A stretch of 64,000 nucleotides of DNA from positions 178,771-242,770 of the forward strand of contig JBAZXV010000001.1 in NCBI GenBank assembly GCA_041659685.1. The letters run 5' to 3'. Positions 1 to 64,000 of the stretch are shown piece after piece. The first letter of the stretch is position 1. Every line of letters starts with the position of its first letter. The notes beneath the pieces are model-generated. The model searched no databases. It was not told the origin of the DNA and saw only the letters and a list, made by a program, of their open reading frames with translations. The translations under genes and the position numbers were made by a program. The stretch comes from Parcubacteria group bacterium (GTDB lineage Bacteria > Patescibacteriota > Minisyncoccia > Moranbacterales > UBA11712).

Positions 1-2320
1 TCGTCTTAAGTTCCATTGATTCAATTTCTGCGCCAAGTGAGATTCCCTGCTTGGTTTTTGCTTTTCGAATTTCATCAATTGCTTTGATAGCGCTTTCAAA
101 ATCGGAAATGTCCGGCTTCGAGGATAGTTTCATCTTTTCCGGCCATACTGAAACATGGACACTTTTCACTTTTTCCATATTTCTGAAAAAGGTCTGAAAA
201 ATTTCTTCCGTCACAAACGGCATGATAGGCGCGTACATTTTTAATATACTGAAAAAGACTGTGGAAAGCGTTTTTATGGCCGCATCTTTAGATTTTTTGT
301 CACTCCCAAAAAGGCGATATTTCACGAACTCGACGTAATAATCCGCCAGCTTTGACCAGAAAAATTTGTCTATCTCTTCCTTGGCCTTCGCGTAGGTATA
401 GTTTTCAAAATTTTTCGTAACAGCGGCAATAGTCTTATTCATTTCCTGAAGGATCCAGAGGTCGGATTTTTCCAACTTATCCTTGCTTCCCACAAGCATC
501 GGTTTTTTGGTATGCATCGAGAGAAGCCGCGCCACATTCCAAAGTTTCGTCGTCGTCCTCCGGCCTTTTTTCACTTCGAGAATATTGAACTTAAGGCTTT
601 GTCCCAGCGTCGCGCCCGTCGCCCAATACCGCACCGCGTCAGCCCCGTATTCTTCAATTATTTTTTCCGGAGGAATATAATTTCCAAGCCTTTTTGAAAT
701 TTTTCGTCCTTGTTCGTCAAGGCCGTGTCCTGATATCATCGCGCTTCGAAATGGCAAATGATTATGGTGATAATGGGATTTTACGATCGTATAAAACAGC
801 CAAGTCCTTATGATTTCAAAAGCTTGCGGACGAAGGGAAGAAGGATACAGTTTTTCCTGGATAGGTTTTTCGCTTACCAATTTTTGGGCGATAATCGGCG
901 TGAGAGATGATGTCGCCCAGGTATCAAGAACATCCTGTTCGGGGATAAATTTTTTTCCGCCGTCTGCCTCTCCGGCAGATAAACATTTCGGGCAGACTTT
1001 TATTTTCGGCTGCTCTTCAAGGGGATCGACCGGCAAATCTTTTTCTTCCGGCAAAATTATTTCTCCGCATTTTCCGCAGTACCAGACAGGAAAAGGAACT
1101 CCGTAATAGCGTTGGCGGGAAATGCACCAGTCCCATTTGATATTTTCGACCCATTCGTCATATATTTTTTTCATTTCCTTCGGATGCCATTTGAGTTCTT
1201 TGCCGCGCTTCAAAAAATCATTTTTTGCTTCGAGAATTTTAATGAACCACTGGTCCGATTCGATGTACTCGACGTCCGTTCCGCACCGCTCATGAGTATA
1301 GACGGAGTGCTTGATCGGCTCAATCTTTTCAATCGCGCCAACAGCCTCTAAATCCTCGACAATCATTTTTCTCACTTCGAGAACCTTCATTCCTTCGTAT
1401 TTTCCGCCTGCCTGCGAGAACCGGCCGTTAGGAAGAATAAGTTCTGTCGGCTCGGCTTCTGGATGGCGCGAAAGCCATTCAATGCATTCTCCGCCTCCAT
1501 AAGAGCAATAATAGACTACCCCGCTGCCATACTCCATGTTCGTGGCAACGTCGGCCGTGAGGACGACTTTTTTCTTCGTAAGCGGCATTGTCACTTTTTT
1601 GCCGATAAGTTTTTTGTACCGCTTGTCTTTCGGATTAACGGAAATTCCCATCACCGCCGGCAGAAGTTCCGGTCGCGTTGTGGCAAAAACCAGAGTGTCT
1701 CCCGTTTCCGCCTTAACTTTTATATAAACCAGATTGCTTTCTTTTTCCTCAGCTTCAAGGTCGGCTTGGGCGATGGCAGTTCGGCAAGTCGTGCACCAGA
1801 GAATCGGTTTTTTGGCTTTATATATTTTATTTTTTCTGTAGAGATCAAGAAAAGACCACTGGGAAATTTTTCGGCAATGATCATTGATTGTGCTGTATGT
1901 TTTTGTCCAGTCAACGGAAATTCCGAGAAGTGACCAAAGCTTTCGATAGGTTTCGGAACCTTTTTTGGTTTCCTTAAGACAGAGCTTTATGAATTCAGAT
2001 CTCGTTATTTTTGACTTGTTGATCTTGTATTTTTTCTCGACAAATCTTTCCGTCGGGAGGCCGTTGTCGTCAAATCCCATCGGATAATAGACATTGAAGC
2101 CGCGCATTCGCTTATAGCGGACGACAAATTCCGCCTGGGCATAACTCATTACGTGCCCCGCGTGCAAATGGTCGGCCGAGACATAGGGAGGCGGCGTATC
2201 AATTGAAAAAATTTCCCCTTTGGCTTTGGGATTGAATTTATATATCCCCTCTTTTTCCCAAAACTCGCGCCACTTCGGCTCAGCTTCGGAAGGATTATAG
2301 TGTTTTGAAATTTCTTTCAT
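1..2320 (-). CDS. valS: valine--tRNA ligase, partial (C-terminus beyond left window edge)
   Basis: Own minus-strand translation from ATG at 2320: MKEISKHYNPSEAEPKWREFWEKEGIYKF. It carries an HLHAGH (HIGH-type) motif, PMGFDDNGLPTE, KISKR (KMSKS-type) near 690-700, EYGADAVRYW and FFWSKLADYYVEFVKYRL. The portions I translated contain no stop, and the frame is still open at position 2 (no stop in the window), which explains its absence from the ORF track. Confidence 0.85.
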   Translation of the reverse strand, partial: MKEISKHYNPSEAEPKWREFWEKEGIYKFNPKAKGEIFSIDTPPPYVSADHLHAGHVMSYAQAEFVVRYKRMRGFNVYYPMGFDDNGLPTERFVEKKYKINKSKITRSEFIKLCLKETKKGSETYRKLWSLLGISVDWTKTYSTINDHCRKISQWSFLDLYRKNKIYKAKKPILWCTTCRTAIAQADLEAEEKESNLVYIKVKAETGDTLVFATTRPELLPAVMGISVNPKDKRYKKLIGKKVTMPLTKKKVVLTADVATNMEYGSGVVYYCSYGGGECIEWLSRHPEAEPTELILPNGRFSQAGGKYEGMKVLEVRKMIVEDLEAVGAIEKIEPIKHSVYTHERCGTDVEYIESDQWFIKILEAKNDFLKRGKELKWHPKEMKKIYDEWVENIKWDWCISRQRYYGVPFPVWYCGKCGEIILPEEKDLPVDPLEEQPKIKVCPKCLSAGEADGGKKFIPEQDVLDTWATSSLTPIIAQKLVSEKPIQEKLYPSSLRPQAFEIIRTWLFYTIVKSHYHHNHLPFRSAMISGHGLDEQGRKISKRLGNYIPPEKIIEEYGADAVRYWATGATLGQSLKFNILEVKKGRRTTTKLWNVARLLSMHTKKPMLVGSKDKLEKSDLWILQEMNKTIAAVTKNFENYTYAKAKEEIDKFFWSKLADYYVEFVKYRLFGSDKKSKDAAIKTLSTVFFSILKMYAPIMPFVTEEIFQTFFRNMEKVKSVHVSVWPEKMKLSSKPDISDFESAIKAIDEIRKAKTKQGISLGAEIESMELKT

Positions 2321-2330
2321 TGGTAATTTA

Positions 2331-2987
2331 TCAGTTAATAGTCGGCTCTTTTGCTTCGCCGAAAATCGCTTCCGATCTATTCAGTTCAAGAGCCCATTTC
2401 TGGTTCCCAAAATCAAAGTGCCACCATTCATCTTTGTCGACAGAAAAACCTTCGGCTATCATTGCCTCGCGAAGCATTTTTTGATTATTTCTAGCCTCGA
2501 TATTTGTGTCTGCGTTTTCAAAATAATACGAACTCGCCTCCGGACCGAAATAATCAAATTCGGTTCCCATATCCAGCTCATTCCCGTCTTTATCGACTAA
2601 TGTCAGATCAACCGAACCGCCAGTGGCGTGAGGGGGAATCCGATTCGCGTCATTGGCGTCGGTAACAAAAACTCCGACTTCGGCTTTCAGTTTTTCTTCA
2701 TCCCAATCGGGATTTTTTCCTTTCAATTCATTCCAAAATTTTTCATAGATGGCGTTTTGGACCTTTCGAGAGCGGTAACCATCCCAAAGTTTGAATTTAT
2801 AGCCTTTGAATCCTTGTTGTATTTTCAGCAATTTATCTGCGACAGTTTTTCTGAGAAACATTCTTGAGTCTTCCGACAAACCTTGCTTGAAATACATCGG
2901 CTCCAAAATAAAATCATAATTCTTAAGATCGACGAGCGGATCTTGCGATTCACTAATTGGAATGACTTGGAAGTTAAGTAAAGACAT
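2331..2987 (-). CDS. ddpX: D-alanyl-D-alanine dipeptidase (VanX/DdpX, peptidase M15D)
   Basis: 218-aa ORF with DGYRSRKVQ, HATGGSVDLTL and EWWHFD motifs typical of VanX-type zinc dipeptidases. Confidence 0.75.
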   Translation of the reverse strand: MSLLNFQVIPISESQDPLVDLKNYDFILEPMYFKQGLSEDSRMFLRKTVADKLLKIQQGFKGYKFKLWDGYRSRKVQNAIYEKFWNELKGKNPDWDEEKLKAEVGVFVTDANDANRIPPHATGGSVDLTLVDKDGNELDMGTEFDYFGPEASSYYFENADTNIEARNNQKMLREAMIAEGFSVDKDEWWHFDFGNQKWALELNRSEAIFGEAKEPTIN

Positions 2988-3006
2988 GCTAAAAGTGTAT
3001 TTTGAA

Positions 3007-5070
3007 TTATTTTCTTACTTTCACTTTCAGTTCTTTTTCGAGCGATGAGATTATTTTTTCCATCACCGCGTCGATTTCTTCGGAAGTCAAAGTTTTAGCG
3101 TCGGAGCCGATTTTGAGGCGCAAGGCTAAACTTTTCTCTCCCTCTTTTTCGAAAACATCAAAAAGATCAATATTTTTCACGAGACTCCCTCCGGTTTTTT
3201 TGACGTTTGCGACAATGTCAGCGTACTTTGTATCTTTTTCAATGAACATGGATAAGTCCCGCTCGACAATCGGAAACTTACTGATAGAGTGATATAATGT
3301 TTCTTTTGGAAGCAGTCTGAGTAGTTCTTCGGTTCCGAGTCCAAAATATGCAACGCGTTGTTTTATTCCGTATTTTTTTGATATCAGAGGATTTATTTCC
3401 CCGATTTTCCCGATTTTTTCTCCGTTAATTATAATCCTTGAGATTCTGCTTGGATGCCAAAAACCGAAATCCGTATCCTGCGCTTCGAATTTAATATTAC
3501 GCAATCCAAGCTTATTTAATATACTTTCCAATTCACCCTTTAGCGCTAAAATAGAGTTCTCTTTTGCTGAATTGCTAACCAATCCTCCCGCTAAAACACT
3601 TTCTTCATAAGGCGTATTCCCTTTCTTTCCAAATTCCCTTCCGATTTCGAAAATCTTGATATCGGAGAAATTTTTCAAGTTCAGATTAACATTTTTCAAA
3701 ATACCCGGAGAAAATGTTTCTCTCAAATATTGCTGCTCCGAACTCAATGGATTCGCCACTTCAATATGATCTTCTACTCTCAGGCCGCATTTTTCAATAT
3801 CCTCTTTTCCGTAGAATGAATAGTTCATAACCTCCGAAAAACCGAACCCGATCAAAATGTCACGCAGTTTATTTTCGAAATCCCTTTTCTCATTTCGGGG
3901 CAGTGCCTTCACTTCAGCGCAAGGCGCTTGCTCTTTGATATTTTCATATCCGTAGATGCGGCCGATTTCTTCAATGAGATCTTCCTGGGTTTTGAGATCA
4001 ATCCGGTGTGTTGGAATTTCAAAAAATATCCACTTAGACACCGAGTGTCTAAGTGATTTGAGGCCGAGATTTTCCAGGATATTTTTCATTTTTGCGATCG
4101 GAATATTTTCACCCAACAAACGATTTACATAGTTCGTGTCCAATTTTACCTGCCACGGCTTCACTTTTTTCGGATAAATGTCCATGATTGAGGCAGCTTC
4201 AATATTTTTTCCGCAAATCTCTTTTGTGAGTTCTATTGCCCTCGCCATCGCCGTTTCCGCCAAATTCGGATCAATTTCGCGCTCAAACCGGTGGGACGAT
4301 TCAGTGATAATATTTTGCGAAGTTCTTGTTTTTCGAATGCTTGTCGCATTAAAATTGGCCGATTCAAGAACAATCGAAGCAGTTTTATTGCTAATAGCTG
4401 AATCGGATCCGCCCATCACTCCGGCCAGCGCCAAAACTTTCTCGGAATCGGCGATCACTAAATCATTTTCACTTAACATATATTCTTTATCATCAAGCAA
4501 TATAATCTTTTCATTCTTCTTGGCTCTGCGAATAATAATTTTGATTTTTGAATTTGAAGTTTTGGATTTATTTGAGATTTCTCCTTTTATTTTCTCTAAA
4601 TCAAAGGAGTGCATCGGCTGTCCGGTTTCGAGCATGACATAATTTGTAATATCGACAATATTATTGATCGGCTTAACACCTGAAACCAGCAATCTTGTCT
4701 GCATCCATTTTGGCGAAGGGCTAATTTTAATATTTTTAATAACCGCCCCGACATAACGCAGACAAAGTTTTTTGTCTTTAATTTCAATATTCACCCCAAG
4801 GTCCGACCTTGGGACAGCTAGAGCGCTCCCAACATTAAATGTTGGAGTAAACTTCCGTCCTTCGAGAGCGCAGATTTCCCGCGCCATGCCGATGTGCGAC
4901 AGCGCGTCGTGCCCGCGGTTTGGGAGAATAGAAAATTCCATTTGCGTTTCTTTTCCTTCGGTTTTTAGGCCCTCAAACTCAAATGACCGCATGGTCAAAA
5001 GATCCGCCAATTGTTTTGGCGATTTTTTTGTTTTGGATAGTTCTTTTAGCCAGGTATATGAGTATTTCAT
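3007..5070 (-). CDS. pheT: phenylalanine--tRNA ligase beta subunit
   Basis: 687-aa ORF starting MKYSYTWLKEL, immediately downstream of pheS. Length and layout are typical of bacterial PheT. Confidence 0.9.
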   Translation of the reverse strand: MKYSYTWLKELSKTKKSPKQLADLLTMRSFEFEGLKTEGKETQMEFSILPNRGHDALSHIGMAREICALEGRKFTPTFNVGSALAVPRSDLGVNIEIKDKKLCLRYVGAVIKNIKISPSPKWMQTRLLVSGVKPINNIVDITNYVMLETGQPMHSFDLEKIKGEISNKSKTSNSKIKIIIRRAKKNEKIILLDDKEYMLSENDLVIADSEKVLALAGVMGGSDSAISNKTASIVLESANFNATSIRKTRTSQNIITESSHRFEREIDPNLAETAMARAIELTKEICGKNIEAASIMDIYPKKVKPWQVKLDTNYVNRLLGENIPIAKMKNILENLGLKSLRHSVSKWIFFEIPTHRIDLKTQEDLIEEIGRIYGYENIKEQAPCAEVKALPRNEKRDFENKLRDILIGFGFSEVMNYSFYGKEDIEKCGLRVEDHIEVANPLSSEQQYLRETFSPGILKNVNLNLKNFSDIKIFEIGREFGKKGNTPYEESVLAGGLVSNSAKENSILALKGELESILNKLGLRNIKFEAQDTDFGFWHPSRISRIIINGEKIGKIGEINPLISKKYGIKQRVAYFGLGTEELLRLLPKETLYHSISKFPIVERDLSMFIEKDTKYADIVANVKKTGGSLVKNIDLFDVFEKEGEKSLALRLKIGSDAKTLTSEEIDAVMEKIISSLEKELKVKVRK

Positions 5071-5073
5071 AGC

Positions 5074-6095
<1,022 letters not shown>

Positions 6096-6212
6096 ATTCT
6101 AAAAATACTCCAAAAATAAAAAAAAGTCCAGAATAAGGACTTGCTAAAAAGTTATGCGGCGGGGCAAGGAAACTGCAGATGCAGCCCTCGCCCCGGTCTA
6201 GTCAGATTTTAT

Positions 6213-6413
6213 TTAGGGCACGATTTTAGCGCGTTTCCAATCCTGCCAAAGCTTATACGCGCTAACAGCCGTTAGTGCAGCAGCTATGGCGGCCAGAATT
6301 AGGTGCGCTTGGGTATTTTCCAGATCCTTGCTTTCAATTGCTCCCAAGACCAATTTGCAGAAAAGGTTTGTGGTCATGAGAGTGGTCATGAATCGTATTC
6401 CTACGACGAACAT
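6213..6413 (-). CDS. small hypothetical membrane protein (66 aa)
   Basis: ORF preceded by GAAAGGAG Shine-Dalgarno. It has a hydrophobic helix (LILAAIAAALTAVSAY), lies in a locally GC-rich patch and is followed by two hairpins. Confidence 0.5.
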   Translation of the reverse strand: MFVVGIRFMTTLMTTNLFCKLVLGAIESKDLENTQAHLILAAIAAALTAVSAYKLWQDWKRAKIVP

Positions 6414-6468
6414 AATGGAGAATCTCCTTTCAAACCTTTATCAGGCGTCTTGGTTTTGGGCAGTCAGG

Positions 6469-6840
6469 TCAAGCGGCAGGTGGTCGGGGATCTTTGACCG
6501 ATACCACCAAACCTTCATGTTTGACGCACCAGCCCCGGCCGACATACAAGCCTGAGTAGCCAACAATGTAACGATCGCCTCCGGGCCAAAATTCGACTCG
6601 ATACTCGTTTTTACCCACTGCCTGTTTTACCAGGAATGGGATGTCCTCGGGAACATTTTCCCAGGGAATCGGCCTGCCGATCATGCGCCATTCAGCGAAC
6701 AGATAAGTCAGGGCAACGGCGCAAATAACTGCACTCAGCATAACGATAGCCATCTTATAACCTTCGACGATATAGCTATAGGTTATGGCGGAGACCACAC
6801 CGAAACTCATGAACGCCATCAATAACAATATTTTCTTCAT
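6469..6840 (-). CDS. hypothetical membrane protein (123 aa from MKKILLL)
   Basis: Internal ATG at 6840 is preceded by AAAAAGGA. Two N-terminal hydrophobic helices are followed by a soluble C-terminal domain. The ORF-track start at 6945 is probably too long. Confidence 0.55.
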   Translation of the reverse strand: MKKILLLMAFMSFGVVSAITYSYIVEGYKMAIVMLSAVICAVALTYLFAEWRMIGRPIPWENVPEDIPFLVKQAVGKNEYRVEFWPGGDRYIVGYSGLYVGRGWCVKHEGLVVSVKDPRPPAA

Positions 6841-7066
6841 AGTAGGATCCTTTTTAAAGTATATTTTCCCATTGCGTTGTTCCGCATACTGAGAATGTAT
6901 AATTACACTACTTTCAATGACAAAAGTCAAGCGTGAAGAACCCAACTCTAAAATTTACTTTAAGTATAGAAAAATACAGCCTCTGTTGGCTGTAAATTAA
7001 ATAATCAGCTTTGTATCGCGAAGAGATCTATATGATAATAAATGGCTTAATTAATGCTTCTTTGAC

Positions 7067-7104
7067 AGAGGGGCTAAGCCCCCAACTGGGGACTTAGCCC
7101 CTCT
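7067..7104 (-). terminator. long GC-rich hairpin downstream of the amidohydrolase gene
   Basis: AGAGGGGCTAAGCCCC/GGGG(A)CTTAGCCCCTCT gives a 16-bp stem with one bulge. A second hairpin, ACAGCC-N6-GGCTGT, lies at 6977-6994 and is followed by a T-run on the minus strand. Confidence 0.5.
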
Positions 7105-7153
7105 CAAGAGCTGAAATAATTTGAGTTGATCTGGTATAAAACATTAAGCAATA

Positions 7154-8584
7154 CTATCTCCCCGCCACTCTTTTTCTCAGCGCCATATGTCTTTTTTGGA
7201 GTTCGGCTAGGAGTTTGCTTTCATTAACAAGCTGATGGCGTCTCCCTGCCACGATAAATTGCCCGTTTATCATGAGATCCCGGACAACCCGCCCGCCGTG
7301 GGTAACGAGGTTTCCGAGAAGCGTCATGGGGTTTTTTTGATCGAATGGGATGAATCCGCGGTCTTTGAGTTTCCAAAAAGCAAGGTCGGCTTTCATTCCC
7401 GGCAAAATTCTTCCCCGGTCCGGCATATTAAGGACCCTGGCTCCGTTCACGGTCATCATTTTGAAAAGGGATCCGAATTTAACGGTTCTATTGTAAAGAT
7501 GGGTAACGCGAGTCTGATAGGCTTCAGAAAGAAGATCCAGGCGGCTCTTCGAAACCACTCCGTCGGTTCCAAGAGAAAGAAACTGCGAACCTTCGAAATC
7601 GCGAAATTTCCACAGCGGAAATGTCCCGCTTTTATGGATAACATTCGATGTCGGAAGATGAACGACTCCCACTTTGTTCTTGATAAGTTTTCTTATCTCG
7701 GCGTCGTTAATGTATATCGAATGGGATACTATCGTGCGATTGGTAAGCAGATGATATTTTTCCAGAGTTTCGACTTCCCGCATCCTGTGTTTTCTCAGGC
7801 ACTGCTCGGCCACATTTTCGCTTTCCGCCATGTGGCAGGTTATCAAAAGATCATATTTATCACTGAGCCTCTTCACTTCCTTTAATACTTTTGGGGAAGC
7901 TTTATAGACATAGTGAAAGCAAATGGCAAGATGCGAAGAATCATTTTTATTTTCTTTCACCAATCGCTCGATCAGTTCCGGGGAGTTTTCCGGATGTACG
8001 CTGGAAGCAACACTGACCGCATTTATGACATTCTGCTTTGTCGCGCGAGCAGCGATTTCAAGGGGATGATAAGAAGAAAAATGACTAAGTGTCGTTGTAA
8101 TTCCTCCTTTTTGCTGTTCGGTGATGTCACCTATTGATGAATATGAATAGTCTTCCTCGCTCATTACCTGCTCCCACTGGGGAAATGAAGCAATGGTTTC
8201 GTCCACTCCCTCCCCTTCATCAAGCATCATCGCAGACCGCATCAAATACATGGGCGGATGGGCATGCGCATTAATGAGCCCCGGCGTCACCACGATTCCA
8301 CCCCGCATGCCGGCATCGTATGTGTTATCGAATTTTTGATGTTTTACCTTTTTTGAAGGCAAGACCTCTTTTATGGTGTCACCCTGGATGATAATGGAAT
8401 GATTTTCATAGCAGCGCAGTTTCTCGGTTTCGTCGCAGGAAAAGAGATAAGGAATATTTTTAATAAGGATTGTTTTTGGTTTCCTTCCCCTCTTATCTTT
8501 TAGCCGGCTATGCTTGGCGCTTTCCTCAAACGGAATTGCCCTTAAACTGCTTTTGATTCTTTTATATAATTTTTCATGAGACAT
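7154..8584 (-). CDS. amidohydrolase-superfamily protein (MtaD/SsnA/chlorohydrolase-like deaminase)
   Basis: Metal-binding HxH (LINAHAHPP), CHMAE, HSIY and a GTDG aspartate motif. Start set at ATG 8584 (MSHEKLYK) because the track's N-terminal extension to 8722 overlaps an intergenic repeat. Confidence 0.75.
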   Translation of the reverse strand: MSHEKLYKRIKSSLRAIPFEESAKHSRLKDKRGRKPKTILIKNIPYLFSCDETEKLRCYENHSIIIQGDTIKEVLPSKKVKHQKFDNTYDAGMRGGIVVTPGLINAHAHPPMYLMRSAMMLDEGEGVDETIASFPQWEQVMSEEDYSYSSIGDITEQQKGGITTTLSHFSSYHPLEIAARATKQNVINAVSVASSVHPENSPELIERLVKENKNDSSHLAICFHYVYKASPKVLKEVKRLSDKYDLLITCHMAESENVAEQCLRKHRMREVETLEKYHLLTNRTIVSHSIYINDAEIRKLIKNKVGVVHLPTSNVIHKSGTFPLWKFRDFEGSQFLSLGTDGVVSKSRLDLLSEAYQTRVTHLYNRTVKFGSLFKMMTVNGARVLNMPDRGRILPGMKADLAFWKLKDRGFIPFDQKNPMTLLGNLVTHGGRVVRDLMINGQFIVAGRRHQLVNESKLLAELQKRHMALRKRVAGR

Positions 8585-8700
8585 ATTTTTTTCTGATTTA
8601 TGGATATTACCAAAGCCTGTCTCGAATTCATGACAGACTACATATTTCCGAGACAAGCTCCTAACTAAAACCACCCATTGCTGGACGATTATCATTTTAT

Positions 8701-8760
8701 CCCCTTGCGCAAAAGACCGCAAACGCCTGCCGGCAAGGCAGGCAAGCTTCGGGGAGCTTC
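8701..8760 (-). repeat. GC-rich two-hairpin intergenic repeat, copy 1 (also likely terminator of the Clp-like gene)
   Basis: The reverse complement GAAGCTCCCCGAAGCTTGCCTGCCTTGCCGGCAGGCGTTTGCGGTCTTTTGCGCAAGGGG aligns at about 80% identity with 63779-63840. Its core hairpin is CCTGCC-N5-GGCAGG. Confidence 0.6.
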
Positions 8761-8777
8761 ATTGGATTATACAGGCG

Positions 8778-11243
8778 CTATAGCAAATCATCAAGTCCCA
8801 CAGCGCAATCATCTCCTTTTCTTATGTCTCCGCCGATTAGCCTTTTGACTATCTTGTCGCCGATTTTATCCTGGATAAAACGATCGACGGATCTGGCTCC
8901 GAATTTGCGGTCAAAGCCCCTGTCGACAACATAGCTTGCGATTTCCGGATCGAACTGGATGTTAATGTTTTCTTCCTTTTTTAGGCGGGCGGCATATTTT
9001 TCGAGCTGTAGTTCGGTCACTTCCATTATTTCTTGTTTCAAAAGAGGATGGAAGAAAATAACTCCATCGAAACGATTGAGAAACTCCGGCCTGAAAATCC
9101 CCTCCTTAATAATATGATCAACCAGTTTCCCCTGAATCTCATCGGGGTTCATCCGGGCATCAACCGCTTCTTTTATGAAATCCGATCCGGCATTGGAGGT
9201 TGCGATAATTATCAAATTTCTGAAATTCACTTTTTTTCCGAAGGCGTCCGTAAGCCATCCTTCGTCAAGAATCTGCAAAAATAAGTTAAGGACATCCGGA
9301 TGAGCTTTTTCTATTTCATCAAGAAGCAGCAATGAGTATGGATTTTCCTTGACCTTATTGGTCATTTGTCCGCTCATATTTATTTCAACCGACCCGAGCA
9401 ATCGGTCAAGCGCTTCGGCTTTTTGATATTCGCTCATATCCAGGCGAATCATCCGGTTTTCGTCTCCGAAATAAGCTTCCGCCAGAGCTTTCGCTGATTC
9501 CGTTTTTCCGACGCCAGTAGGGCCCAAAAAAAGGAAACTGCCCATAGGCTTGGCGGCATTTGCCATGCCGACTCGCGCCCGCCGCATCGTTTCTGCAATT
9601 TGCTTTATGGCAAAATTCTGGCCGATTATCCGCTGATGGAGGATATCTTCAAGACTCAAGAGTTTTTCCTTTTCACCTTCCTGCATCTCGCCCAAGGGAA
9701 CTTTGAATTTTTTTGAGACCACTTCGGCAACTGTTTGCGGACTGATATGCTTTTCAGACGGTTTTTGCGACCAAAAAAGAAAAACTTCCTCCATAAGATC
9801 GAGTGCCTTTTCCGGAAAAGGAGAATCCGTAATGTATCGGTCCGAAAGCTTTACGATCTCCCTCAGAGCCTGGTAAGTGAATACAACCCTTTGCTCTTCA
9901 ATTTTTTTAAGGCCGAAAAGAAGCACTTCCATCGTCTGGTCGGCGCCTATTTCCTCAAGCTGAACTTTATCAAAATATTTGGTTATCCCCTCTTTTTTTT
10001 CTATATTTTCATGGAACTCGGCGGGAGTCGCCAGGCCGATTACTTGAAAAGTGGGAATGCTTAGGAATTCTCCAAGCACGTTTGAAATATCCTCGCCGGG
10101 ATTTTTTTGATTTGAAAGAAAGTGACGGCCGATATTATCAATAACCAAAATTATGTTTCCGGCATACGCCGCTTCAAAAAACATCGACCTCAAAATATCC
10201 TCGATTTGGTTCTGGTCGCTAAGGCCGGAGCACATTTCCCCCATATTGATTTCAAGAACTCTTTTTCCGATCAAATAAGGATTTGATTCCCCTTTTCTGA
10301 TTTTCCTCGCCAAAGAATGGACCAGAGTCCGCTTTCCGACGCCGGCTTCGCCGACAATAAAGGCGCTGTTCTGGCTGGGTCGGGTCAAAATCAGCTCCAA
10401 AAGTTCCATTTCCTGCGCCCGTCCGATTAATTTCGCGTTTTTATATTCCGTCAGATCGCCTTCTGAGAGGTCTGCCGCATACCTGTCCAGATGAACCGTG
10501 TAAGCGTAAGTCCAATACCGGCCAATAGGCAAAGTATTATAGAGGTTTTCTTTGATCCAAAACTTTTTCCTTTTTTCATTTTCCAGCCAGCGCATTGTCT
10601 CCCAATTGATAATTTTTTCAAATTCTTCCGTTGTGACATCGCATTCCCTCAGAATTTCTTTCAACGCATCCGGATCCGGCAAAGAACTTCGGTTGCCTCC
10701 CTCAAAGTCTTTTCCGATTCGCTGCCAGATCCTTGAAAACCATTTTTGCGAAATCAATTTTTCCAAACTGCCTGTCGTATTTTTTTTGGCGGCAGAAAAT
10801 GACCTCCAGGAAACAAGAGTAATGACAACCGCAACGGCGAAGGAAAAACCTTCAATAACAGCGGGAAAATACGACTTTGCGGGAACGGAATAAAAAAGCC
10901 CGACCCCTAAAAATAAAAAGAGCGGCAGGAAAAGCCACATAACCAAAATCATTAATCCCAAAACAAGAGTCGAAATTTCCGCCAACACTCCCAGGAGTAT
11001 GATAAAAGTTCTTACCGTCGCTCCTAAAAATCGGGTAATGAGATTCTCAAAGGCAGACTGCGCCAAAAGAAGCGGATGAAATCCCAGCCGCGAAACATGG
11101 GAAATATCTCTTCTCCAGGATGAAAACAATGTTCGAAAATGCCTGGAAACGCCGAAATACCACCAAAAAAATCCCAGATAATTTTTCCAAATATCCAAAA
11201 GTTTTCTTGTTCCTTGGAGATAATGCCAAGTGAGAAAATTCAT
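8778..11243 (-). CDS. membrane-anchored Clp/Hsp100-like double AAA+ ATPase
   Basis: Two Walker A motifs (GEAGVGKRT; GPTGVGKTESAKALA), a D2 Walker B (LLLLDEIEKAHPDV) and a ClpB/ClpC-like C-terminal D2-small domain. The N-terminal ~150 aa contain hydrophobic helices in place of a Clp N-domain. Start taken at MNFLTWHY (11243). Confidence 0.8.
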   Translation of the reverse strand: MNFLTWHYLQGTRKLLDIWKNYLGFFWWYFGVSRHFRTLFSSWRRDISHVSRLGFHPLLLAQSAFENLITRFLGATVRTFIILLGVLAEISTLVLGLMILVMWLFLPLFLFLGVGLFYSVPAKSYFPAVIEGFSFAVAVVITLVSWRSFSAAKKNTTGSLEKLISQKWFSRIWQRIGKDFEGGNRSSLPDPDALKEILRECDVTTEEFEKIINWETMRWLENEKRKKFWIKENLYNTLPIGRYWTYAYTVHLDRYAADLSEGDLTEYKNAKLIGRAQEMELLELILTRPSQNSAFIVGEAGVGKRTLVHSLARKIRKGESNPYLIGKRVLEINMGEMCSGLSDQNQIEDILRSMFFEAAYAGNIILVIDNIGRHFLSNQKNPGEDISNVLGEFLSIPTFQVIGLATPAEFHENIEKKEGITKYFDKVQLEEIGADQTMEVLLFGLKKIEEQRVVFTYQALREIVKLSDRYITDSPFPEKALDLMEEVFLFWSQKPSEKHISPQTVAEVVSKKFKVPLGEMQEGEKEKLLSLEDILHQRIIGQNFAIKQIAETMRRARVGMANAAKPMGSFLFLGPTGVGKTESAKALAEAYFGDENRMIRLDMSEYQKAEALDRLLGSVEINMSGQMTNKVKENPYSLLLLDEIEKAHPDVLNLFLQILDEGWLTDAFGKKVNFRNLIIIATSNAGSDFIKEAVDARMNPDEIQGKLVDHIIKEGIFRPEFLNRFDGVIFFHPLLKQEIMEVTELQLEKYAARLKKEENINIQFDPEIASYVVDRGFDRKFGARSVDRFIQDKIGDKIVKRLIGGDIRKGDDCAVGLDDLL

Positions 11244-11379
11244 TTTTATTTTTTTGATATATAAATATTTTAGCATAAATCAAGGGAAATAAAAACAACC
11301 CGGCAGACTGGTTGCTAGATCATTATACGATTAATTAATTTTACTAATCAGTTTCTATGCATATTGCTTAATTATCAAT

Positions 11380-11521
11380 TTTCCCTGTTCGATTGTGGGT
11401 GGAGAGGGATGCAAACATCGCTGCTGCGCTCCTTGAAACCCATCGGTTTCAATACTTCCGCCGCGGGAAAACTCCCGTTTTCCCGACCCCTTTCCCTGTT
11501 TGATTGTGGGTGGAGAGGGAT
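11380..11521. repeat. 31-nt direct duplication of the tRNA-Tyr 3' end/trailer bracketing an 80-nt insert
   Basis: tttccctgtt[c/t]gattgtgggtggagagggat occurs at 11380-11410 and 11491-11521 with one mismatch. The second copy overlaps the T-arm/acceptor 3' half of tRNA-Tyr. Confidence 0.85.
11405..11491 (-). ncRNA. candidate structured RNA / miniature element, copy 1
   Basis: On the minus strand there is a closing helix AGGGGT/ATCCCT. Hairpin 1 is GGGAAAAC-GGGA-GTTTTCCC (GNRA loop) and hairpin 2 is TTGAAACC-GATG-GGTTTCAA. A homologous copy lies at 23823-23911. Confidence 0.45.
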
Positions 11522-11589
11522 TCGAACCCCCGTAGCCCGAAGGCGCCAGATTTACAGTCTGGTACAATTGACCGCTCTGTCATCCACCC
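11507..11589 (-). tRNA. tRNA-Tyr (anticodon GTA), long variable arm, no encoded CCA
   Basis: Hand-folded cloverleaf: acceptor GGGTGGA/TCCACCC, anticodon stem CCAGA/TCTGG with loop CTGTAAA, variable arm GCGCCTTCGGGCTAC and T-arm GGGGG-TTCGAAT-CCCTC. Confidence 0.9.
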
Positions 11590-11602
11590 ATGTTCAATTT
11601 TG

Positions 11603-11675
11603 AGCCATCCATCGGAGTCGAACCGATAACCTACTGTTTACAAAACAGTTGCTCTGCCAATTGAGCTAGGATGGC
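11603..11675 (-). tRNA. tRNA-Thr (anticodon TGT), no encoded CCA
   Basis: Hand-folded cloverleaf: acceptor GCCATCC/GGATGGC, D-arm GCTC-AATTGGCA-GAGC, anticodon stem ACTGT/ACAGT with loop TTTGTAA, and T-arm ATCGG-TTCGACT-CCGAT. Confidence 0.9.
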
Positions 11676-11749
11676 GTTCTGGTGCAGGTGAACAAAACCG
11701 TTGTTCTGGCTGTGCGCCTCCGGCAGAAGCTACGCTGAATTTTTGTTTT

Positions 11750-12469
11750 TCAGTTCCCCAGCCTCATCCGCATTTCAATTTCTTTCAAGCTTGTTTTGGC
11801 CTTCAGATCCCTTGGACGCAGCCTAAGCACCATCTTAAAGGACTCTTTTGAGTCTTTTATGTTTCCGATCATCAAATAGTAGTCGCCCAGGTCCCGATAA
11901 GCTTCAATATCCTTGGGATTTTCCGCAATCCGATGGATCAATGCTTCTTCAACCACCTTATCCTCCGGAGCAGGCTCTTCTTTTATTATTGCAGGCGGAA
12001 TTTCGGGTTTTTTCCGAACCACCACTCCGGGAGCCAGTGTTTCGGGCTTTTTGGCTTCTCTTATTGATATATCGATATTTTCATCTTCGCTTACAAATGA
12101 AATATCGCTTTCCGTGAGATCAGGAGTTTTTATCTCTTCTCCGGGAAATAATACCTCTTCCCGGTTTTTCTTCCCGGTCCTTCTTTCCTTGATCTGCCGA
12201 AGCCAGTGGTTCAAGGCCTCTTCAGACTTTCTAAATGCAACCCTTATGTAATATAAAAGCGTCTCGAGTGTTCTTAATATGCCTTGGCCGATCATCTTGA
12301 ATCGTTCGCCTTTGTTTTTTTGGCCCGGAAAAGCTTCGGCCTGCGATTTTAAAGGCCTCTGCGCTTCAAATTTTTTAATAGCCGCCGTTTTCTTGCCCAA
12401 GACAACAGTCAGTCCGATAAGGGCGGCCAGTAGTATTATAGGCGGAACATAAAGCCAAATTGCGCTCAT
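11750..12469 (-). CDS. hypothetical membrane-anchored protein with C-terminal TPR-like repeat
   Basis: N-terminal TM helix (IWLYVPPIILLAALIGLTVVLG), a charged linker and a C-terminal AYRDLGDYYLMIGNIKDSKESFKMVLRLRP TPR-like segment. It overlaps the upstream gene by 4 nt. Confidence 0.5.
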   Translation of the reverse strand: MSAIWLYVPPIILLAALIGLTVVLGKKTAAIKKFEAQRPLKSQAEAFPGQKNKGERFKMIGQGILRTLETLLYYIRVAFRKSEEALNHWLRQIKERRTGKKNREEVLFPGEEIKTPDLTESDISFVSEDENIDISIREAKKPETLAPGVVVRKKPEIPPAIIKEEPAPEDKVVEEALIHRIAENPKDIEAYRDLGDYYLMIGNIKDSKESFKMVLRLRPRDLKAKTSLKEIEMRMRLGN

Positions 12470-13263
12470 GACAGGTCGCTTTTTTTAATAATTACGAAAT
12501 TTCTTCCCTCCAACTCAACCTTAATCTCATCTGATAAAACATTCACCTCTTTGATTATTCCCGTCTCGCCCTTCACTTTAATTTTCGTTCCAATCGGCGG
12601 ATACTCTTCAAGCATTTCCCTGTATTGATCGGCCTCATACGCCAGACAGCACATCAGCCTTCCGCATACGCCTGAAATCCTCTCTGAACCCCGATGGGCA
12701 ATATGCTGAACTTTTGCCATCTCAGAGGTTATGCTTGGCAATCCACCCTTGAATTTTGCACAGCAAAGTTCCCTTCCGCATATCCCATATCCGCCGCATT
12801 GCCGGCTTTCGTCCCGCGCGCCGATTTGATACAGTCTTATGGATCTTTGAAATTTTTTGGCAAGATTTTTTACCAATTCCCGAAAATCAATTCTACCGTC
12901 AGCGATAAATGCAACCGTTATGCTTCCCCCGTCAAACGAGAGTCCGGCATCGACTATTTTCATCGGAAGATCGGTTTTTTTCGCTTCTTTCCGGCACACT
13001 TCCGCCACTTCCTTTTCTTTCTTGCGATGTTCCTTGATTATTTTCAAATCGTTTAAATTGGCTTTGCGCACGATTTTGATGCCGTTTTCCGCCGATACTT
13101 CCGCCGGATTTTCATTTCCTCCGGGAACACTTTCCTCGACAATTGCCGCCTCCAAGCCGTTGGAATTCTCAATAATAACCACGTCTCCCTTAGAGAATTG
13201 ATGGGCGCTGGCGATATTTATTGAATTTTCCCAACTTCGTATTTTTAAAAATATTGTATTCAT
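12466..13263 (-). CDS. PSP1 domain protein (YaaT/RicT-like)
   Basis: 265-aa ORF with the Cys-rich PSP1 C-terminal pattern (CGGYGICGRELCCAKF ... GVCGRLMCCLAYE). Confidence 0.75.
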   Translation of the reverse strand: MNTIFLKIRSWENSINIASAHQFSKGDVVIIENSNGLEAAIVEESVPGGNENPAEVSAENGIKIVRKANLNDLKIIKEHRKKEKEVAEVCRKEAKKTDLPMKIVDAGLSFDGGSITVAFIADGRIDFRELVKNLAKKFQRSIRLYQIGARDESRQCGGYGICGRELCCAKFKGGLPSITSEMAKVQHIAHRGSERISGVCGRLMCCLAYEADQYREMLEEYPPIGTKIKVKGETGIIKEVNVLSDEIKVELEGRNFVIIKKSDLS

Positions 13264-13317
13264 TTGGCAATTGGCATAAAAATCATTCCCTAAAACATAC
13301 TTCTTCCGCGCATTAGT

Positions 13318-13917
13318 CTAGATCTCGAACCGTTCAATCCTTCCAATCTGGATATTTTCGCCAATTTTTGCGATTTTTTCTTTTATCAGATCCTCGATTG
13401 TCATTTCATTATTCTTTACAAAGGGCTGACTCATGAGAGAAATTTCCGCAAAATGCTTTTTAATTTTTCCTTCAACAATTTTCTCGATTATGTCCGCCGG
13501 CTTCTTCTCTCCCGAAACCTCTTCCCGGACGATTTTTTCATATTCATCCAGGTCATTCTTCTCTATCTTTTTGATCGAAACATACCTTGGCGCCATTGCC
13601 GCAACATGCATTGCAATATCATAAGCCAATTCCTGAAATTCTGAATTTTTAGCCACAAAATCGGTTTCGCAGCGGAGTTCCACCATTGAACCCACTTTTT
13701 TATTGCTGTGTATGTAGGAAGCGATTACCCCTTCCCCTGTCTGTCTTTCCGATTTTTTTCCGGCTTTTTCTTTCCCGCTTTGTCGCAGGTATTTTATGGC
13801 CTCTTCAAGATTTCCTCCCGATTTTTCGAGAGCCTTCTTGCATTCCATGATGCTGGCGCCGGTCTGCTCGCGAAGTTTTTTAACGTCTTCGGCGGAAATA
13901 TTTTTTTTATCCGTCAT
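13318..13917 (-). CDS. tsf: translation elongation factor Ts (short form)
   Basis: N-terminal UBA-like VKKLREQTGASIMECKKALEKSGGNLEEAIKYLR, then GSMVELRCETDFVAKN. It lies downstream of rpsB as in the canonical rpsB-tsf pair. Confidence 0.9.
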   Translation of the reverse strand: MTDKKNISAEDVKKLREQTGASIMECKKALEKSGGNLEEAIKYLRQSGKEKAGKKSERQTGEGVIASYIHSNKKVGSMVELRCETDFVAKNSEFQELAYDIAMHVAAMAPRYVSIKKIEKNDLDEYEKIVREEVSGEKKPADIIEKIVEGKIKKHFAEISLMSQPFVKNNEMTIEDLIKEKIAKIGENIQIGRIERFEI

Positions 13918-13953
13918 AATGCTGAAAATTTAATTTTATTTGCTCGAGATATC

Positions 13954-14775
13954 TTAACGGCTTTTTTCCGCTTGCGGTTTCACATTGACGCTCTTTTCCG
14001 GACTTTTCTTGATCTCTGATTTTGCCTCTTTTATGTTCTTCACAATAAGCCCTAAGATATACTTCAATGAAGAAAGCGCGTCGTCATTGGCCGGAATGGG
14101 AAAATCCACTTGAGTCGGATCAGTATTGGTATCGACTATCCCAACCACGGGAACTTTCGCCTTTTTTGCCTCTTTTACGGCCAGATTATTTTCTTTGATA
14201 TCAATGACAAACAGCGCCTGAGGATGGTTATCGATCTTTTTTATTCCTCCGATTTTTTCGTTCATCCGCTCCATTTCCTTTTTCATTTGGCTTTGTTCGT
14301 ATTTTGTATATTTATCAAGTTCTCCCTGAGCCATTTTCTTCTCCTGTTCATTCAAATACTTGATCCTTTTTTTTATTTCCGGAAAATTTGTGAGTGTTCC
14401 CCCGAGCCATCTCTTGGAAACAAAAGGCATTTCGGCTTCCCTTGCTGCTGTTTCCACCAACCTCTGAGCTTGCGGTTTGGTTCCGACAATCATTATCTTT
14501 CCGCCATTTTGGACCAAGCCTCTGATATAATTCAGCGCTTCCCGAAACAGTCCTTCTGTTTTTTCGAGATCGATTATATGGATGTCGTTCCGGCTGCCGA
14601 ATATGTATTTTTCCATTTTCGGGTTCCAACGGGATTTTTTATGGCCAAAATGCACCCCTCGTTTGAGCATTTCTTCGACCGAAAGTTTGAGATCTTCGTA
14701 CATAAAATCAGCCCCGGAAACCTGGCTGTTTTCTGACGTCGAGCCTGTATTAGGCTTGTTTTCCTCTTTTTTCAT
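13954..14775 (-). CDS. rpsB: 30S ribosomal protein S2
   Basis: GVHFGHKKSRWNPKM, GGKIMIVGTKPQA, RWLGGTLTNF and VDTNTDP motifs. Confidence 0.95.
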   Translation of the reverse strand: MKKEENKPNTGSTSENSQVSGADFMYEDLKLSVEEMLKRGVHFGHKKSRWNPKMEKYIFGSRNDIHIIDLEKTEGLFREALNYIRGLVQNGGKIMIVGTKPQAQRLVETAAREAEMPFVSKRWLGGTLTNFPEIKKRIKYLNEQEKKMAQGELDKYTKYEQSQMKKEMERMNEKIGGIKKIDNHPQALFVIDIKENNLAVKEAKKAKVPVVGIVDTNTDPTQVDFPIPANDDALSSLKYILGLIVKNIKEAKSEIKKSPEKSVNVKPQAEKSR

Positions 14776-14992
14776 GATAATTTCCTTTAATTATTACGGC
14801 TACTTCCTTCATTGCGGCTTTTGGACCCGATTTGGATAAGTCCGCGTCGGGGCAAGGAAAAACCGCTCTGGAAGTATGATATTTGCCGCACCAGTGTTTT
14901 TCAAAACGGGAAATAGCGCCTTGTCAATACGATAAATCGCATCAAACAATTGCGGAAACTCCCTGTTTTTAGTGCGGTATTTAACGTTATTG

Positions 14993-15021
14993 ATATTAGC
15001 ACCCGCCGAAAGACTTGTCAA
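14993..15021 (-). promoter_or_regulatory. candidate sigma70-type promoter for rpsB-tsf
   Basis: On the minus strand, TTGACA (15021-15016), a 17-nt spacer and TAATAT (14998-14993). This implies a ~200-nt leader. Confidence 0.4.
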
Positions 15022-15043
15022 TTTAGGACAATAATGCTATCAT
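15015..15043 (+). promoter_or_regulatory. candidate promoter for rpmE, -35 overlapping the divergent rpsB -35
   Basis: TTGTCA (15015-15020), a 17-nt spacer, then TGc-TATCAT (15038-15043, extended -10). Confidence 0.4.
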
Positions 15044-15176
15044 AGCTTAGAAATATGGATTCCATATGAATATATGAAAGTTTTTATCGTTTTTAAAAAT
15101 TTCATTCGTGTATTCATATTTTCAGCCCTGGGCTGATATCCGCCTTGAGCGGAGATTAATAATTCTTCAATAAATC

Positions 15177-15527
15177 ATGAAAAAAGATATCCACCCAAAA
15201 TATTATCCGGAAGCGAAAATAATTTGCGCTTGCGGAAATATAATTGTCACCGGATCAACCCGGCCAGAAATGAAAGTCGAGGTTTGCTCGGCTTGCCATC
15301 CTTTTTATACCGGAAAAAAACGGCTTGTCGATGCGACTGGACAGCTTGACCGTTTCAAGAAACGCTTTGAAAAATCGGAAAAAATAAAGGCTGAGAAGGT
15401 GAAAAGAGCCGAAGATGCAAAGAAAAAATCGAAGGCCGCCAAAGCCGGGAAAGCTAAGACGGAAAAACCAGCAAAGACGCCCAAAAAGAAGCCGGCCGTA
15501 AAAAAGACTCCGCCGAAGAAAAAATAA
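15177..15527 (+). CDS. rpmE: 50S ribosomal protein L31 with Lys/Ala/Pro-rich C-terminal extension
   Basis: [10 protein letters not shown] ... [11 protein letters not shown] core, followed by a ~50-aa basic tail. Confidence 0.9.
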
Positions 15528-15546
15528 TAACTTTGATATATTGCAT

Positions 15547-15575
15547 AAAAACCCGCCTCAGGCGGGTTTTTCTTT
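15547..15575 (+). terminator. rho-independent terminator of rpmE
   Basis: CCCGCC-TCA-GGCGGG stem-loop flanked by an A-run and a T-run. Confidence 0.7.
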
Positions 15576-15728
15576 CTTTGCAGTCGCGTGAAAAACTCAG
15601 CAATCCGTCCGAAAAAAAGATACACCTTATAAAATATGATTATTATTCAGAAAGAAATATTTTCTTTTTTTGAGTGTATTGGGGTATATAGCAAATTGTT
15701 TCAAATGAAAACAATAAGGAGGAGCCTT

Positions 15729-15926
15729 ATGCCTAAAGTTAAAATGGAAATGAAAGGCTGTACGGATTGTCAAAGTTTTCGATACACATTGGACGAAGGA
15801 AGCGTCTGCCTAAAGGTTGGGCTTGCGCGAATGCTGCAGGAAAAATTGTGGCACCAGTATAATCAAGATTTTCACGCGAACAAGCTCTTCGAATCGATTC
15901 CGGATTGGTGTCCGATCAGGCTATAG
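15729..15926 (+). CDS. small Cys-containing hypothetical protein (65 aa)
   Basis: ATG at 15729 lies 7 nt after AGGAGG. The protein has C-x2-C plus two distal Cys (CTDC ... C ... C), and a perfect 26-nt palindrome follows the gene. Confidence 0.45.
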   Translation: MPKVKMEMKGCTDCQSFRYTLDEGSVCLKVGLARMLQEKLWHQYNQDFHANKLFESIPDWCPIRL

Positions 15927-15947
15927 CGCAATTTTAGGTTCCCGTCT

Positions 15948-15973
15948 CAACCGGCTGGCATGCCAGCCGGTTG
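15948..15973. terminator. perfect 13+13 palindrome between convergent genes
   Basis: CAACCGGCTGGCA|TGCCAGCCGGTTG. Confidence 0.5.
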
Positions 15974-15977
15974 CAAT

Positions 15978-16232
15978 TTATTTATAAATAAATTTTGCGG
16001 CAATCAGCGCCCCTGCCAAAACAAGTTCCACCGTATTGGTAATAATCAGCGGCATTTCGTTGATCCCAAATGCATAAATTTGAAACAAAACCAATCCGAA
16101 AATATAAATTACATTCCAAAGAAGTGAAATGTCGGCGGTGGATTTTGTTTTCCAGGCTTTTGAGACCTGCGGCGCAAGCGAAACCGCGATTATGAATCCG
16201 GCGAGATAGCCCGTGAGTTGAATCGAGTTCAT
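15978..16232 (-). CDS. SemiSWEET / PQ-loop family transporter (84 aa, 3 TM)
   Basis: Three hydrophobic helices and a PQ motif (SLAPQVSKAWKTKS). The size is typical of bacterial SemiSWEETs. Confidence 0.7.
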   Translation of the reverse strand: MNSIQLTGYLAGFIIAVSLAPQVSKAWKTKSTADISLLWNVIYIFGLVLFQIYAFGINEMPLIITNTVELVLAGALIAAKFIYK

Positions 16233-16234
16233 TT

Positions 16235-16765
16235 TTATATTTTTAAATCAATAATTTCAGCTTTTTTTGTTGCGGTATCATAGAGAGCGACCGTGGCAGG
16301 CTGGATTCCTGTTTCTGCCATATATCCGATGAGGGATCCGGGGTTTACGACCAACGTTTTTCCTTTTTGTCCGATAAGCGGCTTGTGGGTATGGCCAAGA
16401 CACAAAACGTCAAACATCTGCGACTCTGTCAGACAAGCATTCATATTCTCATCGTCGCCATGGAAAACTCCGAAACGGATTCCTTCGATCGAAAATTCAA
16501 GGAAGCGGGACGACAAACTCAAATCCAAATCTTTCAACATCTCAATATTCTGCAATTGATAAAGATATTTCTGAATATCCGGATCGCCATTTCCCATAAC
16601 GCCCCTAATCGGGCATTTCAGCGCCAAATACGCCCTCAATGAGAATGGCGCGTCCCAATCGCCGCAATGAACGAGAAGGCTGATTTTTTCTTTGTTGAAA
16701 AATTCAATGGCCTTTTGAAGATGCCGCAAATTGTCATGCACGTCCGAAATTATGCCTATTTTCAT
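16235..16765 (-). CDS. metallophosphoesterase, YfcE/MJ0936 family
   Basis: ISDVHDN, HCGDW and GHTH motifs in a 176-aa protein. Confidence 0.75.
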   Translation of the reverse strand: MKIGIISDVHDNLRHLQKAIEFFNKEKISLLVHCGDWDAPFSLRAYLALKCPIRGVMGNGDPDIQKYLYQLQNIEMLKDLDLSLSSRFLEFSIEGIRFGVFHGDDENMNACLTESQMFDVLCLGHTHKPLIGQKGKTLVVNPGSLIGYMAETGIQPATVALYDTATKKAEIIDLKI

Positions 16766-16794
16766 TTTTTTCTAAAATTAGATGTTAGTAAATA

Positions 16795-17184
16795 CTAGAT
16801 TTCCTGCAATAATTTCTCCAACTCGCATTCGGCGAAATTGACGGAGGCGTGGTCGAATTGGTTTTTTAAAAAAACGGAGGCTTGAAATCTCTTGAGAGCC
16901 GTTTTTATGAATTCTCTCAATGTGTCAATATTATCTGGATAATCGGCTCTTAGTAAAACAACAATCACACGCCCGATTAATTCCGTTTTCTTGAGGTATA
17001 CGCTGACGACAAGTTGGACCGCTTCTCCCTGCTTTTGATAGGGCATCAGTTCAAGAAAATCCTTATGTTTCTCCGCGACTATTTCAATCTGCTTCTTGAG
17101 AGGCAGGAATCCGAAGTCCAGAAAATCATCATTCTTCGGCCGGTCGCTTGTCAATTCAATTTCACCGATGAAATATTCGGACAT
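16795..17184 (-). CDS. hypothetical protein (129 aa)
   Basis: ORF whose start overlaps the upstream stop (TAATG), so it is translationally coupled to the kinase-like gene. No motif recognised. Confidence 0.5.
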   Translation of the reverse strand: MSEYFIGEIELTSDRPKNDDFLDFGFLPLKKQIEIVAEKHKDFLELMPYQKQGEAVQLVVSVYLKKTELIGRVIVVLLRADYPDNIDTLREFIKTALKRFQASVFLKNQFDHASVNFAECELEKLLQEI

Positions 17185-17708
17185 TATTTTTTTAGCTTAC
17201 TCAATATCATCTCAGCAACTTTTTTGGGTGATAAATTGGTATTGTCTATCTTGATATTTTCGACAAATGGAATTTCTCCCCAGTGATGTTGGTCGCGTTT
17301 TAGAATTTTTATTGTGCTGATCTTTTTGTATTTCTTTCTTTCCGGGCTTTTGACTCGTTTCAGAAGTTCTTCTTGGGAGCAATCAATGTAGAAAAAGAAT
17401 ACTTTTCCGCCGTGCTTTTTGATAATCCTGACAATTTTCTTGATAAAATCGGGAGATTTTTTCGGACGGAAACCATATGTAAAAATCAAGTTCGGCACCT
17501 GGCCGCTTTTGGCGGCCGCTTCGAAAGCGCTCAGCATTATCTTTTTGTTGAGTTGGCTGTATTCGGGAGTTCCCCATTCAAAAAAAGTTTTTGCCAAATC
17601 AACGGAAAGGTGATTGTGGAAAAGCGTGAAGCCCGTCTTCTTCTTCAATTCTTTGGCGATAGTTAATTTTCCGACGGCCGGCTGGCCGTAAATGAAGATT
17701 AAATCCAT
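17184..17708 (-). CDS. P-loop kinase-like protein (AAA_33 / shikimate-kinase-like fold)
   Basis: N-terminal Walker A (IFIYGQPAVGKLTIAKEL) in a 174-aa protein. Confidence 0.6.
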   Translation of the reverse strand: MDLIFIYGQPAVGKLTIAKELKKKTGFTLFHNHLSVDLAKTFFEWGTPEYSQLNKKIMLSAFEAAAKSGQVPNLIFTYGFRPKKSPDFIKKIVRIIKKHGGKVFFFYIDCSQEELLKRVKSPERKKYKKISTIKILKRDQHHWGEIPFVENIKIDNTNLSPKKVAEMILSKLKK

Positions 17709-17711
17709 AAA

Positions 17712-18149
17712 CTATGCTTTGCTTCGTTCTTTGATAAAAGCCCTTATATCTTCCTTCATGCCCGGTTTTTCCATCATTTTCAAAGCTTCTTCCGCCGTGA
17801 CCCAGGCATAGCCCGAATGCTCCTCGGATACTATCACCTCTTCAGAATCAGTTTTGCACCAAAACATAATCCCTACAAGCTCATTTTCGGCGATTTTTTC
17901 GCCTCGAAAAATATGAAAAATAGAAATTGGTTTAACTATTTCCACTTCGAGTCCTGTTTCTTCCATAACTTCCCGCCTCAAACCGTCCTCAGGATCCTCG
18001 AATTGATGCAGGCGTCCGGTGGTGTATTCCCAAATTCCCGGCGAATAATCCTTTTTTCCGCTTCGTTTCAGCAAAAGAATTTTGCCGGTCGTTGAGTTTT
18101 CGACGATGGCGCCTGTCGCGACCAAAAATTTTCCGATTTTGTTTTCCAT
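17712..18149 (-). CDS. NUDIX hydrolase
   Basis: Nudix box GRLHQFEDPEDGLRREVMEETGLE. Confidence 0.8.
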   Translation of the reverse strand: MENKIGKFLVATGAIVENSTTGKILLLKRSGKKDYSPGIWEYTTGRLHQFEDPEDGLRREVMEETGLEVEIVKPISIFHIFRGEKIAENELVGIMFWCKTDSEEVIVSEEHSGYAWVTAEEALKMMEKPGMKEDIRAFIKERSKA

Positions 18150-18295
18150 AAAATCCTTCTATATTGCCAGTTTCCCTAATTTAGGCGCAGTCGAGGACCG
18201 TCCTCAACTGACTTGCTTTTAATTTTAGAGGGCGTTAGAAGATAAATACTGGGGGAGGAATAGCGCCAACGAACCATTCCTCCCATAATCTCCCC

Positions 18296-18523
18296 TTAAG
18301 GATTTCTCTTTTTCATTGCCAGCGCCAGGACTTCTTCCGGACTCATACCGAAGTCCTGTGGTAACGGCTTGCCGCTTTGCGACACGTGGATCTTCTCGTC
18401 GAGTGTCTGGGGAACGAGAATGAGAGTGTATTCCCGTCCGGTCGCTCGCTCAAATGTGGCAAGCGCGTCGTTCAACCTGATTAGAGCCGCGTCACATTCC
18501 GGACCAAGATGAAAAAATCCCAT
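18296..18523 (-). CDS. small hypothetical protein (75 aa), GC-rich patch
   Basis: Strong SD (AAAGGAGGTGA) upstream of the ATG. Local GC is higher than the surroundings, and a downstream hairpin is GGGAGGAAT...ATTCCTCCC. Confidence 0.6.
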   Translation of the reverse strand: MGFFHLGPECDAALIRLNDALATFERATGREYTLILVPQTLDEKIHVSQSGKPLPQDFGMSPEEVLALAMKKRNP

Positions 18524-18570
18524 ACCTCACTCACCTCCTTTGGATTCAGCTTGGGGTTGAAGAGAAAATC

Positions 18571-18804
18571 CTACGCCGCAAGCGCAAGCGGCATTTCCTC
18601 TTTTTCCGCCTTTCCCCTTTTTTCCTCCGGATCTGACGGAAAATCGCAGGCTGGAAACATATGAACCTTAAATACGAGCAACCGGCCCCTCTCCCACACC
18701 TGGACTGAGCCTTGGTAGCAATCGCCGGGTTCGATATATTTGCAGCACATGTCGCACCAGTGCTCGATTTGAGCGATATGCTGGAACGTTCGAAGTATCC
18801 GCAT
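18571..18804 (-). CDS. small Cys-rich hypothetical protein (77 aa), GC-rich patch
   Basis: Strong SD (AAGGGAGGAG) 5 nt before the ATG. Contains HWCDMCC and a distal Cys. Confidence 0.6.
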   Translation of the reverse strand: MRILRTFQHIAQIEHWCDMCCKYIEPGDCYQGSVQVWERGRLLVFKVHMFPACDFPSDPEEKRGKAEKEEMPLALAA

Positions 18805-19306
18805 ATTTTCTCCTCCCTTTGGAAATTCGAATTGTGCAACATTCTTAAATTGTTGATTTAATAGTAATATATCGCGGGCTTAAAGTCGAATTTGGCGTTT
18901 TGACAAAAGCACTTTTTTTTGCGAGTATTAGAATCAAGTGGTCATAGAAAATTTTTGAGGAGGTGATAACTAATTTGCGAAAGACGATCTTAACGCTTGA
19001 AAGGGATTAGCCCGGCGGGCCACACCTAGGGCACTCGAAAAAAGGTGGAGCAGGTTCCCATTCTCCTTCGGGAGGATTAGGCCCCGCGCCGCAAAAGAGC
19101 CACCCAGCTGACTGGAAATCGTTCACTTGATCCATTTGGGCTGGAGAGAGTGAAGACACCACCGGCGACGCCAGTTAGCGAACGGAGGGGAAATGGCAGG
19201 CGCCTAAGGTTTCGCAATTCTCCGAATCATGGCCACCAAGGGAGAGTAATTGCTTTATGCAGCATCAAAGCAATGTCCAATACTCTCCAGTTTTTTATTA
19301 TTACTT

Positions 19307-20374
19307 ATGAAAAGCCAGGTCGAAGAAGTGAAAAAAGAATACAAGAGCCTGAAAAGCGAGCTTGAAAAGCCCGAGATTGTTTCCAATTCCCAAAAAATGA
19401 AGACCGTGGGCAAGAGATTGGCCGAGCTTGAAGAAATTATGACTAAGATAAGAGAATTTGAAGATATTGAAAAACAAATGCGCGAGAACGCCGAAATTGT
19501 GAATACGGAAAAAGATCCTGAATTCAGGAATATGGCCATGGAAGAAAATATCAATCTTTCAAAGAACAAGGAAACGGTTGAAAAAGAGCTTCAGTCCCTC
19601 CTTATCCCCAAAGACCCGAATGATTCCAAAAATATTATCGTGGAGATCAGAGCCGGAGCCGGCGGTGACGAATCCGCTCTTTTCGCAGCCGAGCTTTTCA
19701 GAATGTACAGCCGTTACGCCGAAAAAGAGAAATGGAGGATATCTCTCCTCAATTCCAGCCAAAACGCAATTGGAGGCTTTAAGGAAGTAGTTTTTGGCGT
19801 CGAAGGATCAAGCGTATACGGAAAAATGAAATATGAATCCGGCGTCCATCGGGTGCAAAGAGTCCCGGAAACAGAAAAGATGGGAAGAGTCCATACTTCA
19901 ACAGCCACGGTTGCCGTTCTTCCTGAAGCAGAAGAGGTTGACCTCGAAATCAATCCCAATGACCTTCGAATCGACACTTACTGCTCTTCCGGTCCCGGAG
20001 GGCAAAGCGTAAACACGACTTACAGCGCCGTGAGGATTACCCACATCCCCACCGGGACGGTTGTCACCTGCCAGGACGAAAAATCGCAGATAAAGAACAA
20101 GGAAAAGGCGCTGAAAGTCCTTCGCTCCCGAATTTTGGCCGAGCAAGAAGCCAAAAAAGCGAAAGAAATGGGAGATCAAAGACGCAGTCAGATTGGGACG
20201 GGTGACCGCAGCGAGAAAATCAGGACTTATAATTTCCCTCAGGATCGAATCACGGATCATCGGATTAAAGAAAGCTGGAGCAATATCCAGGGAATATTGG
20301 ACGGAGATTTGGGGAAAATTATCAACAAATTGGAGGAAGAAGATATGAAGAGGAAAATGATCAACAGTCAATGA
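19307..20374 (+). CDS. prfA: peptide chain release factor 1
   Basis: RVQRVPETE (PxT tripeptide), the GGQ motif ([11 protein letters not shown]) and a 355-aa length from [12 protein letters not shown]. The ORF-track start at 19250 is probably too early. Confidence 0.9.
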
Positions 20375-21264
20375 AAGCCATCGACATAACCATCAAAGAT
20401 CTCCTGCAAAATACTGCTTTAGCAAAAAATTTAGCTCCTTTAGATCGGGAGCTTCTTTTATCCTTGGTTCTGGGAAAGGATCGGGAGTATGTTTTGGCTC
20501 ATCCGGAAAAAAAGCTGACTGCCGCCCAAACGGCAAAGTTTATTCAATTCGCAAAAAGACGGCTCAAGGGCGAGCCTGTGGCTTATATTTGCGGCAAAAA
20601 GGAGTTCTACGGATTGGAGTTCGATGTTAACAAAAATACATTAATCCCCCGTCCCGAAACCGAACTGCTAGTTGAAGCTTCGCTTCAAAGAATTATGAAT
20701 TATGAATTAGGAATTAGGAATATTATTGATGTTGGCACGGGTTCGGGCAATATTATAATTTCCATAGTTAAAAATATTCCAGCTAACATTAGAAAGAAAT
20801 TAAATTTCTACGCGTCTGACATTTCGGGAAAAGCCTTAAGAGTTGCTCAAAAAAACGCGCTAAAGCATAAAGTCAATCGATCTGTTAAATTCATAAAATC
20901 GGACCTCTTGAAATTCGCCCTAAAGAAAAAAATGAAGGGGAATGTCATAATTCTTGCCAACCTGCCTTATGTTTCTTCCAAGTTGTATAAGAAAAATAAA
21001 AAGAATCTTCAATTCGAGCCAAAAGAGGCTTTAATAAGCGCAAATAATGGCCTCGCCCATTACACTAGACTCCTCGAGCAGATAAAAATATTATCCGATT
21101 TGCGTCATGCGTTATGCGTTACGTGCTGCTTTGAGATAAGTCCCGAACAAAGGATTCCGGCAAAAAGGTTTTTATTGAAATATTTCCGAGGGGCAGAGGT
21201 TGTTTTTCATAAAGATTTGGCCGGAAAATTCAGAATTCTCGAAATCAATATTGAAACGAGATAA
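20371..21264 (+). CDS. prmC: release-factor glutamine N5-methyltransferase (HemK/PrmC)
   Basis: Overlaps the prfA stop by 4 nt. It has a SAM-binding DVGTGSGNI motif and NLPY in place of NPPY. Confidence 0.85.
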
Positions 21265-21285
21265 GTTCCCTTCTTTCCACTTAAA

Positions 21286-21315
21286 TTGACATTTTTTTCC
21301 TATTCCTGCTATATT
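21286..21315 (+). promoter_or_regulatory. candidate promoter for 21392 gene
   Basis: TTGACA (21286-21291), an 18-nt spacer, then TGc-TATATT (21310-21315). Confidence 0.35.
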
Positions 21316-21391
21316 TTATAGTACAAAAGGCATAATTCCGGAGGGCTCGAACATTAATAATTCAAACTAATCTAGAAAGGAAGGTGTACAC

Positions 21392-22057
21392 GTGGAAAAT
21401 AATTCTGAAAATTCGGAGAAAAAAGACGAGTCTTCTTCGAATGAAGGGAGGGAAAAAATGAAAGTCTGGCTCCAGGAGAATCTCCGCATGCTAGTCAGCA
21501 TTGTTATTGTGGTTGTTATAGCAGGCGGAATATACGCATATTCCAAGCGCACTCAGGCCCCGATGAACAATAACGAACCCGCTGTCAGCGAGGAATCCGG
21601 CGAAGGTAAAATAAGCGTTATTGGCGGCGACACAGCCAACGAAGAAAACAATGAAGCGGCTAATAACGAAGAACAAACCGCTCCTCAAGCCGAAGAAATG
21701 CAAAAACCGGCTGAAACAACGCAACAAAATGAAGCTGTAACAGCACCGGCAAGCCAGGAAACCGGATCTTCGTTTGTGGAAACGGCGGCTCCGGGCGACG
21801 GAACGACAAAATTAGCCCGAAGAGCGCTGGCAAATTATCTTGAGAAAAATCCCGATACCAGTTTAACAGCCGAGCACAAGATATACATCGAAGATTACCT
21901 AAGACGCCAGGTGCCAAACGGAAAACTAGCAATCGGAGCAACCAGAGAATTCAGCAAAGGCATGATTGCCAACGCGATTGAAAAATCAAAGAACTTGAAC
22001 GAGAAGCAGCTCCAAAACCTGCAAAAATACGCAAATGCTGTGCCTGGATTGAATTGA
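21392..22057 (+). CDS. hypothetical membrane-anchored protein (GTG start in track)
   Basis: Acidic N-terminus, one TM helix (LVSIVIVVVIAGGIYAY), a low-complexity Glu/Asn/Ala region and a conserved-looking C-terminal domain. Confidence 0.5.
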   Translation: MENNSENSEKKDESSSNEGREKMKVWLQENLRMLVSIVIVVVIAGGIYAYSKRTQAPMNNNEPAVSEESGEGKISVIGGDTANEENNEAANNEEQTAPQAEEMQKPAETTQQNEAVTAPASQETGSSFVETAAPGDGTTKLARRALANYLEKNPDTSLTAEHKIYIEDYLRRQVPNGKLAIGATREFSKGMIANAIEKSKNLNEKQLQNLQKYANAVPGLN

Positions 22058-22132
22058 TTAAATCCAAAACATCTTAAATAAAAATTGTTCCTTCTTATAA
22101 AACCGATCTTGATTAGTCTTTAAAGATCAGCT

Positions 22133-22158
22133 AAAAAACCGGCAAGGCCCGGTTTTTT
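22133..22158 (+). terminator. terminator after 21392 gene
   Basis: AAAAAACCGG-caaggc-CCGGTTTTTT. Confidence 0.5.
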
Positions 22159-22227
22159 AGTTTTTATTCCTCTTATGGTACCGGGGCAATCCTGTACAAA
22201 AGCGTCTATTTGATTTAATATGCTTCT

Positions 22228-23691
22228 ATGAAAAAGATTCACCGCCGCCTCATTTTTTGGCTTTTTTTCGTGTTATTTGCCGTTTCCACGCCGATAGCTG
22301 TGCTTTACTCTCAGGGATATCGTTTTGATCAGTATCGCCAAATTTTCATCCACAGCGGGTCAATCACCGTCAAATCAATACCCGCCTCAGCCAATGTATA
22401 TTTGAACGGAAAATTGCAAACCGGGAGCAGTCTCGATATTATCAATAATTCCTTCACCCTAAACGGCCTGCGTCCGGGAAGTTATTCACTGCAGGTAAGC
22501 GCCGATGGTTACCAGGAATGGGTAAAGCAAGTCGAAGTCCATAGCGGCATATCCAGCGAGTTTTGGAATGTTTTTTTAGCTCCCCAAAAGCTGTCTCCCA
22601 ATGAATTGTCAGCGACAAAGGTGGAACGTTTTTTCCCCTCTCCTTTTGGAAAATATGTCGCTTTTGTGAATAATGATCAGAACAAGTTTCACCTCTGGTC
22701 TTATGATGTCGAAAACAACGAATCGACAGCGATATACGAGGGTGACGAACTTGAATTTTCAAAAAATAAGTCTGAAAACCTGGAATGGAATTTTAAAGAA
22801 AGATTGTTATTGAGCCCGGTTTCAAGGAATGACCGGAAGGATTATCTTATTTCCGACCTGGAAAAGGAATATGACAGTTTTTTTCTCTCAAATTCAACCG
22901 AGCTCCGAAATTTTAGCAGTGCGCGCTGGAGTTCGGAAAATCAATGGACGCTATATTTTCTGGCAAGGAAATCAGATGAAGATCGGCAGAATTTATACAG
23001 TTACGATGTTTCAACCAAAGAACTGAGAGAGATAACGGAAGATGTGTTGGCGTTTGATTTTTCGGGAAGCAGTATATATGCCATACGGAGCAACAATGTT
23101 ATATATAAATTCAATATTGACGGAAAAGAAATAAATCAGGTCACAGTCAGTCCGATCTCCGACGAGGAGCTGGGAAACTCTTCAAGACTTATAATTTATG
23201 ACGAAGACAGGCAGGCGGTGATATCCGAGACAGGAGGGCTGTTTGTGCGCAATAATGAAACTGAGGATACCATCCGTAAAATAGCCGATAATGTGAACGA
23301 AATCCAATTTTCGGATGATGGGAAAAAAATGCTCTTTTGGAACAAAAATGAGGTCAGCGTTCTTTTCTTGAGGGATTGGGATGTTCAGCCGCAGCGAAAA
23401 GAAAATGAAATCCAGGAAATAATGAGATCCTCGTCTTCCCTTGACAATGTATTTTGGTTTCAGGATTATGAACATATTCTGTTCACATATCAGAATAAAA
23501 TTAAGATAATCGAACTTGACCCCAGAGATCATCGGGTTTCAATGAATCTCTTTGAGAATAATCTTGATTCTTTTCCCGCCGCCTATGATTCAAGGAATAA
23601 TAATTATTATTATATCGGCGATGGAAATGTGCCAGGAACTCTTTATCAAATACAGCTCCTTCCAAGACCCGGCCTATTTGGGCAACAATAA
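22228..23691 (+). CDS. PEGA domain protein with beta-propeller-like C-terminal region
   Basis: N-terminal TM helix and a PEGA-like segment (GSITVKSIPASANVYLNGK ... PGSYSLQVSADGYQEWVKQVEV). Repeated PD40/TolB-like strands follow. Confidence 0.6.
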   Translation: MKKIHRRLIFWLFFVLFAVSTPIAVLYSQGYRFDQYRQIFIHSGSITVKSIPASANVYLNGKLQTGSSLDIINNSFTLNGLRPGSYSLQVSADGYQEWVKQVEVHSGISSEFWNVFLAPQKLSPNELSATKVERFFPSPFGKYVAFVNNDQNKFHLWSYDVENNESTAIYEGDELEFSKNKSENLEWNFKERLLLSPVSRNDRKDYLISDLEKEYDSFFLSNSTELRNFSSARWSSENQWTLYFLARKSDEDRQNLYSYDVSTKELREITEDVLAFDFSGSSIYAIRSNNVIYKFNIDGKEINQVTVSPISDEELGNSSRLIIYDEDRQAVISETGGLFVRNNETEDTIRKIADNVNEIQFSDDGKKMLFWNKNEVSVLFLRDWDVQPQRKENEIQEIMRSSSSLDNVFWFQDYEHILFTYQNKIKIIELDPRDHRVSMNLFENNLDSFPAAYDSRNNNYYYIGDGNVPGTLYQIQLLPRPGLFGQQ

Positions 23692-23746
23692 ATCAAAATG
23701 ACTCTGGGCGAATCGTGCAATAAGCGCTTTTGATTCATTCAGAAAC

Positions 23747-23776
23747 AAAAAAGGCCCGTCTTTCACGGGCGTTTTT
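23747..23776. terminator. bidirectional rho-independent terminator
   Basis: An A-run, GCCCGT-CTTTC-ACGGGC, then a T-run, between convergent transcription units. Confidence 0.7.
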
Positions 23777-23822
23777 ATATATAGTCAAATGGCAAGAGCA
23801 AGAGCTATTATTTCTTCCATTG

Positions 23823-23911
23823 AGGGATCGCTCCGCCAAACGGCGACGCTCCTTGAAACCTTGCGGTTTCAATTCTTCCACCACGGGAAAACTCACGTTT
23901 CCCCGACCCCT
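23823..23911 (-). ncRNA. candidate structured RNA / miniature element, copy 2 (between rpsI stop and terminator)
   Basis: On the minus strand: AGGGGT ... GGGGAAAC-GTGA-GTTTTCCC ... TTGAAACC-GCAA-GGTTTCAA ... ATCCCT. The helices match copy 1 and both loops are GNRA here. Confidence 0.45.
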
Positions 23912-23933
23912 TTCCGCCCTTAATGTCAGGAAG

Positions 23934-24371
23934 CTATCGCTTTTTCCATTGAGGGGCGCGTCTGGCTTTTTTAAGGCCTGACTTCTTTCTCTCAACCACT
24001 CTTGCGTCTCTTGTTAAATATCCAAGATCTCTCAGGGGTTTTCGCAGCGATTCATTAAAAATGACTAACGCTCTTGCTACTCCAAGCCTGATTGCCTCCG
24101 CCTGCCCCCTTATTCCGCCTCCTCGAACAATAACGGAAGCATCGAACGAAGCTGTTTCCTGGACACTTATCAAAGGAGCAATGGCCGTATCGCGCAGTTC
24201 TACGGGACCAAAAAAATCATTCAGTTTGCGGCCGTTAACGATAAATCCTTCGTGAGAAGATTTCTTTTCATCCAAAGCAAAAAGCCTCACCTGGGCCACA
24301 GCAGATTTCCGTCGTCCGATACCCTTATAATACTTCGTCGGTTTCTTCTTTTCTTCTTTTTTTTCCGGCAT
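23934..24371 (-). CDS. rpsI: 30S ribosomal protein S9
   Basis: GIGRRKSAVAQVRL, GGGIRGQAEAIRLGVARAL and a C-terminal KKARRAPQWKKR. Confidence 0.95.
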   Translation of the reverse strand: MPEKKEEKKKPTKYYKGIGRRKSAVAQVRLFALDEKKSSHEGFIVNGRKLNDFFGPVELRDTAIAPLISVQETASFDASVIVRGGGIRGQAEAIRLGVARALVIFNESLRKPLRDLGYLTRDARVVERKKSGLKKARRAPQWKKR

Positions 24372-24393
24372 ATGGAATATTTTCGAGTAATGG

Positions 24394-24810
24394 CTAATTA
24401 GTTATCTTTTCTAACTTCTCTTTTATTCCGTGTTCCTTGTCCTTAAAAACCAAGAGTCTTTTCATCATCCGGTTTCTTAATTTATTTTTGGGAAGCATCC
24501 CGTACACTGATTCGACAACCACCTGGCGCGAATCTCTTTCCATTTTATCTTTTAACTTGCGCGATGTAATTCCTCCCGGGTAACCCGAAAAAGTGTGGTA
24601 CATTTTTTTATCCTTCTTTCCGCCGGTAGTCCTGATTTTATCAGTGTTCACCACTACCGTGAAATCGCCCCCGTCCTTGTTGGGAAGATAATCCTTTTTA
24701 TGCTTTCCCTGCAGGATAAAAGCGGCTCGCGCTGACATTCTTCCAAGAATAAAATCATCGCAGTCAAAAAGAAAATATTTCCTTGAATCCTTCGGCTGTT
24801 TGCTGTTCAT
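24394..24810 (-). CDS. rplM: 50S ribosomal protein L13
   Basis: LGRMSARAAFILQGKHK and YHTFSGYPGG motifs, in the canonical rplM-rpsI pair. Confidence 0.95.
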   Translation of the reverse strand: MNSKQPKDSRKYFLFDCDDFILGRMSARAAFILQGKHKKDYLPNKDGGDFTVVVNTDKIRTTGGKKDKKMYHTFSGYPGGITSRKLKDKMERDSRQVVVESVYGMLPKNKLRNRMMKRLLVFKDKEHGIKEKLEKITN

Positions 24811-24837
24811 AATATGTTCCCTCTTTATATATGCAAA

Positions 24838-25215
24838 TTATTCACTTAGCATTTCCAGGATTGCCATTTTTGCGCTGTCTGAGCGCCTGGCTCCCTTTTT
24901 GATTACTCTTGAAAATCCACTTTCTCTCTTGGAAAATCTTCCGGCAATGCTCTTTATTTGCTCCATTCCTACATTTTTAGGAAGCTGAGCAGTCAGGTAT
25001 CTCACAACGGCCAATTTACTGCCTTTTTCGTCAGTCGCGACCACCTGCTTGAATCTTGAAATAATCCGATCACTGATTCTTTTCAGCTCTTTGGCCTTAG
25101 CTTCAGTCGTGGTAATTCTTCCTTTCGTTATAAAGCTGCCAAGCATGGTTTTGAGCATCGCTTCCCGCTGATCCTTTTTCCGGCTAAATTTTCTGATTTT
25201 CTTTAAATGCTTCAT
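24838..25215 (-). CDS. rplQ: 50S ribosomal protein L17
   Basis: MKHLKKIRKFSRKKDQREAML ... TTTEAKAKELKR ... GFSRVIKKGARRSD, downstream of rpoA. Confidence 0.9.
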   Translation of the reverse strand: MKHLKKIRKFSRKKDQREAMLKTMLGSFITKGRITTTEAKAKELKRISDRIISRFKQVVATDEKGSKLAVVRYLTAQLPKNVGMEQIKSIAGRFSKRESGFSRVIKKGARRSDSAKMAILEMLSE

Positions 25216-25244
25216 TTTATTAGCAATTTCTCTAATGAATCAAA

Positions 25245-26231
25245 TTACGATTTCAGCGTCAGACCGAAATTTCCAACCGCTTTCTTTATTTCTTTTATGC
25301 CTTTATTTCCCATTCCTTCCATATTCATCAGTTCTTCCTCGCTGAATTTGATCAGGTCGGCAATCGTCTTTATGTTATTCTTTTCAATAATATTTGCAGT
25401 GCGTGTTGAAAAGGCAATCGTTTCCACGCTTCGATTCAGCGCTTCTTCATCCTGGTTCTTTTCAGTCCCTGCTTCAATTTTATCCGCGCCTTCTTTCTCG
25501 TCCGATTTTAACTCTTTTTCTTCATCGCTTTCCTCTATTTTTCCTTCGTCAAACGAACCGATGGCATCAAACTGCTCAATAACAATTTTCACGGATTTTT
25601 CAAAGGCTTCCTCCGGTGACATTGTGCCGTCCGTTTCGACTTCAAGGGTAATCTTGTCATAGTCAGTTCTCTTCCCGACACGGGTATTTTCAACGTTATA
25701 GTTAACTCTCTTTATCGGTGTATAAATAGCGTCGATAGCGATTAATCCTATCTCCTTTTTCTCCCTGTCCTGCTGTTCCACCGGAACATAACCCAGCCCC
25801 TTTTGAACTTCGATTTCCATTTCAAGCTCCCCTTTCTTATCCGTAATGGTGGCAATCGGCGCTTCTTTGTTTATCACTTCAACATCGGCCGGGCATTGTA
25901 TTTGCGCCGCCGTAATTTTCTTTTCGCCCTTTTCTTTTAAAGTCAGCCTTACGGGTTCATCCTTATGCACCTTGAAACGAACCTTTTTGAGATTCAAGAT
26001 TATTTGAATAACATCTTCCAGCACTCCCGGAAGAGTTGAAAATTCGTGAGATACGCCGGTGATTTTCACTGAGGTAATGGCCGCTCCGGGAAGCGAAGAA
26101 AGAAGCACTCTCCTGATTGCATTTCCAAGCGTTGTTCCATACCCTGGATAACATCCGTCTATTTCAATTTTTGCGGTATTTTTTCCCGTTTCGACGCATT
26201 TCGGTTTTTTGGGGACAGATACTTTTACCAT
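25245..26231 (-). CDS. rpoA: DNA-directed RNA polymerase alpha subunit
   Basis: GYGTTLGNAIRRVLLSSLPGAAI N-terminal domain and a C-terminal HhH domain (IAFSTRTANIIEKNNIKTIADL), joined by an acidic linker insert. Start taken at MVKVSVP (26231) after a GAGGG SD. Confidence 0.9.
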   Translation of the reverse strand: MVKVSVPKKPKCVETGKNTAKIEIDGCYPGYGTTLGNAIRRVLLSSLPGAAITSVKITGVSHEFSTLPGVLEDVIQIILNLKKVRFKVHKDEPVRLTLKEKGEKKITAAQIQCPADVEVINKEAPIATITDKKGELEMEIEVQKGLGYVPVEQQDREKKEIGLIAIDAIYTPIKRVNYNVENTRVGKRTDYDKITLEVETDGTMSPEEAFEKSVKIVIEQFDAIGSFDEGKIEESDEEKELKSDEKEGADKIEAGTEKNQDEEALNRSVETIAFSTRTANIIEKNNIKTIADLIKFSEEELMNMEGMGNKGIKEIKKAVGNFGLTLKS

Positions 26232-26305
26232 TTTTTTGCCGCCCTCTCTCAGTTTCAGAAAACTGAGCAAGGATTTAATTGTTTAATTGCTTATAAAAAC
26301 ATTAT

Positions 26306-26944
26306 TTATCTCGAGTAGTATTCAACGACCATTTGCGCATCCACATCCACACTCAAGTCATCCTTTGTCGGTCTTGATTTTACCAAAACAGTCATCTTTT
26401 CATCATTAACTTCCAGCCATCCGGGTTTTTTCATTCCTTCTCTGTTCTTTAAGGACTCAGCTAGCTTAACAAAGAAACCTTTGCTTTTCTTGCTTTGCTT
26501 CACCTCAACCAAGTCGTTAGGCTTTACTTCAAAGGACGGGACATTCACTCTTTTTCCGTTCACTGAAAAATGAGAATGGCTGACCATTTGTCTGGCTTGC
26601 CTCCGATTACTTGCCAAAGCCGCCCTGTAAATCACATTATCAAGCCTCATCTCAAGCTTTTGAAGCAGGAGATCTCCCGTTACGCCCTGTTTGTTCTGCA
26701 CTTCCTTAAAATATTTCTTGAATTGCCTTTCAAGAACATTGTAAATTCTCTTTATTTTTTGCTTCATGAGAAGTTGCTGCCCATATTCGCTCGACATTCT
26801 TTTCCCCTTCGCCCCATGGACACCTGGCGGATAAGCGCGCCGAACCATCGCACACTTCGGCGTCCCGCATCGATCACCTTTCAAAAAAAGCTTCTCTTTC
26901 GCTCTCCTGCAAAGCCTGCATTTTTTATTTAAATCTTGCGGCAT
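26306..26944 (-). CDS. rpsD: 30S ribosomal protein S4
   Basis: N-terminal CRLCRR ... C ... C zinc-type S4, YGQQLLMKQK and an S4 RNA-binding domain. Confidence 0.95.
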   Translation of the reverse strand: MPQDLNKKCRLCRRAKEKLFLKGDRCGTPKCAMVRRAYPPGVHGAKGKRMSSEYGQQLLMKQKIKRIYNVLERQFKKYFKEVQNKQGVTGDLLLQKLEMRLDNVIYRAALASNRRQARQMVSHSHFSVNGKRVNVPSFEVKPNDLVEVKQSKKSKGFFVKLAESLKNREGMKKPGWLEVNDEKMTVLVKSRPTKDDLSVDVDAQMVVEYYSR

Positions 26945-26979
26945 AATTTATATAGCTATCTAAGAATAATTACTTGCAA

Positions 26980-27534
26980 CTAAACTCTTCTGGGTTTTCT
27001 CGGCCGGCATCCGTTGTGAGGAATTGGAGTTATATCTTTAATCGACGTTATTTCAAAATCGTTATTCGCCAAAGCTCTGATTGACGCTTCTCTTCCTGAT
27101 CCCACCCCTTTTACATAAACTTCGACTTCACGAAGCCCGTATTTGGAAACTTTTTCGGCGGCTGTGTTGACTATCTGAGTGGCTGCGTATGGCGTCGCTT
27201 TTTTGGCTCCTTTGAAACCCAGCGATCCGGCGCTGCACCAAGCCAGAATCTTTCCTCCAAGATCGGAGAAAGCGACAATCGTGTTATTATAGGTGCATTG
27301 AACATGCACTTGGCCTTTGAGTACTTGGCGCCGCACCTTCTTTTTCTTTTTTTTCAGGGCTGCTTTTTCCTCATCCTTCTCATCACCCTCTTTTGGAGCA
27401 GTTGCCTCGGCCTCATTAATATTCCCGGGAATACTCTCGGTCTTTACACCCTTTTTTTTGGGAGCGGAAACATCTCCCGGTTTTTTCCCGGCGTCCTCTT
27501 TGCTTTCTTCGATTGTTTTAGTGTTATCGGTCAT
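26980..27534 (-). CDS. rpsK: 30S ribosomal protein S11 with ~60-aa Lys/Glu-rich N-terminal extension
   Basis: Core GQVHVQCTYNNTIVAFSDLGGKILAWCSAGSLGFKGAKKATPYAA ... PHNGCRPRKPRR. Confidence 0.9.
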   Translation of the reverse strand: MTDNTKTIEESKEDAGKKPGDVSAPKKKGVKTESIPGNINEAEATAPKEGDEKDEEKAALKKKKKKVRRQVLKGQVHVQCTYNNTIVAFSDLGGKILAWCSAGSLGFKGAKKATPYAATQIVNTAAEKVSKYGLREVEVYVKGVGSGREASIRALANNDFEITSIKDITPIPHNGCRPRKPRRV

Positions 27535-27593
27535 TTTATTCTATGGATTTTTCAAAAATACGATTATTTAACGCTATTTTATAAATTCAAGTC

Positions 27594-27983
27594 TTACGTT
27601 TTTTCAGCAGAGGGCTTCCTTCCGCTACCCGCAGTTTTTCTCACATTACCCCTGACTGTCCTGGTGTTCGTTTTGGTTCTCTGTCCTCTTACCGGCAGAC
27701 CCTTGGAATGCCTGATTCCGCGGTAGCATCCTATGTCTTTGAGTCTTTTTATATTCATCTGCTTCTGGTGCTTTAATTCCCCTTCAATCGTAAAATTCTT
27801 TTCAATATAATCTTTCAAATTATTGACAATGCTTTCGCTGAGATCCTTTGTCCTTATATTCTGATCCAATTTCAAAGCAGACAGTATTTGATTACTTCTT
27901 GATAAGCCTATTCCGTAAATATATGTGAGGGCGATTACTATTCTTTTGTCATCGGGTATGGTTACCCCTGCGATACGAGCCAT
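27594..27983 (-). CDS. rpsM: 30S ribosomal protein S13
   Basis: MARIAGVTIP ... ALTYIYGIG ... GLPVRGQRTKTN. Confidence 0.95.
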   Translation of the reverse strand: MARIAGVTIPDDKRIVIALTYIYGIGLSRSNQILSALKLDQNIRTKDLSESIVNNLKDYIEKNFTIEGELKHQKQMNIKRLKDIGCYRGIRHSKGLPVRGQRTKTNTRTVRGNVRKTAGSGRKPSAEKT

Positions 27984-28004
27984 ATGTTGGTATGTTTAAT
28001 TCTT

Positions 28005-28118
28005 TTAACCCTGTCTTTGCTTGTGTTTGGGCACAGTGCAAATAACGTAAAGCTTCCCTTTCCTTTTTATAATTTTACACTTATTGCAAATTTTTTTTAC
28101 TGATGCTCTGACTTTCAT
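28005..28118 (-). CDS. rpmJ: 50S ribosomal protein L36 (37 aa; below ORF-track size cutoff)
   Basis: Own translation: [37 protein letters not shown]. It sits between infA and rpsM as in the canonical operon. Confidence 0.9.
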
Positions 28119-28153
28119 ACTATTATTAATTGATCTAAATTTAATAAAATTAC

Positions 28154-28372
28154 TTACATTCTTTGCACAATCCTGCCTTTCGTAAGATCATACGGACTCA
28201 TTTCAACCATAACCCGGTCACCAGGCAAAAGCCTGATATAATTCACTCTCATGCGTCCTGATATGTGAGCCAGTATTTCATGGCCATTTTCAAGTTCAAC
28301 TCTGAATGTCGTGTTTGGAAGAGTTTCTTTTACCAAACCCTGCAGCTTAATTATCTCTTTTTCTTTTGACAT
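28154..28372 (-). CDS. infA: translation initiation factor IF-1
   Basis: [42 protein letters not shown] ... S1-like fold. The start at 28372 is preferred over the track start at 28438. Confidence 0.9.
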
Positions 28373-28508
28373 AATTATCGCCAAAGCGCATCCAAAATCA
28401 AAACAAAGGCTAATGCCCTGCCTTGTATAGCTTAACATTTAGGGCATTTCAATCCAATAGCTTGATTTGCTGTCTTTTGACTTTATTCAATCTTTTTAAA
28501 CTTTATAT

Positions 28509-28536
28509 ATATTAACAATTCTGTTTATTTTGTCAA
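28509..28536 (-). promoter_or_regulatory. candidate promoter of the infA-rpmJ-rpsM... operon
   Basis: On the minus strand, TTGACA (28536-28531), a 16-nt spacer and TAATAT (28514-28509). Confidence 0.4.
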
Positions 28537-28566
28537 CCCCAAAAGAACACTGTCTCAATATCTTCC

Positions 28567-30552
28567 TTATTTAATGGTAATTTCAACTCTTTTTTCGCTC
28601 ATAGGAACTCGAGAAACAAAAAACGGCCAAAAACTAATATCTGCTTTTAAAATGGCCGGATAAGTTTCCGCAAGGGAATTGATTTCACTGGCCTTTTTCC
28701 CCAAAATACCCCTTTTAAAATTTTCAATGTCAACGGCGCTGGCAACTCCAAAATCAGCCTTGGCTCCAAACTTTATCTCCCCTTCTTTCAGTTTTTCCTC
28801 CGACAAAACATATGTTATGGAGTTATTAAAGTTAACGAGCTGGCCCTGCTTGCTGATTTCCGCCTCTACAACTTGTCTTACATCATCGTCCGAAAAAGAA
28901 AGGGTTTGGGCTTTCACTTTCACCGCATATGTAAATTTTTCAGCCTCCGTCCCCGCGCTTTCCGAGGGCGCCGCACTCACCGTTTCCGTCACCACTGAAT
29001 CTTCAAATATTTTTTTACCGGACGGAAGATTTCTGCTTATTCCTTCAATAGCTTTTTTTTCCGCTTCAGCCACCAATTGTTCTTTCGCTTTCTCGATATC
29101 TTGCGCTGACACTATCAATGTTTCACCTTCCGAGCCGCCGCTCATCGCCTTTGAGGATTTGGCGTAAAATTTGTCGTATTTCGGTCCGCCTTCAAAGCCG
29201 GGTATCTTAAAGTCCGCCGGTTCGATATTGAAATCTTTTCCGGCTTTATCGGCCGCAACATCGACTTCAATTGCTCCAGGTTTTGTTTCGGACCCGACTT
29301 TAGTCATTCCGGGGACAATAACCGATTTTTTTATCCTGAATATCTTTCCGTCAGCCGTTTCGAGTCTCGTGGTGCTGACAAGCGGCTGATCGTCCGAACT
29401 AAATTCATTATATATCACGACTTTTCCGGTCGCCTTTCCTCCTCCATTCTTGCTTCCGGTCGCGTTAAAATCCCGTGATTTTTCCTGCGTTATTTCTTCA
29501 ACAGCCGCGGGGATTTTATTTTCGCTCCAATTGATTCCGGCTTGCGATGTGCTGGCGACAATATCCGCAGAACTTGTTTTTTCCTGCCCCTTTAGATGAA
29601 GGACCACTTGAGCCTTCGGGAGATTGAAATATGCCCAGGCAACGCCCGCCATAAGGAGAAAAACAACAGCGAAAAGCATAAAATACAAGCCGACTTTGCT
29701 CTTTATCTTCGTCTCCTTTAATTTTCCGGCCTTTCTTTTCGACACCTTTTCTTGCTTCTGAAGAGTTGGCGAGCCGCCAAAAAATTTTTCCGCCTGATTC
29801 TCAATATGGGCATCATTGTTTGTTTTTTGATAGAATTGTTCCATTGCCTCAGATTTTTTTTCGTCTTCCTGAAATCCTTTTTTTTCTGCTGCGGCAACAT
29901 CGCGGCTCTTTGCTTTTGATTTTGGCCTTGGTTTTGGTTTCGGGCTCGCCACAATATCAGACATCCGGACCGATTTATCCGTTTTTTTGTGTGTTTCGCT
30001 TTTTTCGGATTTTTTCCCCCCCTCTTTTTCATTGTTTAAATCAGCCATTATTTTCTCACTGCGGTCCGAAAATTCTATGTTTTCGATGTTGCTGTCCTTT
30101 GCTTCACCCCCTTCAGAAAACTTTTCCCCTTGACCCTGATTTTGGTTGATCCTGGGAGGATCTTCAAAATAATTTCCGGAACCAAATGATTCTTGTTCGT
30201 CATTCTCTCTCAAAATTTCTTCTCTTTCTCCCTCGCTGATCGTCATATTTTTCTGAAACGAATTTTCCGATATTTCTTCGTCCTCCATTACCGGCCCTTC
30301 AATTTCCCCTTGCACTAAAATTCCCGCCTTTTCTATCAGCTTCTTGCCAATCTTGTCTTGAGTCACGATCATAATTCTTCTTTTTCTCCGATCAGATTCT
30401 TTTTTAAGCAACTTTAAGTTCACAAGACTTTGAAGAAGCAAGGCTCGTTTCGGGGCAACAATAATAACTTCTCCGGCTTCAGCCTTCCTGATTCGATCGA
30501 TTATCGAAGTTATTTCTTCGTCTATGTCGATGTAAATGGTTTTATGAGACAC
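28567..30552 (-). CDS. hypothetical single-pass membrane protein (661 aa) downstream of ftsA
   Basis: Compact N-terminal cytoplasmic domain (KTIYIDIDEEITSIIDRIRKAEAGEVIIVAPKRA...), a ~200-aa charged low-complexity linker, a TM helix (VGLYFMLFAVVFLLMAGVAWAYF) and a ~360-aa extracytoplasmic domain. No motif recognised. Confidence 0.6.
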   Translation of the reverse strand: MSHKTIYIDIDEEITSIIDRIRKAEAGEVIIVAPKRALLLQSLVNLKLLKKESDRRKRRIMIVTQDKIGKKLIEKAGILVQGEIEGPVMEDEEISENSFQKNMTISEGEREEILRENDEQESFGSGNYFEDPPRINQNQGQGEKFSEGGEAKDSNIENIEFSDRSEKIMADLNNEKEGGKKSEKSETHKKTDKSVRMSDIVASPKPKPRPKSKAKSRDVAAAEKKGFQEDEKKSEAMEQFYQKTNNDAHIENQAEKFFGGSPTLQKQEKVSKRKAGKLKETKIKSKVGLYFMLFAVVFLLMAGVAWAYFNLPKAQVVLHLKGQEKTSSADIVASTSQAGINWSENKIPAAVEEITQEKSRDFNATGSKNGGGKATGKVVIYNEFSSDDQPLVSTTRLETADGKIFRIKKSVIVPGMTKVGSETKPGAIEVDVAADKAGKDFNIEPADFKIPGFEGGPKYDKFYAKSSKAMSGGSEGETLIVSAQDIEKAKEQLVAEAEKKAIEGISRNLPSGKKIFEDSVVTETVSAAPSESAGTEAEKFTYAVKVKAQTLSFSDDDVRQVVEAEISKQGQLVNFNNSITYVLSEEKLKEGEIKFGAKADFGVASAVDIENFKRGILGKKASEINSLAETYPAILKADISFWPFFVSRVPMSEKRVEITIK

Positions 30553-30672
30553 AATAAAAATAAAAAATTAAAGTTTTAAAATATTTTGAATGTTAAAATC
30601 ATTTTGGCATTAAAATAATTTTTGCACTTTGGATTGTCATTTTTCATTTTTATTTTTACATTTTCAATTAAT

Positions 30673-31935
30673 CTAGTTTTGCATCATTTTAACTGCCCGA
30701 CGGAGCATGCTGGAGAGCACTTTTTCCTCTCCAACCAAATCAAGGGCCAGGTTTGCGAGACCCATCGGAGTGACATCCTGCGGATTTTGCAAAAACCCCG
30801 TATTGTCATGAATGTTTGTGACATCTTTTGGCTGCAGAAATCCAACCGACGGCACTTTGGAAAAGGGGAGATTCTTAAGCCATTCCTGACTCTGCAAAGC
30901 CTTTTTTATGCCCGGCAGCGCCGAGCCTCCGCCGCAGAGCAGTATTCTGCGGGGCAAAAGATCCGATTCGGCATATTCTCCCAAAGAGAGCTCAACCCCG
31001 TCCAGCCACACCTGACAATCTTCCGCAAGCATCTTTTCAATCCTGCGGCTGACATCTCTCCCTGTTTCACCGCGGCCATATCTTATTTTAAGTTGTTCGG
31101 CTTCTTCAAAGTTAATGTTAAGCTCCTGCGCCAAACGTTTCGTGAAAGCCCTGCCGCCCAGAGCAAACATTTTTGTGCCTTCAAGGCCTCCGTTTCTGAC
31201 TAAGGCTATATCCGTAGTACCGCCCCCGATATCAATGAATATGGCGCTAAAATCAACTGTATTTTCAAGTCCCATTGATCTGGCGACAGCGTACGGCTCA
31301 GCCGCAATGCTGAGAAGATCCAGATTAAGTTCCTCCGCGATTTTTTGGAGCGCTCCCAGATGAATCATTGGAGCGTAAGCGTTAAAAACTCCTATGGAAA
31401 CATCCCTGCCCTGGAAACCGAGAGGATTTGTGACCCGGTATCCGTCGATCCTTACATCAACAATGGCGGCGTTAATAAGTTTGACATCGATTTCGCTGTG
31501 CCCCGTTTCCCAAGCCAATTGCTGCCTGATGCGGTCAAACGCCTTCCATTGAACTTTTTGGACAATATTTTTAAGTTCCGGAAGATCAATCCTGATTTCC
31601 GGCTTTACCCGCTCGTAATGGACAGTCGTTGTTGATCCCTTTACGAGCTCTCCCGCAATTCCCATTATGGTTTGTTCGACTTGCCGAACTCCTGCCATCT
31701 CCTCGGCTTTGGAGATCGCCTCTTCGCAAGAGCTGACGACGCCGGCAATATCGCTCACTGCCCCCGATTGCATGTCCCCCAGACGCTGCCTGGCACGCCC
31801 GACGCCGGCCACGATTCCTTTTTCCGATTCTTCGTCAATCTTAAAAATCAGGGCTTTTACAACCTCTGTGCCGATATCCAAAGCCAGCGCGTGACCGGCG
31901 CTTCGCCTCCGAAATATTTTCGATATTATTCCCAT
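30673..31935 (-). CDS. ftsA: cell division protein FtsA (actin-like ATPase)
   Basis: ALDIGTEVVKALIF phosphate-1 motif, an inserted 1C/SHS2-like segment, IFIDIGGGTTDIALV and LCGGGSALPGI. Confidence 0.8.
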   Translation of the reverse strand: MGIISKIFRRRSAGHALALDIGTEVVKALIFKIDEESEKGIVAGVGRARQRLGDMQSGAVSDIAGVVSSCEEAISKAEEMAGVRQVEQTIMGIAGELVKGSTTTVHYERVKPEIRIDLPELKNIVQKVQWKAFDRIRQQLAWETGHSEIDVKLINAAIVDVRIDGYRVTNPLGFQGRDVSIGVFNAYAPMIHLGALQKIAEELNLDLLSIAAEPYAVARSMGLENTVDFSAIFIDIGGGTTDIALVRNGGLEGTKMFALGGRAFTKRLAQELNINFEEAEQLKIRYGRGETGRDVSRRIEKMLAEDCQVWLDGVELSLGEYAESDLLPRRILLCGGGSALPGIKKALQSQEWLKNLPFSKVPSVGFLQPKDVTNIHDNTGFLQNPQDVTPMGLANLALDLVGEEKVLSSMLRRAVKMMQN

Positions 31936-32083
31936 ATACCGTTGTTCTTTGTTTTCATTTCAATTATACTAGAATATATGAAAGAGGAAAAGCGCCGCCC
32001 CATAAAATTTAATATTGAATAAGCCTCTCTTCGCATATCGGGTTCGGCATACTATCCGTAAACACGACATAATCTTCAAAAAA

Positions 32084-33079
32084 ATGAATTTCCCGTACGA
32101 AAAAATTTATAAAATATTGAGATTTATAATTTACCTTATTCCGGTTGCATCAGTAGTTATCGGTCTTTATCTGATCCTTTTTCCGATTGAAAGCTTTAAC
32201 TATTACAGCGACAAGCCAAGTCTTTCCAAATTTGAGTTTATGAAAAATATCGATGCGAACGAAATTCGTTTCGGTGTTTTTCCCCTTCGAAACCATCGCT
32301 TCATCAATCTCAAGATAAATTCAGCGCAAACAGAAAAAGACTCGTGCCGGAAGAATCCCCCGTCTGTGTATCTCGAAAGGACTTATCAGGCTTTTCTATA
32401 TCCCGATGGAGGAACAGTGAACTCAAAAGAGGAATTAAAAGATCTTTTATTCGCTGATAACAACACGGAATATCCCAACGGGTCACTGCTTCACCTTAAA
32501 CCGACCGATGAAGTTTTCTTCATAAGCCATGGAAAAAGGATTCTGTTTCCCGGTCCGGAAATATTTTTTTCGTTCGGATTCAATTTCGACAACTTAAACG
32601 AAGTGGATCAATCGACAATCGACCAATTTCCCGAAGCGGACGATAAAGTTTTTCTTTGGACTAATCCTCATCCCGACGGAACAATTTTTCAAGGATTTCC
32701 TTCCCATTCGCTCTATCTCGCGCTGAACGGAAGGAAATATCTGATTCCCAGTCCGGAAATTCTGAAAGATTTATGGCCGAACTATTACACAATCCCGGTT
32801 GATGACATATCGCCGGAAAACAAAACAGAGTGTCGTCCGTCTGAAAAAGATTATGCCCAGGGCGCCGTAGCTTGCAGTTTCGATACAAATAATCTGCCTC
32901 TTTCCATCGGAAAATATTATTTATTTACCGTGAAATATCCTGATTCGTGCCCCGTCTCGGATATCCACCCTGAAAATGCCCGGATAAACTTCATCGCTGA
33001 AAGATCTTATGCGACAATCAAGGATACGATAAGAACAATTTTTGCTTCAGTTCTCAATCGTTATATACAACAGCAATAA
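32084..33079 (+). CDS. hypothetical secreted/membrane-anchored protein
   Basis: From MNFPYEK there is one N-terminal TM helix, then a ~300-aa domain with no recognised motif. The track start at 32015 is a TTG codon. Confidence 0.5.
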   Translation: MNFPYEKIYKILRFIIYLIPVASVVIGLYLILFPIESFNYYSDKPSLSKFEFMKNIDANEIRFGVFPLRNHRFINLKINSAQTEKDSCRKNPPSVYLERTYQAFLYPDGGTVNSKEELKDLLFADNNTEYPNGSLLHLKPTDEVFFISHGKRILFPGPEIFFSFGFNFDNLNEVDQSTIDQFPEADDKVFLWTNPHPDGTIFQGFPSHSLYLALNGRKYLIPSPEILKDLWPNYYTIPVDDISPENKTECRPSEKDYAQGAVACSFDTNNLPLSIGKYYLFTVKYPDSCPVSDIHPENARINFIAERSYATIKDTIRTIFASVLNRYIQQQ

Positions 33080-33094
33080 CAGTAAATTATCTTT

Positions 33095-33481
33095 ATGACG
33101 CAAGATAAATTTTTTTACCGGTTGACAAAAGATCTTCTGATATCACTCGTGATAACTTATTTTTTGTCCCTAATCCCCGAACTTATTCTGCCCGGAGTGG
33201 TGAGTTCCCATTTTAATCCGAAATATCTTTTGTTTTTTATTTTGATTCTGGGAATAGTCTTCTTTTGGCTGGGTAAAAAATATCCCGTCCAGGAAAAATT
33301 AAGATTCAGAGCCATCTCAAAAAATCTTTTAAATTTCATGCTTTTCGTCGTAATGGTAATGTTGGCTCTAAGTCTTTATAAGATGAAGATTTGGCAGATA
33401 TTGATTGTTCTGGTACTATCATTAGTCCTCCTGATATCGGCCGAGAAAATGCTCGTACCGGAAAATAATGAGGAGCAGTGA
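33095..33481 (+). CDS. hypothetical integral membrane protein (128 aa)
   Basis: Four predicted hydrophobic helices. Confidence 0.5.
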   Translation: MTQDKFFYRLTKDLLISLVITYFLSLIPELILPGVVSSHFNPKYLLFFILILGIVFFWLGKKYPVQEKLRFRAISKNLLNFMLFVVMVMLALSLYKMKIWQILIVLVLSLVLLISAEKMLVPENNEEQ

Positions 33482-33529
33482 TTGTTCTTTAGACAGAGTT
33501 TGCTGTTAAACCAAGGAGGTTTGCGCATA

Positions 33530-33907
33530 ATGACCGACAGGCAAAAAGCAAGCGTTTTTTCTCTCGTGGCGGGCTTGATAATCATGCTAGCGGCACAGTG
33601 TGCTTATCTTGGATCGGGATATTCTTATCTCAAGAATGATATCCCCAAGCCTCTCGAATTATTCCTGGTGATTTTTGTCTTTGTATTCCTGCTTCTCCAC
33701 TTCTCCATGATTGACGGAAAAAGAAGCAGGCTCCTGCATTATCTGACCATAACCCTGCCGGCGATTTATTTTTTGGAAATATATTTTTTTCCAATCGCCA
33801 AAAGCAAAGAAGTCAAGTATTTGCTGGCTTCCGTGACGGTATGGTGGATTATCGGATGGTGGACAATTGCCTGGGCTGATTTTCTAAAAATTTTAGACGA
33901 CCATTAA
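33530..33907 (+). CDS. hypothetical integral membrane protein
   Basis: ATG at 33530 lies 9 nt after AAGGAGGT. The protein has multiple hydrophobic helices. Confidence 0.5.
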   Translation: MTDRQKASVFSLVAGLIIMLAAQCAYLGSGYSYLKNDIPKPLELFLVIFVFVFLLLHFSMIDGKRSRLLHYLTITLPAIYFLEIYFFPIAKSKEVKYLLASVTVWWIIGWWTIAWADFLKILDDH

Positions 33908-33966
33908 AAACGGGCTCGGTTATTATAACCGGGCCCAGCGTATTTTAGCGGATACATTCGTTCTAA

Positions 33967-35529
33967 TTATTCTATTTTTTTCCCCTCTCCGACTCCTGCC
34001 ATTTCGGTTCGCTTTGCTTTTATAATATTTTTATATCCCATGGAAGCGGCGAGGCTTTTTGTCGCAAACTGCCGCCGCGCTCCGTTTTCGATGAAATAAT
34101 ATTTACTGCGATAATTCACCGTCGCGCCGCTCTGAAAAGGAAAAACTTCCCTTGTTTTGTATTTTTTCAAAAATTTCTGTGAAACTTTTATGGCCATTCC
34201 CCGGGAAAAAGTGGCCCGAAAAACGTCTTTCGATATTTTTTTCTTAAGGCCTTTTTCAGAAACATAGAAATAATTTTTATAGTCGCCCGTAAGAAGCGCG
34301 CCTGCTGGAAAACTATCCGCGCTGGAAATAATTTCACCCTCTGCATATCGGGCGCTTTCCCCGTCCGAAATATCGTGCGCAGAGCTCCGGTCTATTGATT
34401 TCAGATCACTGTCCGAGAGAATTATCCTTCTTTTTTTATTTCCTGATAAAATGAAATAATTCCCTCCTAAATCTTTCACGAAGGCGCCGTTTCGAAATTC
34501 CGCCGGCGATCCGCTTGGGAAACTTGCCCATTTTTCGCTCGTAATTTCCACAAAACTTGAAGAGTCATAACTGGAAGAAAGAAGGCTGTCACCGCTTATT
34601 GTCCGCAAATTTCCATTCTCAATAATCCCCCGCTTTCCCTCGGAAGAAACCTTGACCAATGTTCCGGACGGATAATCAAACAACCCTTGCTGGACGGAAA
34701 CTTCCGCATCGCCTCCCGATCCATAAGCAAGAATCTGGTTTTTCGAGATATTGACTACCGGCTGCCGCCCGCTTTTCGAATATCTTTTTCCGTTTGCTAT
34801 TTCATAGGCAGTACCGCCAACTTCGTATGAATATGCGTAATTTGAAAATTCTTCCGAAAACTCGGCGCCCTTTGATCTCATCGCATCCAAATTATCGTAT
34901 ATTCTTTTTCCCGGACAGTCGGTGCTGCCGATATCCCTGTGGCCGATAACTGTGTTATCCAGCTTTTTACCGTGAAACTTTATGTCGGAATTGACGGTGA
35001 TGCTATTATTGGCCGCCAGCCATCCCACAAGTTTTTGAAGCGAATCCTGCGCTTCGGCCGATAATTTTTCGTCATCGTAATTTCCAATAACTGCAATTCC
35101 GATCGATCCCTCATTGTAATTCGTCCCGTTGTAATAAGCGTGTCCGCCGACTGCGCCGTTCCCGCCATAACGACCTTCGAAAATCTTCCCGTCTTTTCCG
35201 ATTATATAATTATATCCGATGTCACCCCATTTTTTGGTGTATGAATGGTATTTATATATTTTCCTGACTTGCTTTGCCGTCGATCCGGAATATGACGCGG
35301 CAGTGTGATGGACAACGATTACTTTCGGATCCTCATATTTCGCCGGCCAAATATTTTTCGTTCTTTTTTCATAGCTTGACTTGGACCAGCTCGATCGCGG
35401 ATATATTTCCGGAACGTCTGAGACGGACAGCTTCGAATTCTTGGCCGAGACAAAACAAAAAGGCGCGCCCGACAGACCCGCGATTGCAATTAATATGATG
35501 ACAGCTTTTTTTGTTTTTATTTTAGTCAA
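33967..35529 (-). CDS. N-acetylmuramoyl-L-alanine amidase (Amidase_2/PGRP domain) with C-terminal repeats
   Basis: Signal peptide, then VVHHTA ... WGDIGYNYIIGKDGKIFEGR ... GHRDIGSTDCPG. Confidence 0.75.
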   Translation of the reverse strand: MTKIKTKKAVIILIAIAGLSGAPFCFVSAKNSKLSVSDVPEIYPRSSWSKSSYEKRTKNIWPAKYEDPKVIVVHHTAASYSGSTAKQVRKIYKYHSYTKKWGDIGYNYIIGKDGKIFEGRYGGNGAVGGHAYYNGTNYNEGSIGIAVIGNYDDEKLSAEAQDSLQKLVGWLAANNSITVNSDIKFHGKKLDNTVIGHRDIGSTDCPGKRIYDNLDAMRSKGAEFSEEFSNYAYSYEVGGTAYEIANGKRYSKSGRQPVVNISKNQILAYGSGGDAEVSVQQGLFDYPSGTLVKVSSEGKRGIIENGNLRTISGDSLLSSSYDSSSFVEITSEKWASFPSGSPAEFRNGAFVKDLGGNYFILSGNKKRRIILSDSDLKSIDRSSAHDISDGESARYAEGEIISSADSFPAGALLTGDYKNYFYVSEKGLKKKISKDVFRATFSRGMAIKVSQKFLKKYKTREVFPFQSGATVNYRSKYYFIENGARRQFATKSLAASMGYKNIIKAKRTEMAGVGEGKKIE

Positions 35530-35581
35530 GATATTCCGATCCCCTAATTTTATTATAAATTACTCTTGGAATTATTTTCAA

Positions 35582-36550
35582 CTAATCCGCTTTTCCCAAT
35601 TCCGCGTCATCGTTGACATACTGAAATGTGCAATTTTCATTTGTTTTTGCATCAATAGCGCTAAAAGCCTCCGGCGAAAGTCCGCCAACCCGCCCCGTCC
35701 AAATAGCCGGCCCCGATTCAAGGATCGCAGCCACAACTTTTTTTCCGTTTCGCTTGTTGGTGACCAGCACTTTTTTCTTTTTATACCACTTTTTTTTGGC
35801 AGTGTTCGCGTCCAGAGCGCGCGTGACTCTCTCCCATTGTCCTCCTTTATACCGATATTCCAATTTCACGCTATCCCCTTTGTCATGGCTCGCCACTGAG
35901 CTCTTATAGCCTCTCTTCAGGCCCTTTAGCTTGTCTCCTTGCTTTGATGAATATCTTATATATTCGCTTCCGATTTTGACATAACCGGATTTAGGAAAGT
36001 CATCCGCCGAGTCAAGGAGTAAAGAAGCGCTGTCTTTTCCCAGTTTTTCTTTGAGATCCGATTCCGGCTCTTTCCAGTCGGCATATTCCCAGCGCATCGT
36101 AACGTAATATTTTTCGTATTTTTCATCGTCTTTATCAAGAGGACCGAATGAACCGTATCCTCCGGCCATGCCATTGCGGCAGGACGACGGAGTGTCCGCC
36201 ATTTTATAGTGACTTGAAGCTGACTGATTTTTTTTCAGCCAAAGATGCTGTTCGCGGGCAATTTTTCCGGACGAATCGGGAAGGGGATACTTTCCTTCAA
36301 CAATGTTTACGCTGCCCCCTGAGCCTTCTCCATTTTCTTCGCTTCCGTTGTTTTGGCCCGCCTGACAGTTTTTAACCGCTGTCTGATATTCGCTCCGGCT
36401 TATTTTTGGGAGATATTTTTGCCAATAAGCCTGGGGCACATTATTTTTTTCCAGCAAATTCTGCCACTTTGATTCTTTAGCGGCGCACAAAGTGGAATTC
36501 ATTCCAAAAACAGCAAACAAAACTAAAAGTATTTTCCAATTTTTTGGCAT
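35582..36550 (-). CDS. secreted protein with C-terminal RlpA-like double-psi beta-barrel (putative)
   Basis: Signal peptide. The C-terminal VLVTNKRNGKKVVAAILESGPAIWTGRVGGLSPEAFSAI resembles the DPBB_1/RlpA signature. Confidence 0.45.
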   Translation of the reverse strand: MPKNWKILLVLFAVFGMNSTLCAAKESKWQNLLEKNNVPQAYWQKYLPKISRSEYQTAVKNCQAGQNNGSEENGEGSGGSVNIVEGKYPLPDSSGKIAREQHLWLKKNQSASSHYKMADTPSSCRNGMAGGYGSFGPLDKDDEKYEKYYVTMRWEYADWKEPESDLKEKLGKDSASLLLDSADDFPKSGYVKIGSEYIRYSSKQGDKLKGLKRGYKSSVASHDKGDSVKLEYRYKGGQWERVTRALDANTAKKKWYKKKKVLVTNKRNGKKVVAAILESGPAIWTGRVGGLSPEAFSAIDAKTNENCTFQYVNDDAELGKAD

Positions 36551-36668
36551 TTTGCAATTTGCTTGTTAAATGTTTTTAGACTTTCTCTGCCTGCTTATTG
36601 ATATCATAACACATTTTACTGAAGCCCGTTTAGAGACTCCGGATCAACCCGGCAAGTCCGATAATTTC

Positions 36669-37145
36669 CTACGGCTGTAAATTTTCGGGCCTGATCTGGA
36701 TGCCGTCAGCCGTCATGGTGCCGTCGGAATTGCTTTTTCCGCTCACCATAACCTGTTCACCCATGTTAAGATCGGAAGAAGATCCCTGAATTGATTTTCC
36801 AATGGAAGTGCTGTCGGAAAAAAATATTATTTTCGATCCGCCATCCCTGGTCTTAATTGTCATGCTTTTGTCGTCTTTTGACATTATCTCCCCCGCCGCA
36901 ATGCCTCCGTTCTGAGCGCCCCCAGCTCCCTTTGCAAACCCGGAACCTCCCGCTCCTGCCGGACCGCCTTGTCCGCTTCCCATTTTTCGCTGCTGGCCGT
37001 CTTCAAACTGGCCGCCGCTGGCCTTTAAAAGCCCCTTTTTTCCAAGACTGCTTTTCTCAAAAGCCGTCCCGCCATAAAAAGCTCCTCCGCCGACAATAAT
37101 AATTAATATGATTCCGATAGATACGTACTTATTATTCATATGCAT
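36669..37145 (-). CDS. secreted Gly-rich protein with DUF5666-like C-terminal domain
   Basis: TM/signal helix, a Gly-rich linker, then [23 protein letters not shown] ... [27 protein letters not shown]. Confidence 0.5.
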
Positions 37146-37245
37146 TAAATTAAAAATTATTCATGAAGCTCCCAAGTTTGCAAAGGGGAATATAAACTCT
37201 AATTTTTTAAAAATCCAAATTTCTGGGATTTTGAGAAAAACTCTG

Positions 37246-37821
37246 TCACCTTGAGACGACATTGACGCTTGTCGTTTCATAGACAACTTTTCTGGCTCCG
37301 TCGAAGAGACCCTTTACGTCAATTTTATAATTCTTGTGAAGATAGGTTAATTTTTTCGTGCTGCCGCTCTTGGATCGGATAGTCGTATCATCAGACACAT
37401 ATACTTCCACTGTCCCGTGGCTCGATGTGCTTATCTTGATTATTTTTTTGGTCTTATCAATCTTTCTTATTTTTCCCCTTAGCGGATCTTCCAGCTTCCA
37501 AATAGAAAGATTGGTTACGCTGTCAGCCGATATGTCTTTGGAATTGTCTTTTTCTCCCCTTACATCGATATGGTCATTCTTTTTCATTTCATCGAGACTG
37601 GCTTTTTTCCCGTCATACCGGAAGAAATTAGCATCCGAAGTGTCAATATAATATTTTTTTCCGTTCAGTTTGGCTGTGATTGTGTCACCGGATACTTTGG
37701 TTATTTTAGCGTTCTCAAGCACCAAATCGCTTGACGCTTTAGCTGGCAAGATTGAAAAGAGTAAGGCAAGGGAGAAAAGAACAACTTTAACGGCAGTTTT
37801 CATTTTTAATGTTTTTTCCAT
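37246..37821 (-). CDS. secreted protein with two DUF5666-like repeats
   Basis: Signal peptide and two repeats of the pattern seen in 36669-37145 and 41068-41565. Confidence 0.5.
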   Translation of the reverse strand: MEKTLKMKTAVKVVLFSLALLFSILPAKASSDLVLENAKITKVSGDTITAKLNGKKYYIDTSDANFFRYDGKKASLDEMKKNDHIDVRGEKDNSKDISADSVTNLSIWKLEDPLRGKIRKIDKTKKIIKISTSSHGTVEVYVSDDTTIRSKSGSTKKLTYLHKNYKIDVKGLFDGARKVVYETTSVNVVSR

Positions 37822-37858
37822 TTTAGTTTTACTTTATTGATATATATTAAATTATTGC

Positions 37859-39073
37859 TTATTCGTATCTCAATGCTTCGATAGGGTTTAAATTGGCCGC
37901 CCGCCGGGCTGGATAGAATCCAAAGACTATTCCGACTGCCGCCGAAACCCCGAAGGCAAGCAGGATTGAATACGTTGAAATCTGCGTATTTTGGCCGGCA
38001 AATTTGGTGACGGCAAGAGATGCGCCCCAACCGACTAAAATTCCGATTATTCCGCCCAAAAAGGTCAGGGCAACCGCTTCTGACAGAAATTGCAGATTAA
38101 TATAGGCTTTTCTGGTACCAACCGCTTTCCGAAGTCCGATTTCCCTCGTTCTCTCCGTCACATTCATTAGCATCATATTCATTATCCCGATCCCTCCGAC
38201 AAGAAGCGAGATTCCGGCAATAGAGGAAAGCAGAATGGTGAATGTATTTGTCACGCTTGTCGCTGTGGCAATAATATCATTTTGGTTCAAGATATTGAAG
38301 TCCGCCTGCGTCGCATCCGAGATTTTGTGCCTCACAAGGAGGAGATCGGAAATTTGCTGCTGCACCGAAGTCATCGACGATTGGTCCACTGCGGCAATGC
38401 TGATGTCTGAGAGATAATTATTCCCGGTAAGATAATGCTGGGCAGCCGTAATCGGAACATAAACATAGTCGTCCGGATTATTAAATCCTGACCCGCCTTT
38501 AGCTTGCGTCACGCCAACCACCTTGAAATCAACTCCCTTTATTTTTATGGATTGGCCGACCGGATTGGAATTTTCGCCAAAAAGATCATCCCTGGCAGTG
38601 GGACCCACAATAGCCGCTTTTGCCGAGCTTTTGATTTGTTGGTCGGAAAAAAATGAACCGATGTCCATCGTCACGTTTCGGGCTGTCAGATAATCAGCGA
38701 TGGTTCCAACCACTTCCGTGTTCGTATTATTGCCTTTCGCCGTCACCTGATATCTTCGCGAAGATTCCGGAGCCACCGCCTTTACGCTTTGAATTTGATC
38801 TTTGATTGCCTGGGCATCCTCAGTCGTAAGCGTTTGAGAACTGCCGGCACCTTGGCTTATCCCGCCGACTCTCTGGGCTCCGGGCATGACAATGATAAGA
38901 TTGGAGCCGATAGCCTCAATATTGCTTTCGATGGAGCTTTGGGCTCCCTGCCCTATCGCCACCATTGTGATGACGCTCGCTATGCCGATAACAATACCCA
39001 AAATTGTAAGTCCGGAGCGGGCTTTATTTTGAGTCAGGGCCCAAATTGTTTCCTCAATTAAATCTTTTATCAT
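37859..39073 (-). CDS. ABC transporter permease, MacB/FtsX family
   Basis: MacB_PCD-like periplasmic domain between TM1 and TM2, and a C-terminal FtsX domain ending NPIEALRYE. Confidence 0.85.
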   Translation of the reverse strand: MIKDLIEETIWALTQNKARSGLTILGIVIGIASVITMVAIGQGAQSSIESNIEAIGSNLIIVMPGAQRVGGISQGAGSSQTLTTEDAQAIKDQIQSVKAVAPESSRRYQVTAKGNNTNTEVVGTIADYLTARNVTMDIGSFFSDQQIKSSAKAAIVGPTARDDLFGENSNPVGQSIKIKGVDFKVVGVTQAKGGSGFNNPDDYVYVPITAAQHYLTGNNYLSDISIAAVDQSSMTSVQQQISDLLLVRHKISDATQADFNILNQNDIIATATSVTNTFTILLSSIAGISLLVGGIGIMNMMLMNVTERTREIGLRKAVGTRKAYINLQFLSEAVALTFLGGIIGILVGWGASLAVTKFAGQNTQISTYSILLAFGVSAAVGIVFGFYPARRAANLNPIEALRYE

Positions 39074-39130
39074 TTCTTCCTGCCCAGTTAAATGCCTCCG
39101 ACAAAGTCAAGGCAATTTCGCAAGGTGAAA

Positions 39131-39814
39131 CTATTTAACGGATTGAATGTCGCTTTCAATGAGGCCGTCACGGACAGAAATTATCCGGTCTGCGAAATCA
39201 GCCACCTCCATTTCGTGCGTAATAAGAACAATAGTATGGCCATTTTTGTTGAGTTTTTTGAAAGTATCCATGACTTTATGGCTGGTTTTTGTATCGAGAT
39301 TGCCTGTCGGTTCATCAGCCAAAATAATCGAGGGATTGTTTATAAGAGCCCGCGCAATAGCCACTCTTTGCATCTGCCCGCCGGAAAGCTGATTAGAGAG
39401 ATTAAAAAATTTTCCCTCCTCGAGTCCTGTTTGCTCCAATGCTTTTCTGGCTCTCTTCTCCCGTTCTTTATATGGCGTGCCCGTATAAAGCAGCGGCATC
39501 ATTACATTCCGAAGCACTGTTGTCCTGGGAAGAAGATTAAATGCCTGAAAAACGAAACCTATTTTATTTCGGCGCAGATCAGATAATTCATTATCCGAAA
39601 GCATGGAAACTTCTTTTCCGTCCAAAAAATATTCTCCGCTTGTCGGAGTGTCCAATGCCCCCAGCAAGTGCATAAGAGTGGATTTTCCGCTCCCGGAAGG
39701 TCCGATTATGGAAACAAATTCACCTTCCTTTATCCTGAATGAAACTTCCTTAAGAGCGGTTGTTTCCACATCGCCGTTAATATAAACCTTTTTAAGATTT
39801 TTACATTCTATCAT
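39131..39814 (-). CDS. ABC transporter ATP-binding protein (MacB/LolD-type)
   Basis: Walker A GPSGSGKST, signature LSGGQMQR and Walker B ILADEPTGNLD. Confidence 0.9.
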   Translation of the reverse strand: MIECKNLKKVYINGDVETTALKEVSFRIKEGEFVSIIGPSGSGKSTLMHLLGALDTPTSGEYFLDGKEVSMLSDNELSDLRRNKIGFVFQAFNLLPRTTVLRNVMMPLLYTGTPYKEREKRARKALEQTGLEEGKFFNLSNQLSGGQMQRVAIARALINNPSIILADEPTGNLDTKTSHKVMDTFKKLNKNGHTIVLITHEMEVADFADRIISVRDGLIESDIQSVK

Positions 39815-39845
39815 AGTTTATGTTGAGCTTTTCGGAACGCAATAT

Positions 39846-41066
39846 TTAACGGCCGCCGCCGCCCAATCCGGGAATCCTAAGGGATGACGATCCTCCCCCT
39901 GCCCCGCTTGAAGAACTTGCGCTTGTCGCATTCAGGTTGATGGTTTGGGTGACAACTTTATCTCCCTCATTAATCCCGTTTGCAATTTCCGTGTCTGTTC
40001 CGTTTGAAATGCCGATTTCAACGTTTTTCCGCACCGGAGTCTGGCCGTCATTTAAGACTTCCACATATGTTAATCCGCCCTGGCTTTTTACAGCGCTTGC
40101 CGGCGTTATTAAAACATTTTGCTTGACGTCGGTGATTATAGAGGCTGAAACGCTCATTTCCGGCTTAATTCTTGAATCCAGTGAATCAATATTAATCGTG
40201 ACGTTATAAGTCACAACACCTTGATCGATAGTGCCCAGAGAGTCTATTTTTTCAACTGCTCCCGTTGTCTGAAGCCCGTCGACAGCGTCAAAACTTAGCG
40301 AAACTTTTTGCCCTTGAGACACATTCGCCACATCCACTTCGTTAACTTGCACTTGGGCTTTCATCGTTCCAAGATCACCGATGATAATCGGCGCCTGTGA
40401 AGTACTGCTTGAAGAGAGCCGGCTGAGATCATCACCGTTCTTTATGTTTACGGCGTTAACAGTTCCGTCGATCGTGGCCGTTACCTTTCTTTTGCCAGCC
40501 TCGGTCAGAGTGTTGCTGTAATCCGCCTGGGTGGCGGCGAGATTTTTTTCCGCCTGGGTGACTTTATCTTCAGCCGTATCAATCTTGTCCTTCATTACTT
40601 TCAATTGTTTGTCAGTGTAAGTCCCCGGAGTCTTTTCTTCTTTCTTTTTGTTGGCATTATAGTCGGCTTTAGCTGACTTCACATCCACTTTTGCTGATTC
40701 AACGGCGTCTTTGGATTGTTTTAGCGAGGCATTCGCTTTCGCAACGCTAACCGTCAAATCACCGTTGACAATATTAAAAAGAAATTGGCCTTTTTTCACT
40801 TGGTCCCCCACAGCCACCGCCAAATCGGCCACCGTCCCTGTGATTGTCGGATCGACTGTGGCGCTTTGGTCCACTATAATATTTCCGCTTGCAGAGATAG
40901 AGGAAGTAAGAGTACCTTTTTCGACAGCCTGAGTGGTATACTGCGCCTGGGTGGTCGTCGTTTTTGATTTTTTGTACCAGTAATAGCTTCCCCCGGCTAT
41001 TAACAGCACTATCGCAATCCAAACATACTTCCTCTTTTTTCCAAGCATGGAGTGTATTTTTGCCAT
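39846..41066 (-). CDS. HlyD/MacA-like periplasmic adaptor (membrane fusion) protein
   Basis: N-terminal TM helix, a biotinyl-lipoyl-like segment (GTVADLAVAVGDQVKKGQFLF), a coiled-coil hairpin and beta-barrel domains. Start taken at MAKIHSML (41066). Confidence 0.75.
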   Translation of the reverse strand: MAKIHSMLGKKRKYVWIAIVLLIAGGSYYWYKKSKTTTTQAQYTTQAVEKGTLTSSISASGNIIVDQSATVDPTITGTVADLAVAVGDQVKKGQFLFNIVNGDLTVSVAKANASLKQSKDAVESAKVDVKSAKADYNANKKKEEKTPGTYTDKQLKVMKDKIDTAEDKVTQAEKNLAATQADYSNTLTEAGKRKVTATIDGTVNAVNIKNGDDLSRLSSSSTSQAPIIIGDLGTMKAQVQVNEVDVANVSQGQKVSLSFDAVDGLQTTGAVEKIDSLGTIDQGVVTYNVTINIDSLDSRIKPEMSVSASIITDVKQNVLITPASAVKSQGGLTYVEVLNDGQTPVRKNVEIGISNGTDTEIANGINEGDKVVTQTINLNATSASSSSGAGGGSSSLRIPGLGGGGR

Positions 41067-41067
41067 A

Positions 41068-41565
41068 TTAATTGTTTTCACTGCCGCTAAAAACTCGGAC
41101 CAGATCAGCATTCACCACGCCATTGTCTCCCGGGCTTCCCATAACTACGATTCGGTCATCCTTTTTAAGGTCGCCGATTTTAATGTCATCGCTTTGCCGC
41201 TTGATAATAGTTTTGTCCGTCACCGCAACAGTGTTTTCTTTTCCGTCTCTGTCCCTGACGATTATATTATTGTCTGAAATTGAAATAACTGCTCCGGCAA
41301 GCCCATGAGCATTTCTAAAATCCCGACTCTCCGGATCAAATGGCAGGCCGGGCCTCGCCTGCGGTCCCGGCGGAAAATCAGGCCTGATCCGGTGGGAACC
41401 GACAAAGTTTCGCTCGTAATTTTCGCCGAACTTATAGGAAAACCTGGCTTTTTTAAGACCAACCGCCACACCGCCGGCAAAACTGGCAAGGATTACCAAA
41501 AATACCCCTATAGCCAGAGCGGCCACTTTGATCATTTTTGATTTTGTCGCTTCTTGCGTATCCAT
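41068..41565 (-). CDS. membrane-anchored DUF5666-like protein
   Basis: TM helix plus ISISDNNIIVRDRDGKENTVAVTDKTIIKRQSDDIKIGDLKKDDRIVVMGSPGDNGVVNADLVRVF. Confidence 0.5.
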   Translation of the reverse strand: MDTQEATKSKMIKVAALAIGVFLVILASFAGGVAVGLKKARFSYKFGENYERNFVGSHRIRPDFPPGPQARPGLPFDPESRDFRNAHGLAGAVISISDNNIIVRDRDGKENTVAVTDKTIIKRQSDDIKIGDLKKDDRIVVMGSPGDNGVVNADLVRVFSGSENN

Positions 41566-41731
41566 ATATATTATATATCTTAATTAAATAATTACCCTTC
41601 GCCATCAGCCTGCCCTCCGAAAAAATTATATTTTTATACCTTTATTTAGCGGACCGCCGCCTCCCGCATCCGGCGCAAAAATAAAAACCTGAATCCTGTC
41701 CGCTAATTTTCAAAAAAGCGGATCAAAAACC

Positions 41732-42139
41732 TCACACCCAGTTTTTAGTGTGATAATTGCTTGTCGATTTAAAATAAAAATCGATCGACAAAATCAGAAG
41801 CAAAACCGACGCAAGAACTATGGCCAAAGAAGCGGCCGGAAATGTTTCAAGAAGCGAAAAGGCAAAATCCTTCCAAAATGAAGCGACTGCCGCCGTATCA
41901 GATCCCGCCAGCCTCAAAAGGCTCCAAAATTCCGATTTGGCGATTCCGTTCCAAAAATTCATAACAACAAAAATAAAAGCCCCGAGAGAGAAAAGTGTGA
42001 GCGCGTCCGCAAAAATAAGCCTTTTCTTTGACCGCCAGCTTTTTTCCAAAGCAATTGATTTCAGTATTTTCTCTTCGATCCCCTGCGAAGGTTCGATATT
42101 TTTGAGGTTTTTGAACAGGCTCTGCATAGTATGTGGCAT
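41732..42139 (-). CDS. hypothetical membrane protein (possible anti-sigma factor)
   Basis: Short cytoplasmic N-terminus followed by TM helices. Position near the ECF sigma gene is the only functional hint. Confidence 0.35.
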   Translation of the reverse strand: MPHTMQSLFKNLKNIEPSQGIEEKILKSIALEKSWRSKKRLIFADALTLFSLGAFIFVVMNFWNGIAKSEFWSLLRLAGSDTAAVASFWKDFAFSLLETFPAASLAIVLASVLLLILSIDFYFKSTSNYHTKNWV

Positions 42140-42245
42140 ATAATTATATTACGAGTGAATGCCTGTTATGGACGCATCCGTGTTTTTTGTGGTATTTTTG
42201 CCTTAGCTTTGATAAAGTTTTACTGATAAATCTGCCGACAACAAA

Positions 42246-42884
42246 ATGAGCCTGATTAAGACAAAATACGATAAAAATTATTTTGAAAATTATTTTTATC
42301 GAGAGAAATTAAACTCCCAAAGAAACGAAAAACGGATCAAGGAGCTCCTCAAAAACAAAAAGGATGGAGAATTGCTGGAATTGGGATGCGGCGAGGGTAA
42401 TTTCCTTAAGAAGGCAGAACCATTTTTTAATATTAGCGGATTGGACATTTCCAGTTATGCCGTAAGGAAGGCAATCAAATTGCTTGGATACAAAGTTTAT
42501 CAAGACGATATTAACGGAACTTCTCTACGAAAAAATTATTACGACGCAATTATAGCATTCAATGTGCTGGAGCACATGAAAAATCCTAAGATAATTATTA
42601 ATAAGTCATGCCAAGCGCTCAAAAAGGACGGGATATTGTTTGGGTCTGTTCCAAACAACTTCGGAGTTATTGGCAAAATAGCGACAAAATTTTCAAATAA
42701 AATTGATAAAACGCACTGTTCGACTTATATCCCTTCCGTTTGGAAAAAACATTTTTCTGACGCGGGCTTTAAAAGCATAATTTTCTTCGGCGAAACTCCG
42801 ATCGGAAGAAATCGCAATATCTACCTTAAGAATAAATTATGGAAATATTTTTCATTTAATCTTATATTTGTTTGCAAGAAATAA
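42246..42884 (+). CDS. class I SAM-dependent methyltransferase
   Basis: Motif I LELGCGEGN and an AFNVLEHM post-II motif. Confidence 0.75.
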   Translation: MSLIKTKYDKNYFENYFYREKLNSQRNEKRIKELLKNKKDGELLELGCGEGNFLKKAEPFFNISGLDISSYAVRKAIKLLGYKVYQDDINGTSLRKNYYDAIIAFNVLEHMKNPKIIINKSCQALKKDGILFGSVPNNFGVIGKIATKFSNKIDKTHCSTYIPSVWKKHFSDAGFKSIIFFGETPIGRNRNIYLKNKLWKYFSFNLIFVCKK

Positions 42885-42925
42885 TTCCTTACCCGTCCCG
42901 GCACTTAAAGTCGGGGTGAATTTTT

Positions 42926-43477
42926 TTATTTTAGAAATTCTTTCAGCTTTTTCAGCCCTCTTTGATGCCGGCTTTTGATAGTGTTATACGGCTCTTCCAA
43001 AATTTCAGAGATTTCGTGGAGGGAAAAGTCTTCCTTATAGCGCAGAAGCAATATCGCGCGGTAGTGCGGCGGGAGTTTTTGGAGAAGGGCGCCCAATTCT
43101 TCGGCGATGTTTTTTCGTTCCAGAATTTCATCCGGCAAAAATTTTTCGTCCTCAATATTTTCGAGCCAATTTTCCCCTTCTTCATCTGAAAATTTGGAGA
43201 AGGGAATTTCTTTTTTCTTCTTGAAATAATCAAAGGCCGTGTTTTTGGCGATGGCGAAAAGCCAAGTTTTGAAACTCTTCTTCGGATCGAAACGCCTTAG
43301 GTTCTTCCATACCTTTACGAAAGCGACTTGCGTTAAATCTTCGGCCGTATCGCGGTCGTTCACTAATCGGAAGATAAAATTATATACCGGTTTCAGGTAT
43401 ATTTTCACGATTTCCGAAAAAACGGCTTCATCGCCGCTTAAATGTTTTTTGATCAGTTCCTTGTCGTTCGATTCCAT
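42926..43477 (-). CDS. RNA polymerase ECF-type sigma-70 factor
   Basis: Region 2 (DTAEDLTQVAFVKVWKNLRRFD ... FKTWLFAIAKN) and a region 4 HTH (FSLHEISEILEEPYNTIKSRHQRGLKKL). Confidence 0.85.
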   Translation of the reverse strand: MESNDKELIKKHLSGDEAVFSEIVKIYLKPVYNFIFRLVNDRDTAEDLTQVAFVKVWKNLRRFDPKKSFKTWLFAIAKNTAFDYFKKKKEIPFSKFSDEEGENWLENIEDEKFLPDEILERKNIAEELGALLQKLPPHYRAILLLRYKEDFSLHEISEILEEPYNTIKSRHQRGLKKLKEFLK

Positions 43478-43490
43478 AAACTTTCCAAAT

Positions 43491-44603
43491 TCAACTTTTT
43501 AGCCATTCCAGTGTTTCACGCGCGCATTTCTCCCACAAAAAATCCTCAGCTCTTTTGAGGCCCTTTTCTGCCAGTTGTTTCTGCAGATTATTGTTTCCCA
43601 GGATTTCCCGCAAAGATTTTTCCAATTCAATGGCATTATTTGGCTTATATAAAATACCGTTTCCCCCTATGATTTCCCCCAGACTTGAATTATCAGCCGC
43701 AACAACCGGCGTTCCGCAAGCCATCGCCTCGAGAACAGGTATGCCGAATCCCTCATAAAGAGAGGGAAGAACGAAAACTTCCGCGCCCCAAAGGAGAGCC
43801 GGCAGATCCGCAGTCTCATATTTTCCCGTCGAAATAATCTTCGGATTATTTTTTATGCGCTTCATTGTCTCTTCATACATCCATCCCAGATCCCCGGCAA
43901 TCACAAGTTTTTTTTCTTTTACCGATCCGTCTCTTTGCAGAGATTCAAACGCGTCGATCAAGGCCTGGATATTTTTTCTCGGCTGCAAGGCTCCGGCATA
44001 GATTATATATTTGTCCGCCGGCAATTTGTATTTAGCTCTTATTTTTTCCATCCGCTCTTCCGAGACATTTCTGCTAAATAAATCTTTGTCGTATCCGTGA
44101 TAAATGACTCTTATTTTCTCTTCGCGCAGTCCCGGATATATTTTCAGGAGATCATTTTTTGTCGAATTAGAAACGGCAATCAGCTTGTCGGCGTTGCGAA
44201 CCGCATAGTCAGTGAAGAAATTCAAGCGGCGCAAATCTTTTTTAGGAAAATGATCGGGAAATAATTTGAAAGCGAGATCATGGATCGTGACAATGGTTTT
44301 AGTGTTCTTTGACCTGAGAAGGGGCAGGGAATGCATCGGCATCCAAAGGATATCAGGTTTTGTTTTTCGCATTTCCCAGGCAAAACGGGTTTGCGTCCAG
44401 TAAAAGGGAAACTTAAGCTTTATTATTTTGTAATTGTCAAAAACGGGAAATTTTAATTCCGGATTAAATTCATTTTCGTGATATATCAAAAATTGGTCCT
44501 CCGTGTCAAGAAGACCAAAATTTTTTAGAACGTTTTGAATATAAATCCGCGTGCCGTCAATCCGCTTATGGTCAAGATCCGCCGCACTTATGGCAATTTT
44601 CAT
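43491..44603 (-). CDS. glycosyltransferase family 4 (GT-B, group 1)
   Basis: C-terminal EGFGIPVLEAMACGTPVV signature. Confidence 0.8.
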   Translation of the reverse strand: MKIAISAADLDHKRIDGTRIYIQNVLKNFGLLDTEDQFLIYHENEFNPELKFPVFDNYKIIKLKFPFYWTQTRFAWEMRKTKPDILWMPMHSLPLLRSKNTKTIVTIHDLAFKLFPDHFPKKDLRRLNFFTDYAVRNADKLIAVSNSTKNDLLKIYPGLREEKIRVIYHGYDKDLFSRNVSEERMEKIRAKYKLPADKYIIYAGALQPRKNIQALIDAFESLQRDGSVKEKKLVIAGDLGWMYEETMKRIKNNPKIISTGKYETADLPALLWGAEVFVLPSLYEGFGIPVLEAMACGTPVVAADNSSLGEIIGGNGILYKPNNAIELEKSLREILGNNNLQKQLAEKGLKRAEDFLWEKCARETLEWLKS

Positions 44604-44604
44604 A

Positions 44605-46095
44605 TTAATAATTTTTGAATTTTCCTTTTTTCACATCCCTCAAAAATTCCATAAAACCTTCCTGCGCTTCCTGTTCAAACATCGCCCTAACGGCCATAGG
44701 CGTGGTCGCCGGTGATTTCCAGTTGTATATGGGTTTTAGGTTTTTTCTCATGATATAAGCGGTTTTGACCAAAAAGTTCGTGTCGCCCTGCACGGGACAG
44801 GCGTAGATATAGTCTTCAGGATCACCGCTTTGATTAAATCCGCCCTTGACCTCAAAAGTAACCGGCAAACCCTGGTTTTTTATTTTCCTGAACGCCTCAA
44901 CCGGATCCGGATAATGATTGAAATTTTTATTGAGATATTTTATATTCTCGTTTTTTATATCTTTGAGTTGATGAGACTCAACCATCACAGTGCGGCTGAG
45001 TTTCCGGTCAAAAAAACAGGCTCCGCCTTTTTGGGGCTTCAAGGGATTTTGGGCCACAATCTCCATCACCATGTTATATCCCTTTTTCCCAAGCTCAAGC
45101 GCCAGAGCAAGACTGGGAAGATCCACGGCGCAGGTGAGATAACCCAGATCCTCGACGTTATAAGAGAGCAGATCGTCATGAGCAGCCAGAATATCCTCAA
45201 ATTCCCGGCTGGAAAGAAAAAATCTCCTGCCTGTGTCCTTCGGATCAACCCTGAAAATGACATTGTCATGTGTTTTTTGCATGATCATCTGTCCGTGATT
45301 GTGAAGCCTCTTGTTTTTTTCCGTTGTTCGATCATAAAAAAGACTTCCTTCTTTGATATACATCCCGTGAAAACTTCTTTGGATCATGAAATATATCCTT
45401 TGCGGGCTAAACCCGAAAAAATTGAACCGCTTGAATTCATCAAGAATTTCTTCCGCCGTCTGCTCGTTCAAAACGATCAAGGCGCTTTGTTTTTCCAGAA
45501 CGTTGTTTGGATTTTTGTTATTCTGCCTTGCAATCCTGGCGACATCATAAGCCATTTGAAGCATGTGCCGATTGCCAAGGGAAATGCTTCGCATCTCCCG
45601 GGGATCTCTTCCTGCGATTTCCAGAACCTTTTTTTTGGTTATTTCTCTTGCTATTCCCCTTCTTTTCTCAGCCAGTTTTTTTCCTTTTACTCCGCCTTTT
45701 TTTAGTTCCTGAAGAGCCTCCTGGCGGATGTGTCCGACAACCTCGTCGAGAGAGAATTGGCTGAGATCGAGGAGATATTTTGTTCCCAACCCCAAACGGG
45801 TGGCTTCCCCCGCCGCCGTATGCTCCCAGAAAAATTTTCCCTCAAGGATCGCTTTTTCCGAGACCGAAGTTCCTATTTTGTCATCATCAAGCACAATTAT
45901 CCTTTTCTCGTCAATCGGCTCGAGATATTTATAATTTTCGTAGGCGTTAATCTTTGGCTGATCTTTTTTTATCTCGGCAATTGTCGTTTTTCCGGCATTC
46001 TTATAAAAACGATGCAGCATCCATTCAATATACCGCGCCACCGAGATGCGGTATTCCTCAAATGAATCGAGATGAATTTTCGGTTTATTGCCCAT
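44605..46095 (-). CDS. putative sugar-1-phosphate nucleotidyltransferase (UDPGP-like); function uncertain
   Basis: 496-aa ORF with AAGEATRLGLGTKY, resembling the G-x-G-T-R-L nucleotide-binding loop. It lies within the polysaccharide locus. Confidence 0.35.
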   Translation of the reverse strand: MGNKPKIHLDSFEEYRISVARYIEWMLHRFYKNAGKTTIAEIKKDQPKINAYENYKYLEPIDEKRIIVLDDDKIGTSVSEKAILEGKFFWEHTAAGEATRLGLGTKYLLDLSQFSLDEVVGHIRQEALQELKKGGVKGKKLAEKRRGIAREITKKKVLEIAGRDPREMRSISLGNRHMLQMAYDVARIARQNNKNPNNVLEKQSALIVLNEQTAEEILDEFKRFNFFGFSPQRIYFMIQRSFHGMYIKEGSLFYDRTTEKNKRLHNHGQMIMQKTHDNVIFRVDPKDTGRRFFLSSREFEDILAAHDDLLSYNVEDLGYLTCAVDLPSLALALELGKKGYNMVMEIVAQNPLKPQKGGACFFDRKLSRTVMVESHQLKDIKNENIKYLNKNFNHYPDPVEAFRKIKNQGLPVTFEVKGGFNQSGDPEDYIYACPVQGDTNFLVKTAYIMRKNLKPIYNWKSPATTPMAVRAMFEQEAQEGFMEFLRDVKKGKFKNY

Positions 46096-46113
46096 AACTT
46101 TAATATGTTTACG

Positions 46114-46923
46114 CTATAGTAATCTTTTTTTCGCAATCGCTTTCAATTCCGCGTTGAACTCTTCAATCGCCTGATCGATGAGAGGATCAAAATTCTTGTA
46201 TATTTCTTTGTCTCTGACAATATTCCCGGCATCGAGCAAAGAATCATAAGTTCCCGCATCCAGCCATTCGCCGGATATTTTGTTAACATTCAGCTCGCCC
46301 ATATCCAAATATTTTTTATTTACATCGGTTATTTCTATTTCCCCTCTTTCCGACGGCTTCAGGCTTTTGGCAATTTCTACGACGCGATTGTCGTAAATAT
46401 ACGCCCCCGTCACGCAATAATTGCTTTTCGGATTTTCCGGCTTCTCTTCGATTGAAATGGCTTTTCCGGTGCCGTCGAATTCAACGATTCCGAATCTTTC
46501 CGGATCCGGAACCTCTTTGGCGAAAATCATTCCTCCCTCTCCGAATTTCTTTATAAACGAAGAAAGATCGTCTTCAAAAATATTGTCGCCAAGTATCATC
46601 GTTACGCTGTCCTTTCCAATAAAGGGTTCTCCCAAAATAAACGCATCCGCCAGTCCTTTGGGAAGCTTTTGAACCTCGAAATAAAGATGAATCCCGTGAT
46701 TTTTGAAAATCGATCCGAGAAGATTCAGAAATTGGCCTGAATGATCAGGCGAAACAATCATCAGAATATCTTTGATTCCCGCCTTGATAAGGACATTCAG
46801 CGGATAAAAGACCATCTGCCGGTTATAAACCGGGAGAAGCTGCTTCGAGGTTGTCGCGGTAAGCGGAAACAGTCTTGTAGCCGTCCCGCCGGCGAGAATT
46901 ATCCCCTTCATTTTTTTTGCCAT
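46114..46923 (-). CDS. rfbA: glucose-1-phosphate thymidylyltransferase
   Basis: MKGIILAGGTATRLFPLTATTSKQLLPVYNRQMVFYPL and EITDVNKKYL ... WLDAGTYDSLLDAG. Confidence 0.8.
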   Translation of the reverse strand: MAKKMKGIILAGGTATRLFPLTATTSKQLLPVYNRQMVFYPLNVLIKAGIKDILMIVSPDHSGQFLNLLGSIFKNHGIHLYFEVQKLPKGLADAFILGEPFIGKDSVTMILGDNIFEDDLSSFIKKFGEGGMIFAKEVPDPERFGIVEFDGTGKAISIEEKPENPKSNYCVTGAYIYDNRVVEIAKSLKPSERGEIEITDVNKKYLDMGELNVNKISGEWLDAGTYDSLLDAGNIVRDKEIYKNFDPLIDQAIEEFNAELKAIAKKRLL

Positions 46924-46927
46924 ACGA

Positions 46928-47797
46928 TTATAAATTATAGTTTTTATTCAAATATTCTTTGAGCGCGTCTTTATAATTTCGGAGCGGCTTCAATTTAGTG
47001 TTGCGCAAGACCGAAGAATGCGGCCTTTTGGCGGGGCGGGGAAATTCCGACGACGGAACCGGGATTATTTCCATCTCGATGCCGGCCATCTTGAAAAGCT
47101 CCTGCGCCGCTTCATACCAGGTGCAGGGACCTTCATTGACGACGTGATAAATTCCAAAAGGAACGGCTTCCTCGATAATTTTTTTCGTCTCGAGAGCAAG
47201 ATCGGGAGTGTAGGTAAAACAGCTCCTTTCTTCATCAACAAGCTTCAGGGTGCTGTTGTCTTTTGCGAGTTGCATCATCGTATCAAAAAAACTTCGCTTA
47301 GACATTTCCGATCTCCCCGGATTTCCAAAAAGTTTTGAGGTTCTGATGATATAAAATTTATCCGCGTTCTTCCTGATTTCCTCTTCACCCAGAAACTTCG
47401 AACGGGCATAATTGGAGATTGGATTAGGTTTGTCATTTTCGTCATATTCTCCTTTTTCGCCGTCAAAAACATAGTCACTGCTGTAGTGTACGACCGGAAT
47501 TCCCTTTTCTTTTGCTATTTTAGCCAAAAATCCCGGACCAAAGCCGTTAACTTTTTTTGCCAGCTCAAATTCAATTTCATCCGACTCGCAGCGGTCAACC
47601 GCATTGTAACCGGTTGCATTTATGACCGCAATCGGATCAATTTCCTCAATCTTGTTCCTCAGACTTTCTTCGGACGTTATATCGATTTCACTGCGATCAA
47701 AAGCAAAAACTTCCCAGCTTTGGCTGTCTTCAAAAACTTTAACAAGGTCTTGTCCCAGCATTCCGTGCGAACCGATGACCATAATGCGATTATTCAT
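46928..47797 (-). CDS. rfbD: dTDP-4-dehydrorhamnose reductase
   Basis: GSHGMLG Rossmann motif, SSDYVFDG and YARSK catalytic motif. Confidence 0.85.
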   Translation of the reverse strand: MNNRIMVIGSHGMLGQDLVKVFEDSQSWEVFAFDRSEIDITSEESLRNKIEEIDPIAVINATGYNAVDRCESDEIEFELAKKVNGFGPGFLAKIAKEKGIPVVHYSSDYVFDGEKGEYDENDKPNPISNYARSKFLGEEEIRKNADKFYIIRTSKLFGNPGRSEMSKRSFFDTMMQLAKDNSTLKLVDEERSCFTYTPDLALETKKIIEEAVPFGIYHVVNEGPCTWYEAAQELFKMAGIEMEIIPVPSSEFPRPAKRPHSSVLRNTKLKPLRNYKDALKEYLNKNYNL

Positions 47798-47815
47798 TCT
47801 GCAGGGCGCTAATAA

Positions 47816-48874
47816 TTAATTATTTTCACCGGATTCCCCATATTGCTTTTCATAATATTTCATATATTCCCCGCTTTTAATTTTCCGCCACCAAGACTCG
47901 TTGGCTTTATACCATTCGACAGTTTTTTTCATTCCTTCGTCAAAATTTGTCCGCGGCTCCCATCCGAGTTCGTTTTTAATTTTCGTAAAATCAATCGCAT
48001 ATCTTCTGTCATGGCCGGGCCGGTCCTTTACGTATTCTATCATTTCCTCTCCCTTTCCGAGAAGATCCAGAATTTTTTTGGTAATTTCGATATTTGGCTT
48101 TTCCGAGTCGCCTCCGACACAATAGGTTTCTCCGATCTTCCCTTTGTGGATGATCAGGTCGATCGCCTCGCAATGATCCTCAACGAAAAGCCAGTCGCGA
48201 ACTTGCATCCCATCGCCATAGACAGGAAGCTTTTTTCCCTCAATCACATTCGTAATAAAAAGCCCGTGGAGTTTTTCGGGAAACTGGAATGGGCCGTAGT
48301 TATTCGAGCAATTGGAAATTGTGACTGGCAGGTTGTGGGTATGAAAATAGGCCATCACAAGATGATCAGCGGCAGCTTTTGAAGCGGAATAAGGGCTCCG
48401 CGGCGCAAAAGGGGTTTTTTCGTTGAAAAGCGGGTCATTCGGTCCCAAATGGCCGAAAACTTCGTCCGTCGAAACGTGATGAAATCTCTTCGGGCCGTTT
48501 GCTTTCGCGGCTTCCAGAAGATTATGCGTCCCGACGATATTGGTGCGGATAAACGCCGCGCTGTCGAGAATAGAGCGGTCTACGTGTGATTCCGCGGCAA
48601 AGTTAACAATAACATCAATGTCCTTAGCAAGATCATTAACCAAATCTTTATCCGCGATATCGCCTTTTACGAACTTATAATTCGGATTATTTTCGATATC
48701 TTTAAGATTTTCGAGATTTCCCGCGTAGGTTAAAAGATCAAGATTTACAATCTTGTAATCCGGATAATTCTTGAGCATGTAGCGGACAAAATTGGAACCG
48801 ATGAATCCGGCGCCGCCGGTGACAAGAAGTGAGAGTTGGGATTTGTGAGTTGGGATTTGTGAGTTATTTTTCAT
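47816..48874 (-). CDS. rfbB: dTDP-glucose 4,6-dehydratase (with unusual 15-aa N-terminal leader)
   Basis: VTGGAGFIGSNF, YSASKAAADHL and ISNCSNNYGPFQFPEK motifs. Confidence 0.9.
   Translation of the reverse strand: MKNNSQIPTHKSQLSLLVTGGAGFIGSNFVRYMLKNYPDYKIVNLDLLTYAGNLENLKDIENNPNYKFVKGDIADKDLVNDLAKDIDVIVNFAAESHVDRSILDSAAFIRTNIVGTHNLLEAAKANGPKRFHHVSTDEVFGHLGPNDPLFNEKTPFAPRSPYSASKAAADHLVMAYFHTHNLPVTISNCSNNYGPFQFPEKLHGLFITNVIEGKKLPVYGDGMQVRDWLFVEDHCEAIDLIIHKGKIGETYCVGGDSEKPNIEITKKILDLLGKGEEMIEYVKDRPGHDRRYAIDFTKIKNELGWEPRTNFDEGMKKTVEWYKANESWWRKIKSGEYMKYYEKQYGESGENN
48833..48865. repeat. 14-nt tandem repeat x2.4 at rfbB/4HB junction
   Basis: gttgggatttgtga occurs at 48835-48848 and 48849-48862, plus partial units. 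It encodes part of the rfbB N-terminal leader (SQIPTHKSQLS). Confidence 0.8.
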
Positions 48875-49217
48875 TATATTTGATTAATCCGCTTAGCATT
48901 TTCGCAATTTCTTCGCTTTGTTTATATAATTTATTGTAATCTTCTTTCGAAATATAACCTTGCATTAATGCTAAATCTAATAAACTAACGACTTCATACA
49001 ATGATCCCTTAGCGATATTGAATAAATTTCTGCTTTCTTTATTACTAATTCTGCCACTCGCTTCAGCTATATTAGCAATTACTGAAATTGCAGCTCTTAT
49101 AATTTGACTAATTAACGAAAATTTCAAATGTGGTGGAAACTTTTCTGATATTTTGAAAATTTCGCCATTAAACACTAAGGCTTTTTTGTAAACGTCCAGT
49201 CTCTCGAATTTATACAT
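48864..49217 (-). CDS. four-helix-bundle protein (23S rRNA intervening-sequence protein family)
   Basis: FERLDVYKKA ... IIRAAISVIANIAEASGR ... AKGSLYEV ... pattern typical of TIGR02436-type proteins. It is AT-rich and overlaps the rfbB start by 11 nt. Confidence 0.75.
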   Translation of the reverse strand: MYKFERLDVYKKALVFNGEIFKISEKFPPHLKFSLISQIIRAAISVIANIAEASGRISNKESRNLFNIAKGSLYEVVSLLDLALMQGYISKEDYNKLYKQSEEIAKMLSGLIKYNEK

Positions 49218-49220
49218 AAA

Positions 49221-49249
49221 TCTCTATCTCAATTCTCTATCTCAAATCT
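49221..49249. repeat. 13-nt tandem repeat x2.2 at 4HB/rfbC junction
   Basis: tctctatctcaat at 49221-49233 and tctctatctcaaa at 49234-49246, plus a partial unit overlapping the rfbC stop. Confidence 0.8.
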
Positions 49250-49814
49250 AAAACGGCGAAACAAAATCCTTAAAAAACTGCAGTTTTTCGTCCTTGCCCG
49301 ACAAAACCGGGTTTTCAATCGGCCAATCTATATTCAAAGTCGGATCATTCCAAATGATTCCGCTTTCCGCTTCCGGCGCATATAAATTATCCACCTTATA
49401 CATAAATTCCGTGTTGTCTTCAAGCGTGCAATAGGCATGGGCAAATCCGCGCGGGACAAAAAGCATCTTGGAGTTATCCCCGCCTGCCGGCGAGGCCGGG
49501 GCCGAAAGTTCAAATCCTTCCCATTTCCCGAATGTGGGCGAGTCTTTGCGAAGGTCAACAATCACGTCATAAACCTTGCCTCTTGTCACCCGCACCAATT
49601 TCGCCTGCGCATTTGGCGGAAGCTGGAAATGAAGCCCCCGAAGAACTCCTTTTTTCACTGAAAGAGAATGGTTATCCTGGACAAATCTTGAAACGATTCC
49701 TTTTTCAGAAAACACATTCTCACTGTACGACTCAAGAAAAAAACCTCGCTCGTCGCGAAATACTTTTGGTTTGATTAAGTATGCGCCCTTAAGAGTGGTT
49801 TCAATAAATTCCAT
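49248..49814 (-). CDS. rfbC: dTDP-4-dehydrorhamnose 3,5-epimerase (with 7-aa GC-rich insertion)
   Basis: FRDERGFFLESY, VLRGLHFQ, KLVRVTRGKVYDVIVDLR and VPRGFAHAY motifs, with an inserted PASPAGG after LSA. Confidence 0.9.
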   Translation of the reverse strand: MEFIETTLKGAYLIKPKVFRDERGFFLESYSENVFSEKGIVSRFVQDNHSLSVKKGVLRGLHFQLPPNAQAKLVRVTRGKVYDVIVDLRKDSPTFGKWEGFELSAPASPAGGDNSKMLFVPRGFAHAYCTLEDNTEFMYKVDNLYAPEAESGIIWNDPTLNIDWPIENPVLSGKDEKLQFFKDFVSPF

Positions 49815-49913
49815 ACAAAATAATACTACTCTATCTCGTAAAAAAAATCAAAAATCAGCCGTGAGCTGATTTATTGAATGATTATCGCGAAGCGATGGCT
49901 TAACTTTTACTTT

Positions 49914-50772
49914 CTAAAGCTCTCCCCGCATCAGCTTGTTGAGCCGCTCCTTCACTTCTGCATCGCTCGGTTCGCCTGTTTCTCCGGTTGAAACCACCGT
50001 TTTTTCCTGATCGCTTTCCGCTATCGGAAGATTGGACGGAGCGACATTCTGCATATCCCGCGAAGTAATAATCGGTTCGGGAGCCTCTTCCTTTTTCGTC
50101 ACAGCCGAAGTTTCCGCTTCAGACATCTTAAAAACTTTTTTTTCCGGCACAATAACCGGCGAAATTAATGTTTCCGCTGATTCTTTTTTCACTGCAATCT
50201 CGTCTGGAAAATCACTGCTGCCGCGCGGCATCCCGAACGCTTCAGAAAACAGCCAGAAAAGAAAATACAGCAGAAATCCAATGCCGAATCCCCAGCCGAC
50301 ATTTCGGATTACGTCCGGCTTGACCGGGCTCTGAGAAACTTGCGGATCGCTTACGAGTATATATTTAAACGGCGATCCGCCGTAAAGATCTCTCGCATGG
50401 GACGCGATTTTTTCCGGCAAACCGGAAATAACATCTTCTGCCGGTTTTATATCCGCTTCTCCCGCCAGAAAAATAACGGTAATCGTCGAAGAATTTGAAC
50501 TAAGCTCCGTATGGTCGTAATCCTTTGCATCGCTTCCCAGAATATTACCCTTGAAGCTGGGACTATTCATCATTTCTGCCGTGTTTCCCGCCTCAAGATA
50601 GAGATTCTGTCCGGCGGTTGCCGAGTTTCCGGACGGAACAATTACGATCTTTCCGGTTACCTGCCAGTATTTTGTGACAAAGAGCGAGTATAAACGCTGC
50701 CAGCGCAAAAATCAAGGCGGCGAATATCGCCCGGCTAAGTAAAATTTTAAATTGGCCTTGCTGCTGAGGCAT
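49914..50772 (-). CDS. Wzz-like (polysaccharide co-polymerase) 2-TM protein, apparent +1 frameshift near 50679-50681
   Basis: ATG at 50772 gives MPQQQGQFKILLSRAIFAALIFALAAFILAL (TM1) in one frame. The 264-aa ORF (49914-50708, TTG start in the track) continues FVTKYWQVTGKIVIVP ... and carries TM2 (VGWGFGIGFLLYFLFWLF). Removing one T of CTCTTTGTC fuses the two. Confidence 0.5.
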
Positions 50773-50795
50773 AATTATATGTTATCTAAAAAATA

Positions 50796-51992
50796 TTAAA
50801 GCCATGTGCCGCGCCTGGGGGCGAGAAATTGTTTGCCTTTCCCCGCATTCGCCTTTTCCCGCTTTTCAAGGACAACTTGATGATACACGCTCTCTATTTC
50901 GTCAACGATCTTATCCCAATTATACTCTTCTTTCACCATCCGGCGAGCCTTTTCCCCCATCGCTTTCGCTTTCAGGGGATGATTTACCAGATATTCAAAC
51001 TTGCTCATAAGGTCAAACGTATCCCCCACCCGAAAAACGAATCCGTTCTCATGGATAGCAGAAAGGTTCTCCGGAATATCGCTGACAAGCGGAGCAAGTC
51101 CCATCCCCATGGATTCGAGAAGCGCGAGCGACAAACCTTCCGCGCGCGATGGCTGGGCATAAAAAGCCGCGTTTTTATAGAGAGCCGCCAATTTTTCGCC
51201 TCTCTGCACACCCGCAAAAACGATGTCTTTCCGGCCCCGAATCATAGCCTTGAGCTCTCGGACATAGTCATCCGTATAGCTTCCTCCCCCGGCGACTACC
51301 AGCTTGAACTCTTTATCGATTTTTTCCTGAGCCTTGAGATTGATAAAAGCCTGAATAAGGGTGTGAATTTCCTTGTGGGCAACCAAACGGCTGACAGCTA
51401 AAGCGTATTTATTCTTCTTCAGCGGCCATTTTTTGAAAACATCCAGCGAAGACGCCTTTTTAAACACAGTGACGCCGTTGGGAATCACAAGGGAATCCCT
51501 TCCATATTTTTCCAGACCGATATTTCTCAAATGATCCGTAACAGAGATTGTCTTATCGGGAACATTAAGGATAATTCTTTCCCCCAGCCGCAGATAGGCC
51601 CGGGCTATGAATCCCCATTTATGATGCTCATAATCCTGAGACTGATAAGTCGAAACGACAGCGGTCCTGCCGCAAAAAATTTTTGGAATAAAAGAAAGGG
51701 TCGACGGTCCCAGAGAATGATAATGGATCACATCGTAATCCTGGAAAAGGGCATGGATCGTGGAAAGAAGAGTGTGGGAAATCGCATCAAGATGCTTCGT
51801 CTTGATGGTTGGTATATGAACCAGCTTTACTCCCTTGTAGCTTTTTAAGTTTTTGGGAGTATAATAGTCCCTCACATACACAAAAACCTCGTGGCCTTTT
51901 TTCGCCATCCGGACAGCCACTTCGTCCACATATCTTTCCACGCCTCCAATCTTGGCGGGAATTCCTTTTTGTCCTATGTATGCAAGCTTCAT
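50796..51992 (-). CDS. glycosyltransferase family 4
   Basis: N-terminal GGVERYV and C-terminal EGLSLALLESMGMGLAPLVSD signature. Confidence 0.8.
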   Translation of the reverse strand: MKLAYIGQKGIPAKIGGVERYVDEVAVRMAKKGHEVFVYVRDYYTPKNLKSYKGVKLVHIPTIKTKHLDAISHTLLSTIHALFQDYDVIHYHSLGPSTLSFIPKIFCGRTAVVSTYQSQDYEHHKWGFIARAYLRLGERIILNVPDKTISVTDHLRNIGLEKYGRDSLVIPNGVTVFKKASSLDVFKKWPLKKNKYALAVSRLVAHKEIHTLIQAFINLKAQEKIDKEFKLVVAGGGSYTDDYVRELKAMIRGRKDIVFAGVQRGEKLAALYKNAAFYAQPSRAEGLSLALLESMGMGLAPLVSDIPENLSAIHENGFVFRVGDTFDLMSKFEYLVNHPLKAKAMGEKARRMVKEEYNWDKIVDEIESVYHQVVLEKREKANAGKGKQFLAPRRGTWL

Positions 51993-52054
51993 AAAATTGC
52001 AAATTTGCCTTCCTTATAAGATTCTACGCCAGGCAAACGATAAACTTTGAATCA

Positions 52055-52663
52055 TTAGGGCTTTACGTAAAAATCCTGAGCATTGGAATTATTTTCTCCA
52101 TCCGTCACAAAAACAGAGTATGTCTTGTCTTTCGCAACATTGGGAACCGCGACACGAATAGTTTTGTTTGATCGCTTGATGATCTTTGCGCTCTCGCTTC
52201 CGAACTTTACTGATATATTCCTTTTGTTGAAATTAATCCCCTTTATTTCCAGTTTGTCTCCAACGCTTCCCTTGTAGTAATCGTTTTTATTGGAAATATT
52301 TTTTATCCGGTAAAGCTGAGGGCCCGGATACGTCACAAAAAATTTCATCGATTTTGTGCAAGCGCCGACATCCTTGCAAACCCGCACCCGGTATGTGTTT
52401 CCGAGCTCCACTTCCGGAACATAAACATAGATTTTTTTCTTGCTCCATTTCTTCACTTCGGCATTAGTGTCCCCGAATTTCACCTGTCCTTCTTCGTTTC
52501 CAAAATCTTTCCCGGATATCTTAATCAGCTTTCCCGGCGAGCCTTTGTATGCGGAAAATTTGTACAGTCTCGGACATTTGGCCGCCCCTGCATTTTGGAC
52601 GGATCCAACCAAAAAAGAACCGGCTAAAATTAGCGCTATGGCGGTTTTTCTTAGTTTTACCAT
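52055..52663 (-). CDS. secreted protein with two IPT/TIG-like domains
   Basis: Signal peptide and two repeats of the pattern GSPGKLIKISGKDFG ... VKFG ... YVYVP. Confidence 0.6.
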   Translation of the reverse strand: MVKLRKTAIALILAGSFLVGSVQNAGAAKCPRLYKFSAYKGSPGKLIKISGKDFGNEEGQVKFGDTNAEVKKWSKKKIYVYVPEVELGNTYRVRVCKDVGACTKSMKFFVTYPGPQLYRIKNISNKNDYYKGSVGDKLEIKGINFNKRNISVKFGSESAKIIKRSNKTIRVAVPNVAKDKTYSVFVTDGENNSNAQDFYVKP

Positions 52664-52710
52664 AAGTTTATATTACTTATTAATAAATATTAATAAATTG
52701 ACATTTCAGG

Positions 52711-54000
52711 CTAGCAAACAGACCGAAAAATGTCAATTATATCGCGATTATATTTTTCTGGGTTGAATTTTTCAGCCGGAAACTCAAAATTCGGCTTATT
52801 TCCCGATGCATATGCCATTATTTTGTCCTTAAATTCCTTTTGATTATTCGCCAGATAACCGTTTTGGCCATTTTCTATTATTTCGTCGTATCCTCCGGTT
52901 TTATAACCGACAAAGGGCTTTCCTGCGCTGATCGCTTCAAGTGCAATCAGTCCAAAAGTTTCCGGAAGCCGTGAAGCGGAAACAACGAAAACCGATTCCT
53001 GAATCAATTTATTTAACTCGATATTATTTTTAAAACCGGCATATTCCGTATTTGCGCAAAGCGGAATGTCGAAGCCGCTCTCTTTACTGCCTGCTAGAAC
53101 TAATTTTATCGGCATATCCCTGAAAATCTCGGTCAACTCATCGATATTTTTTTCTTTAGAGATGCGGCCGAAATAGAGAGCGAATTTTTCCCCGCCCGCG
53201 GCTGGCGCGGAATGCGCATTCCGGATATTCGCGAAATGAGGCAGAACTTTAATTTTGCCTTCGGAAAAGCCCGCCTGGACAAGAATATTTCTTACAAACC
53301 GGCTCGGAGCGATGAACAAATCGACATTTTTTTCATAAATGCCGAGCCAACGATGAAAATAAATTCCTAAAACGCTTATTAAGCTTTTAAGATAAGAATT
53401 TTTCACGCATTTTTTCGGAACGCAGTGCCAGTATTTTCCAGCGACGCACTTTTCGCAATAAGGCTTTTCGTCCGCCTTTGCAGAAAAATATTGTTTTTCT
53501 GCGGATTTTTCAGACCCTGAAATTATGTTCTGCTCCGGCGAATGTTCGCCGCAACGGTTCTTTTGCGGTTTATCCCCTGCAACTTCGCAGTTTAAAAGAT
53601 AATTCGGACAAATTAGCTTCCAGTCATGGACAGTCATAACAATCGGAATTCCTCGTTTTTTTATTTCAGGAAGAATTGAGGGGGAAATTTGATGGTAAAT
53701 ATTATGAATATGGACGACATCCGGCCGAAATTCATCCAGAATTTTTGCAATTTTTCGCCTGGCTTCAAATGACCAAAAAATGCGGAGTCCGCCTTTGATT
53801 TTATTTATCGCGCCGCCGTTTTCATAGTCCACCCGGCTGACAAAATGATTTGAAAAATCCGAATGCAGATTTTTCGGATGGCTCATTGAAAAAACAGCGG
53901 CTTCATTTCCGTTTGAATTCAGCAGCTTCACGAGATCGACAAAATGCTTGTCGGCTCCGCCTCGGACATGGTTGAATTTATTGATTTCAAGGATTTTCAT
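52711..54000 (-). CDS. glycosyltransferase family 4 with Cys-rich insert
   Basis: Start MKILEINKF (54000) overlaps the upstream stop (ATGA). It has a C-terminal ETFGLIALEAISAGKPFVG motif and a CEKCVAGKYWHCVPKKC insert. Confidence 0.75.
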   Translation of the reverse strand: MKILEINKFNHVRGGADKHFVDLVKLLNSNGNEAAVFSMSHPKNLHSDFSNHFVSRVDYENGGAINKIKGGLRIFWSFEARRKIAKILDEFRPDVVHIHNIYHQISPSILPEIKKRGIPIVMTVHDWKLICPNYLLNCEVAGDKPQKNRCGEHSPEQNIISGSEKSAEKQYFSAKADEKPYCEKCVAGKYWHCVPKKCVKNSYLKSLISVLGIYFHRWLGIYEKNVDLFIAPSRFVRNILVQAGFSEGKIKVLPHFANIRNAHSAPAAGGEKFALYFGRISKEKNIDELTEIFRDMPIKLVLAGSKESGFDIPLCANTEYAGFKNNIELNKLIQESVFVVSASRLPETFGLIALEAISAGKPFVGYKTGGYDEIIENGQNGYLANNQKEFKDKIMAYASGNKPNFEFPAEKFNPEKYNRDIIDIFRSVC

Positions 54001-55523
54001 TTGTTTTCTTTTGTGTGAATATTTTTGTTTATTTCTTCCGGATAGCCTCCCAGAACAGCCAGTCCTCCAAGGATAATCCAAAAGAATACTGCCAGAAGAT
54101 TCGTTTCAAGATAGGTTTGAAATAAAAAGGCGATCAGATAATTTATAAACAATACTACAAAAACCACTTGAAAAAATTTTATCTCAGCGTTTCCCGCCGG
54201 CCCTTTTCTAGGCTTTCTGATATTGGAATAGAGCGGCCTGAATATTGAATAAAATATCGCGGTTATGAGGGCAATGCTCCAAATTCCCATTTGGATAAAC
54301 ATCGTGAGAAGGGAATTATGGATATTTCGCACTTCAATAAAATCTTTGTATTTCAGCCCAATCTCAACGGAAACCATTTTTCCGTAGCCCAATCCAAAAA
54401 TCAGCGAATGCTGAAAGTCCGTCCAGGCCGCCTCCCAAACGGATTTGCGCCAATTGAGGCTTTCATCGGAACTGACTTGCGCCGTGGAAACAAATCTTTG
54501 TCCGGCCACTCCGGCCGCTCCCCTGAAAACTTTGGAAACTCCGGATTGGGGGAAGATAAAGGATATGTAGGCGGCCAGAATAAACAGCACGGCCCCGAAA
54601 AAAGCGTAATGAAGAAGCATGGTCTTTAAGGTCTTGCTGTTTTTTTGAGGAAGAAGATAAAAAAGAAATAAGACGGAAATAAAAAGGCTTATCCAAAGAT
54701 GGCGCATGAGAGACCCGATAATGCCCGCGGTCCAGATTGGAATAAGGGCATATAAAAATTTATTGACTTTTGATTTTTTAAAACTCAGCCAGACAAAAGA
54801 GGCCAGCAAAGCCATTGAGAAATAAAAAGCGTGCGGAAAAGCCAAAATTCTTGTCCCCGGAGTGGAAAGAGGGGTAAATTCCGTCCAAAGGCCTTCGCCG
54901 CGGATAATCCCTATGAAAATGAAAATGGATGCGGCGGATGCGGCGGCCAAAAAAAACTTAAGGAGCTGAAAAATTTTTTCTCTTTCACTGAACAGGAAAA
55001 TAAAGGCAAAATAGAAAAGTCCGTAGAAAGAATAATTCTTGAATGTGCTGAAAGCGATGGCTTCGTCGGCGTGAAGAAAAAAAGCGCTCGCGAGAAAATA
55101 AACCGCGCTCGCGAGAATGAAGATTGCAATCAAATAGTCAACAATTTTCAGTTTCCTCGGCAAGCCGTTTTTTATGATCTGATAAATCGTTCCCAGCATC
55201 ACGCCGGCAAACAGGATGTCAATGGGGTATATTTTATATTCCGTCCGGTTCCAATATATCGGAACCAAAGTGAAAAATCTTTCGAAAATCACGGTCAGAA
55301 AAACAATGGCATAAAATCCGCTTCTTGGAAAAACAATCGAAAGCGCAAAACCGGCAGCCATTGCAAAAAAATAGATCGGGAAATTGAACCCGGCAACAAA
55401 ATTAGCCAGAATAAAAAGCGAAACCGCCGCAATAATGAAAACAGCGGTGGAGGTTTCTATGAATTCGCTTTTAGCGATTTTGACTGAAATAGTTCGCATA
55501 ATGTTGGGTATATTTTTTCGCAA
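53997..55523 (-). CDS. O-antigen ligase/polymerase-like (Wzy/WaaL family) polytopic membrane protein
   Basis: About 12 hydrophobic helices and a large loop with GLGYG and HNSLL motifs typical of the Wzy_C domain. Confidence 0.7.
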   Translation of the reverse strand: MRKNIPNIMRTISVKIAKSEFIETSTAVFIIAAVSLFILANFVAGFNFPIYFFAMAAGFALSIVFPRSGFYAIVFLTVIFERFFTLVPIYWNRTEYKIYPIDILFAGVMLGTIYQIIKNGLPRKLKIVDYLIAIFILASAVYFLASAFFLHADEAIAFSTFKNYSFYGLFYFAFIFLFSEREKIFQLLKFFLAAASAASIFIFIGIIRGEGLWTEFTPLSTPGTRILAFPHAFYFSMALLASFVWLSFKKSKVNKFLYALIPIWTAGIIGSLMRHLWISLFISVLFLFYLLPQKNSKTLKTMLLHYAFFGAVLFILAAYISFIFPQSGVSKVFRGAAGVAGQRFVSTAQVSSDESLNWRKSVWEAAWTDFQHSLIFGLGYGKMVSVEIGLKYKDFIEVRNIHNSLLTMFIQMGIWSIALITAIFYSIFRPLYSNIRKPRKGPAGNAEIKFFQVVFVVLFINYLIAFLFQTYLETNLLAVFFWIILGGLAVLGGYPEEINKNIHTKENK

Positions 55524-55630
55524 TTGATAATTTTCAGAATTTTATGGAAACAAGCGGTGCTTTTTATTTCCATGAAACTCTGCCTCTCCCGCGGCATTGC
55601 TGCAGGAGAGGAGGCCTAAGGTACATTGGG

Positions 55631-56083
55631 TTATTTGCGCTTACGCCCGAATGGATCAGGCGTGACTTTCCAGGCGGTGACGAAGAACTCCTGGGCAGCA
55701 TAATCCCCTGTGACGGGACTGATGACGCCAACCTGGATCTTGGCCCATTTCACGGCACCGAAATCAAACTTGAGGATGTAGGTGTTGCCACCCGCATACT
55801 CAACCTTGCCGTCTTTCCAGTCGCCGTCGATATTATAGCGGGCGACCACGAAATCCCAATGGACCCGACGATCAAACTCGATCGCCATGCGGTAGCAAGT
55901 AATCCCGGAAACTGGCCCTGGTTCATTGTCTGGCCAGAGACCCTTCACAGTCCCCATAATTTGCCATCTGGGCATATCGTCCACGTATCTCACCCAGCTA
56001 AAGTCGGCCGCTTGACTACAGACTGCCCCGGCCAGCAAGAGAGCAAACCACACAAACAAGCAGACTATGCATTTTTTAAACAT
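55631..56083 (-). CDS. secreted hypothetical protein (150 aa), GC-rich island
   Basis: Signal peptide MFKKCIVCLFVWFALLLAGAVCSQA with predicted cleavage before ADFSW. No motif recognised. Confidence 0.55.
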   Translation of the reverse strand: MFKKCIVCLFVWFALLLAGAVCSQAADFSWVRYVDDMPRWQIMGTVKGLWPDNEPGPVSGITCYRMAIEFDRRVHWDFVVARYNIDGDWKDGKVEYAGGNTYILKFDFGAVKWAKIQVGVISPVTGDYAAQEFFVTAWKVTPDPFGRKRK

Positions 56084-56101
56084 AACTCACAACCTCGCAG
56101 T

Positions 56102-56614
56102 TTATTGAATTTCAATATTGATGTTGCCGCCGCCGTTTTCCATGGTGACAGCTATGCCATACATCCCAAAGGCCAAGTCTGAGTTGGTTCCCCAGTATTT
56201 CATGACCTTTTCAGGCCAAAAGGAGAAGAGAAACATTCTCTCGACATCCAGAGCATCGTTGACATTCGCTCCCCGAGCAGATGCCACATAAACAAGAGAT
56301 GTTTTGATGAGGTCTTTAGCCGCCTTTTGATCCGGTGGCATCGAGGCAAAGAGGGACTTTATTTTCTTCCCCGTTTCATCCGCGGTCATAATGACCGTGA
56401 TCCTGCCGCCAATGGTCATTTTCTGAAAAGACCGCGATTCCGAATACCAGTGTCCGCTGGTGAATTCGAAACCCTGCTCTAAAAAGGATCCGGTCGCCAG
56501 AATCGCCGAATGGGTCAAGCTGCCGACTTTTTCTTCACTGGCATTGGAAATATTCGCCAGGCAGAAAGTCGCGATGAGGACCATAATAGAAATTAAAAGA
56601 GCCGATTTTTTCAT
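56102..56614 (-). CDS. secreted hypothetical protein (170 aa), GC-rich island
   Basis: Signal peptide MKKSALLISIMVLIATFCLANISNA. No motif recognised. Confidence 0.55.
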   Translation of the reverse strand: MKKSALLISIMVLIATFCLANISNASEEKVGSLTHSAILATGSFLEQGFEFTSGHWYSESRSFQKMTIGGRITVIMTADETGKKIKSLFASMPPDQKAAKDLIKTSLVYVASARGANVNDALDVERMFLFSFWPEKVMKYWGTNSDLAFGMYGIAVTMENGGGNINIEIQ

Positions 56615-56841
56615 GGTTTACCTCTTCATTTAGAATATTCGGGAAAGATAGGCTTATCTCCCGAAAGATGCGCTTAAGGAAGCGAATTTTTCGAAAGATT
56701 AACTTTGTCCTCCTTTGCAGAACGCTATAAACGTAAACCCGCGAGTAGATGATAATGTTCTGCTTCGGCAGATTTCGCTCCGCCGAAGAATTAGAGAATG
56801 ACTTAGGAGCCAGTTCGCGGAGCTTCATTTTTTAACTCAAT

Positions 56842-56870
56842 ATAATATCATTTCGCCGCAAATTTGTCAA
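56842..56870 (-). promoter_or_regulatory. candidate promoter for 56102/55631 operon
   Basis: On the minus strand, TTGACA (56870-56865), a 17-nt spacer and TATTAT (56847-56842). This implies a ~220-nt leader. A divergent TTGTCA-17-TATAAG lies on the plus strand (56864-56892). Confidence 0.4.
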
Positions 56871-56983
56871 GTATTATTTTAGCTTATATAAGGCATTATT
56901 TTCTAATTTAGCATATATTTAATAAATTATCTATAATCTATCTCATGGATTTGCTTTAAGCAATAGGATCTTTCTCCAAAAAC

Positions 56984-57011
56984 TTGCCATTCCTGGGCGT
57001 ATGGTTATAAT
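56984..57011 (+). promoter_or_regulatory. candidate proximal promoter for the L,D-transpeptidase gene
   Basis: TTGCCA (56984-56989), a 16-nt spacer and TATAAT (57006-57011). A GGAGG SD lies 8 nt before the ATG at 57043. Confidence 0.4.
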
Positions 57012-57042
57012 GGGATATTAAAAAACAAAAGGAGGGCGAGGG

Positions 57043-57510
57043 ATGAAAAAATTTCATCTTTTGGTTTTTTTTCTTGTTCTTTTCAGCGCTTCCGCTCTCC
57101 GCTCCGAAACATCGGAAGAATTTTGGAGAGGGAAAGTAATTTTCGTCAACCAGTTGACCCAGGAGCTGATTACCTATCAGGACGGCAAAGAATTGCGCCG
57201 ATTCGATGTGATTATGGGAGACGCAAAATTCAAGACTCCGCAAGGAATTTACCGCGTGCAACACAAGGACCGGAAATATTGGTCCAATCAATACAGCACC
57301 TGGATGCCCAATTCTCTTTTTTTCATCTGGGACGAAAAAACCCGGATGGCCATCCACGCCGGTATTGTTCCGCTGAACAAGGAAATTACCCGCCAAAAAG
57401 CCACCCATGGATGCGTGCACGCGAGAAACAATGATGCGGAGTGGCTGTTCGACTGGGCGGAAGAAAAAGCAACCAAAATCATAATCTACGGGGATCGTTC
57501 CCAAGACTGA
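57043..57510 (+). CDS. L,D-transpeptidase (YkuD domain), secreted
   Basis: Signal peptide. The YkuD catalytic region reads IHAGIVPLNKEITRQKATHGCVHARN (H ... HGC motif). Confidence 0.8.
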   Translation: MKKFHLLVFFLVLFSASALRSETSEEFWRGKVIFVNQLTQELITYQDGKELRRFDVIMGDAKFKTPQGIYRVQHKDRKYWSNQYSTWMPNSLFFIWDEKTRMAIHAGIVPLNKEITRQKATHGCVHARNNDAEWLFDWAEEKATKIIIYGDRSQD

Positions 57511-57547
57511 CAGTCCTGATGTTGCATCAGGACTGTTTCATTTTTTC
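57511..57547 (+). terminator. rho-independent terminator of the L,D-transpeptidase gene
   Basis: An 11-bp stem CAGTCCTGATG/CATCAGGACTG with loop TTG, followed by a T-rich run. Confidence 0.7.
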
Positions 57548-57565
57548 TCCTATTTTAATTTGTAT

Positions 57566-57695
57566 CAGTAAACTAGTTTACTGGTTTGAAAAACCTAGAC
57601 ATCCGATGTCTTTTGACTTATGAATATTTATTCAGAAACTTTTTATAAGAAATAATTATTTTCGGTATCCTCAAGCGTTTGGACATCCAATGTCC
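57566..57695. repeat. cluster of palindromes: an 18-bp perfect palindrome plus two related 15-bp inverted repeats
   Basis: CAGTAAACTAGTTTACTG (57566-57583), AGACATCCGATGTCT (57597-57611) and GGACATCCAATGTCC (57681-57695). Confidence 0.7.
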
Positions 57696-57721
57696 AAAAT
57701 AGACAATTTTTCCAAATTAAA

Positions 57722-57755
57722 GAGCCGTATCAGTACTGACACGGCTCAATTTTTT
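57722..57755. terminator. hairpin terminator downstream of 57819 gene (bidirectional-looking)
   Basis: GAGCCGT-N12-ACGGCTC with T-rich flanks on both strands. Confidence 0.55.
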
Positions 57756-57818
57756 CTTTGCCCCCTTTGTTACCTCCTTATGGGGGCGGTTATTTCGTGG
57801 CCGGGGTCCGGCCGGGGA

Positions 57819-58301
57819 TTACTTAACGTTCAGCGACGGTGGCCAGGGGTTGCCGTTGGGATCTAGTCCCCGGTCCTTGTCGGCATAGAGACCACCCTCC
57901 AGTTTGTAGACATATTGACCAGAGTTGACTGCGCCCAGGGATTCTACCGGAATCAACAGCCAGTATTTCCCGTGCTTAAACTGGATGCCGGTGTAAGAAC
58001 CCATATCAACCTTTTCGCCAGTCTTGACACTCCGGTTGGGCCCAAACAAGACCACCTCGGAGGGCTGCCAGCCTTGAGAATTCTTCACCGCGAAAGAAAT
58101 ACTGTTGCCTTCCTTGACGGCCGTAAATACGGTGCCCGCGGGCGGCAGAAACGTTTTGGACTTCGCGGTGTCAACCACGATTTTGACGTTACCTTGGGCC
58201 AAAGCCGTGGTCGTCATAAAGAACATGGAGGCGCAGAGCAGGACGCTCATGAAAACTCCGATACCCAAAATCTGCCACTCGGTTTTCCTTAATTTATTCA
58301 T
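57819..58301 (-). CDS. secreted hypothetical protein (160 aa), GC-rich island
   Basis: ATG at 58301 follows a GAGAGGAG SD. Signal/TM segment WQILGIGVFMSVLLCASMFFMTTTALA. The track start at 58448 overlaps the upstream gene. Confidence 0.55.
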   Translation of the reverse strand: MNKLRKTEWQILGIGVFMSVLLCASMFFMTTTALAQGNVKIVVDTAKSKTFLPPAGTVFTAVKEGNSISFAVKNSQGWQPSEVVLFGPNRSVKTGEKVDMGSYTGIQFKHGKYWLLIPVESLGAVNSGQYVYKLEGGLYADKDRGLDPNGNPWPPSLNVK

Positions 58302-58395
58302 TACCGATCTCCTCTCAGTGTATTCCCCGCTAATGCAGGGAAGTTGTGTTCCGCGCCATTGGTTTTCACCTTTAGCGCGGAACGGGTTCATTGGG

Positions 58396-60963
58396 TCAGT
58401 CCTGATCAGGTCCCGCTTGTCTGACATCCTTTTTTTCAGGAACCGCAACAGGATTCTGTGGCTTTTCCAGAAACTGGGGCGGAGCGGACGACTCTGCCTT
58501 GGGTGTTTCCGGAGTTATTGGTTGTTCCGGCTTAACTTCTGCCGGAGTTTGAGGCGGCATAGCAGGCGGTTCCGCCGGCTTGGCCTCTGGTTTTTCCGGA
58601 ATTGATGGAATAATTATTTTTCCGTCCGGAACCTCAGGCAGAACAGGCTGTTCCACCTTGGGCGCATCCGGAACCGGCGTCGGAGCCTGGGCAGGTTGCT
58701 CAGGCTTGTCCGGAGTGATTGGTTGCTCCGGCTTGGTTTCTTGCGGAGCCGGGATTGGTAGCGCCGGAACCTTGATCGGCGTTTCCGGCTTGACTGCCGG
58801 ACACCGCTCCCTCAACTTCTTTTTACGTTTCGGCGGTTTTTTTACTTTTACCGGCGGAGCTTTTTCAACTGCGGGAGGACAGATAATTTTCGGCTCAGCC
58901 GGAATTATCGGTGCTGGAGGTAAAACCGCAGGAACAATCGGCTCAATTTCCGGCGTGTCCCAAGGAACTTCTTTGGTCCCGCATTCCACCATCGCGCCCT
59001 GGATGGTCCAAAATACGCGATAAAAATCGACAGAATCCAGATAGTAGTTTCTTTTCCCAAAATATCGGCCGTAGGAGAGGTATACTCCCCCAACTTCGAC
59101 CTGCACTTTGCCTCCGCCGCCCTTGGGGCCATGGCGGAAACGCAGAAAGGCCGGGCCCGCCGATATTTTGAACAGGTCATCGCACGGCGATTGATACAGG
59201 ACCGGCATAATACCGGCATGGAAAAACCCGTCCGTCTCCCAGAGCAGGAAGGCCTTCGCTCCCGGGAGCAGCTTGCCATATTTTCCGCTCTTCACCGGCT
59301 TCCACCAAAATTCCGTGGCGGCGTCAACCGTTGCATAGCGGCGGGACATCCGATAGTTAAAATCCCCTTTTTCCCAGCGTCGGCCCGCAAGAAGGCCAAT
59401 CGTCGTATCCGTCCCGCCCCAATCATGGCGGGTGATAATCTCCGGCCAAATGCCGAATGAACGGCTACAGCCTGATCCGGAGAATTCGGACGGGTGAACT
59501 TGATACTCATACCACCCGAACTTTGCCGCAGGTCCGACTCCCAAAAATACGTTGGGCGCCAATTCTGCTTCGAACGGCCGCAAAGCGATATTATGCCATG
59601 CAAACCGTCCCGAGAGATTCGGCTCACGGCTGATTCCACCTCCAATCGGTATTTCTACCCGTTTCGGATCGACCCACCAACGAATGCGCTGAGGAAGATC
59701 GATGTAGTCATTGAAGGTTTGACCTTGGCCTTTGACATCGGCAACAAACTGCCGATAGGGAATCTCACCGCCGATGTTGGCATTGTTTTCCCGGACATAC
59801 GACTGTCCATAACTTTTTTCGCTCTTCGCCGGGTTTGGATAGGCGCCGACTTTTTCATCTTTCCGGAAGGATTGCCAGAAAGCAAAATCCTTCTCGAAAA
59901 GCTCTACGCCATTTGTCTCGGTAGAGAGGCAAGGCGTGTTGTGATTGCGCAGAACGGTGGATGTAAATAATGCTGATCCAGCGCTCATTGCCATCCCAAT
60001 CGGCTCAGGACTGATTGTCAGCCCCCCATCATCGGCAAAGCGAACATAGCCACGGCGCCGGTCGGGTTTTTTGCAGGCCTCGACTAATTCGCCACGATCT
60101 GCCGCATAGCGGATCCCGTCCATCGGGACATAATACTTATTAAGGCCGGCAGCCCGAATAACTCCATCGAGCTGGCCTTTGTTGATGAGGCTCGTTCTCT
60201 GGAGACTATCAAGGCTCGTGCCATAGGTCTCGGCAACCAGAGCCATATACTCAGGATCTTTTTCTTCATACATTCCGCCCTGAAGTTTGGCATACTTGGT
60301 GCCTTCCAACCCCCAAACAACCAACTCACCACGTTTGTCTCCGCCAATGGCATTGTTGAAAAAACGGTCGCCACTGACAATTTTCCAATCGGAGGCAGAA
60401 CCAGTGAGTTCGGAGTTGAAATAGACTACGACCGGAAGCTTGCCATTCTTGTCGCTGCCGGACGGCAGAATAAAACCGTCCTCAATCCGACCAGAGCCGG
60501 AATTGACGGCCACCGCCTTCATGGTCTTTCCCTTAGCAAATTTAAGCGCAGGTGTGGGGATAAAACCTCTCACGGCAGTGACTTTTTTGGAGTCTTGCGG
60601 AGGTTTTTTGGTTGACCATGAATCACGAGGGGTGCAGAAGGGGGATTTCCATAATTTCCCATCTTCCCTATCCCCGTTCTCCGGGTTTTCCCACTTGTTG
60701 GGTTTGCGGGCCGTGTAAAACTGCCCGCTCTCCTGGTTCAGCCTTTCCTGGTAGATTTGGCCGTCACGAGAATTCTTCCACTCGCGGACCACACCGGGAT
60801 CGGCTTTTTCGGCGGAAGCGGCTTCTGAAACCTCTCCTCCGCTGCCGGAGCACTTATACCATCCCGGTTCGGAACCGGGAATTGGGTCTGCAGCTTTTGC
60901 TTGGCCGCTGGCAAAAACCAGCGAAAGGCCGAGCAGAGCAGCGATAAAAGACTTTCTGACCAT
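58396..60963 (-). CDS. large secreted protein (855 aa) with Pro-rich C-terminal tail, GC-rich island
   Basis: Signal peptide MVRKSFIAALLGLSLVFASGQAKA, a beta-strand-rich central region and a C-terminal ~170-aa Pro-rich region with KPEQPITP twice. Confidence 0.65.
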   Translation of the reverse strand: MVRKSFIAALLGLSLVFASGQAKAADPIPGSEPGWYKCSGSGGEVSEAASAEKADPGVVREWKNSRDGQIYQERLNQESGQFYTARKPNKWENPENGDREDGKLWKSPFCTPRDSWSTKKPPQDSKKVTAVRGFIPTPALKFAKGKTMKAVAVNSGSGRIEDGFILPSGSDKNGKLPVVVYFNSELTGSASDWKIVSGDRFFNNAIGGDKRGELVVWGLEGTKYAKLQGGMYEEKDPEYMALVAETYGTSLDSLQRTSLINKGQLDGVIRAAGLNKYYVPMDGIRYAADRGELVEACKKPDRRRGYVRFADDGGLTISPEPIGMAMSAGSALFTSTVLRNHNTPCLSTETNGVELFEKDFAFWQSFRKDEKVGAYPNPAKSEKSYGQSYVRENNANIGGEIPYRQFVADVKGQGQTFNDYIDLPQRIRWWVDPKRVEIPIGGGISREPNLSGRFAWHNIALRPFEAELAPNVFLGVGPAAKFGWYEYQVHPSEFSGSGCSRSFGIWPEIITRHDWGGTDTTIGLLAGRRWEKGDFNYRMSRRYATVDAATEFWWKPVKSGKYGKLLPGAKAFLLWETDGFFHAGIMPVLYQSPCDDLFKISAGPAFLRFRHGPKGGGGKVQVEVGGVYLSYGRYFGKRNYYLDSVDFYRVFWTIQGAMVECGTKEVPWDTPEIEPIVPAVLPPAPIIPAEPKIICPPAVEKAPPVKVKKPPKRKKKLRERCPAVKPETPIKVPALPIPAPQETKPEQPITPDKPEQPAQAPTPVPDAPKVEQPVLPEVPDGKIIIPSIPEKPEAKPAEPPAMPPQTPAEVKPEQPITPETPKAESSAPPQFLEKPQNPVAVPEKKDVRQAGPDQD

Positions 60964-61037
60964 GGTCTTACACTCCTTTGCCTCGCTTCCCTTTCGTTTC
61001 TTCCTAAGCCAGACTCGGCGCGAATTTTTTTCATTTA

Positions 61038-61102
61038 ACCCGGGGAACTTAACCCGGACATTAAACGAAGAAAATTCAGTTTTTATGACCCGGGGAACTT
61101 AA
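61038..61102. repeat. 15-nt direct repeat x2 upstream of the 855-aa gene
   Basis: ACCCGGGGAACTTAA at 61038-61052 and 61088-61102, 50 nt apart. Confidence 0.75.
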
Positions 61103-61330
61103 TCACCCAGAATGAAACACCATAAGAACTTTGCTTTTGTCTTGCTTTTGGAAAATCCGGAGGAGTCGCAAGAAATTTTTGTGGGACAGCCGCCAGGCGG
61201 CTGCCATATATTGACTTTATACTGACAAAGTTGTAAATGAGCTGGCCCTCGTTTTCAAGGGTTGAGTGTCCCAAAGCCGCGGCTTTGAAAAACTCAGCCT
61301 CCGAAAAGATGGTTTTCAAGCCATCACGTT

Positions 61331-61371
61331 AAAGGCAAAAGTGGAATTCGCAGCTAAACCGCAAATTCCAC
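61331..61371 (-). terminator. terminator of the Wzz-like gene
   Basis: 8-bp stem GTGGAATT/AATTCCAC (61341-61371) followed by TTTTGCCTTT on the minus strand. Confidence 0.55.
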
Positions 61372-61411
61372 CTGCCTTTCAGTGTGTTGCTCTTAAGGTT
61401 CAACTTGAAAT

Positions 61412-62146
61412 TTACGTTTCTTTGAAATTGACTATCTCTCCCGTTTCTACGTCGATAATGTTTCCGGAATCGTCTTTCGTTATCGTTCTTCCCCAAATGC
61501 CGTTTATATCTTTTCCGCTGCCCGCTAGTTTCCCCTGACTAACAAGGCCTGCATAAAATGAAATTGCAAATATAAGGAAAAGTCCCACAAGAAATGATGC
61601 GCCGACCGAAAACGCCAGCATTGCGGCTCCCGGATTATTCTTTATCACCGGCGCGTTAATCATCCGCACTTCAATTTTTTGGTTTTCGCTGATAAAAAGA
61701 TTATTATTGTCCGCCAAAACTCCGGCCACTGTTTTTGAGATATTTTCTGCGTTCGTTCGATCACTCGCCAAGACCCTGAGGTGACTCATCCCCAGCTCCA
61801 TATTAAGCGATGTCCGAACCGTTTTTGCCCAGGATTTCATCCTGCTCTCCCGATCAATGGGCAAAATTTTAGAAAGTTCCGGATAACCTTCCGCAGCCTT
61901 ATTAAGAAAAGTTTCCGTGTAGATGCTTTCCGAAAGAAGCTTCGAAAAATGTTCGGTCGACTTCGCCAGAGTATAGGAATCAACGAATCCTTCCTGGTTT
62001 TGAATGACCAGCACGTCCAAATTGGACTGATATTTGGGAGTAAAAAGCATCATCCCCCAAAAAGTCACGGCCGCAAAAAGAAGGCCTGCCAATATCATGA
62101 TTCCTGATTTTTGCCTTAAAATAGCGGCAATTTGAGAATAATTCAT
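61412..62146 (-). CDS. Wzz-like polysaccharide chain-length determinant (2-TM PCP)
   Basis: TM1 (IMILAGLLFAAVTFWGMMLF), a ~150-aa extracytoplasmic domain and TM2 (AMLAFSVGASFLVGLFLIFAISFYAGLV). Confidence 0.6.
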   Translation of the reverse strand: MNYSQIAAILRQKSGIMILAGLLFAAVTFWGMMLFTPKYQSNLDVLVIQNQEGFVDSYTLAKSTEHFSKLLSESIYTETFLNKAAEGYPELSKILPIDRESRMKSWAKTVRTSLNMELGMSHLRVLASDRTNAENISKTVAGVLADNNNLFISENQKIEVRMINAPVIKNNPGAAMLAFSVGASFLVGLFLIFAISFYAGLVSQGKLAGSGKDINGIWGRTITKDDSGNIIDVETGEIVNFKET

Positions 62147-62221
62147 GTTTATATAATTTAATTAATCAACCTGTTATTATACGCCTTTTTTATTATTTTG
62201 TCAATATGGACGTATGAATCG

Positions 62222-63628
62222 TTAAAAACTCAAGACTTTATCCCCTGTCAGCTTTTCATTCAATTCTCCTGTTGTCCCGTCGGTTTTTTGCATCTTAGCC
62301 GTGAAATCAATCTCTCCGGATCCGGACTGCTTCTGAACCAGCAGACTGTATGCCTTATTTTTCAGATCGGCCGGCAGGTTATACTCCAAAGTTACTGATT
62401 CCGTCTTCCCAATTTGAACATTTACGGGAAATCCAAAAACCTTTTTCCCCAGCTCATCGCTAAACCTCATTTCTTGCCCGGGAATACTCGACGTTTCAAG
62501 CCATGATCCTGCCGGAACGTAAACTCTCGCCCAATCATTGTAATTGGTGGTCATCCAGTCCTTGGCGCGGCAAGTGTGTTCATAAGTCAAAGTTAATTTT
62601 GCCTTCGGGTTTTCACCATTCATGTCAACGCTGTATTCAGCTTTTCTCTTGATACAGATATCGCTTTTCAGAGAATTAAGATTGGCGTCGACAACCATCA
62701 GATAGTCTCCGCTGTAATCCCGCACCTTTCCCGTCCAGTTCATATTTTCCGCCTCCGCCTCAAGGCTTTCGTCCTTAAAATACATCTGGATGTCTTTTTG
62801 CTTGAGGTGTTCTTCCATTTTTTTCCCGAGTTCCAACTGCTGGGAAAGCGTGAAATTATGGGCTTTTTCAATGAGAACCTCGGCCATTTCTTTCATGACG
62901 CTTTTTCTCTCTCCTTTGTCGATTCCCTGATCGCGATAGCCTTTTTCCACCTGGTATTCGAGCTGGAGAATGGCCGTTTCGTCGTTGTACTCCCCCGGAT
63001 AATCGTTGATTTTGACCGGCCCGGTTATCGAAAGGAAAGAATTAAGCACATTTGTGTTAACGGCAACGACCCCGTCAAAATTTTCTCCGCCCTGCCCGAG
63101 TTTATAGAAATATTCCGCTTTTTCGGCATTGGTCTTGAAATCAGGCGACCAGTTTGAATCGCGCAATTTCCAGGATTTAATATAGAGCATTTCCCCCATC
63201 GGATAAGGAGGGGTTTCCGTTTCAGGAATCCGCCCGTCGAAATTTCCCGTGTCGTGGATTTGAATATCGCTCACTTTTCCGTTTTTCGTCTTAAGAATTC
63301 CGAAAGACCCGATAAATCCGCCTCCGGGACGAAGTTCCATGTCATTTTGGAAAAGGATGAGAAAAGTTTGCTCGCGATTGAATCCGCCGGCTTTTTGATA
63401 TATGTCCGTCAAAACCTGAAGTTCGTTTCTGCGCTCGGATCCCACCGGCAAAATTTTCGCCAGCGGTTTTAGGTTTTCAATATTCCGGTTTTTCACCTGG
63501 AGAAACACATACCATCCGAAAAGCAGAACGACCGAAGCCAGCCAAAAAATCAGCCAAAACTTCCACGTGTTCTTCTTAATTTTCTTTTTTCCTTCTTTTT
63601 CAGGCAAAATTTCAGCCTTTTTTTCCAT
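62222..63628 (-). CDS. DUF4012 domain protein (membrane-anchored)
   Basis: N-terminal TM helix and an ELRPGGGFIGSFG motif, which I recall as the DUF4012 signature. It is adjacent to the Wzz-like gene. Confidence 0.65.
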   Translation of the reverse strand: MEKKAEILPEKEGKKKIKKNTWKFWLIFWLASVVLLFGWYVFLQVKNRNIENLKPLAKILPVGSERRNELQVLTDIYQKAGGFNREQTFLILFQNDMELRPGGGFIGSFGILKTKNGKVSDIQIHDTGNFDGRIPETETPPYPMGEMLYIKSWKLRDSNWSPDFKTNAEKAEYFYKLGQGGENFDGVVAVNTNVLNSFLSITGPVKINDYPGEYNDETAILQLEYQVEKGYRDQGIDKGERKSVMKEMAEVLIEKAHNFTLSQQLELGKKMEEHLKQKDIQMYFKDESLEAEAENMNWTGKVRDYSGDYLMVVDANLNSLKSDICIKRKAEYSVDMNGENPKAKLTLTYEHTCRAKDWMTTNYNDWARVYVPAGSWLETSSIPGQEMRFSDELGKKVFGFPVNVQIGKTESVTLEYNLPADLKNKAYSLLVQKQSGSGEIDFTAKMQKTDGTTGELNEKLTGDKVLSF

Positions 63629-63732
63629 AAATTTGCTTTAAATAAAGTAAAATTATTATCTGCATATTAATACGTACTGACCCCTTATTTTAACTTTATA
63701 AACTAGCAAAAAAAGCATCTTTTGTCAATGGC

Positions 63733-63760
63733 AACCCAGCCGGGCTGGTTTTTTTGTTTT
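63733..63760 (+). terminator. orphan plus-strand terminator-like hairpin
   Basis: CCAGC-CGG-GCTGG followed by TTTTTTTGTTTTTTT, with no annotated plus-strand gene upstream. Confidence 0.4.
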
Positions 63761-63778
63761 TTTCACATAAGTTAAGAT

Positions 63779-63840
63779 AAAGCTCCCTGAGCTTACCTGC
63801 CTCGCCGGCAGGCAGGCGCTCGCGGTTTTCTGCGAAGGGG
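63779..63840 (+). repeat. GC-rich two-hairpin intergenic repeat, copy 2
   Basis: AAAGCTCCCTGAGCTTACCTGCCTCGCCGGCAGGCAGGCGCTCGCGGTTTTCTGCGAAGGGG aligns with the reverse complement of 8701-8760. Confidence 0.6.
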
Positions 63841-64000
63841 AATAAACTCACTTCATCTTTTGGCCAAGAAAATATTTCTGGAACTTTCGGGAATTAATCG
63901 GGATTATTTGAATTAAAAAAAGATTATCCGCACCTTAAACATCGGAAGTATTGCGCTTTTTTTTGCCTATGCTATAATTTTCTCAAACCATGATCCATTT

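Follow-up and report, generated by a model that had tools for sequence, protein, structure and literature searches.

A 21-nucleotide in-frame insertion in rmlC of a Parcubacteria-group bacterium, probably a copy of a REP-like palindromic unit dispersed across bacterial phyla

The 21 bases that interrupt rmlC in the DNA analysed here, a stretch of 64,000 nucleotides from a Parcubacteria-group metagenome-assembled genome (referred to as the window), are probably an isolated and somewhat decayed copy of CCTGCCTYGCCGGCAGGCRGG, a discrete DNA unit that resembles REPs and is non-autonomous. The indel, the identity and sharp ends of the unit, its wide dispersal, the existence of in-frame copies elsewhere and an evolution that preserves the hairpin were all observed, while the selfish or neutral character of the rmlC copy is inferred. 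Since the unit is present in spacers and in unrelated conserved genes of many phyla, its insertion is to be seen as an event at the DNA level and not as a protein adaptation. In the mechanism we propose, the non-autonomous unit would have been copied in trans by an activity that remains unidentified, and whose existence is inferred, and would have been inserted at the exact junction of the Ala (GCC) and Asp (GAT) codons in the RmlC β-hairpin turn. The gene could have stayed open with an addition of seven codons, free of stops in the six frames, read in a frame of small residues (P, A, S, G) and located in a turn rather than in a strand, and RmlC would merely have gained PASPAGG in a loop, as a tolerated passenger. 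The elements of the window concerned are the following:

49248..49814 (-), rmlC/rfbC (dTDP-4-dehydrorhamnose 3,5-epimerase), host of the insertion, 188 aa, ORF intact
49479..49499 (-), probable solo copy of the 21-nt GC-rich quasi-palindromic unit, in frame as PASPAGG, RmlC residues 105-111
63796..63816 (+), intact copy of the unit, variant C..AGG ("hairpin B"), inside an intergenic composite repeat of ~65 nt
8722..8742 (-), second intergenic copy of the unit, variant T, with the 18-nt core exact and the terminal RGG changed to GTT

The 188-aa ORF showed a full-length match to PF00908 (residues 5-183, E=4e-71; Pfam) and aligned with solved RmlC structures (7pvi, E=5e-57; 1dzr, E=1e-51; phmmer). 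H62, K72, Y139 and D175 were invariant across the homolog alignment, and presumably correspond to the catalytic His63, Lys73, Tyr133 and Asp170 of the Salmonella RmlC numbering. Because the catalytic residues are conserved the enzyme looks functional, its activity being inferred from sequence alone. Downstream of rmlC there are ORFs with the sizes of rmlB, rmlD and rmlA. Between rmlC and rmlB the window also holds a PF05635 gene (23S rRNA intervening-sequence/four-helix-bundle, bAvd-like) of 117 aa at 48864-49217 (-), which overlaps the start of rmlB by 11 nt; the spacer upstream of it (49218-49247) contains short tandem repeats (…TTGAGATAGAGAATTGAGATAGAGATTT…). This gene is absent from a syntenic contig, named P0006 after its RmlC, where rmlC and rmlB are spaced by 2 nt, and it can thus be regarded as a second lineage-specific insertion in the rml operon.

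A first-pass annotation of the same DNA had described a GC-rich, repeat-like segment at 49479-49499 within this gene. The segment is indeed there: its coding strand is CCGGCCTCGCCGGCAGGCGGG, that is CCG GCC TCG CCG GCA GGC GGG, and the composition is as atypical as had been stated, with 90% GC versus 43.8% in the rest of the gene and 43.4% in the window. It matches 20/21 positions of CCTGCCTYGCCGGCAGGCRGG, the sole difference being T3->G, and the ends of the indel coincide with those of the 21-nt unit. The 15 nt that it was said to share with an intergenic repeat, GCCTCGCCGGCAGGC, were found exact at 49482-49496 (-) and 63799-63813 (+) and, with one mismatch, also at 8725-8739 (-). The match is significant within the window (three occurrences versus 0.06 expected, a number reached in 0/100 dinucleotide shuffles), and three occurrences of the 21-mer with at most three mismatches compare with 0.00 expected. 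The longer match reported for 63797-63818 had to be corrected, the identity there being 18/22 and not 20/22, with 19/21 over the unit at 63796-63816. The idea that the insert is the core of the intergenic repeat stood only in so far as both share the 21-nt unit. The insert is not a piece of the ~65-nt repeat of the window; what both contain is a free-standing 21-nt unit present in many phyla.

The intergenic repeat is a composite of ~65 nt with two copies, at ~63780-63846 (+) and ~8694-8759 (-), which are 78% identical; in each, hairpin A (AAGCTCCCYGARGCTT) is combined with the 21-nt unit and with a third segment, GCGGTYTTYTGCG(C)AAGGGGA. The modules flanking the unit were found in the window only, and not among the first 145 of the rmlC and unit-scan loci retrieved; the composite looks lineage-specific and the unit embedded in it universal. 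The copy at 8722..8742 lies just downstream of the stop codon of an 832-aa ORF, 8778..11276 (-), which we take, judging from its sequence, to encode a ClpB-like ATPase. A search of the window with Rfam 15 returned two tRNAs only, with just weak, chance-level matches at both intergenic copies. Other repeats were also noted in this DNA. A 69-nt direct repeat (11427-11495 and 23847-23915) has two copies 88% identical and 12.4 kb apart, and a 37-nt repeat (11380-11416 and 11491-11527, 92%) adjoins the tRNA genes at 11507-11589 and 11603-11675; they could represent duplicated pieces of tRNA genes or a site of integration. An intergenic GC-rich hairpin at 57795-57819 (TCGTGGCCGGGGTCCGGCCGGGGAT, -16 kcal/mol) is located just upstream of a region of raised GC content (58001-60000, 0.54 versus 0.43 in the window) that overlaps a 900-aa ORF, 58399..61098 (-).

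In whole-protein alignments with solved RmlC structures (7pvi, 3ryk, 1dzr and others) the only gap was that of the seven inserted residues, and phmmer placed it at exactly 'paspagg' against 7pvi and 3ryk, in agreement with the 7-aa in-frame insertion claimed by the first-pass annotation. In an AlphaFold model (AF2, pLDDT 79) residues 105-111 form a coil between strands 98-104 and 117-120. The structural mapping that had been suggested as a check thus located the insert between two β-strands, at a place where the solved structures have nothing equivalent, and the model would be compatible with a tolerant loop at the protein surface, although exposure was inferred from secondary structure only. 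The homolog alignment, suggested in the same way, was made with the 120 closest proteins from a 5.8-billion-protein collection and showed that the repeat-like segment corresponds to a clean in-frame indel of 21 nt. Almost all of these proteins have 181-183 aa (most of them 181) and read ...FELSA|DNFEML..., the insert being absent from ~112 of the 120, while eight rare protein clusters carry extra residues, all at one position. These are PASPAGG in the window RmlC and P0002, LASPAGK in P0003, PASSKDK in P0037, PASSADK in P0098, PADAKALAGK in P0019, PASTREGEPRRGG in P0004, PASTREGESTRGG in P0123 and PASPDKQTRLASRGG in P0073. When a profile was made from the insert-bearing RmlC proteins its top retrievals were the same eight clusters and nothing else, and a scan of metagenomes for rmlC genes with 6-16 additional amino acids at this site yielded only the contig of P0002 (L001) and a copy identical to the window.

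At the DNA level the inserts of the homologs all begin at the same nucleotide, between an Ala codon and an Asp or Glu codon, which in the window are GCC and GAT, and GC hairpins of four lengths (21, 30, 39 and 45 nt) occupy this one codon boundary. All the checks suggested with the first-pass annotation favoured its interpretation, and the case that would have refuted it, an ordinary loop with ordinary codons, was not encountered. The insert of L001, CCT GCC TCG CCG GCA GGC GGG, is a perfect copy of the unit (21/21) between GCC and GAT, has no duplication at the insert and differs from that of the window in one base (20/21 nt shared). The insert of L003 is CTT GCC TCG CCG GCA GGC AAG, and that of L004 is a 30-nt hairpin. 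The longer ones are CCCGCCTCG-ACTCGCGAAGGCGAATCGACG-CGAGGCGGG in L145 (39 nt, -23.9 kcal/mol) and CCCGCCTCG-...-CGAGGCGGG in L002 (45 nt, -26.7 kcal/mol, z -3.8, with 0/200 shuffles as stable). L005 and L006 have AT-richer 7-aa inserts which match the unit at 12 and 15 of 21 positions, as counted by eye, and look like decayed copies of it; in L005 the hairpin has been lost (-1.3 kcal/mol). The copy of the window itself folds no better than shuffled sequences (z -0.66), T3->G breaking the stem. The 30-, 39- and 45-nt hairpins have in common with the 21-nt one only their outer ends, and no other copy of their inner parts was found in 2.3 Mb of fetched sequence. The 9-bp outer stem of the longer inserts, a generic GC stem, was uninformative, with matches at 120 or more viral loci that are probably terminators for the most part, which was not checked.

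The comparison of the window, L001 and L003 genes revealed opposite patterns inside and outside the insert. Outside it, identity was 0.53-0.61 at third codon positions and 0.88-0.91 at first and second positions; inside it, 6-7 of the 7 third positions were shared although amino acids differ (P->L, G->K). Both replacements of L003 are due to C2->T and G20->A, changes that compensate each other in the 7-bp stem formed by positions 1-7 and 15-21. This reversal of the codon-position pattern indicates that it is the nucleic acid, not the peptide, that is constrained or recent, and points to a constraint on DNA or RNA rather than on the protein. A recombination tract bringing the insert from one allele to another was considered and discarded: the flanks beside the insert have diverged as much as the rest of rmlC, those of the window and L001 being no more similar than the remainder of the gene, and a recent tract therefore does not explain the conserved island.

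The distribution of the insert among RmlC proteins was examined in a neighbour-joining tree built without the insert columns, with 200 bootstrap replicates. The eight insert-bearing proteins appeared scattered, in at least six groups in every one of the 200 bootstraps, and the nearest neighbours of P0001, P0019, P0037 and P0073 were free of insert. In the P0006 contig the gene order is that of the window and the products are of almost equal length (398 aa, rmlC, rmlB, rmlD, 269, 496, 370, 184/183, 134/135, 165 and 406/421 aa), with epimerase/RmlD and NTP-transferase Pfam domains in the genes that match the window rml genes, and the RmlC proteins are 84% identical, yet that of P0006 has 181 aa and its site is empty. 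The P0002 contig, on the other hand, has an insert like that of the window in 20/21 nt but a different gene neighbourhood. Among insert-free relatives there was no length variation at the loop, which argues against many imprecise losses. Between the sister proteins P0003 (21-nt unit) and P0004/P0123 (39-nt hairpin) only the central part of the hairpin is different, which shows that hairpins turn over fast in situ. We lean slightly towards repeated hits, or replacement, at a preferred rmlC site rather than one ancient insertion whose trace recombination has blurred, without considering the matter settled. The two empty rmlC sites inspected (TTA AGC GGG|GAT and CTT TCC GCT|GAA) present no obvious target motif. 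No filled/empty pair was found among near-identical strains, and recent mobility is therefore not directly shown.

The spread of the unit was evaluated with its 18-nt core, CCTGCCTYGCCGGCAGGC, common to the two intergenic copies and L001, as the query against one genome per species (GTDB). The core was present at 120 or more loci in species-representative genomes. When these were joined with 13 viral loci, RGG followed the core in 119/135 copies, and base frequencies were at background directly to the left of the first C and after RGG, save that C was weakly preferred (0.47) in the position that follows; the RGG extension and the background flanks define CCTGCCTYGCCGGCAGGCRGG as a 21-nt unit with sharp ends. 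A flanking direct repeat was absent in 119/135 copies, and no conserved flank or target motif was detected across the 135. The unit is free of stop codons in all six frames and folds as a 6-7-bp stem in three alternative registers. Among the copies listed, three variants dominated, T..AGG (60), C..AGG (29) and C..GGG (27), and all three occur in CPR, Bacteroidota and uncultured Gammaproteobacteria. Further carriers belong to Omnitrophota, Planctomycetota, Elusimicrobia, Spirochaetia and Nitrospirae, plus one Bathyarchaeota bin, and four of the Bacteroidota with the unit are cultured (Arenibacter, Aureibaculum, Agriterribacter and Hyunsoonleella).

The median GC content of the loci hosting the unit was 0.39-0.43. 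Of the 16 matches lacking RGG, 7 were in GC-rich loci (0.57-0.67) and look like chance. In viral contigs the core was found at 13 loci, versus 7 and 6 for two control 18-mers of the same composition, that is, the core alone is only modestly enriched there, about twofold. What supports the unit is consequently the RGG extension, together with its sharp edges and the low GC content of its hosts. BLAST searches of plasmids and cultured phages gave only noise in GC-rich hosts. An artefact of sequencing adaptors or assemblers was also considered and discarded, given that compensated in-frame variants exist in independent assemblies (JGI, ENA, NCBI, Logan) and in isolate genomes.

With respect to genes, 76/123 copies of the unit were in open frames of at least 100 codons, and by a stricter proxy (non-overlapping, Met-started ORFs of at least 120 aa) 50/109 were inside ORFs. 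Intragenic copies were antisense in 42 cases and sense in 34. The frames used were biased, with LPAG[KE]AG in 28/42 antisense copies and PA[SL]PAG[RG] in 16/34 sense copies, and the Cys/Arg-rich frames of the unit were rare, a bias that fits a filter by peptide tolerance. In MurB of an Adlerbacteria representative the alignment with 7orz left a gap of exactly 7 aa, and a gap of 10 aa was obtained for a Saccharibacteria SHMT against 3pgy. The unit is probably also present in UvrA, IleRS, an acyl-CoA ligase, an RlmD-like methyltransferase, a YebC-like protein and a glycosyltransferase, of which only translations were inspected. Intergenic copies were located in 34 unidirectional, 6 divergent and 4 convergent spacers, with a background of 284/61/51, and thus showed no positional bias with respect to ordinary gaps. 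As a separate observation, the window has a second in-frame GC island, GGCAGGCCGGGCCTCGCCTGCGGTCCCGGCGG, at 41342-41373 within ORF 41068..41565 (-), read as …PPGPQARPGLP…, with a GCAGGC…GCCTGC hairpin and an octamer, GCCTCGCC, in common with the unit. It is not a recent indel, since the ORF of the syntenic contig has the same length (165 aa).

No transposase or recurrent neighbour gene was identified near the copies in an all-versus-all BLAST of 1594 ORFs from 8-kb flanks, where the largest protein family was an aminoacyl-tRNA synthetase and no family was present in more than six loci. Linkage to the PF05635 gene was discarded, since tblastn placed a homolog close to just 2 of the unit-scan loci. 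The loops of pre-existing hairpins were likewise rejected as a general target: when reconstructed empty sites (30 nt on either side) were folded for 120 copies, the junction was in a loop with a frequency of 0.317, versus 0.322 for 1158 random positions of these loci, and spanning pairs showed no difference (p=0.61). A single-strand nuclease of the HUH type would be compatible with a hairpin of such small size that leaves no target duplication. Such an enzyme has been proposed for REPs, whose associated gene encodes the Y1 HUH transposase RAYT; within the 64 kb of the window and the 8-kb flanks of the other loci, none was found near copies of the unit.

The main rival to a tolerated passenger is that the hairpin is a functional cis-element under selection, acting as a pause, in the stability or cleavage of rml mRNA or in protein binding, with the peptide as a by-product. 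The synonymous positions conserved in the insert, the compensatory double change that keeps the stem, the near-perfect hairpins of the longer inserts (L002 and L145, with the energies given above) and the conservation of the unit across phyla would all speak for it. Nevertheless, we consider it unlikely, and it is weakened because the window copy has a broken pair and a fold at the level of shuffled sequences; L005 has lost the hairpin altogether, ~112 of the 120 close homologs, the syntenic relative among them, do without the insert, and the unit occurs in genes in both orientations and between genes without positional bias. Changes that restore a stem can also arise by mutation: template switching in quasi-palindromes can produce them, and this process, or gene conversion among copies, could keep copies near the consensus without selection.

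Loops of cupin-fold enzymes vary in length, and PASSKDK (P0037) and PASSADK (P0098) are less extreme in composition, which could be expected of an ordinary lineage-specific loop extension under protein selection, its likeness to a hairpin being a coincidence of P, A and G codons. This is scarcely credible and already contradicted by the data, since the segment agrees at 20/21 positions with a unit that many phyla carry in spacers and in unrelated genes, the 21-mer is in clear excess over expectation in the window, amino acids change while nucleotides and pairing are kept, and the insert-bearing proteins form no clade. Formation of the palindrome within rmlC by slippage or template switching, with no descent in common with the other copies, is very improbable. 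The four hairpin lengths with only the outer ends shared suggest remodelling in situ, and the unit is composed of GCCT/AGGC-like tetranucleotide repeats; however, local formation leaves unexplained the perfect 21/21 match of L001 to the pan-bacterial unit, loop bases included, and the empty sites hold no template. It is thus already contradicted as an account of the origin of the insert, while remodelling in situ after insertion is likely and forms part of the explanation preferred here, a copy of the dispersed unit.

A more ambitious interpretation, which we put forward tentatively and as somewhat less than an even chance, is that CCTGCCTYGCCGGCAGGCRGG is an undescribed pan-bacterial, non-autonomous mobile hairpin that spreads horizontally (among CPR, Bacteroidota, Gammaproteobacteria, Omnitrophota and others), is copied by an unidentified, widely shared activity able to hit one site more than once, as at the RmlC turn, and seeds the growth of hairpins in situ. 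With seven codons it would be, to our knowledge, the smallest element colonising coding sequences in frame. Searches across 8 million full-text articles with the exact string and with keywords did not retrieve a description of the 21-nt unit.

Among known systems, REPs of the GTAG and CGTC types are GC-rich stem-loops of 20-40 nt, some of which are in frame in uvrA and uvrB and encode short peptides, and those with CGTC have no dedicated transposase (Di Nocera et al., 2013; PMC3733652). The unit resembles them in being an imperfect palindrome of 21 nt, within that size range, dispersed and with in-frame copies. It differs in having neither tag, with flanking positions at background frequency, in that about half of its copies are intragenic (50/109), REPs being mostly extragenic, in spacers of unidirectional or convergent genes, and favouring the 3' ends of genes, and in the presence of the same 21-mer, in the same three variants, across several phyla. 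Neither the REP survey of Di Nocera et al. (PMC3733652) nor its supplementary material contains the sequence of the unit. Rickettsia palindromic elements (RPEs), to which the first-pass annotation had compared the insert, are palindromic repeats of ~150 bp located in frame in metabolic genes unrelated to each other, at sites that the fold and function of the protein allow (PMC10969869). The comparison holds for behaviour, in that the unit also enters functional genes in frame at structurally tolerant positions (RmlC, SHMT, MurB), and fails for size and taxon: RPEs have ~100-150 bp, form ten families and belong to Rickettsia and relatives, whereas the unit has 21 nt, its host here is a Parcubacteria-group genome and its other carriers are CPR, Bacteroidota, Gammaproteobacteria and further phyla.

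GC clusters of yeast mitochondria include in-frame insertions in var1, and they merge and shuffle, with loops that change fast (PMC8811140). They share with the unit the condition of short GC-rich palindromes in AT-rich genomes, for the most part intergenic and yet also in frame in a coding gene, and their merging and shuffling matches the four nested or remodelled hairpins of the rmlC site. They are, in contrast, mitochondrial and have AG/TAG terminal repeats seen as target duplications, while the unit has no terminal repeat; and where ribosomes of Magnusiomyces bypass the clusters known as byp, a stop-free unit of seven codons needs no bypass. MITEs such as ERIC, Correia/NEMIS and RUP are likewise non-autonomous dispersed repeats that can create in-frame fusions, but they have 70-300 bp, terminal inverted repeats and target-site duplications, none of which the unit has. 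By these features the unit falls outside RPEs, tagged REPs and MITEs, and it behaves like intragenic REPs and yeast mitochondrial GC clusters. This kind of event is therefore already known from intragenic REPs, RPEs and GC clusters, while a unit of pan-phylum distribution is apparently undescribed.

In-frame palindromic insertions have hitherto passed for an oddity of yeast mitochondria, of Rickettsia and of a few genomes rich in REPs. Here one sharp-ended unit of 21 nt recurs in essential genes (rmlC, murB and glyA, and probably uvrA and ileS, by translation) and in spacers of distant phyla, and the cultured Bacteroidota that carry it make experiments possible. If truly mobile, it would be a minimal element supplying loop insertions to bacterial proteins in general, its presence would help to trace horizontal exchange between CPR and other aquatic bacteria, and it would offer a way of finding what enzyme mobilises REP-like hairpins without a tag, a question that CGTC-type REPs raise as well. 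For annotation purposes, it accounts for odd GC-rich insertions of 7 aa (PASPAGG, LPAGKAG) in otherwise conserved proteins.

Some copies have unusual arrangements. Two viral contigs contain back-to-back inverted doublets that form a perfect palindrome of 42 nt (L134, 632-673; L141, 2003-2044), tandem copies are translated as GLPTGKAGLPTGKAGLPAGEAG in an ORF of Chitinophagaceae, and units are also found at the tips of long lineage-specific inverted repeats; the loci noted for these other arrangements are L066 (~1287-1307) and L122 (107-127). In ~10% of the copies the unit lies, in a composite architecture of its own, between tandem heptamers of the CRAWNTC type, e.g. CAATTTC CAATTTC [unit] CAATTTC CAATTTC (L035, L044, L048, L050, L059, L067, L075 and L088). 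Judging from translations only, the heptamer block is apparently read in frame as …ISNFPALPAGRQFPISN… in the YebC-like protein and as …ISNIPASPAGRQYPISNI… in the glycosyltransferase.

Follow-up and report, generated by a model that had tools for sequence, protein, structure and literature searches.

In S-layer and flagellin genes the ends are conserved and the body varies. CPR bacteria, considered to be monoderm and to have lost their porins (10.1101/2021.05.31.446380; PMC8871954), lack LPS genes (PMC5220378) and have been inferred to be episymbionts (10.1101/2024.03.08.584096). Wzp porins are encoded beside PCP/OPX genes (PMC9603273), and L,D-transpeptidases link the Ala-Asp N-terminus of beta-barrel proteins to peptidoglycan, according to passages of PMC10787603 that cite Godessart et al. 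2021. Here we analysed a 64,000-nt stretch (hereafter the window) of a contig from a tiny, uncultured bacterium of the Parcubacteria group, in which the island at 55524-61331 encodes a large secreted protein, BIG, together with small secreted proteins and a YkuD-family L,D-transpeptidase (Table 1). Our data suggest that this is probably a conserved slot whose secreted-protein content recombines, rather than a foreign island or a chimera, and that the cassette encodes envelope proteins and may be tethered to peptidoglycan via its embedded L,D-transpeptidase.

Table 1. Features of the cassette and its flanks (window coordinates)
Feature	Position	Strand	Basis and properties
Wzy_C (O-antigen ligase/polymerase-like) membrane protein	53997-55523	-	Pfam; left flank
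Hairpin after sm150, cassette left edge	55575-55617	-	-24.6 kcal/mol, z = -2.8, no U tract
sm150, predicted signal peptide	55631-56083	-	ORF; 53% GC
sm170, small secreted protein	56102-56614	-	ORF; 47% GC
YkuD-family L,D-transpeptidase	57043-57510	+	Pfam PF03734, E = 1.5e-20
Terminator of YkuD gene	57509-57537	+	Folding
Terminator after BIG-sm160 unit	57722-57747	-	z = -5.3
sm160, small secreted partner, WC831_01220	57819-58301	-	GC3 0.67
BIG, 855 aa, WC831_01225	58396-60963	-	ORF; 53.8% GC; identical to P0001
BIG Pro-rich tail, aa 666-855	58399-58968	-	Composition; 28% Pro
BIG conserved basic motif PPVKVKKPPKRKKKLRERCP, aa 703-722, in Pro-rich tail	58798-58857	-	Alignment A1
BIG predicted ~12-strand beta-barrel, aa 439-646, then helix aa 647-662	59026-59649	-	Structure prediction
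BIG signal peptide (aa 1-25) and conserved N-terminal module (aa 26 to about 95)	60679-60963	-	Alignment A1 and DNA identity
BIG promoter/leader region, 375 nt	60964-61338	-	Sequence reading
Terminator-like hairpin, cassette right edge	61339-61373	-	-30.7 kcal/mol, z = -7.8
Wzz-like two-TM protein	61412-62146	-	Pfam; right flank
DUF4012 protein	62222-63628	-	Pfam; right flank

Relatives keep both the slot and its gene order. The six independent relatives found, from JGI 3300013122, 3300037810 and 3300075153, the Logan assembly of SRR11050432, and the GenBank MAGs JAUXSN01 and JAZDKQ01, all carried the order DUF4012, Wzz-like, BIG, small secreted protein, (YkuD), (small protein), Wzy_C, GT4; genes downstream of Wzy_C are GT4, TIG, GT4 and rml. 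Proteins of the window's right flank (61412-63628) were 66-73% identical to those of the relatives and the left-flank Wzy_C protein 63-72%, within an overall range of 62-88% for flanking proteins among the relatives and the window. The preliminary description had envisaged a horizontally acquired island inserted into a glycan locus, but in 6/6 relatives the Wzz-like and Wzy_C genes flank the cassette genes, where adjacency of the two would have pointed to insertion. The region would thus be an ancestral fixed slot in a cell-envelope glycan locus of a Moranbacteria/Parcubacteria lineage, carrying its own transcription units: leader, BIG and small partner; the convergent L,D-transpeptidase gene; and up to two more genes for small secreted proteins. 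All these loci were found by homology to BIG, with cassette-free relatives outside the sample, so "ancestral" applies just within the BIG-bearing clade.

The preliminary description had called the region a GC-rich island of about 5.8 kb. The rise is real, but patchy and smaller than described: 49.6% GC in the island versus 42.7% elsewhere in the window. GC was above 50% in each of the 31 consecutive 500-nt windows that start at 57701-60701 and in three at 55501-55701, and in only 9 across the remaining 58 kb, a clustering that puts the rise beyond chance (500-nt windows outside the island: mean 42.8%, sd 3.6%, maximum 52.6%). Raised GC was limited to 55.6-56.05 kb and 57.7-61.0 kb, with a dip to 33-36% at 56.65-57.1 kb, and sm170 reached 47% only. 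Three 60-nt hand counts made earlier (43/60, 31/60 and 22/60) were exact on recount, but the flanking genes, put then at 30-37% GC, measured 41-45%. The steps in composition at ~57.7 kb and ~61.0 kb are what an assembly chimera, with a GC-richer fragment of another organism joined into the contig, would lead one to expect; they match gene boundaries, however, not arbitrary points, and independent assemblies from different samples repeat both the gene order and the GC step. This makes the chimera, raised previously as the trivial alternative, very unlikely, to the point of being nearly negligible.

Most of the GC excess reflects the protein encoded. The excess in BIG divides into +7.6 points from amino-acid composition and +2.5 from codon choice; about three quarters of it is therefore the product of a protein rich in Gly, Pro, Ala and Arg (and Trp), not a foreign signature, with a smaller synonymous preference for G/C on top. 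As the ribosomal-protein genes in the window have a GC3 of only 0.41-0.49, the GC3 bias of BIG is not a generic signature of high expression. In the relatives' loci L001 and L003, BIG had 55.7-57.1% GC and the partner gene 57.9-59.4%, and in L004 BIG had 55.7%, versus 41-48% in the flanking genes of all three; GC3 was 0.61-0.80 for BIG and partner versus about 0.45-0.55 for the flanks, the synonymous excess being large in these relatives (partner-gene GC3 up to 0.80). High GC is thus a stable trait of the slot genes in every relative whose DNA was compared.

The remaining case for a foreign island of secreted proteins that recently split a previously contiguous glycan locus, separating its Wzy-like and Wzz-like genes, combines a GC content 7 points above the rest of the window, three of four secreted-protein ORFs with few or no relatives, hairpins at both edges, and the window's lowest tetranucleotide correlations (0.27-0.28) in the leftmost chunks of the region. 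The low correlation extends to the adjoining 52.5-55.5 kb chunk, outside the island, and for the GC-richest part (57-61.5 kb) the correlation between its z-score profile and that of the remaining window was 0.46-0.48, within the 0.27-0.66 range of the other 3-kb chunks, so that a signature distinct from the flanks was not seen there. The edges have no tRNA gene or flanking repeats, and none of the five island genes matched an integrase or other mobility family. Together with a slot occupied in 6/6 relatives between flanks 62-88% identical, a GC excess that recurs in the relatives' orthologues and is mostly amino-acid composition, and a leader and first ~95 BIG codons conserved across types, this leaves a foreign origin highly improbable. 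What survives of the "horizontal" idea is exchange of slot content by recombination among related lineages.

The slot content evolves far faster than its flanks and is mosaic. BIG falls into three types that are 30-39% identical to one another, and the types conflict with the flank relationships: for the DUF4012 and Wzz-like proteins, L004 is nearer to L001/L003/L006 (80-86%) than to the window (69-73%), whereas its BIG is nearer to that of the window (75%; L003 versus L006/7, 87%). Between the window and L003, DNA identity drops from 78% to 42% in adjacent bins at ~60.72 kb, a sharp breakpoint near codon 95, just downstream of an N-terminal module whose DNA is 75-86% identical between types A and C. 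Identity between the window and L004 is maintained at 67-81% down to about 58.9 kb, and L001 and L003 share 58-71% from the basic motif through the partner gene, except for one 39% bin. The body of BIG (N-domain and barrel) is thus swapped as a module between a conserved 5' anchor, comprising the leader, signal peptide and about 70 mature N-terminal residues, and a 3' anchor formed by the basic KKK..RCP motif. Partner genes reassort independently of the BIG types, with type X in the window, Y in L004 and L007, and Z in L001 and L003.

From N- to C-terminus, BIG consists of a signal peptide, the conserved N-terminal module, a variable N-domain, a barrel of ~12 predicted strands, a helix, and a Pro-rich tail with the basic motif. 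It had no Pfam, NCBIfam or PDB sequence match, and its family comprises 12 cluster representatives among 1.84 billion. The mature protein is predicted to start with A-D-P-I-P-G, and A-[D/E]-P-I-P-G follows the predicted signal-peptidase site in 7/7 aligned members, with A25, P29 and G30 invariant and D or E at position 26; V705, K706, K708, K709 and K715 of the basic motif are likewise invariant (alignment A1). The tail is ~100 aa longer in the window than in the relatives. We infer that BIG is a major envelope protein exported by Sec, whose conserved ends would serve export and anchoring and whose variable body would be exposed, under diversifying pressure from phages or from host/partner recognition.

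The cassette's transcription units are bounded by hairpins, and BIG forms a separate unit. Both hairpins reported earlier as bounding the island are real: the right one is strong and terminator-like, with a 16-bp stem and U-rich tail that end the upstream DUF4012/Wzz-like unit, but the left one is weaker and has no U tract. The BIG leader contains a strong AAGGAG ribosome-binding site and tandem hairpin/palindrome elements (TTAAGTTCCCCGGGT twice, at 61023-61052 and 61073-61102; repeat family D3). It is partly conserved with L003, L004 and L006, all of which retain both hairpins despite differing sequence.

Structure prediction, resting on 10 sequences, indicates that residues 439-646 of BIG are likely to adopt a barrel fold: about 200 residues of the domain model can be superposed at 2.5-3 A on 12-stranded membrane barrels, and no soluble fold appeared among the top 30 structural matches. 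The N-terminal 400 residues gave a poor model (pLDDT 20-65), with no match in a fold search. That the barrel would be of outer-membrane type, embedded in some outer layer, is possible but rather doubtful, and would be unexpected in a group thought to be without an outer membrane. The monoderm status, porin loss and missing LPS genes of CPR bacteria were counted against a membrane-embedded barrel, as were the strands rich in Arg and other polar residues, the position of the barrel away from the C-terminus and the absence of a terminal beta-signal.

A soluble protein on the surface of a monoderm cell, for example of S-layer type, would account for several of these features. AlphaFold would then have over-interpreted a beta-meander, or the barrel would be a non-membrane one assembling into a protein lattice; the Pro-rich basic tail would anchor BIG to wall or glycan, and the flanking glycosyltransferases and Wzy_C protein might glycosylate it. 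BIG shares the pattern of conserved ends and variable body, several predicted strands are rich in Arg and other polar residues, and the long conserved leader, strong ribosome-binding site and own terminator are as for an abundant structural protein; published descriptions of CPR cells moreover include a monoderm envelope, S-layers, rml genes and numerous glycosyltransferases (PMC5220378; 10.1101/2024.05.28.596244; 10.1101/2021.05.31.446380). We nevertheless consider this somewhat unlikely, as confidence in the domain model is high and its closure suffices for superposition on membrane barrels, the top 30 matches contain no soluble fold, neither SLH nor any other known S-layer anchoring domain turned up in BIG in Pfam and PDB sequence searches, and its GC3, which differs from that of the ribosomal-protein genes, gives no support for very high expression.

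In every locus BIG comes immediately after the Wzz-like gene and before Wzy_C, a position that would also suit a beta-barrel porin that passes the polymer of the flanking Wzy/Wzz-type pathway through an outer layer, for which Wzp porins are a precedent (PMC9603273). Those have 18 strands and are partnered with OPX, in contrast to the ~12 strands predicted here, and no OPX gene was found in the scanned locus genes or the Pfam tables of the relatives' contigs. A housekeeping pore for export would be expected to evolve together with the pathway it serves, but BIG is recombinationally swapped, with 30-39% identity versus 62-88% for the pathway genes, and belongs to a separate transcription unit; such a conduit is improbable. 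Slightly harder still to credit is a type V (autotransporter-like) protein, whose barrel would carry either the 400-aa N-terminal domain or the Pro-rich tail to a diderm-like cell surface or into the membrane of a host cell. The signal peptide, large extra domain, ~12-strand predicted barrel and adjacent helix fit it, as does the inferred episymbiosis of CPR bacteria (10.1101/2024.03.08.584096), but the barrel is not C-terminal, its last residue is not aromatic, the helix comes after the barrel and not before it, the prediction shows no beta-helix passenger, and Pfam and PDB sequence searches gave no autotransporter or other family match even at E <= 10; CPR bacteria are also regarded as monoderm with porins lost (10.1101/2021.05.31.446380).

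For the recombining envelope-protein cassette, the YkuD gene offers a candidate mode of attachment. The product of this fifth island gene, overlooked earlier, has a signal peptide and the HGCVHAR catalytic motif. The gene runs convergently to BIG-sm160 and occupies the same place and orientation in 5/6 relatives, being missing from the cassette of the sixth. Speculatively, the invariant mature Ala-Asp/Glu N-terminus of BIG would be joined to peptidoglycan by the adjacent enzyme, resembling the peptidoglycan linkage of Brucella and Agrobacterium outer-membrane proteins, and the Pro-rich basic tail would span or bind either the wall or the glycan that the flanking genes produce. A peptidoglycan tether of this kind is conceivable but unlikely.

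The view of the region as a module of secreted or surface proteins is supported. The four ORFs first singled out are present at the coordinates given. By inspection, all four start with a basic n-region followed by a hydrophobic stretch and an AxA-like site; none matched Pfam or NCBIfam, and long antisense ORFs are present as reported. The label "undescribed" also holds, given the rarity of BIG and two small proteins without any relative: sm160 found only itself among 5.8 billion proteins, and sm150 likewise only itself (P0017). The sm160 slot is nonetheless filled in every relative: the proteins there measure 121-132 aa, begin with a signal peptide in 4/4 sequences read, and represent three unrelated types. 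sm170, which has no family match, is 42% identical to L004 13726-14235, with no further relative in the loci compared. Compared pairwise with L001 13720-14196, sm150 showed a weak similarity of 22% (E = 0.026 for this one comparison); its public annotation, of 85 aa, starts at an internal Met and thus omits the signal peptide.

The stretch at 55524-61331, between the Wzz-like and Wzy_C genes, is a recombining cassette of variable surface proteins built around an uncharacterised, CPR-restricted protein family, and to this extent the undescribed surface module suggested in the preliminary description stands. All four ORFs that it had listed here exist, their N-termini resemble signal peptides as it had stated, and none has a Pfam or NCBIfam match, in agreement with its recognising no domain in them; a fifth gene, encoding an L,D-transpeptidase (YkuD), had been missed. 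The 855-aa product of the largest ORF (hereafter BIG) is identical to 'hypothetical protein WC831_01225 [Parcubacteria group bacterium]' and has its nearest relatives in Candidatus Moraniibacteriota MAGs, which assigns the window to a CPR bacterium; a profile search of 1.84 billion cluster representatives recovered only 12 family members, several of them fragments. Both hairpins reported to bound the region are present, and two more terminators were found, one after the BIG partner gene (sm160) and one after YkuD. The cassette occupies a conserved slot, is divided into separate transcription units, encodes Sec-type secreted products, and recombines in its content (see table). For the small secreted-protein gene sm150, the public annotation (WC831_01205) covers only the last 85 of 150 codons and loses the predicted signal peptide; the predicted mature N-terminus of the long form would start with Ala-Asp, in likeness to that of BIG. 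The mechanically called GT4 and Wzy_C ORFs share an 85-nt overlap owing to an upstream TTG start codon in each, and the shorter products of relatives (390 aa and about 490 aa, respectively) suggest that internal ATGs (MKILEINKF... and MRTISVK...) are probably the true starts.

Features of the cassette, its surroundings, and its counterparts in relatives (L001, L003, L004, and L006/7 are loci retrieved through BIG homology; positions are those of the window unless a locus or aa is named)
Feature	Position	Strand	Description
Wzz-like gene	61412-62146		
Hairpin	61339-61373		strong terminator-like stem, z = -7.8
BIG leader	60964-61338	-	375 nt
BIG	58396-60963	-	855-aa secreted protein
BIG, signal peptide	aa 1-25		
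BIG, N-terminal module	aa 26 to ~95		conserved; starts with invariant A-[D/E]-P-I-P-G...GWY.C
BIG, variable domain	aa ~96-435		modelled poorly
BIG, beta region	aa 439-646		Gly- and aromatic-rich
BIG, helix	aa 647-662		conserved
BIG, tail	aa 666-855		Pro-rich; invariant basic motif PPVK[VI]KK...KK.LR.RC at residues 703-722
sm160	57819-58301	-	partner of BIG
YkuD	57043-57510	+	L,D-transpeptidase, E = 1.5e-20
sm170	56102-56614	-	
sm150	55631-56083	-	
Hairpin	55575-55617		weaker, z = -2.8, without U tract
Wzy_C ORF	53997-55523	-	
GT4 ORF	52711-54081	-	
bAvd-like gene	48864-49217	-	117 aa, 28.5% GC, GC3 0.25
Transport genes	36669-41111	-	HlyD/YknX-like membrane-fusion protein, ABC ATPase, and FtsX permease beside two small DUF5666 secreted proteins
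Transcription unit 1			DUF4012, Wzz-like, then terminator
Transcription unit 2			375-nt leader, BIG, sm160, then terminator
Transcription unit 3			convergent YkuD, then own terminator
Transcription unit 4			sm170, sm150, then hairpin
Transcription unit 5			Wzy_C and genes after
Leader counterpart	L003 9690-10000		
Leader counterpart	L004 9660-9997		
Leader counterpart	L006 3750-4058		
Partner gene	L001 12411-12797		
Partner gene	L003 12437-12826		
BIG type A			window and L004, 75% mutual identity
BIG type B			L001
BIG type C			L003 and L006/7, 87% mutual identity

The further claim that this region is a horizontally acquired island inserted into a glycan locus is refuted on two grounds that the preliminary description had itself proposed, namely the tetranucleotide profile and the occupancy of the slot in relatives. 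In tetranucleotide z-scores, the GC-richest 3-kb chunks (57-61.5 kb) correlated with the rest at 0.46-0.48, compared with 0.27-0.66 for the other chunks, and the lowest correlations (0.27-0.28) were common to the left part of the stretch and the adjoining 52.5-55.5 kb outside it, so there is no signature boundary. No tRNA gene lies at either edge (the only tRNA genes of the window are at 11.5-11.7 kb), a repeat search detected no flanking repeats there, and none of the five genes matched an integrase or other mobility family in Pfam. The slot was occupied in all six relatives recovered, with no empty site, all six having been found through BIG, such that genomes lacking the cassette lie outside this sample; the genome scan contributed four loci, and the metagenome scan only a duplicate of L001. 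These six independent relatives, which come from different samples and different assemblers, share the order DUF4012, Wzz-like (212-244 aa), BIG (757-778 aa), small partner (121-132 aa), in five of them a YkuD gene on the other strand, at most one additional small protein, and Wzy_C, followed by GT4, TIG, GT4, a protein of about 275 aa, RmlC, epimerase, and RmlD. An assembly chimera, offered earlier as the alternative, is very unlikely, because this order recurs in all six and BIG is GC-rich in the three with DNA readable across it. The compositional insertion of the locus is the gene at 48864-49217, not the GC-rich region. This gene encodes a 23S rRNA-intervening-sequence/bAvd-like four-helix-bundle protein (PF05635, E = 3.7e-34), is the only Avd-like gene in the window, and lies between RmlC and RmlB-like genes, where L001 and L004 have no gene.

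The GC rise itself is real, and the three 60-nt hand counts reported for it were exact on recount, although it is patchy: it is limited to 55.6-56.05 kb and 57.7-61.0 kb, and between these GC sinks to 33-36% (56.65-57.1 kb). Overall, the stretch has 49.6% GC against 42.7% in the remaining window, and 500-nt windows outside it average 42.8% (sd 3.6, maximum 52.6). GC exceeded 50% in all 31 consecutive 500-nt windows starting at 57701-60701 and in three at 55501-55701, with nine such windows elsewhere. The flanking genes, which had been put at 30-37% GC, measured 41-45%. With the codon usage of 39 other window genes as the reference, the 10-point GC excess of BIG was split into +7.6 from amino-acid composition and +2.5 from synonymous choice, i.e., amino-acid composition is the source of three quarters of it; BIG contains 10-14% Gly, 28% Pro in its tail, and much Ala, Arg, and Trp. 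The corresponding values (amino acid/synonymous) were +3.2/+5.8 for sm160 and +4.9/+4.8 for sm150. Translational selection was rejected as the cause of the high GC3, since the ribosomal-protein, S2, and EF-Ts genes of the window have GC3 of only 0.41-0.49 and the synonymous component is therefore not the generic bias of highly expressed genes.

The same step recurs in L001, L003, and L004, the three relatives with DNA readable across BIG, where BIG has 55.7-57.1% GC and the flanking genes 41-48%; the partner gene has 57.9-59.4% in L001 and L003. GC3 in relatives is 0.61-0.80 for BIG and its partner and about 0.45-0.55 for the flanks, and the synonymous component is greater in relatives than in the window. 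One candidate explanation of this component is GC-biased gene conversion in a recombination hotspot. In L001 and L003, from genomes of about 45% GC, the partner genes have GC3 values as high as 0.75-0.80, a much stronger synonymous bias than that of sm160 (0.67). The locus is a reminder that a step in GC need not betray foreign DNA and may instead be a lasting trait of a gene family.

Across the five loci with DNA, the flanking proteins share 62-88% identity, and BIG falls into three sequence types that are 30-39% identical to one another. These types conflict with the flanks, as the DUF4012 and Wzz-like proteins of L004 are nearer to those of L001, L003, and L006 (80-86%) than to those of the window (69-73%). 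DNA identity among the window, L004, and L003 is 75-86% over the first ~240 nt of BIG and 64-67% in the proximal leader, and in the protein alignment the conserved 5' stretch runs to about residue 95. Between adjacent 200-column bins at about 60.72 kb, window-L003 identity then falls from 78% to 42%, and that of window-L004 remains 67-81% as far as about 58.9 kb. Around the conserved basic motif (58.7-58.9 kb), every pair comes together at 50-56%, and from this motif through the partner gene L001 and L003 share 58-71% identity (39% in one bin), compared with only 25-36% in their BIG bodies. The YkuD of L004 is an outlier (45-50% identity, versus 70-86% among the other loci); for the small genes, sm170 has one relative among the loci compared (42% identity), and no relative of sm150 was found. 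Together, the conflict between types and flanks, the identity profile, and the partner patterns indicate that the BIG body and neighbouring small genes have been exchanged by recombination between conserved anchors. The pattern of the slot is that of an exposed surface component under diversifying selection.

Conserved 5' and 3' ends around a swapped, highly divergent middle are also seen in S-layer proteins, flagellins, porins, and serotype-type cassettes, and BIG further resembles variable surface-protein loci in a gene tree that conflicts with the flanks and in a cassette placed inside a surface-glycan locus. Capsule and O-antigen cassette regions are usually AT-rich and enzyme-encoding, whereas the BIG cassette is GC-rich and encodes secreted structural proteins without a known S-layer or anchoring domain. 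The idea of a diversity-generating retroelement was dropped: repeat matches in the cassette do not exceed 37 nt, none forms a long template/variable-region pair, and no reverse transcriptase match was seen among the genes scanned. Upstream, relatives carry a set comparable to the transport genes of the window (MacB-type, with two FtsX genes) immediately before DUF4012, and its products are only 27-55% identical to the window copies, so this part of the neighbourhood has been rearranged in the window.

Pfam, NCBIfam, and PDB sequence searches with BIG were empty, including profile searches at E <= 10, and no sequence-level link to any barrel family was found. The whole-protein AlphaFold model reached a pLDDT of 40.5, and Foldseek returned no significant match for it and none for the N-domain. 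For the barrel domain, the first 30 fold matches were all outer-membrane barrels, with listed values of 17.3 for Hbp, 16.9 for AIDA-I, 14.5 for a COG4313 channel, 14.3 for EstA, 14.1 for EspP, 13.8 each for FapF and NalP, 13.1 for KdgM, and 11.8 for Intimin. Alternating hydrophobic positions are kept across BIG types that share only about 20% identity. An outer-membrane-type barrel is confidently predicted in BIG, yet from a shallow alignment. The prediction is surprising, since CPR bacteria count as a monoderm group from which porins have been lost (10.1101/2021.05.31.446380; PMC8871954), and Parcubacteria have been described as having no LPS genes and an envelope called unclear (PMC5220378). 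It is rather unlikely, in our judgement, that BIG is an S-layer-like soluble protein whose barrel has been over-interpreted; no SLH, CWB2, or similar S-layer/anchoring domain was detected in it by Pfam or NCBIfam. Lipoprotein status was rejected, since the conserved Cys (position 38) has no lipobox ahead of it, and sortase anchoring likewise, as the LPXTG motif is absent. The BIG tail of the window exceeds that of relatives by about 100 residues.

The fold prediction agrees with the 12-stranded translocator domains of type Va autotransporters (BrkA 3qq2, Hbp 3aeh, AIDA-I 4mee, NalP 1uyo, and EspP). However, there is no sequence similarity to them (7-12% identity, no Pfam match), and seven BIG family members gave neither a Pfam match to an autotransporter family nor a PDB autotransporter chain at E <= 10. 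The type Va barrel is C-terminal with a terminal aromatic residue and is preceded by a pore-filling helix and a beta-helix passenger, whereas the predicted BIG barrel is internal, has no helix before it, and is succeeded by a helix and then by 190 aa of Pro-rich tail ending in ...GPDQD; no beta-helix passenger is predicted in the BIG N-domain, and the organism is from a group considered to be without outer membrane and porins. BIG therefore fails the architectural definition of type Va. Type Ve inverse autotransporters (intimin/invasin) are defined by an N-terminal periplasmic domain, a 12-stranded barrel, a C-terminal Ig-like/lectin passenger, and a barrel-domain sequence match, a combination that BIG does not show. 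A type V-like secretion or host-insertion device seems very improbable.

Another candidate is a glycan export porin of the Wzp kind; Myxococcus WzpX/S/B are 18-stranded, PgaA-like porins paired with OPX proteins in diderms (PMC9603273). Like these, BIG is a predicted barrel encoded beside a chain-length-determinant-like gene in a Wzy-type locus, but it has about 12 strands in place of an 18-stranded PgaA-like barrel, the locus showed no OPX gene, and the evolution of BIG is decoupled from that of the pathway genes, which speaks against this role. We regard it as quite improbable.

According to PMC10787603, which summarises Godessart et al. (2021), L,D-transpeptidases link outer-membrane barrel proteins of Brucella and Agrobacterium to peptidoglycan via their mature N-terminal Ala-Asp. 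The predicted mature N-terminus of BIG has an invariant Ala-Asp/Glu, with A-[D/E]-P-I-P-G following an AxA-like site in all seven members (the cleavage site is placed by the -3/-1 rule only), and the cassettes of the window and of five of the six relatives include YkuD, with its catalytic HGC motif, the remaining relative having no YkuD gene. In contrast, the Brucella barrel begins near the N-terminus, whereas about 410 residues separate the N-terminus of BIG from its barrel. Tethering of BIG to peptidoglycan by the cassette YkuD through Ala-Asp/Glu is a lead suggested by this partial resemblance and not a result.

We propose that BIG would be a major exposed envelope protein, in which the conserved ends may serve export and anchoring and the body may form the variable face. 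A more specific version, that this CPR lineage (Moranbacteria/Parcubacteria) makes a genuine membrane-embedded, outer-membrane-type barrel of ~12 strands as a major envelope component that is hypervariable and recombining and may be attached to peptidoglycan by YkuD through an N-terminal Ala-Asp, is tentative and on balance doubtful. If true, it would imply that these cells have an outer layer of lipid, or of protein and lipid, that has gone unrecognised (or a relic of diderm ancestry), that the barrels build a proteinaceous sheath comparable to the Thermotoga toga, or that the barrel is inserted into the membrane of the host on which these cells live. Published accounts openly concede that it is unclear how the CPR envelope is built and how it arose (PMC5220378; PMC8871954), and these bacteria figure in the debate on outer-membrane loss in Terrabacteria. 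The locus offers a concrete, testable candidate, i.e., a lineage-specific, apparently barrel-containing secreted protein in a wall-glycan locus beside an L,D-transpeptidase, and its mosaic pattern marks BIG as a putative exposed and selected face of the cell. A real and membrane-embedded barrel would challenge the strict 'monoderm CPR' picture or reveal a host-contact tool; if the barrel is not real, the locus would still be a clear-cut case, in an uncultured episymbiont, of cassette-type antigenic variation.

The leader of BIG is partly conserved across BIG types and holds two tandem hairpin/palindrome elements about 50 nt apart. The hairpins are kept despite differing sequence (TTAAGTTCCCCGGGT in the window versus CCAGTG...CTGG in relatives). 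Rfam gave no known RNA family in 55-62.5 kb, the leader included; the leader may act as a regulatory RNA or as a paired operator.

Follow-up and report, generated by a model that had tools for sequence, protein, structure and literature searches.

The 64,000-nucleotide stretch of DNA from a Parcubacteria group bacterium that was analysed here (the window) contains what may well be a lineage-restricted surface-protein cassette, in which a large secreted protein (BIG) would be retained by a beta-barrel and a neighbouring YkuD L,D-transpeptidase (LDT) would serve general peptidoglycan work; we give this reading about an even chance of being correct. The cassette would have at its core BIG and a small secreted partner, both hypervariable, and would be inserted into a rhamnose-type cluster for cell-wall polysaccharide, with the Wzz-like gene on one side and the Wzy_C gene on the other, in a Moranbacteria/Parcubacteria (CPR) bacterium. 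Export of BIG by Sec and subsequent cleavage would expose A-D-P-I-P-G..., and a predicted 12-stranded barrel of the outer-membrane/autotransporter type would keep the protein in the envelope. Behind the barrel would come a helix and then a Pro/Lys-rich tail, an order nearer to that of inverse autotransporters than to that of classical ones. The LDT would be a secreted peptidoglycan enzyme, conserved and with a transcript of its own, most likely employed in remodelling peptidoglycan generally (by 3-3 cross-linking or some related L,D reaction) for the wall that the cluster makes. The analysis shows gene content, conservation, synteny and a predicted fold, from which every enzymatic activity, the embedding of the barrel in a membrane and its topology are inferred. 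An earlier note on this DNA had proposed that the LDT tethers secreted proteins with an N-terminal Ala-Asp to the wall; the LDT is probably not dedicated to anchoring BIG, and the barrel is the more interesting outcome.

Table 1. Coordinates of the features discussed (positions in the window; the vertical bar marks a predicted cleavage)
Feature	Position	Strand	Basis or remark
BIG, secreted protein, 855 aa	58396..60963	-	ORF
BIG signal peptide, residues 1-24, cleaved AKA|AD	60892..60963	-	-3/-1 rule and homologues
BIG mature N-terminal motif A-D-P-I-P-G-S-E-P-G-W-Y-K-C, residues 25-38	60850..60891	-	alignment A1
BIG predicted 12-stranded beta-barrel domain, residues ~439-646	59026..59649	-	
BIG predicted alpha-helix right behind barrel, residues ~647-662	58978..59025	-	DSSP, both models
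BIG C-terminal tail, Pro/Lys/Glu-rich, residues 673-855	58399..58947	-	
Small secreted partner, 160 aa, signal peptide ...TALA|QGNV	57819..58301	-	directly downstream of BIG
Minimal secreted YkuD L,D-transpeptidase, 155 aa	57043..57510	+	Pfam match, alignment A3
Secreted protein, 170 aa, ...ISNA|SEEK	56102..56614	-	divergent from LDT
ORFan, 150 aa, possible signal peptide, ambiguous cleavage	55631..56083	-	this genome only

The gene order DUF4012, Wzz-like, BIG, small partner, LDT (opposite strand), (variable small), Wzy_C, GT4, TIG, GT4 and rml genes is conserved, and the cassette of BIG and small partner lies within this rhamnose cell-wall polysaccharide cluster. Between loci BIG is 25-35% identical, compared to 57-88% for the flanking genes, and the gene of 120-160 aa that directly follows BIG in every locus seen is mostly unalignable from locus to locus; together, the two form a hypervariable cassette. 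In L013 the cassette borders on a transposase gene of IS type, and alleles move between lineages. When the window is compared to L006, BIG is 73% identical and the LDT only 46%, while between L004 and L005 BIG is 78% identical, the N-terminal modules differ and the LDT is kept in both. The LDT phylogeny is discordant with that of BIG, and enzyme and candidate substrate do not co-vary across loci. On the proposed co-occurrence of the LDT with Ala-Asp proteins the evidence is mixed: the LDT adjoins BIG in six of the eight informative loci, the most divergent one included, but at P0002 and P0011 BIG and its small partner are present and an adjacent LDT is absent, and at L005 the LDT is intact even though BIG has a swapped N-terminus (AHA|DEYG). 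That an LDT is kept precisely at the cassette in those six loci, in a small genome, speaks against our preferred explanation and could mean a dedicated role.

The N-terminus of BIG reads MVRKSFIAALLGLSLVFASGQAKA|ADPIPG, with a cleavage site that conforms to the -3/-1 rule, and the aligned column is the sole position to do so in all 11 variant-A members seen (AKA|AD, AQS|AD, GQC|AD, AKC|AE, AKS|AE, AWG|AE, AWS|AA), within the context A-[D/E/A]-P-[I/V]-P...GWYxC across homologues. The predicted mature start is AD in six variant-A members, AE in four and AA in one; Ala+1 is thus invariant and +2 is acidic in 10 of 11, position 26 being D or E in alignment A1 and A in P0016. Three variant-B members (MPSE, DEHH, DEYG) are without the motif. 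The predicted mature Ala-[Asp/Glu] start is conserved in most homologues. Invariant in alignment A1 are A25, P29, G30, E32, G34, W35, Y36 and C38, the conserved block is 14 residues long, not 2, and the motif occurs in one copy per locus, in BIG only. Such conservation goes well past what signal peptidase requires, and the Ala-Asp start is best explained as part of a longer conserved N-terminal motif.

BIG has no match in Pfam or NCBIfam and belongs to a small family: a search of 5.8 billion clusters gave only 6 homologues, the family has 12 representatives among 1.84 billion, and it occurs in 3 of 185,579 species genomes. Its tail, 28% Pro and about 90 aa longer in the window than in homologues, contains a conserved basic cluster, PPVK[VI]KK...K.LR.RC. 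Beyond the signal peptide of BIG neither LPXTG nor a membrane helix was found; similarly, LPxT[GASN] is absent from all island proteins, and no hydrophobic segment follows the signal peptide in any of them. The C-terminal LPXTG-type signal plus hydrophobic stretch of a sortase-anchored wall protein is thus lacking, and some other retention mechanism is needed. This lack of another recognisable anchor in BIG weighs against our preferred explanation.

BIG is made up of, in this order, signal peptide, conserved N-terminal motif, variable region, predicted barrel, helix and tail. The model of the barrel domain reached a pLDDT of 82.6 and a pTM of 0.74, and an independent full-length model (overall pLDDT 40.5, N-terminal half of low confidence) showed the same strand pattern. 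BIG is thus predicted, with good confidence as to the fold, to carry a beta-barrel of the outer-membrane type. Several observations weigh against it: the prediction was made from a shallow alignment of 11 sequences, the alternating hydrophobic (amphipathic) pattern is partial and weak in strands 1-7 (the first half), and Pfam and a PDB profile search gave no sequence-level match to a known barrel family (none to the autotransporter beta-domain PF03797 at E <= 0.1, and no PDB sequence at E <= 10 with the profile of alignment A2). A 12-stranded barrel, as predicted here, is also the fold of type Va autotransporter beta-domains (BrkA 3qq2, Hbp 3aeh, AIDA-I 4mee, EspP, NalP). BIG has no sequence similarity to these; in contrast to them, its barrel stops at about residue 646, well short of the C-terminus at 855, and its helix comes after the barrel, not before, and is followed by a 183-residue Pro-rich tail. 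In contrast to type Ve inverse autotransporters (intimin, invasin), BIG has no LysM, Ig-like or lectin passenger domains and, being without a Pfam match, is not recognised as a PF11924 IAT barrel; the likeness lies in a deduced topology. An outer membrane, and the machinery that would assemble it, are considered absent from Patescibacteria (PMC12102498; 10.1101/2021.05.31.446380), which leaves the site of a barrel in the cell unexplained and also counts against our preferred explanation.

The earlier assignment of a YkuD LDT on the strand opposite to its neighbours was borne out, with a match to PF03734 of 74.7 bits (cut-off 23.4; E 1.5e-20) over profile positions 2-146 of 146. Its key residues are H105, C124 and H126; H105 and C124 are invariant in the 12 sequences of alignment A3, and the catalytic His...[S/T]-x-G-C motif is present in the form T-H-G-C, in which L004 has R and L006 has N in place of His122; both these loci carry an Ala-Asp BIG. 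Two residues past the catalytic Cys the clade has an invariant His126, not the Arg typical of transpeptidase-active LDTs as compared to DpaA or LD-carboxypeptidases (10.1101/2021.02.21.432140). Relatives in PDB were found only at E 5e-6. As some proven transpeptidases have Asn at the position of His126, the latter is a caveat that does not exclude transpeptidase activity. The automatic JGI name, 'lipoprotein-anchoring transpeptidase ErfK/SrfK', is generic, since the best curated NCBIfam matches were far under their cut-offs. By a promoter-like site (56984-57011) and a terminator-like hairpin (57509-57537), the LDT gene (predicted mature start LR/ET; 67-76% identity among four of five loci) would be its own transcription unit, convergent with that of BIG and small partner, by which another terminator-like hairpin lies (57747-57722). 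YkuD-family enzymes also act on protein-peptidoglycan links in the E. coli system of Braun lipoprotein, ErfK/YbiS/YcfS and the amidase DpaA; unlike there, no Lpp-like protein is found here, and BIG of the window has no C-terminal Lys.

Two proteins of the island had been credited with a mature Ala-Asp start. For BIG, AKA|AD is supported by homologues. The second is an ORFan with no homologue except itself in 5.8 billion clusters, and L006 has only 99 bp at its position. It is called by NCBI/JGI as 85 aa from Met66, without signal peptide; the long form of 150 aa seems plausible, with GAGG 9 nt before the ATG and the ATG 18 nt past the upstream stop. Two sites in it conform to the rule, AGA|VCSQ and SQA|ADFS, and a crude cleavage scorer favoured the former, which does not expose Ala-Asp. 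Its GC3 is 0.64, and raised GC3 is common to the island genes, LDT included. The 170-aa protein, with a promoter-like site at 56870-56842 and 169-aa homologues at the matching position in L006 and L016, has no family match in Pfam or NCBIfam; the predicted mature starts of this protein and of the 160-aa partner are SE and QG. Signal peptidase I commonly leaves Ala at +1 with Asp or Glu at +2; about one in five exported proteins of E. coli start with A-[D/E]. Two Ala-Asp starts among five, one of them doubtful, are therefore not clearly above chance.

In Hyphomicrobiales, outer-membrane beta-barrel proteins are tethered by LDTs via an N-terminal Ala-Asp, as with Omp25/Omp2b and Ldt4 of Brucella abortus and also in Agrobacterium (Godessart et al. 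2021, summarised in PMC12729407 and PMC10787603). If this precedent applied here, the LDT would form an acyl-enzyme with a tetrapeptide stem and transfer it to mature BIG at the alpha-amino group of Ala25, perhaps also to the 150-aa protein, and a beta-barrel envelope protein would thereby be covalently tied to the wall. We consider this unlikely. The secreted YkuD enzyme, the predicted barrel, which is the substrate class in Brucella and Agrobacterium, and a predicted cleavage site exposing Ala-Asp (Ala-Glu in relatives) do resemble that system, and the frequent adjacency of the LDT, the lack of another anchor and the shared GC3 agree with it. However, an intact LDT at L005, BIG without adjacent LDT at two loci, discordant phylogenies and separate transcription argue against a tethering module, as do the His in place of the Arg of E. 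coli transpeptidase-type LDTs, the replacement of His122 in two loci with Ala-Asp, the doubtful second substrate and the commonness of A-[D/E] starts. Also, +2 is not fixed and belongs to a far longer block, about 410 residues separate the mature N-terminus of BIG from its barrel, and the host is a CPR bacterium without a recognised outer membrane. Of the module proposed earlier, a real LDT and an Ala-[Asp/Glu] start conserved in most homologues stand; the predicted barrel could not have been known to the earlier note, and the functional link between enzyme and protein is doubtful. That this small clade of Moranbacteria has a genuine membrane-type 12-stranded barrel with its Ala-Asp/Glu N-terminus covalently fixed to peptidoglycan by the neighbouring LDT is improbable.

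BIG might instead serve an episymbiont in contact or attack. Its barrel would then lie outside the bacterium's own envelope, inserting into the outer membrane of a diderm host or forming a pore, its N-terminal region and Pro/Lys-rich tail would keep it on the symbiont wall, and its hypervariability would reflect arms races with host or phage. The variability of BIG and partner, the movement of alleles, the transposase gene at L013 and a predicted fold closest to barrels that export or display adhesins are consistent with this, and CPR bacteria are widely described as epibionts without outer membrane (PMC12102498). Pfam and NCBIfam, however, gave no toxin, adhesin or pore-forming family signal, the low-confidence N-terminal half offers no functional clue, and direct evidence for a host association of this genome is lacking; we regard it as rather improbable. 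Similarly slight is the chance that nothing specific is present here, AlphaFold having over-predicted a barrel in a beta-rich soluble wall protein beside a housekeeping LDT, with coincidental Ala-Asp starts. The shallow alignment, the poor full-length model, the weak alternation in strands 1-7 and the absence of sequence homology between BIG and known barrels would fit, but the domain scores are high for a hallucination, and the N-terminal motif is conserved far beyond the needs of signal peptidase.

A large share of bacterial diversity belongs to the Patescibacteria, and hardly any work exists on their envelopes. As these bacteria are assumed to be single-membraned and to have no machinery for assembling beta-barrels, a barrel of the outer-membrane type predicted with confidence is unexpected, and the locus offers a concrete handle on how these cells display surface proteins and on whether a remnant of outer-membrane biology has survived or been reinvented. 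A membrane barrel fixed by the LDT would imply an unrecognised outer lipid layer, or a wall-anchored barrel in the host membrane that bridges the episymbiosis. If tethering were true, LDT-mediated protein anchoring would reach from Proteobacteria to the far side of the bacterial tree; if false, the locus would still be a clean case of a surface cassette that diversifies within a lineage of episymbionts.

Among the five ORFs of the island at 55631-60963, only the L,D-transpeptidase (LDT) matched a known family in Pfam and NCBIfam, which confirms the YkuD assignment of the earlier note; in these libraries no family match was obtained for the 855-aa secreted protein BIG, for the 160-aa secreted small partner encoded downstream of it, or for the 170-aa and 150-aa proteins. 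The window derives from a metagenome-assembled genome of the Parcubacteria group (CPR/Patescibacteria), and the closest genomes that share this locus are named Candidatus Moraniibacteriota. The island is flanked by a cell-wall polysaccharide cluster, with DUF4012 and a Wzz-like protein on one side and Wzy_C, a pair of GT4 glycosyltransferases, a TIG-domain protein and the four dTDP-rhamnose genes on the other. For another genus of Patescibacteria, such rml genes were proposed to supply the rhamnose polysaccharides of the wall, on an envelope with one membrane (PMC11809585). All five island genes show GC3 values of 0.55-0.67, as compared to 0.41-0.52 in the flanking polysaccharide genes, the value of 0.56 for the LDT gene being a modest shift from the flanks, and the BIG gene has a GC content of 54% in a genome of about 43%. 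Consensus scans for promoter-like and terminator-like sites suggested three separate transcription units.

Coordinates of features in the window and in related loci (L002-L013)
Feature	Position	Strand	Basis or remark
150-aa ORF	55631-56083	(-)	ORF call
170-aa ORF	56102-56614	(-)	ORF call
155-aa ORF, LDT	57043-57510	(+)	YkuD, PF03734, E 1.5e-20
Small partner, 160 aa	57819-58301	(-)	size per call on public contig
BIG, 855 aa	58396-60963	(-)	ORF call
BIG residues 425-672	58948-59691	(-)	re-modelled
BIG-small partner unit, terminator-like hairpin	57747-57722	(-)	consensus scan
LDT unit, promoter-like site and hairpin	56984-57011, 57509-57537	(+), convergent with BIG-small partner	consensus scan
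170-aa and 150-aa unit, promoter-like site	56870-56842	(-), divergent from LDT	consensus scan
661-aa ORF	28567-30552		no Pfam match
Secreted 520-aa protein	33967-35529		Amidase_2
322-aa ORF	35582-36550		no Pfam match
MacB-type permeases, HlyD/YknX-like protein	37859-41111		
496-aa ORF	44605-46095		no Pfam match
264-aa ORF	49914-50708		no Pfam match
L002, MacB-type permeases	670-5608		
L004, MacB-type permeases	2414-7020		
L004, BIG	10001-12283		
L004, LDT	13000-13470		
L005, BIG	9214-11550		
L006, LDT	8001-8477		
L013, transposase-like gene	4056-4640		

Elsewhere in the window, MacB-type ABC permeases are encoded together with an HlyD/YknX-like membrane-fusion protein, with a TolC-like partner not in view, and in relatives (L002, L004) these genes immediately precede the DUF4012 gene. 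The secreted 520-aa protein with its Amidase_2 (N-acetylmuramoyl-L-alanine amidase) domain is a further peptidoglycan-active enzyme within the window. As to the ORFs that lack a Pfam match, the 322-aa product has a signal peptide, and the counterpart of the 264-aa ORF is a conserved unknown gene of 274-287 aa in all related polysaccharide clusters.

The earlier note proposed that the LDT links island proteins beginning with Ala-Asp to peptidoglycan. The precedent for this is sound: in Hyphomicrobiales, LDTs attach several outer-membrane barrels to mDAP via a conserved N-terminal Ala-Asp, and in Coxiella Gly-Gly N-termini are used for such attachment (PMC12729407; PMC10787603). For BIG, the N-terminus is MVRKSFIAALLGLSLVFASGQAKA|ADPIPGSEPGWYKC, where | denotes the signal-peptidase site, as assigned by the -3/-1 rule and by comparative evidence across homologues. 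A rule-conforming site occurs before A-[D/E]-P, at one shared alignment column, in all family members with the N-terminal module A-[D/E/A]-P-[I/V]-P...GWYxC (variant A; AKA|AD, AQS|AD, GQC|AD, AKC|AE, AKS|AE, AWG|AE, AWS|AA), and the Ala-Asp start of BIG is thus well supported by the alignment. Ala at +1 is followed by an acidic residue in most variant-A modules, but not in AWS|AA, and conservation extends beyond the first two residues to a motif of 14 residues, the last of which is an invariant Cys. A module without this motif (variant B) is found in L005, and the homologues P0009 and P0011 also carry such a second module. The BIG alleles of L004, starting AQS|ADPIPG...GWYRC, and of L005, starting AHA|DEYGAQC, are 78% identical overall with unrelated N-terminal modules (ADPIPG...GWYRC versus DEYGAQCREMDAWG...), which suggests that the first approximately 100 residues are swapped as a module.

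The case for the second Ala-Asp protein, the 150-aa ORF, turned out to be weak. A homologue search of 5.8 billion protein clusters returned only the self-match, and the source annotation contains only an 85-aa product, starting from Met66. The long form is plausible, since GAGG is located 9 nt upstream of its first ATG, which lies 18 nt after the preceding stop; the ORF further has a good ribosome-binding site, a hairpin downstream of the stop codon and a GC3 of 0.64. Two cleavage sites conform to the rule, AGA|VCSQ and SQA|ADFS, and the former was favoured by a home-made signal-peptide scorer that is crude and serves solely to list such sites. In L006, only 99 bp separate the 169-aa homologue of the 170-aa protein from Wzy_C, and the 150-aa ORF is therefore an insertion specific to the window genome. 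On the other strand, a 212-aa ORF overlaps the 150-aa one. The remaining island proteins have mature starts SE, QG and LR/ET. Signal peptidase I cleavage commonly leaves Ala at +1 with an acidic residue at +2, so that the claimed two Ala-Asp proteins in four, of which BIG stands and the 150-aa ORF is doubtful, are not clearly above chance.

In all related loci with readable context the gene order is DUF4012, Wzz-like, BIG, a 120-160-aa secreted protein, ..., Wzy_C, the small partner following BIG in every locus, and between small partner and Wzy_C there is usually a YkuD gene of 155-158 aa on the opposite strand and sometimes another small secreted protein. The LDT adjoins the BIG cassette in six informative loci (the window; L002/L003/L012; L004/L009; the P0006 contig; L005; L006/L008), but is absent beside it in two (the P0002 contig and L014) and is kept in L005 without Ala-Asp. 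In L013 a transposase-like gene intervenes before the contig end; this gene, with CxxC zinc-finger motifs, lies right after BIG and its small partner, at the LDT position of other loci. Two short contigs with an LDT gene terminate right behind this gene and add nothing on adjacency to BIG. All close LDT relatives of known context reside in this locus, an exclusivity of little weight since the search reaches close relatives only.

Flanking genes were 57-88% identical in pairwise comparison; identity of the LDT reached 67-76% within a set of four loci, and 43-46% when compared with L006. BIG showed 25-35% in most pairs and the small partner was mostly unalignable, so that on these identities the two constitute a hypervariable cassette. 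Between the window and L006, BIG is 73% identical whereas the LDT is only 46% identical, and L004 and L005 both keep the LDT, with canonical THGC in the Ala-Asp-less L005 and TRGC in the Ala-Asp-bearing L004. Judged from such comparisons, the BIG cassette is decoupled from the LDT in evolution.

A word-indexed search yielded 6 BIG homologues, and 12 family representatives came from exhaustively searching 1.84 billion proteins with an HMM; a genome scan located the family in 3 of 185,579 species genomes, and a metagenome scan added one duplicate locus and nothing else new. The full-length AlphaFold model (pLDDT 40.5) was rejected as too poor; even so, residues 455-645 formed in it long antiparallel strands (pLDDT 55-81). 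Re-modelling of residues 425-672 with an 11-sequence alignment (pLDDT 82.6, pTM 0.74) gave about 12 long strands and then a helix, and Foldseek comparison supports an outer-membrane-type barrel (E 2e-5, TM about 0.5). No similarity to a barrel family was revealed either by Pfam or when the barrel alignment was run as a profile against PDB sequences, sequence-level relatives being confined to about a dozen proteins. Hydrophobic alternation stands out in the later strands but is weak in those before them. We therefore consider the 12-stranded barrel a good prediction, but its embedding in a membrane is inferred. According to published descriptions the phylum has no outer membrane (PMC12102498; 10.1101/2021.05.31.446380), which makes such a prediction notable.

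The barrel leads into a predicted helix and then a tail of 183 residues (28% proline), which carries a conserved basic cluster and showed no tandem repeats at the DNA level. This order of N-terminal region, barrel, helix and C-terminal extension is closer to that of inverse than of classical autotransporters, but on sequence BIG does not qualify as either. An LPXTG signal and a lipobox are both missing from BIG, and no hydrophobic helix follows its signal peptide; anchoring of the window BIG by a sortase, through a lipobox or through a C-terminal Lys in the manner of Lpp was rejected from sequence, the signal peptides being without lipobox. Most homologues (P0003-P0006, L005, L006) end in P-[K/N]-x-M (PNAM, PKVM, PKPM, PKAM, PKTM), their near-terminal Lys being reminiscent of Lpp-type LDT acceptor sites, and the tail of the window BIG is about 90 residues longer and ends in GPDQD.

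The LDT consists of a signal peptide and a catalytic domain and nothing further. H105 and C124 are invariant in the alignment, as is a His (residue 126) two residues past the catalytic Cys, and the His of the THGC motif (residue 122) is replaced by Arg in L004 and by Asn in L006. As reported in the DpaA study, transpeptidase-active LDTs of E. coli carry Arg two residues after Cys, which DpaA-like amidases and LD-carboxypeptidases lack (10.1101/2021.02.21.432140). The PDB relatives are distant (best E 5e-6, an uncharacterised ErfK/YbiS-family protein) and uninformative as to specificity. Some proven transpeptidases have Asn at Cys+2, and His126 is therefore a caveat, not a verdict.

LDT-mediated tethering of Ala-Asp-initiated BIG to peptidoglycan was weighed against other readings, and we consider it unlikely. 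Although Ala+1 is conserved with an acidic +2, the conserved stretch is the whole Cys-terminated motif, and the N-terminus was swapped in L005 with the LDT retained; although the LDT often adjoins BIG, their co-occurrence is imperfect and uncorrelated, and the two evolve discordantly and are transcribed separately. The predicted barrel and the lack of an alternative anchor would suit a tethered protein, but the active-site residue of the LDT is atypical and the second proposed substrate is doubtful. We give about an even chance to a hypervariable barrel-bearing surface cassette that would simply lie beside a conserved general peptidoglycan LDT; the remaining probability falls to a host-directed barrel or a mis-predicted fold.

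Every functional step at this locus rests on prediction; LDT-mediated protein tethering is already known, and YkuD enzymes are ordinary. What is new is the CPR setting, a predicted outer-membrane-type barrel without sequence relatives, and the packaging of this putative barrel protein as a diversifying cassette within a wall-polysaccharide locus.
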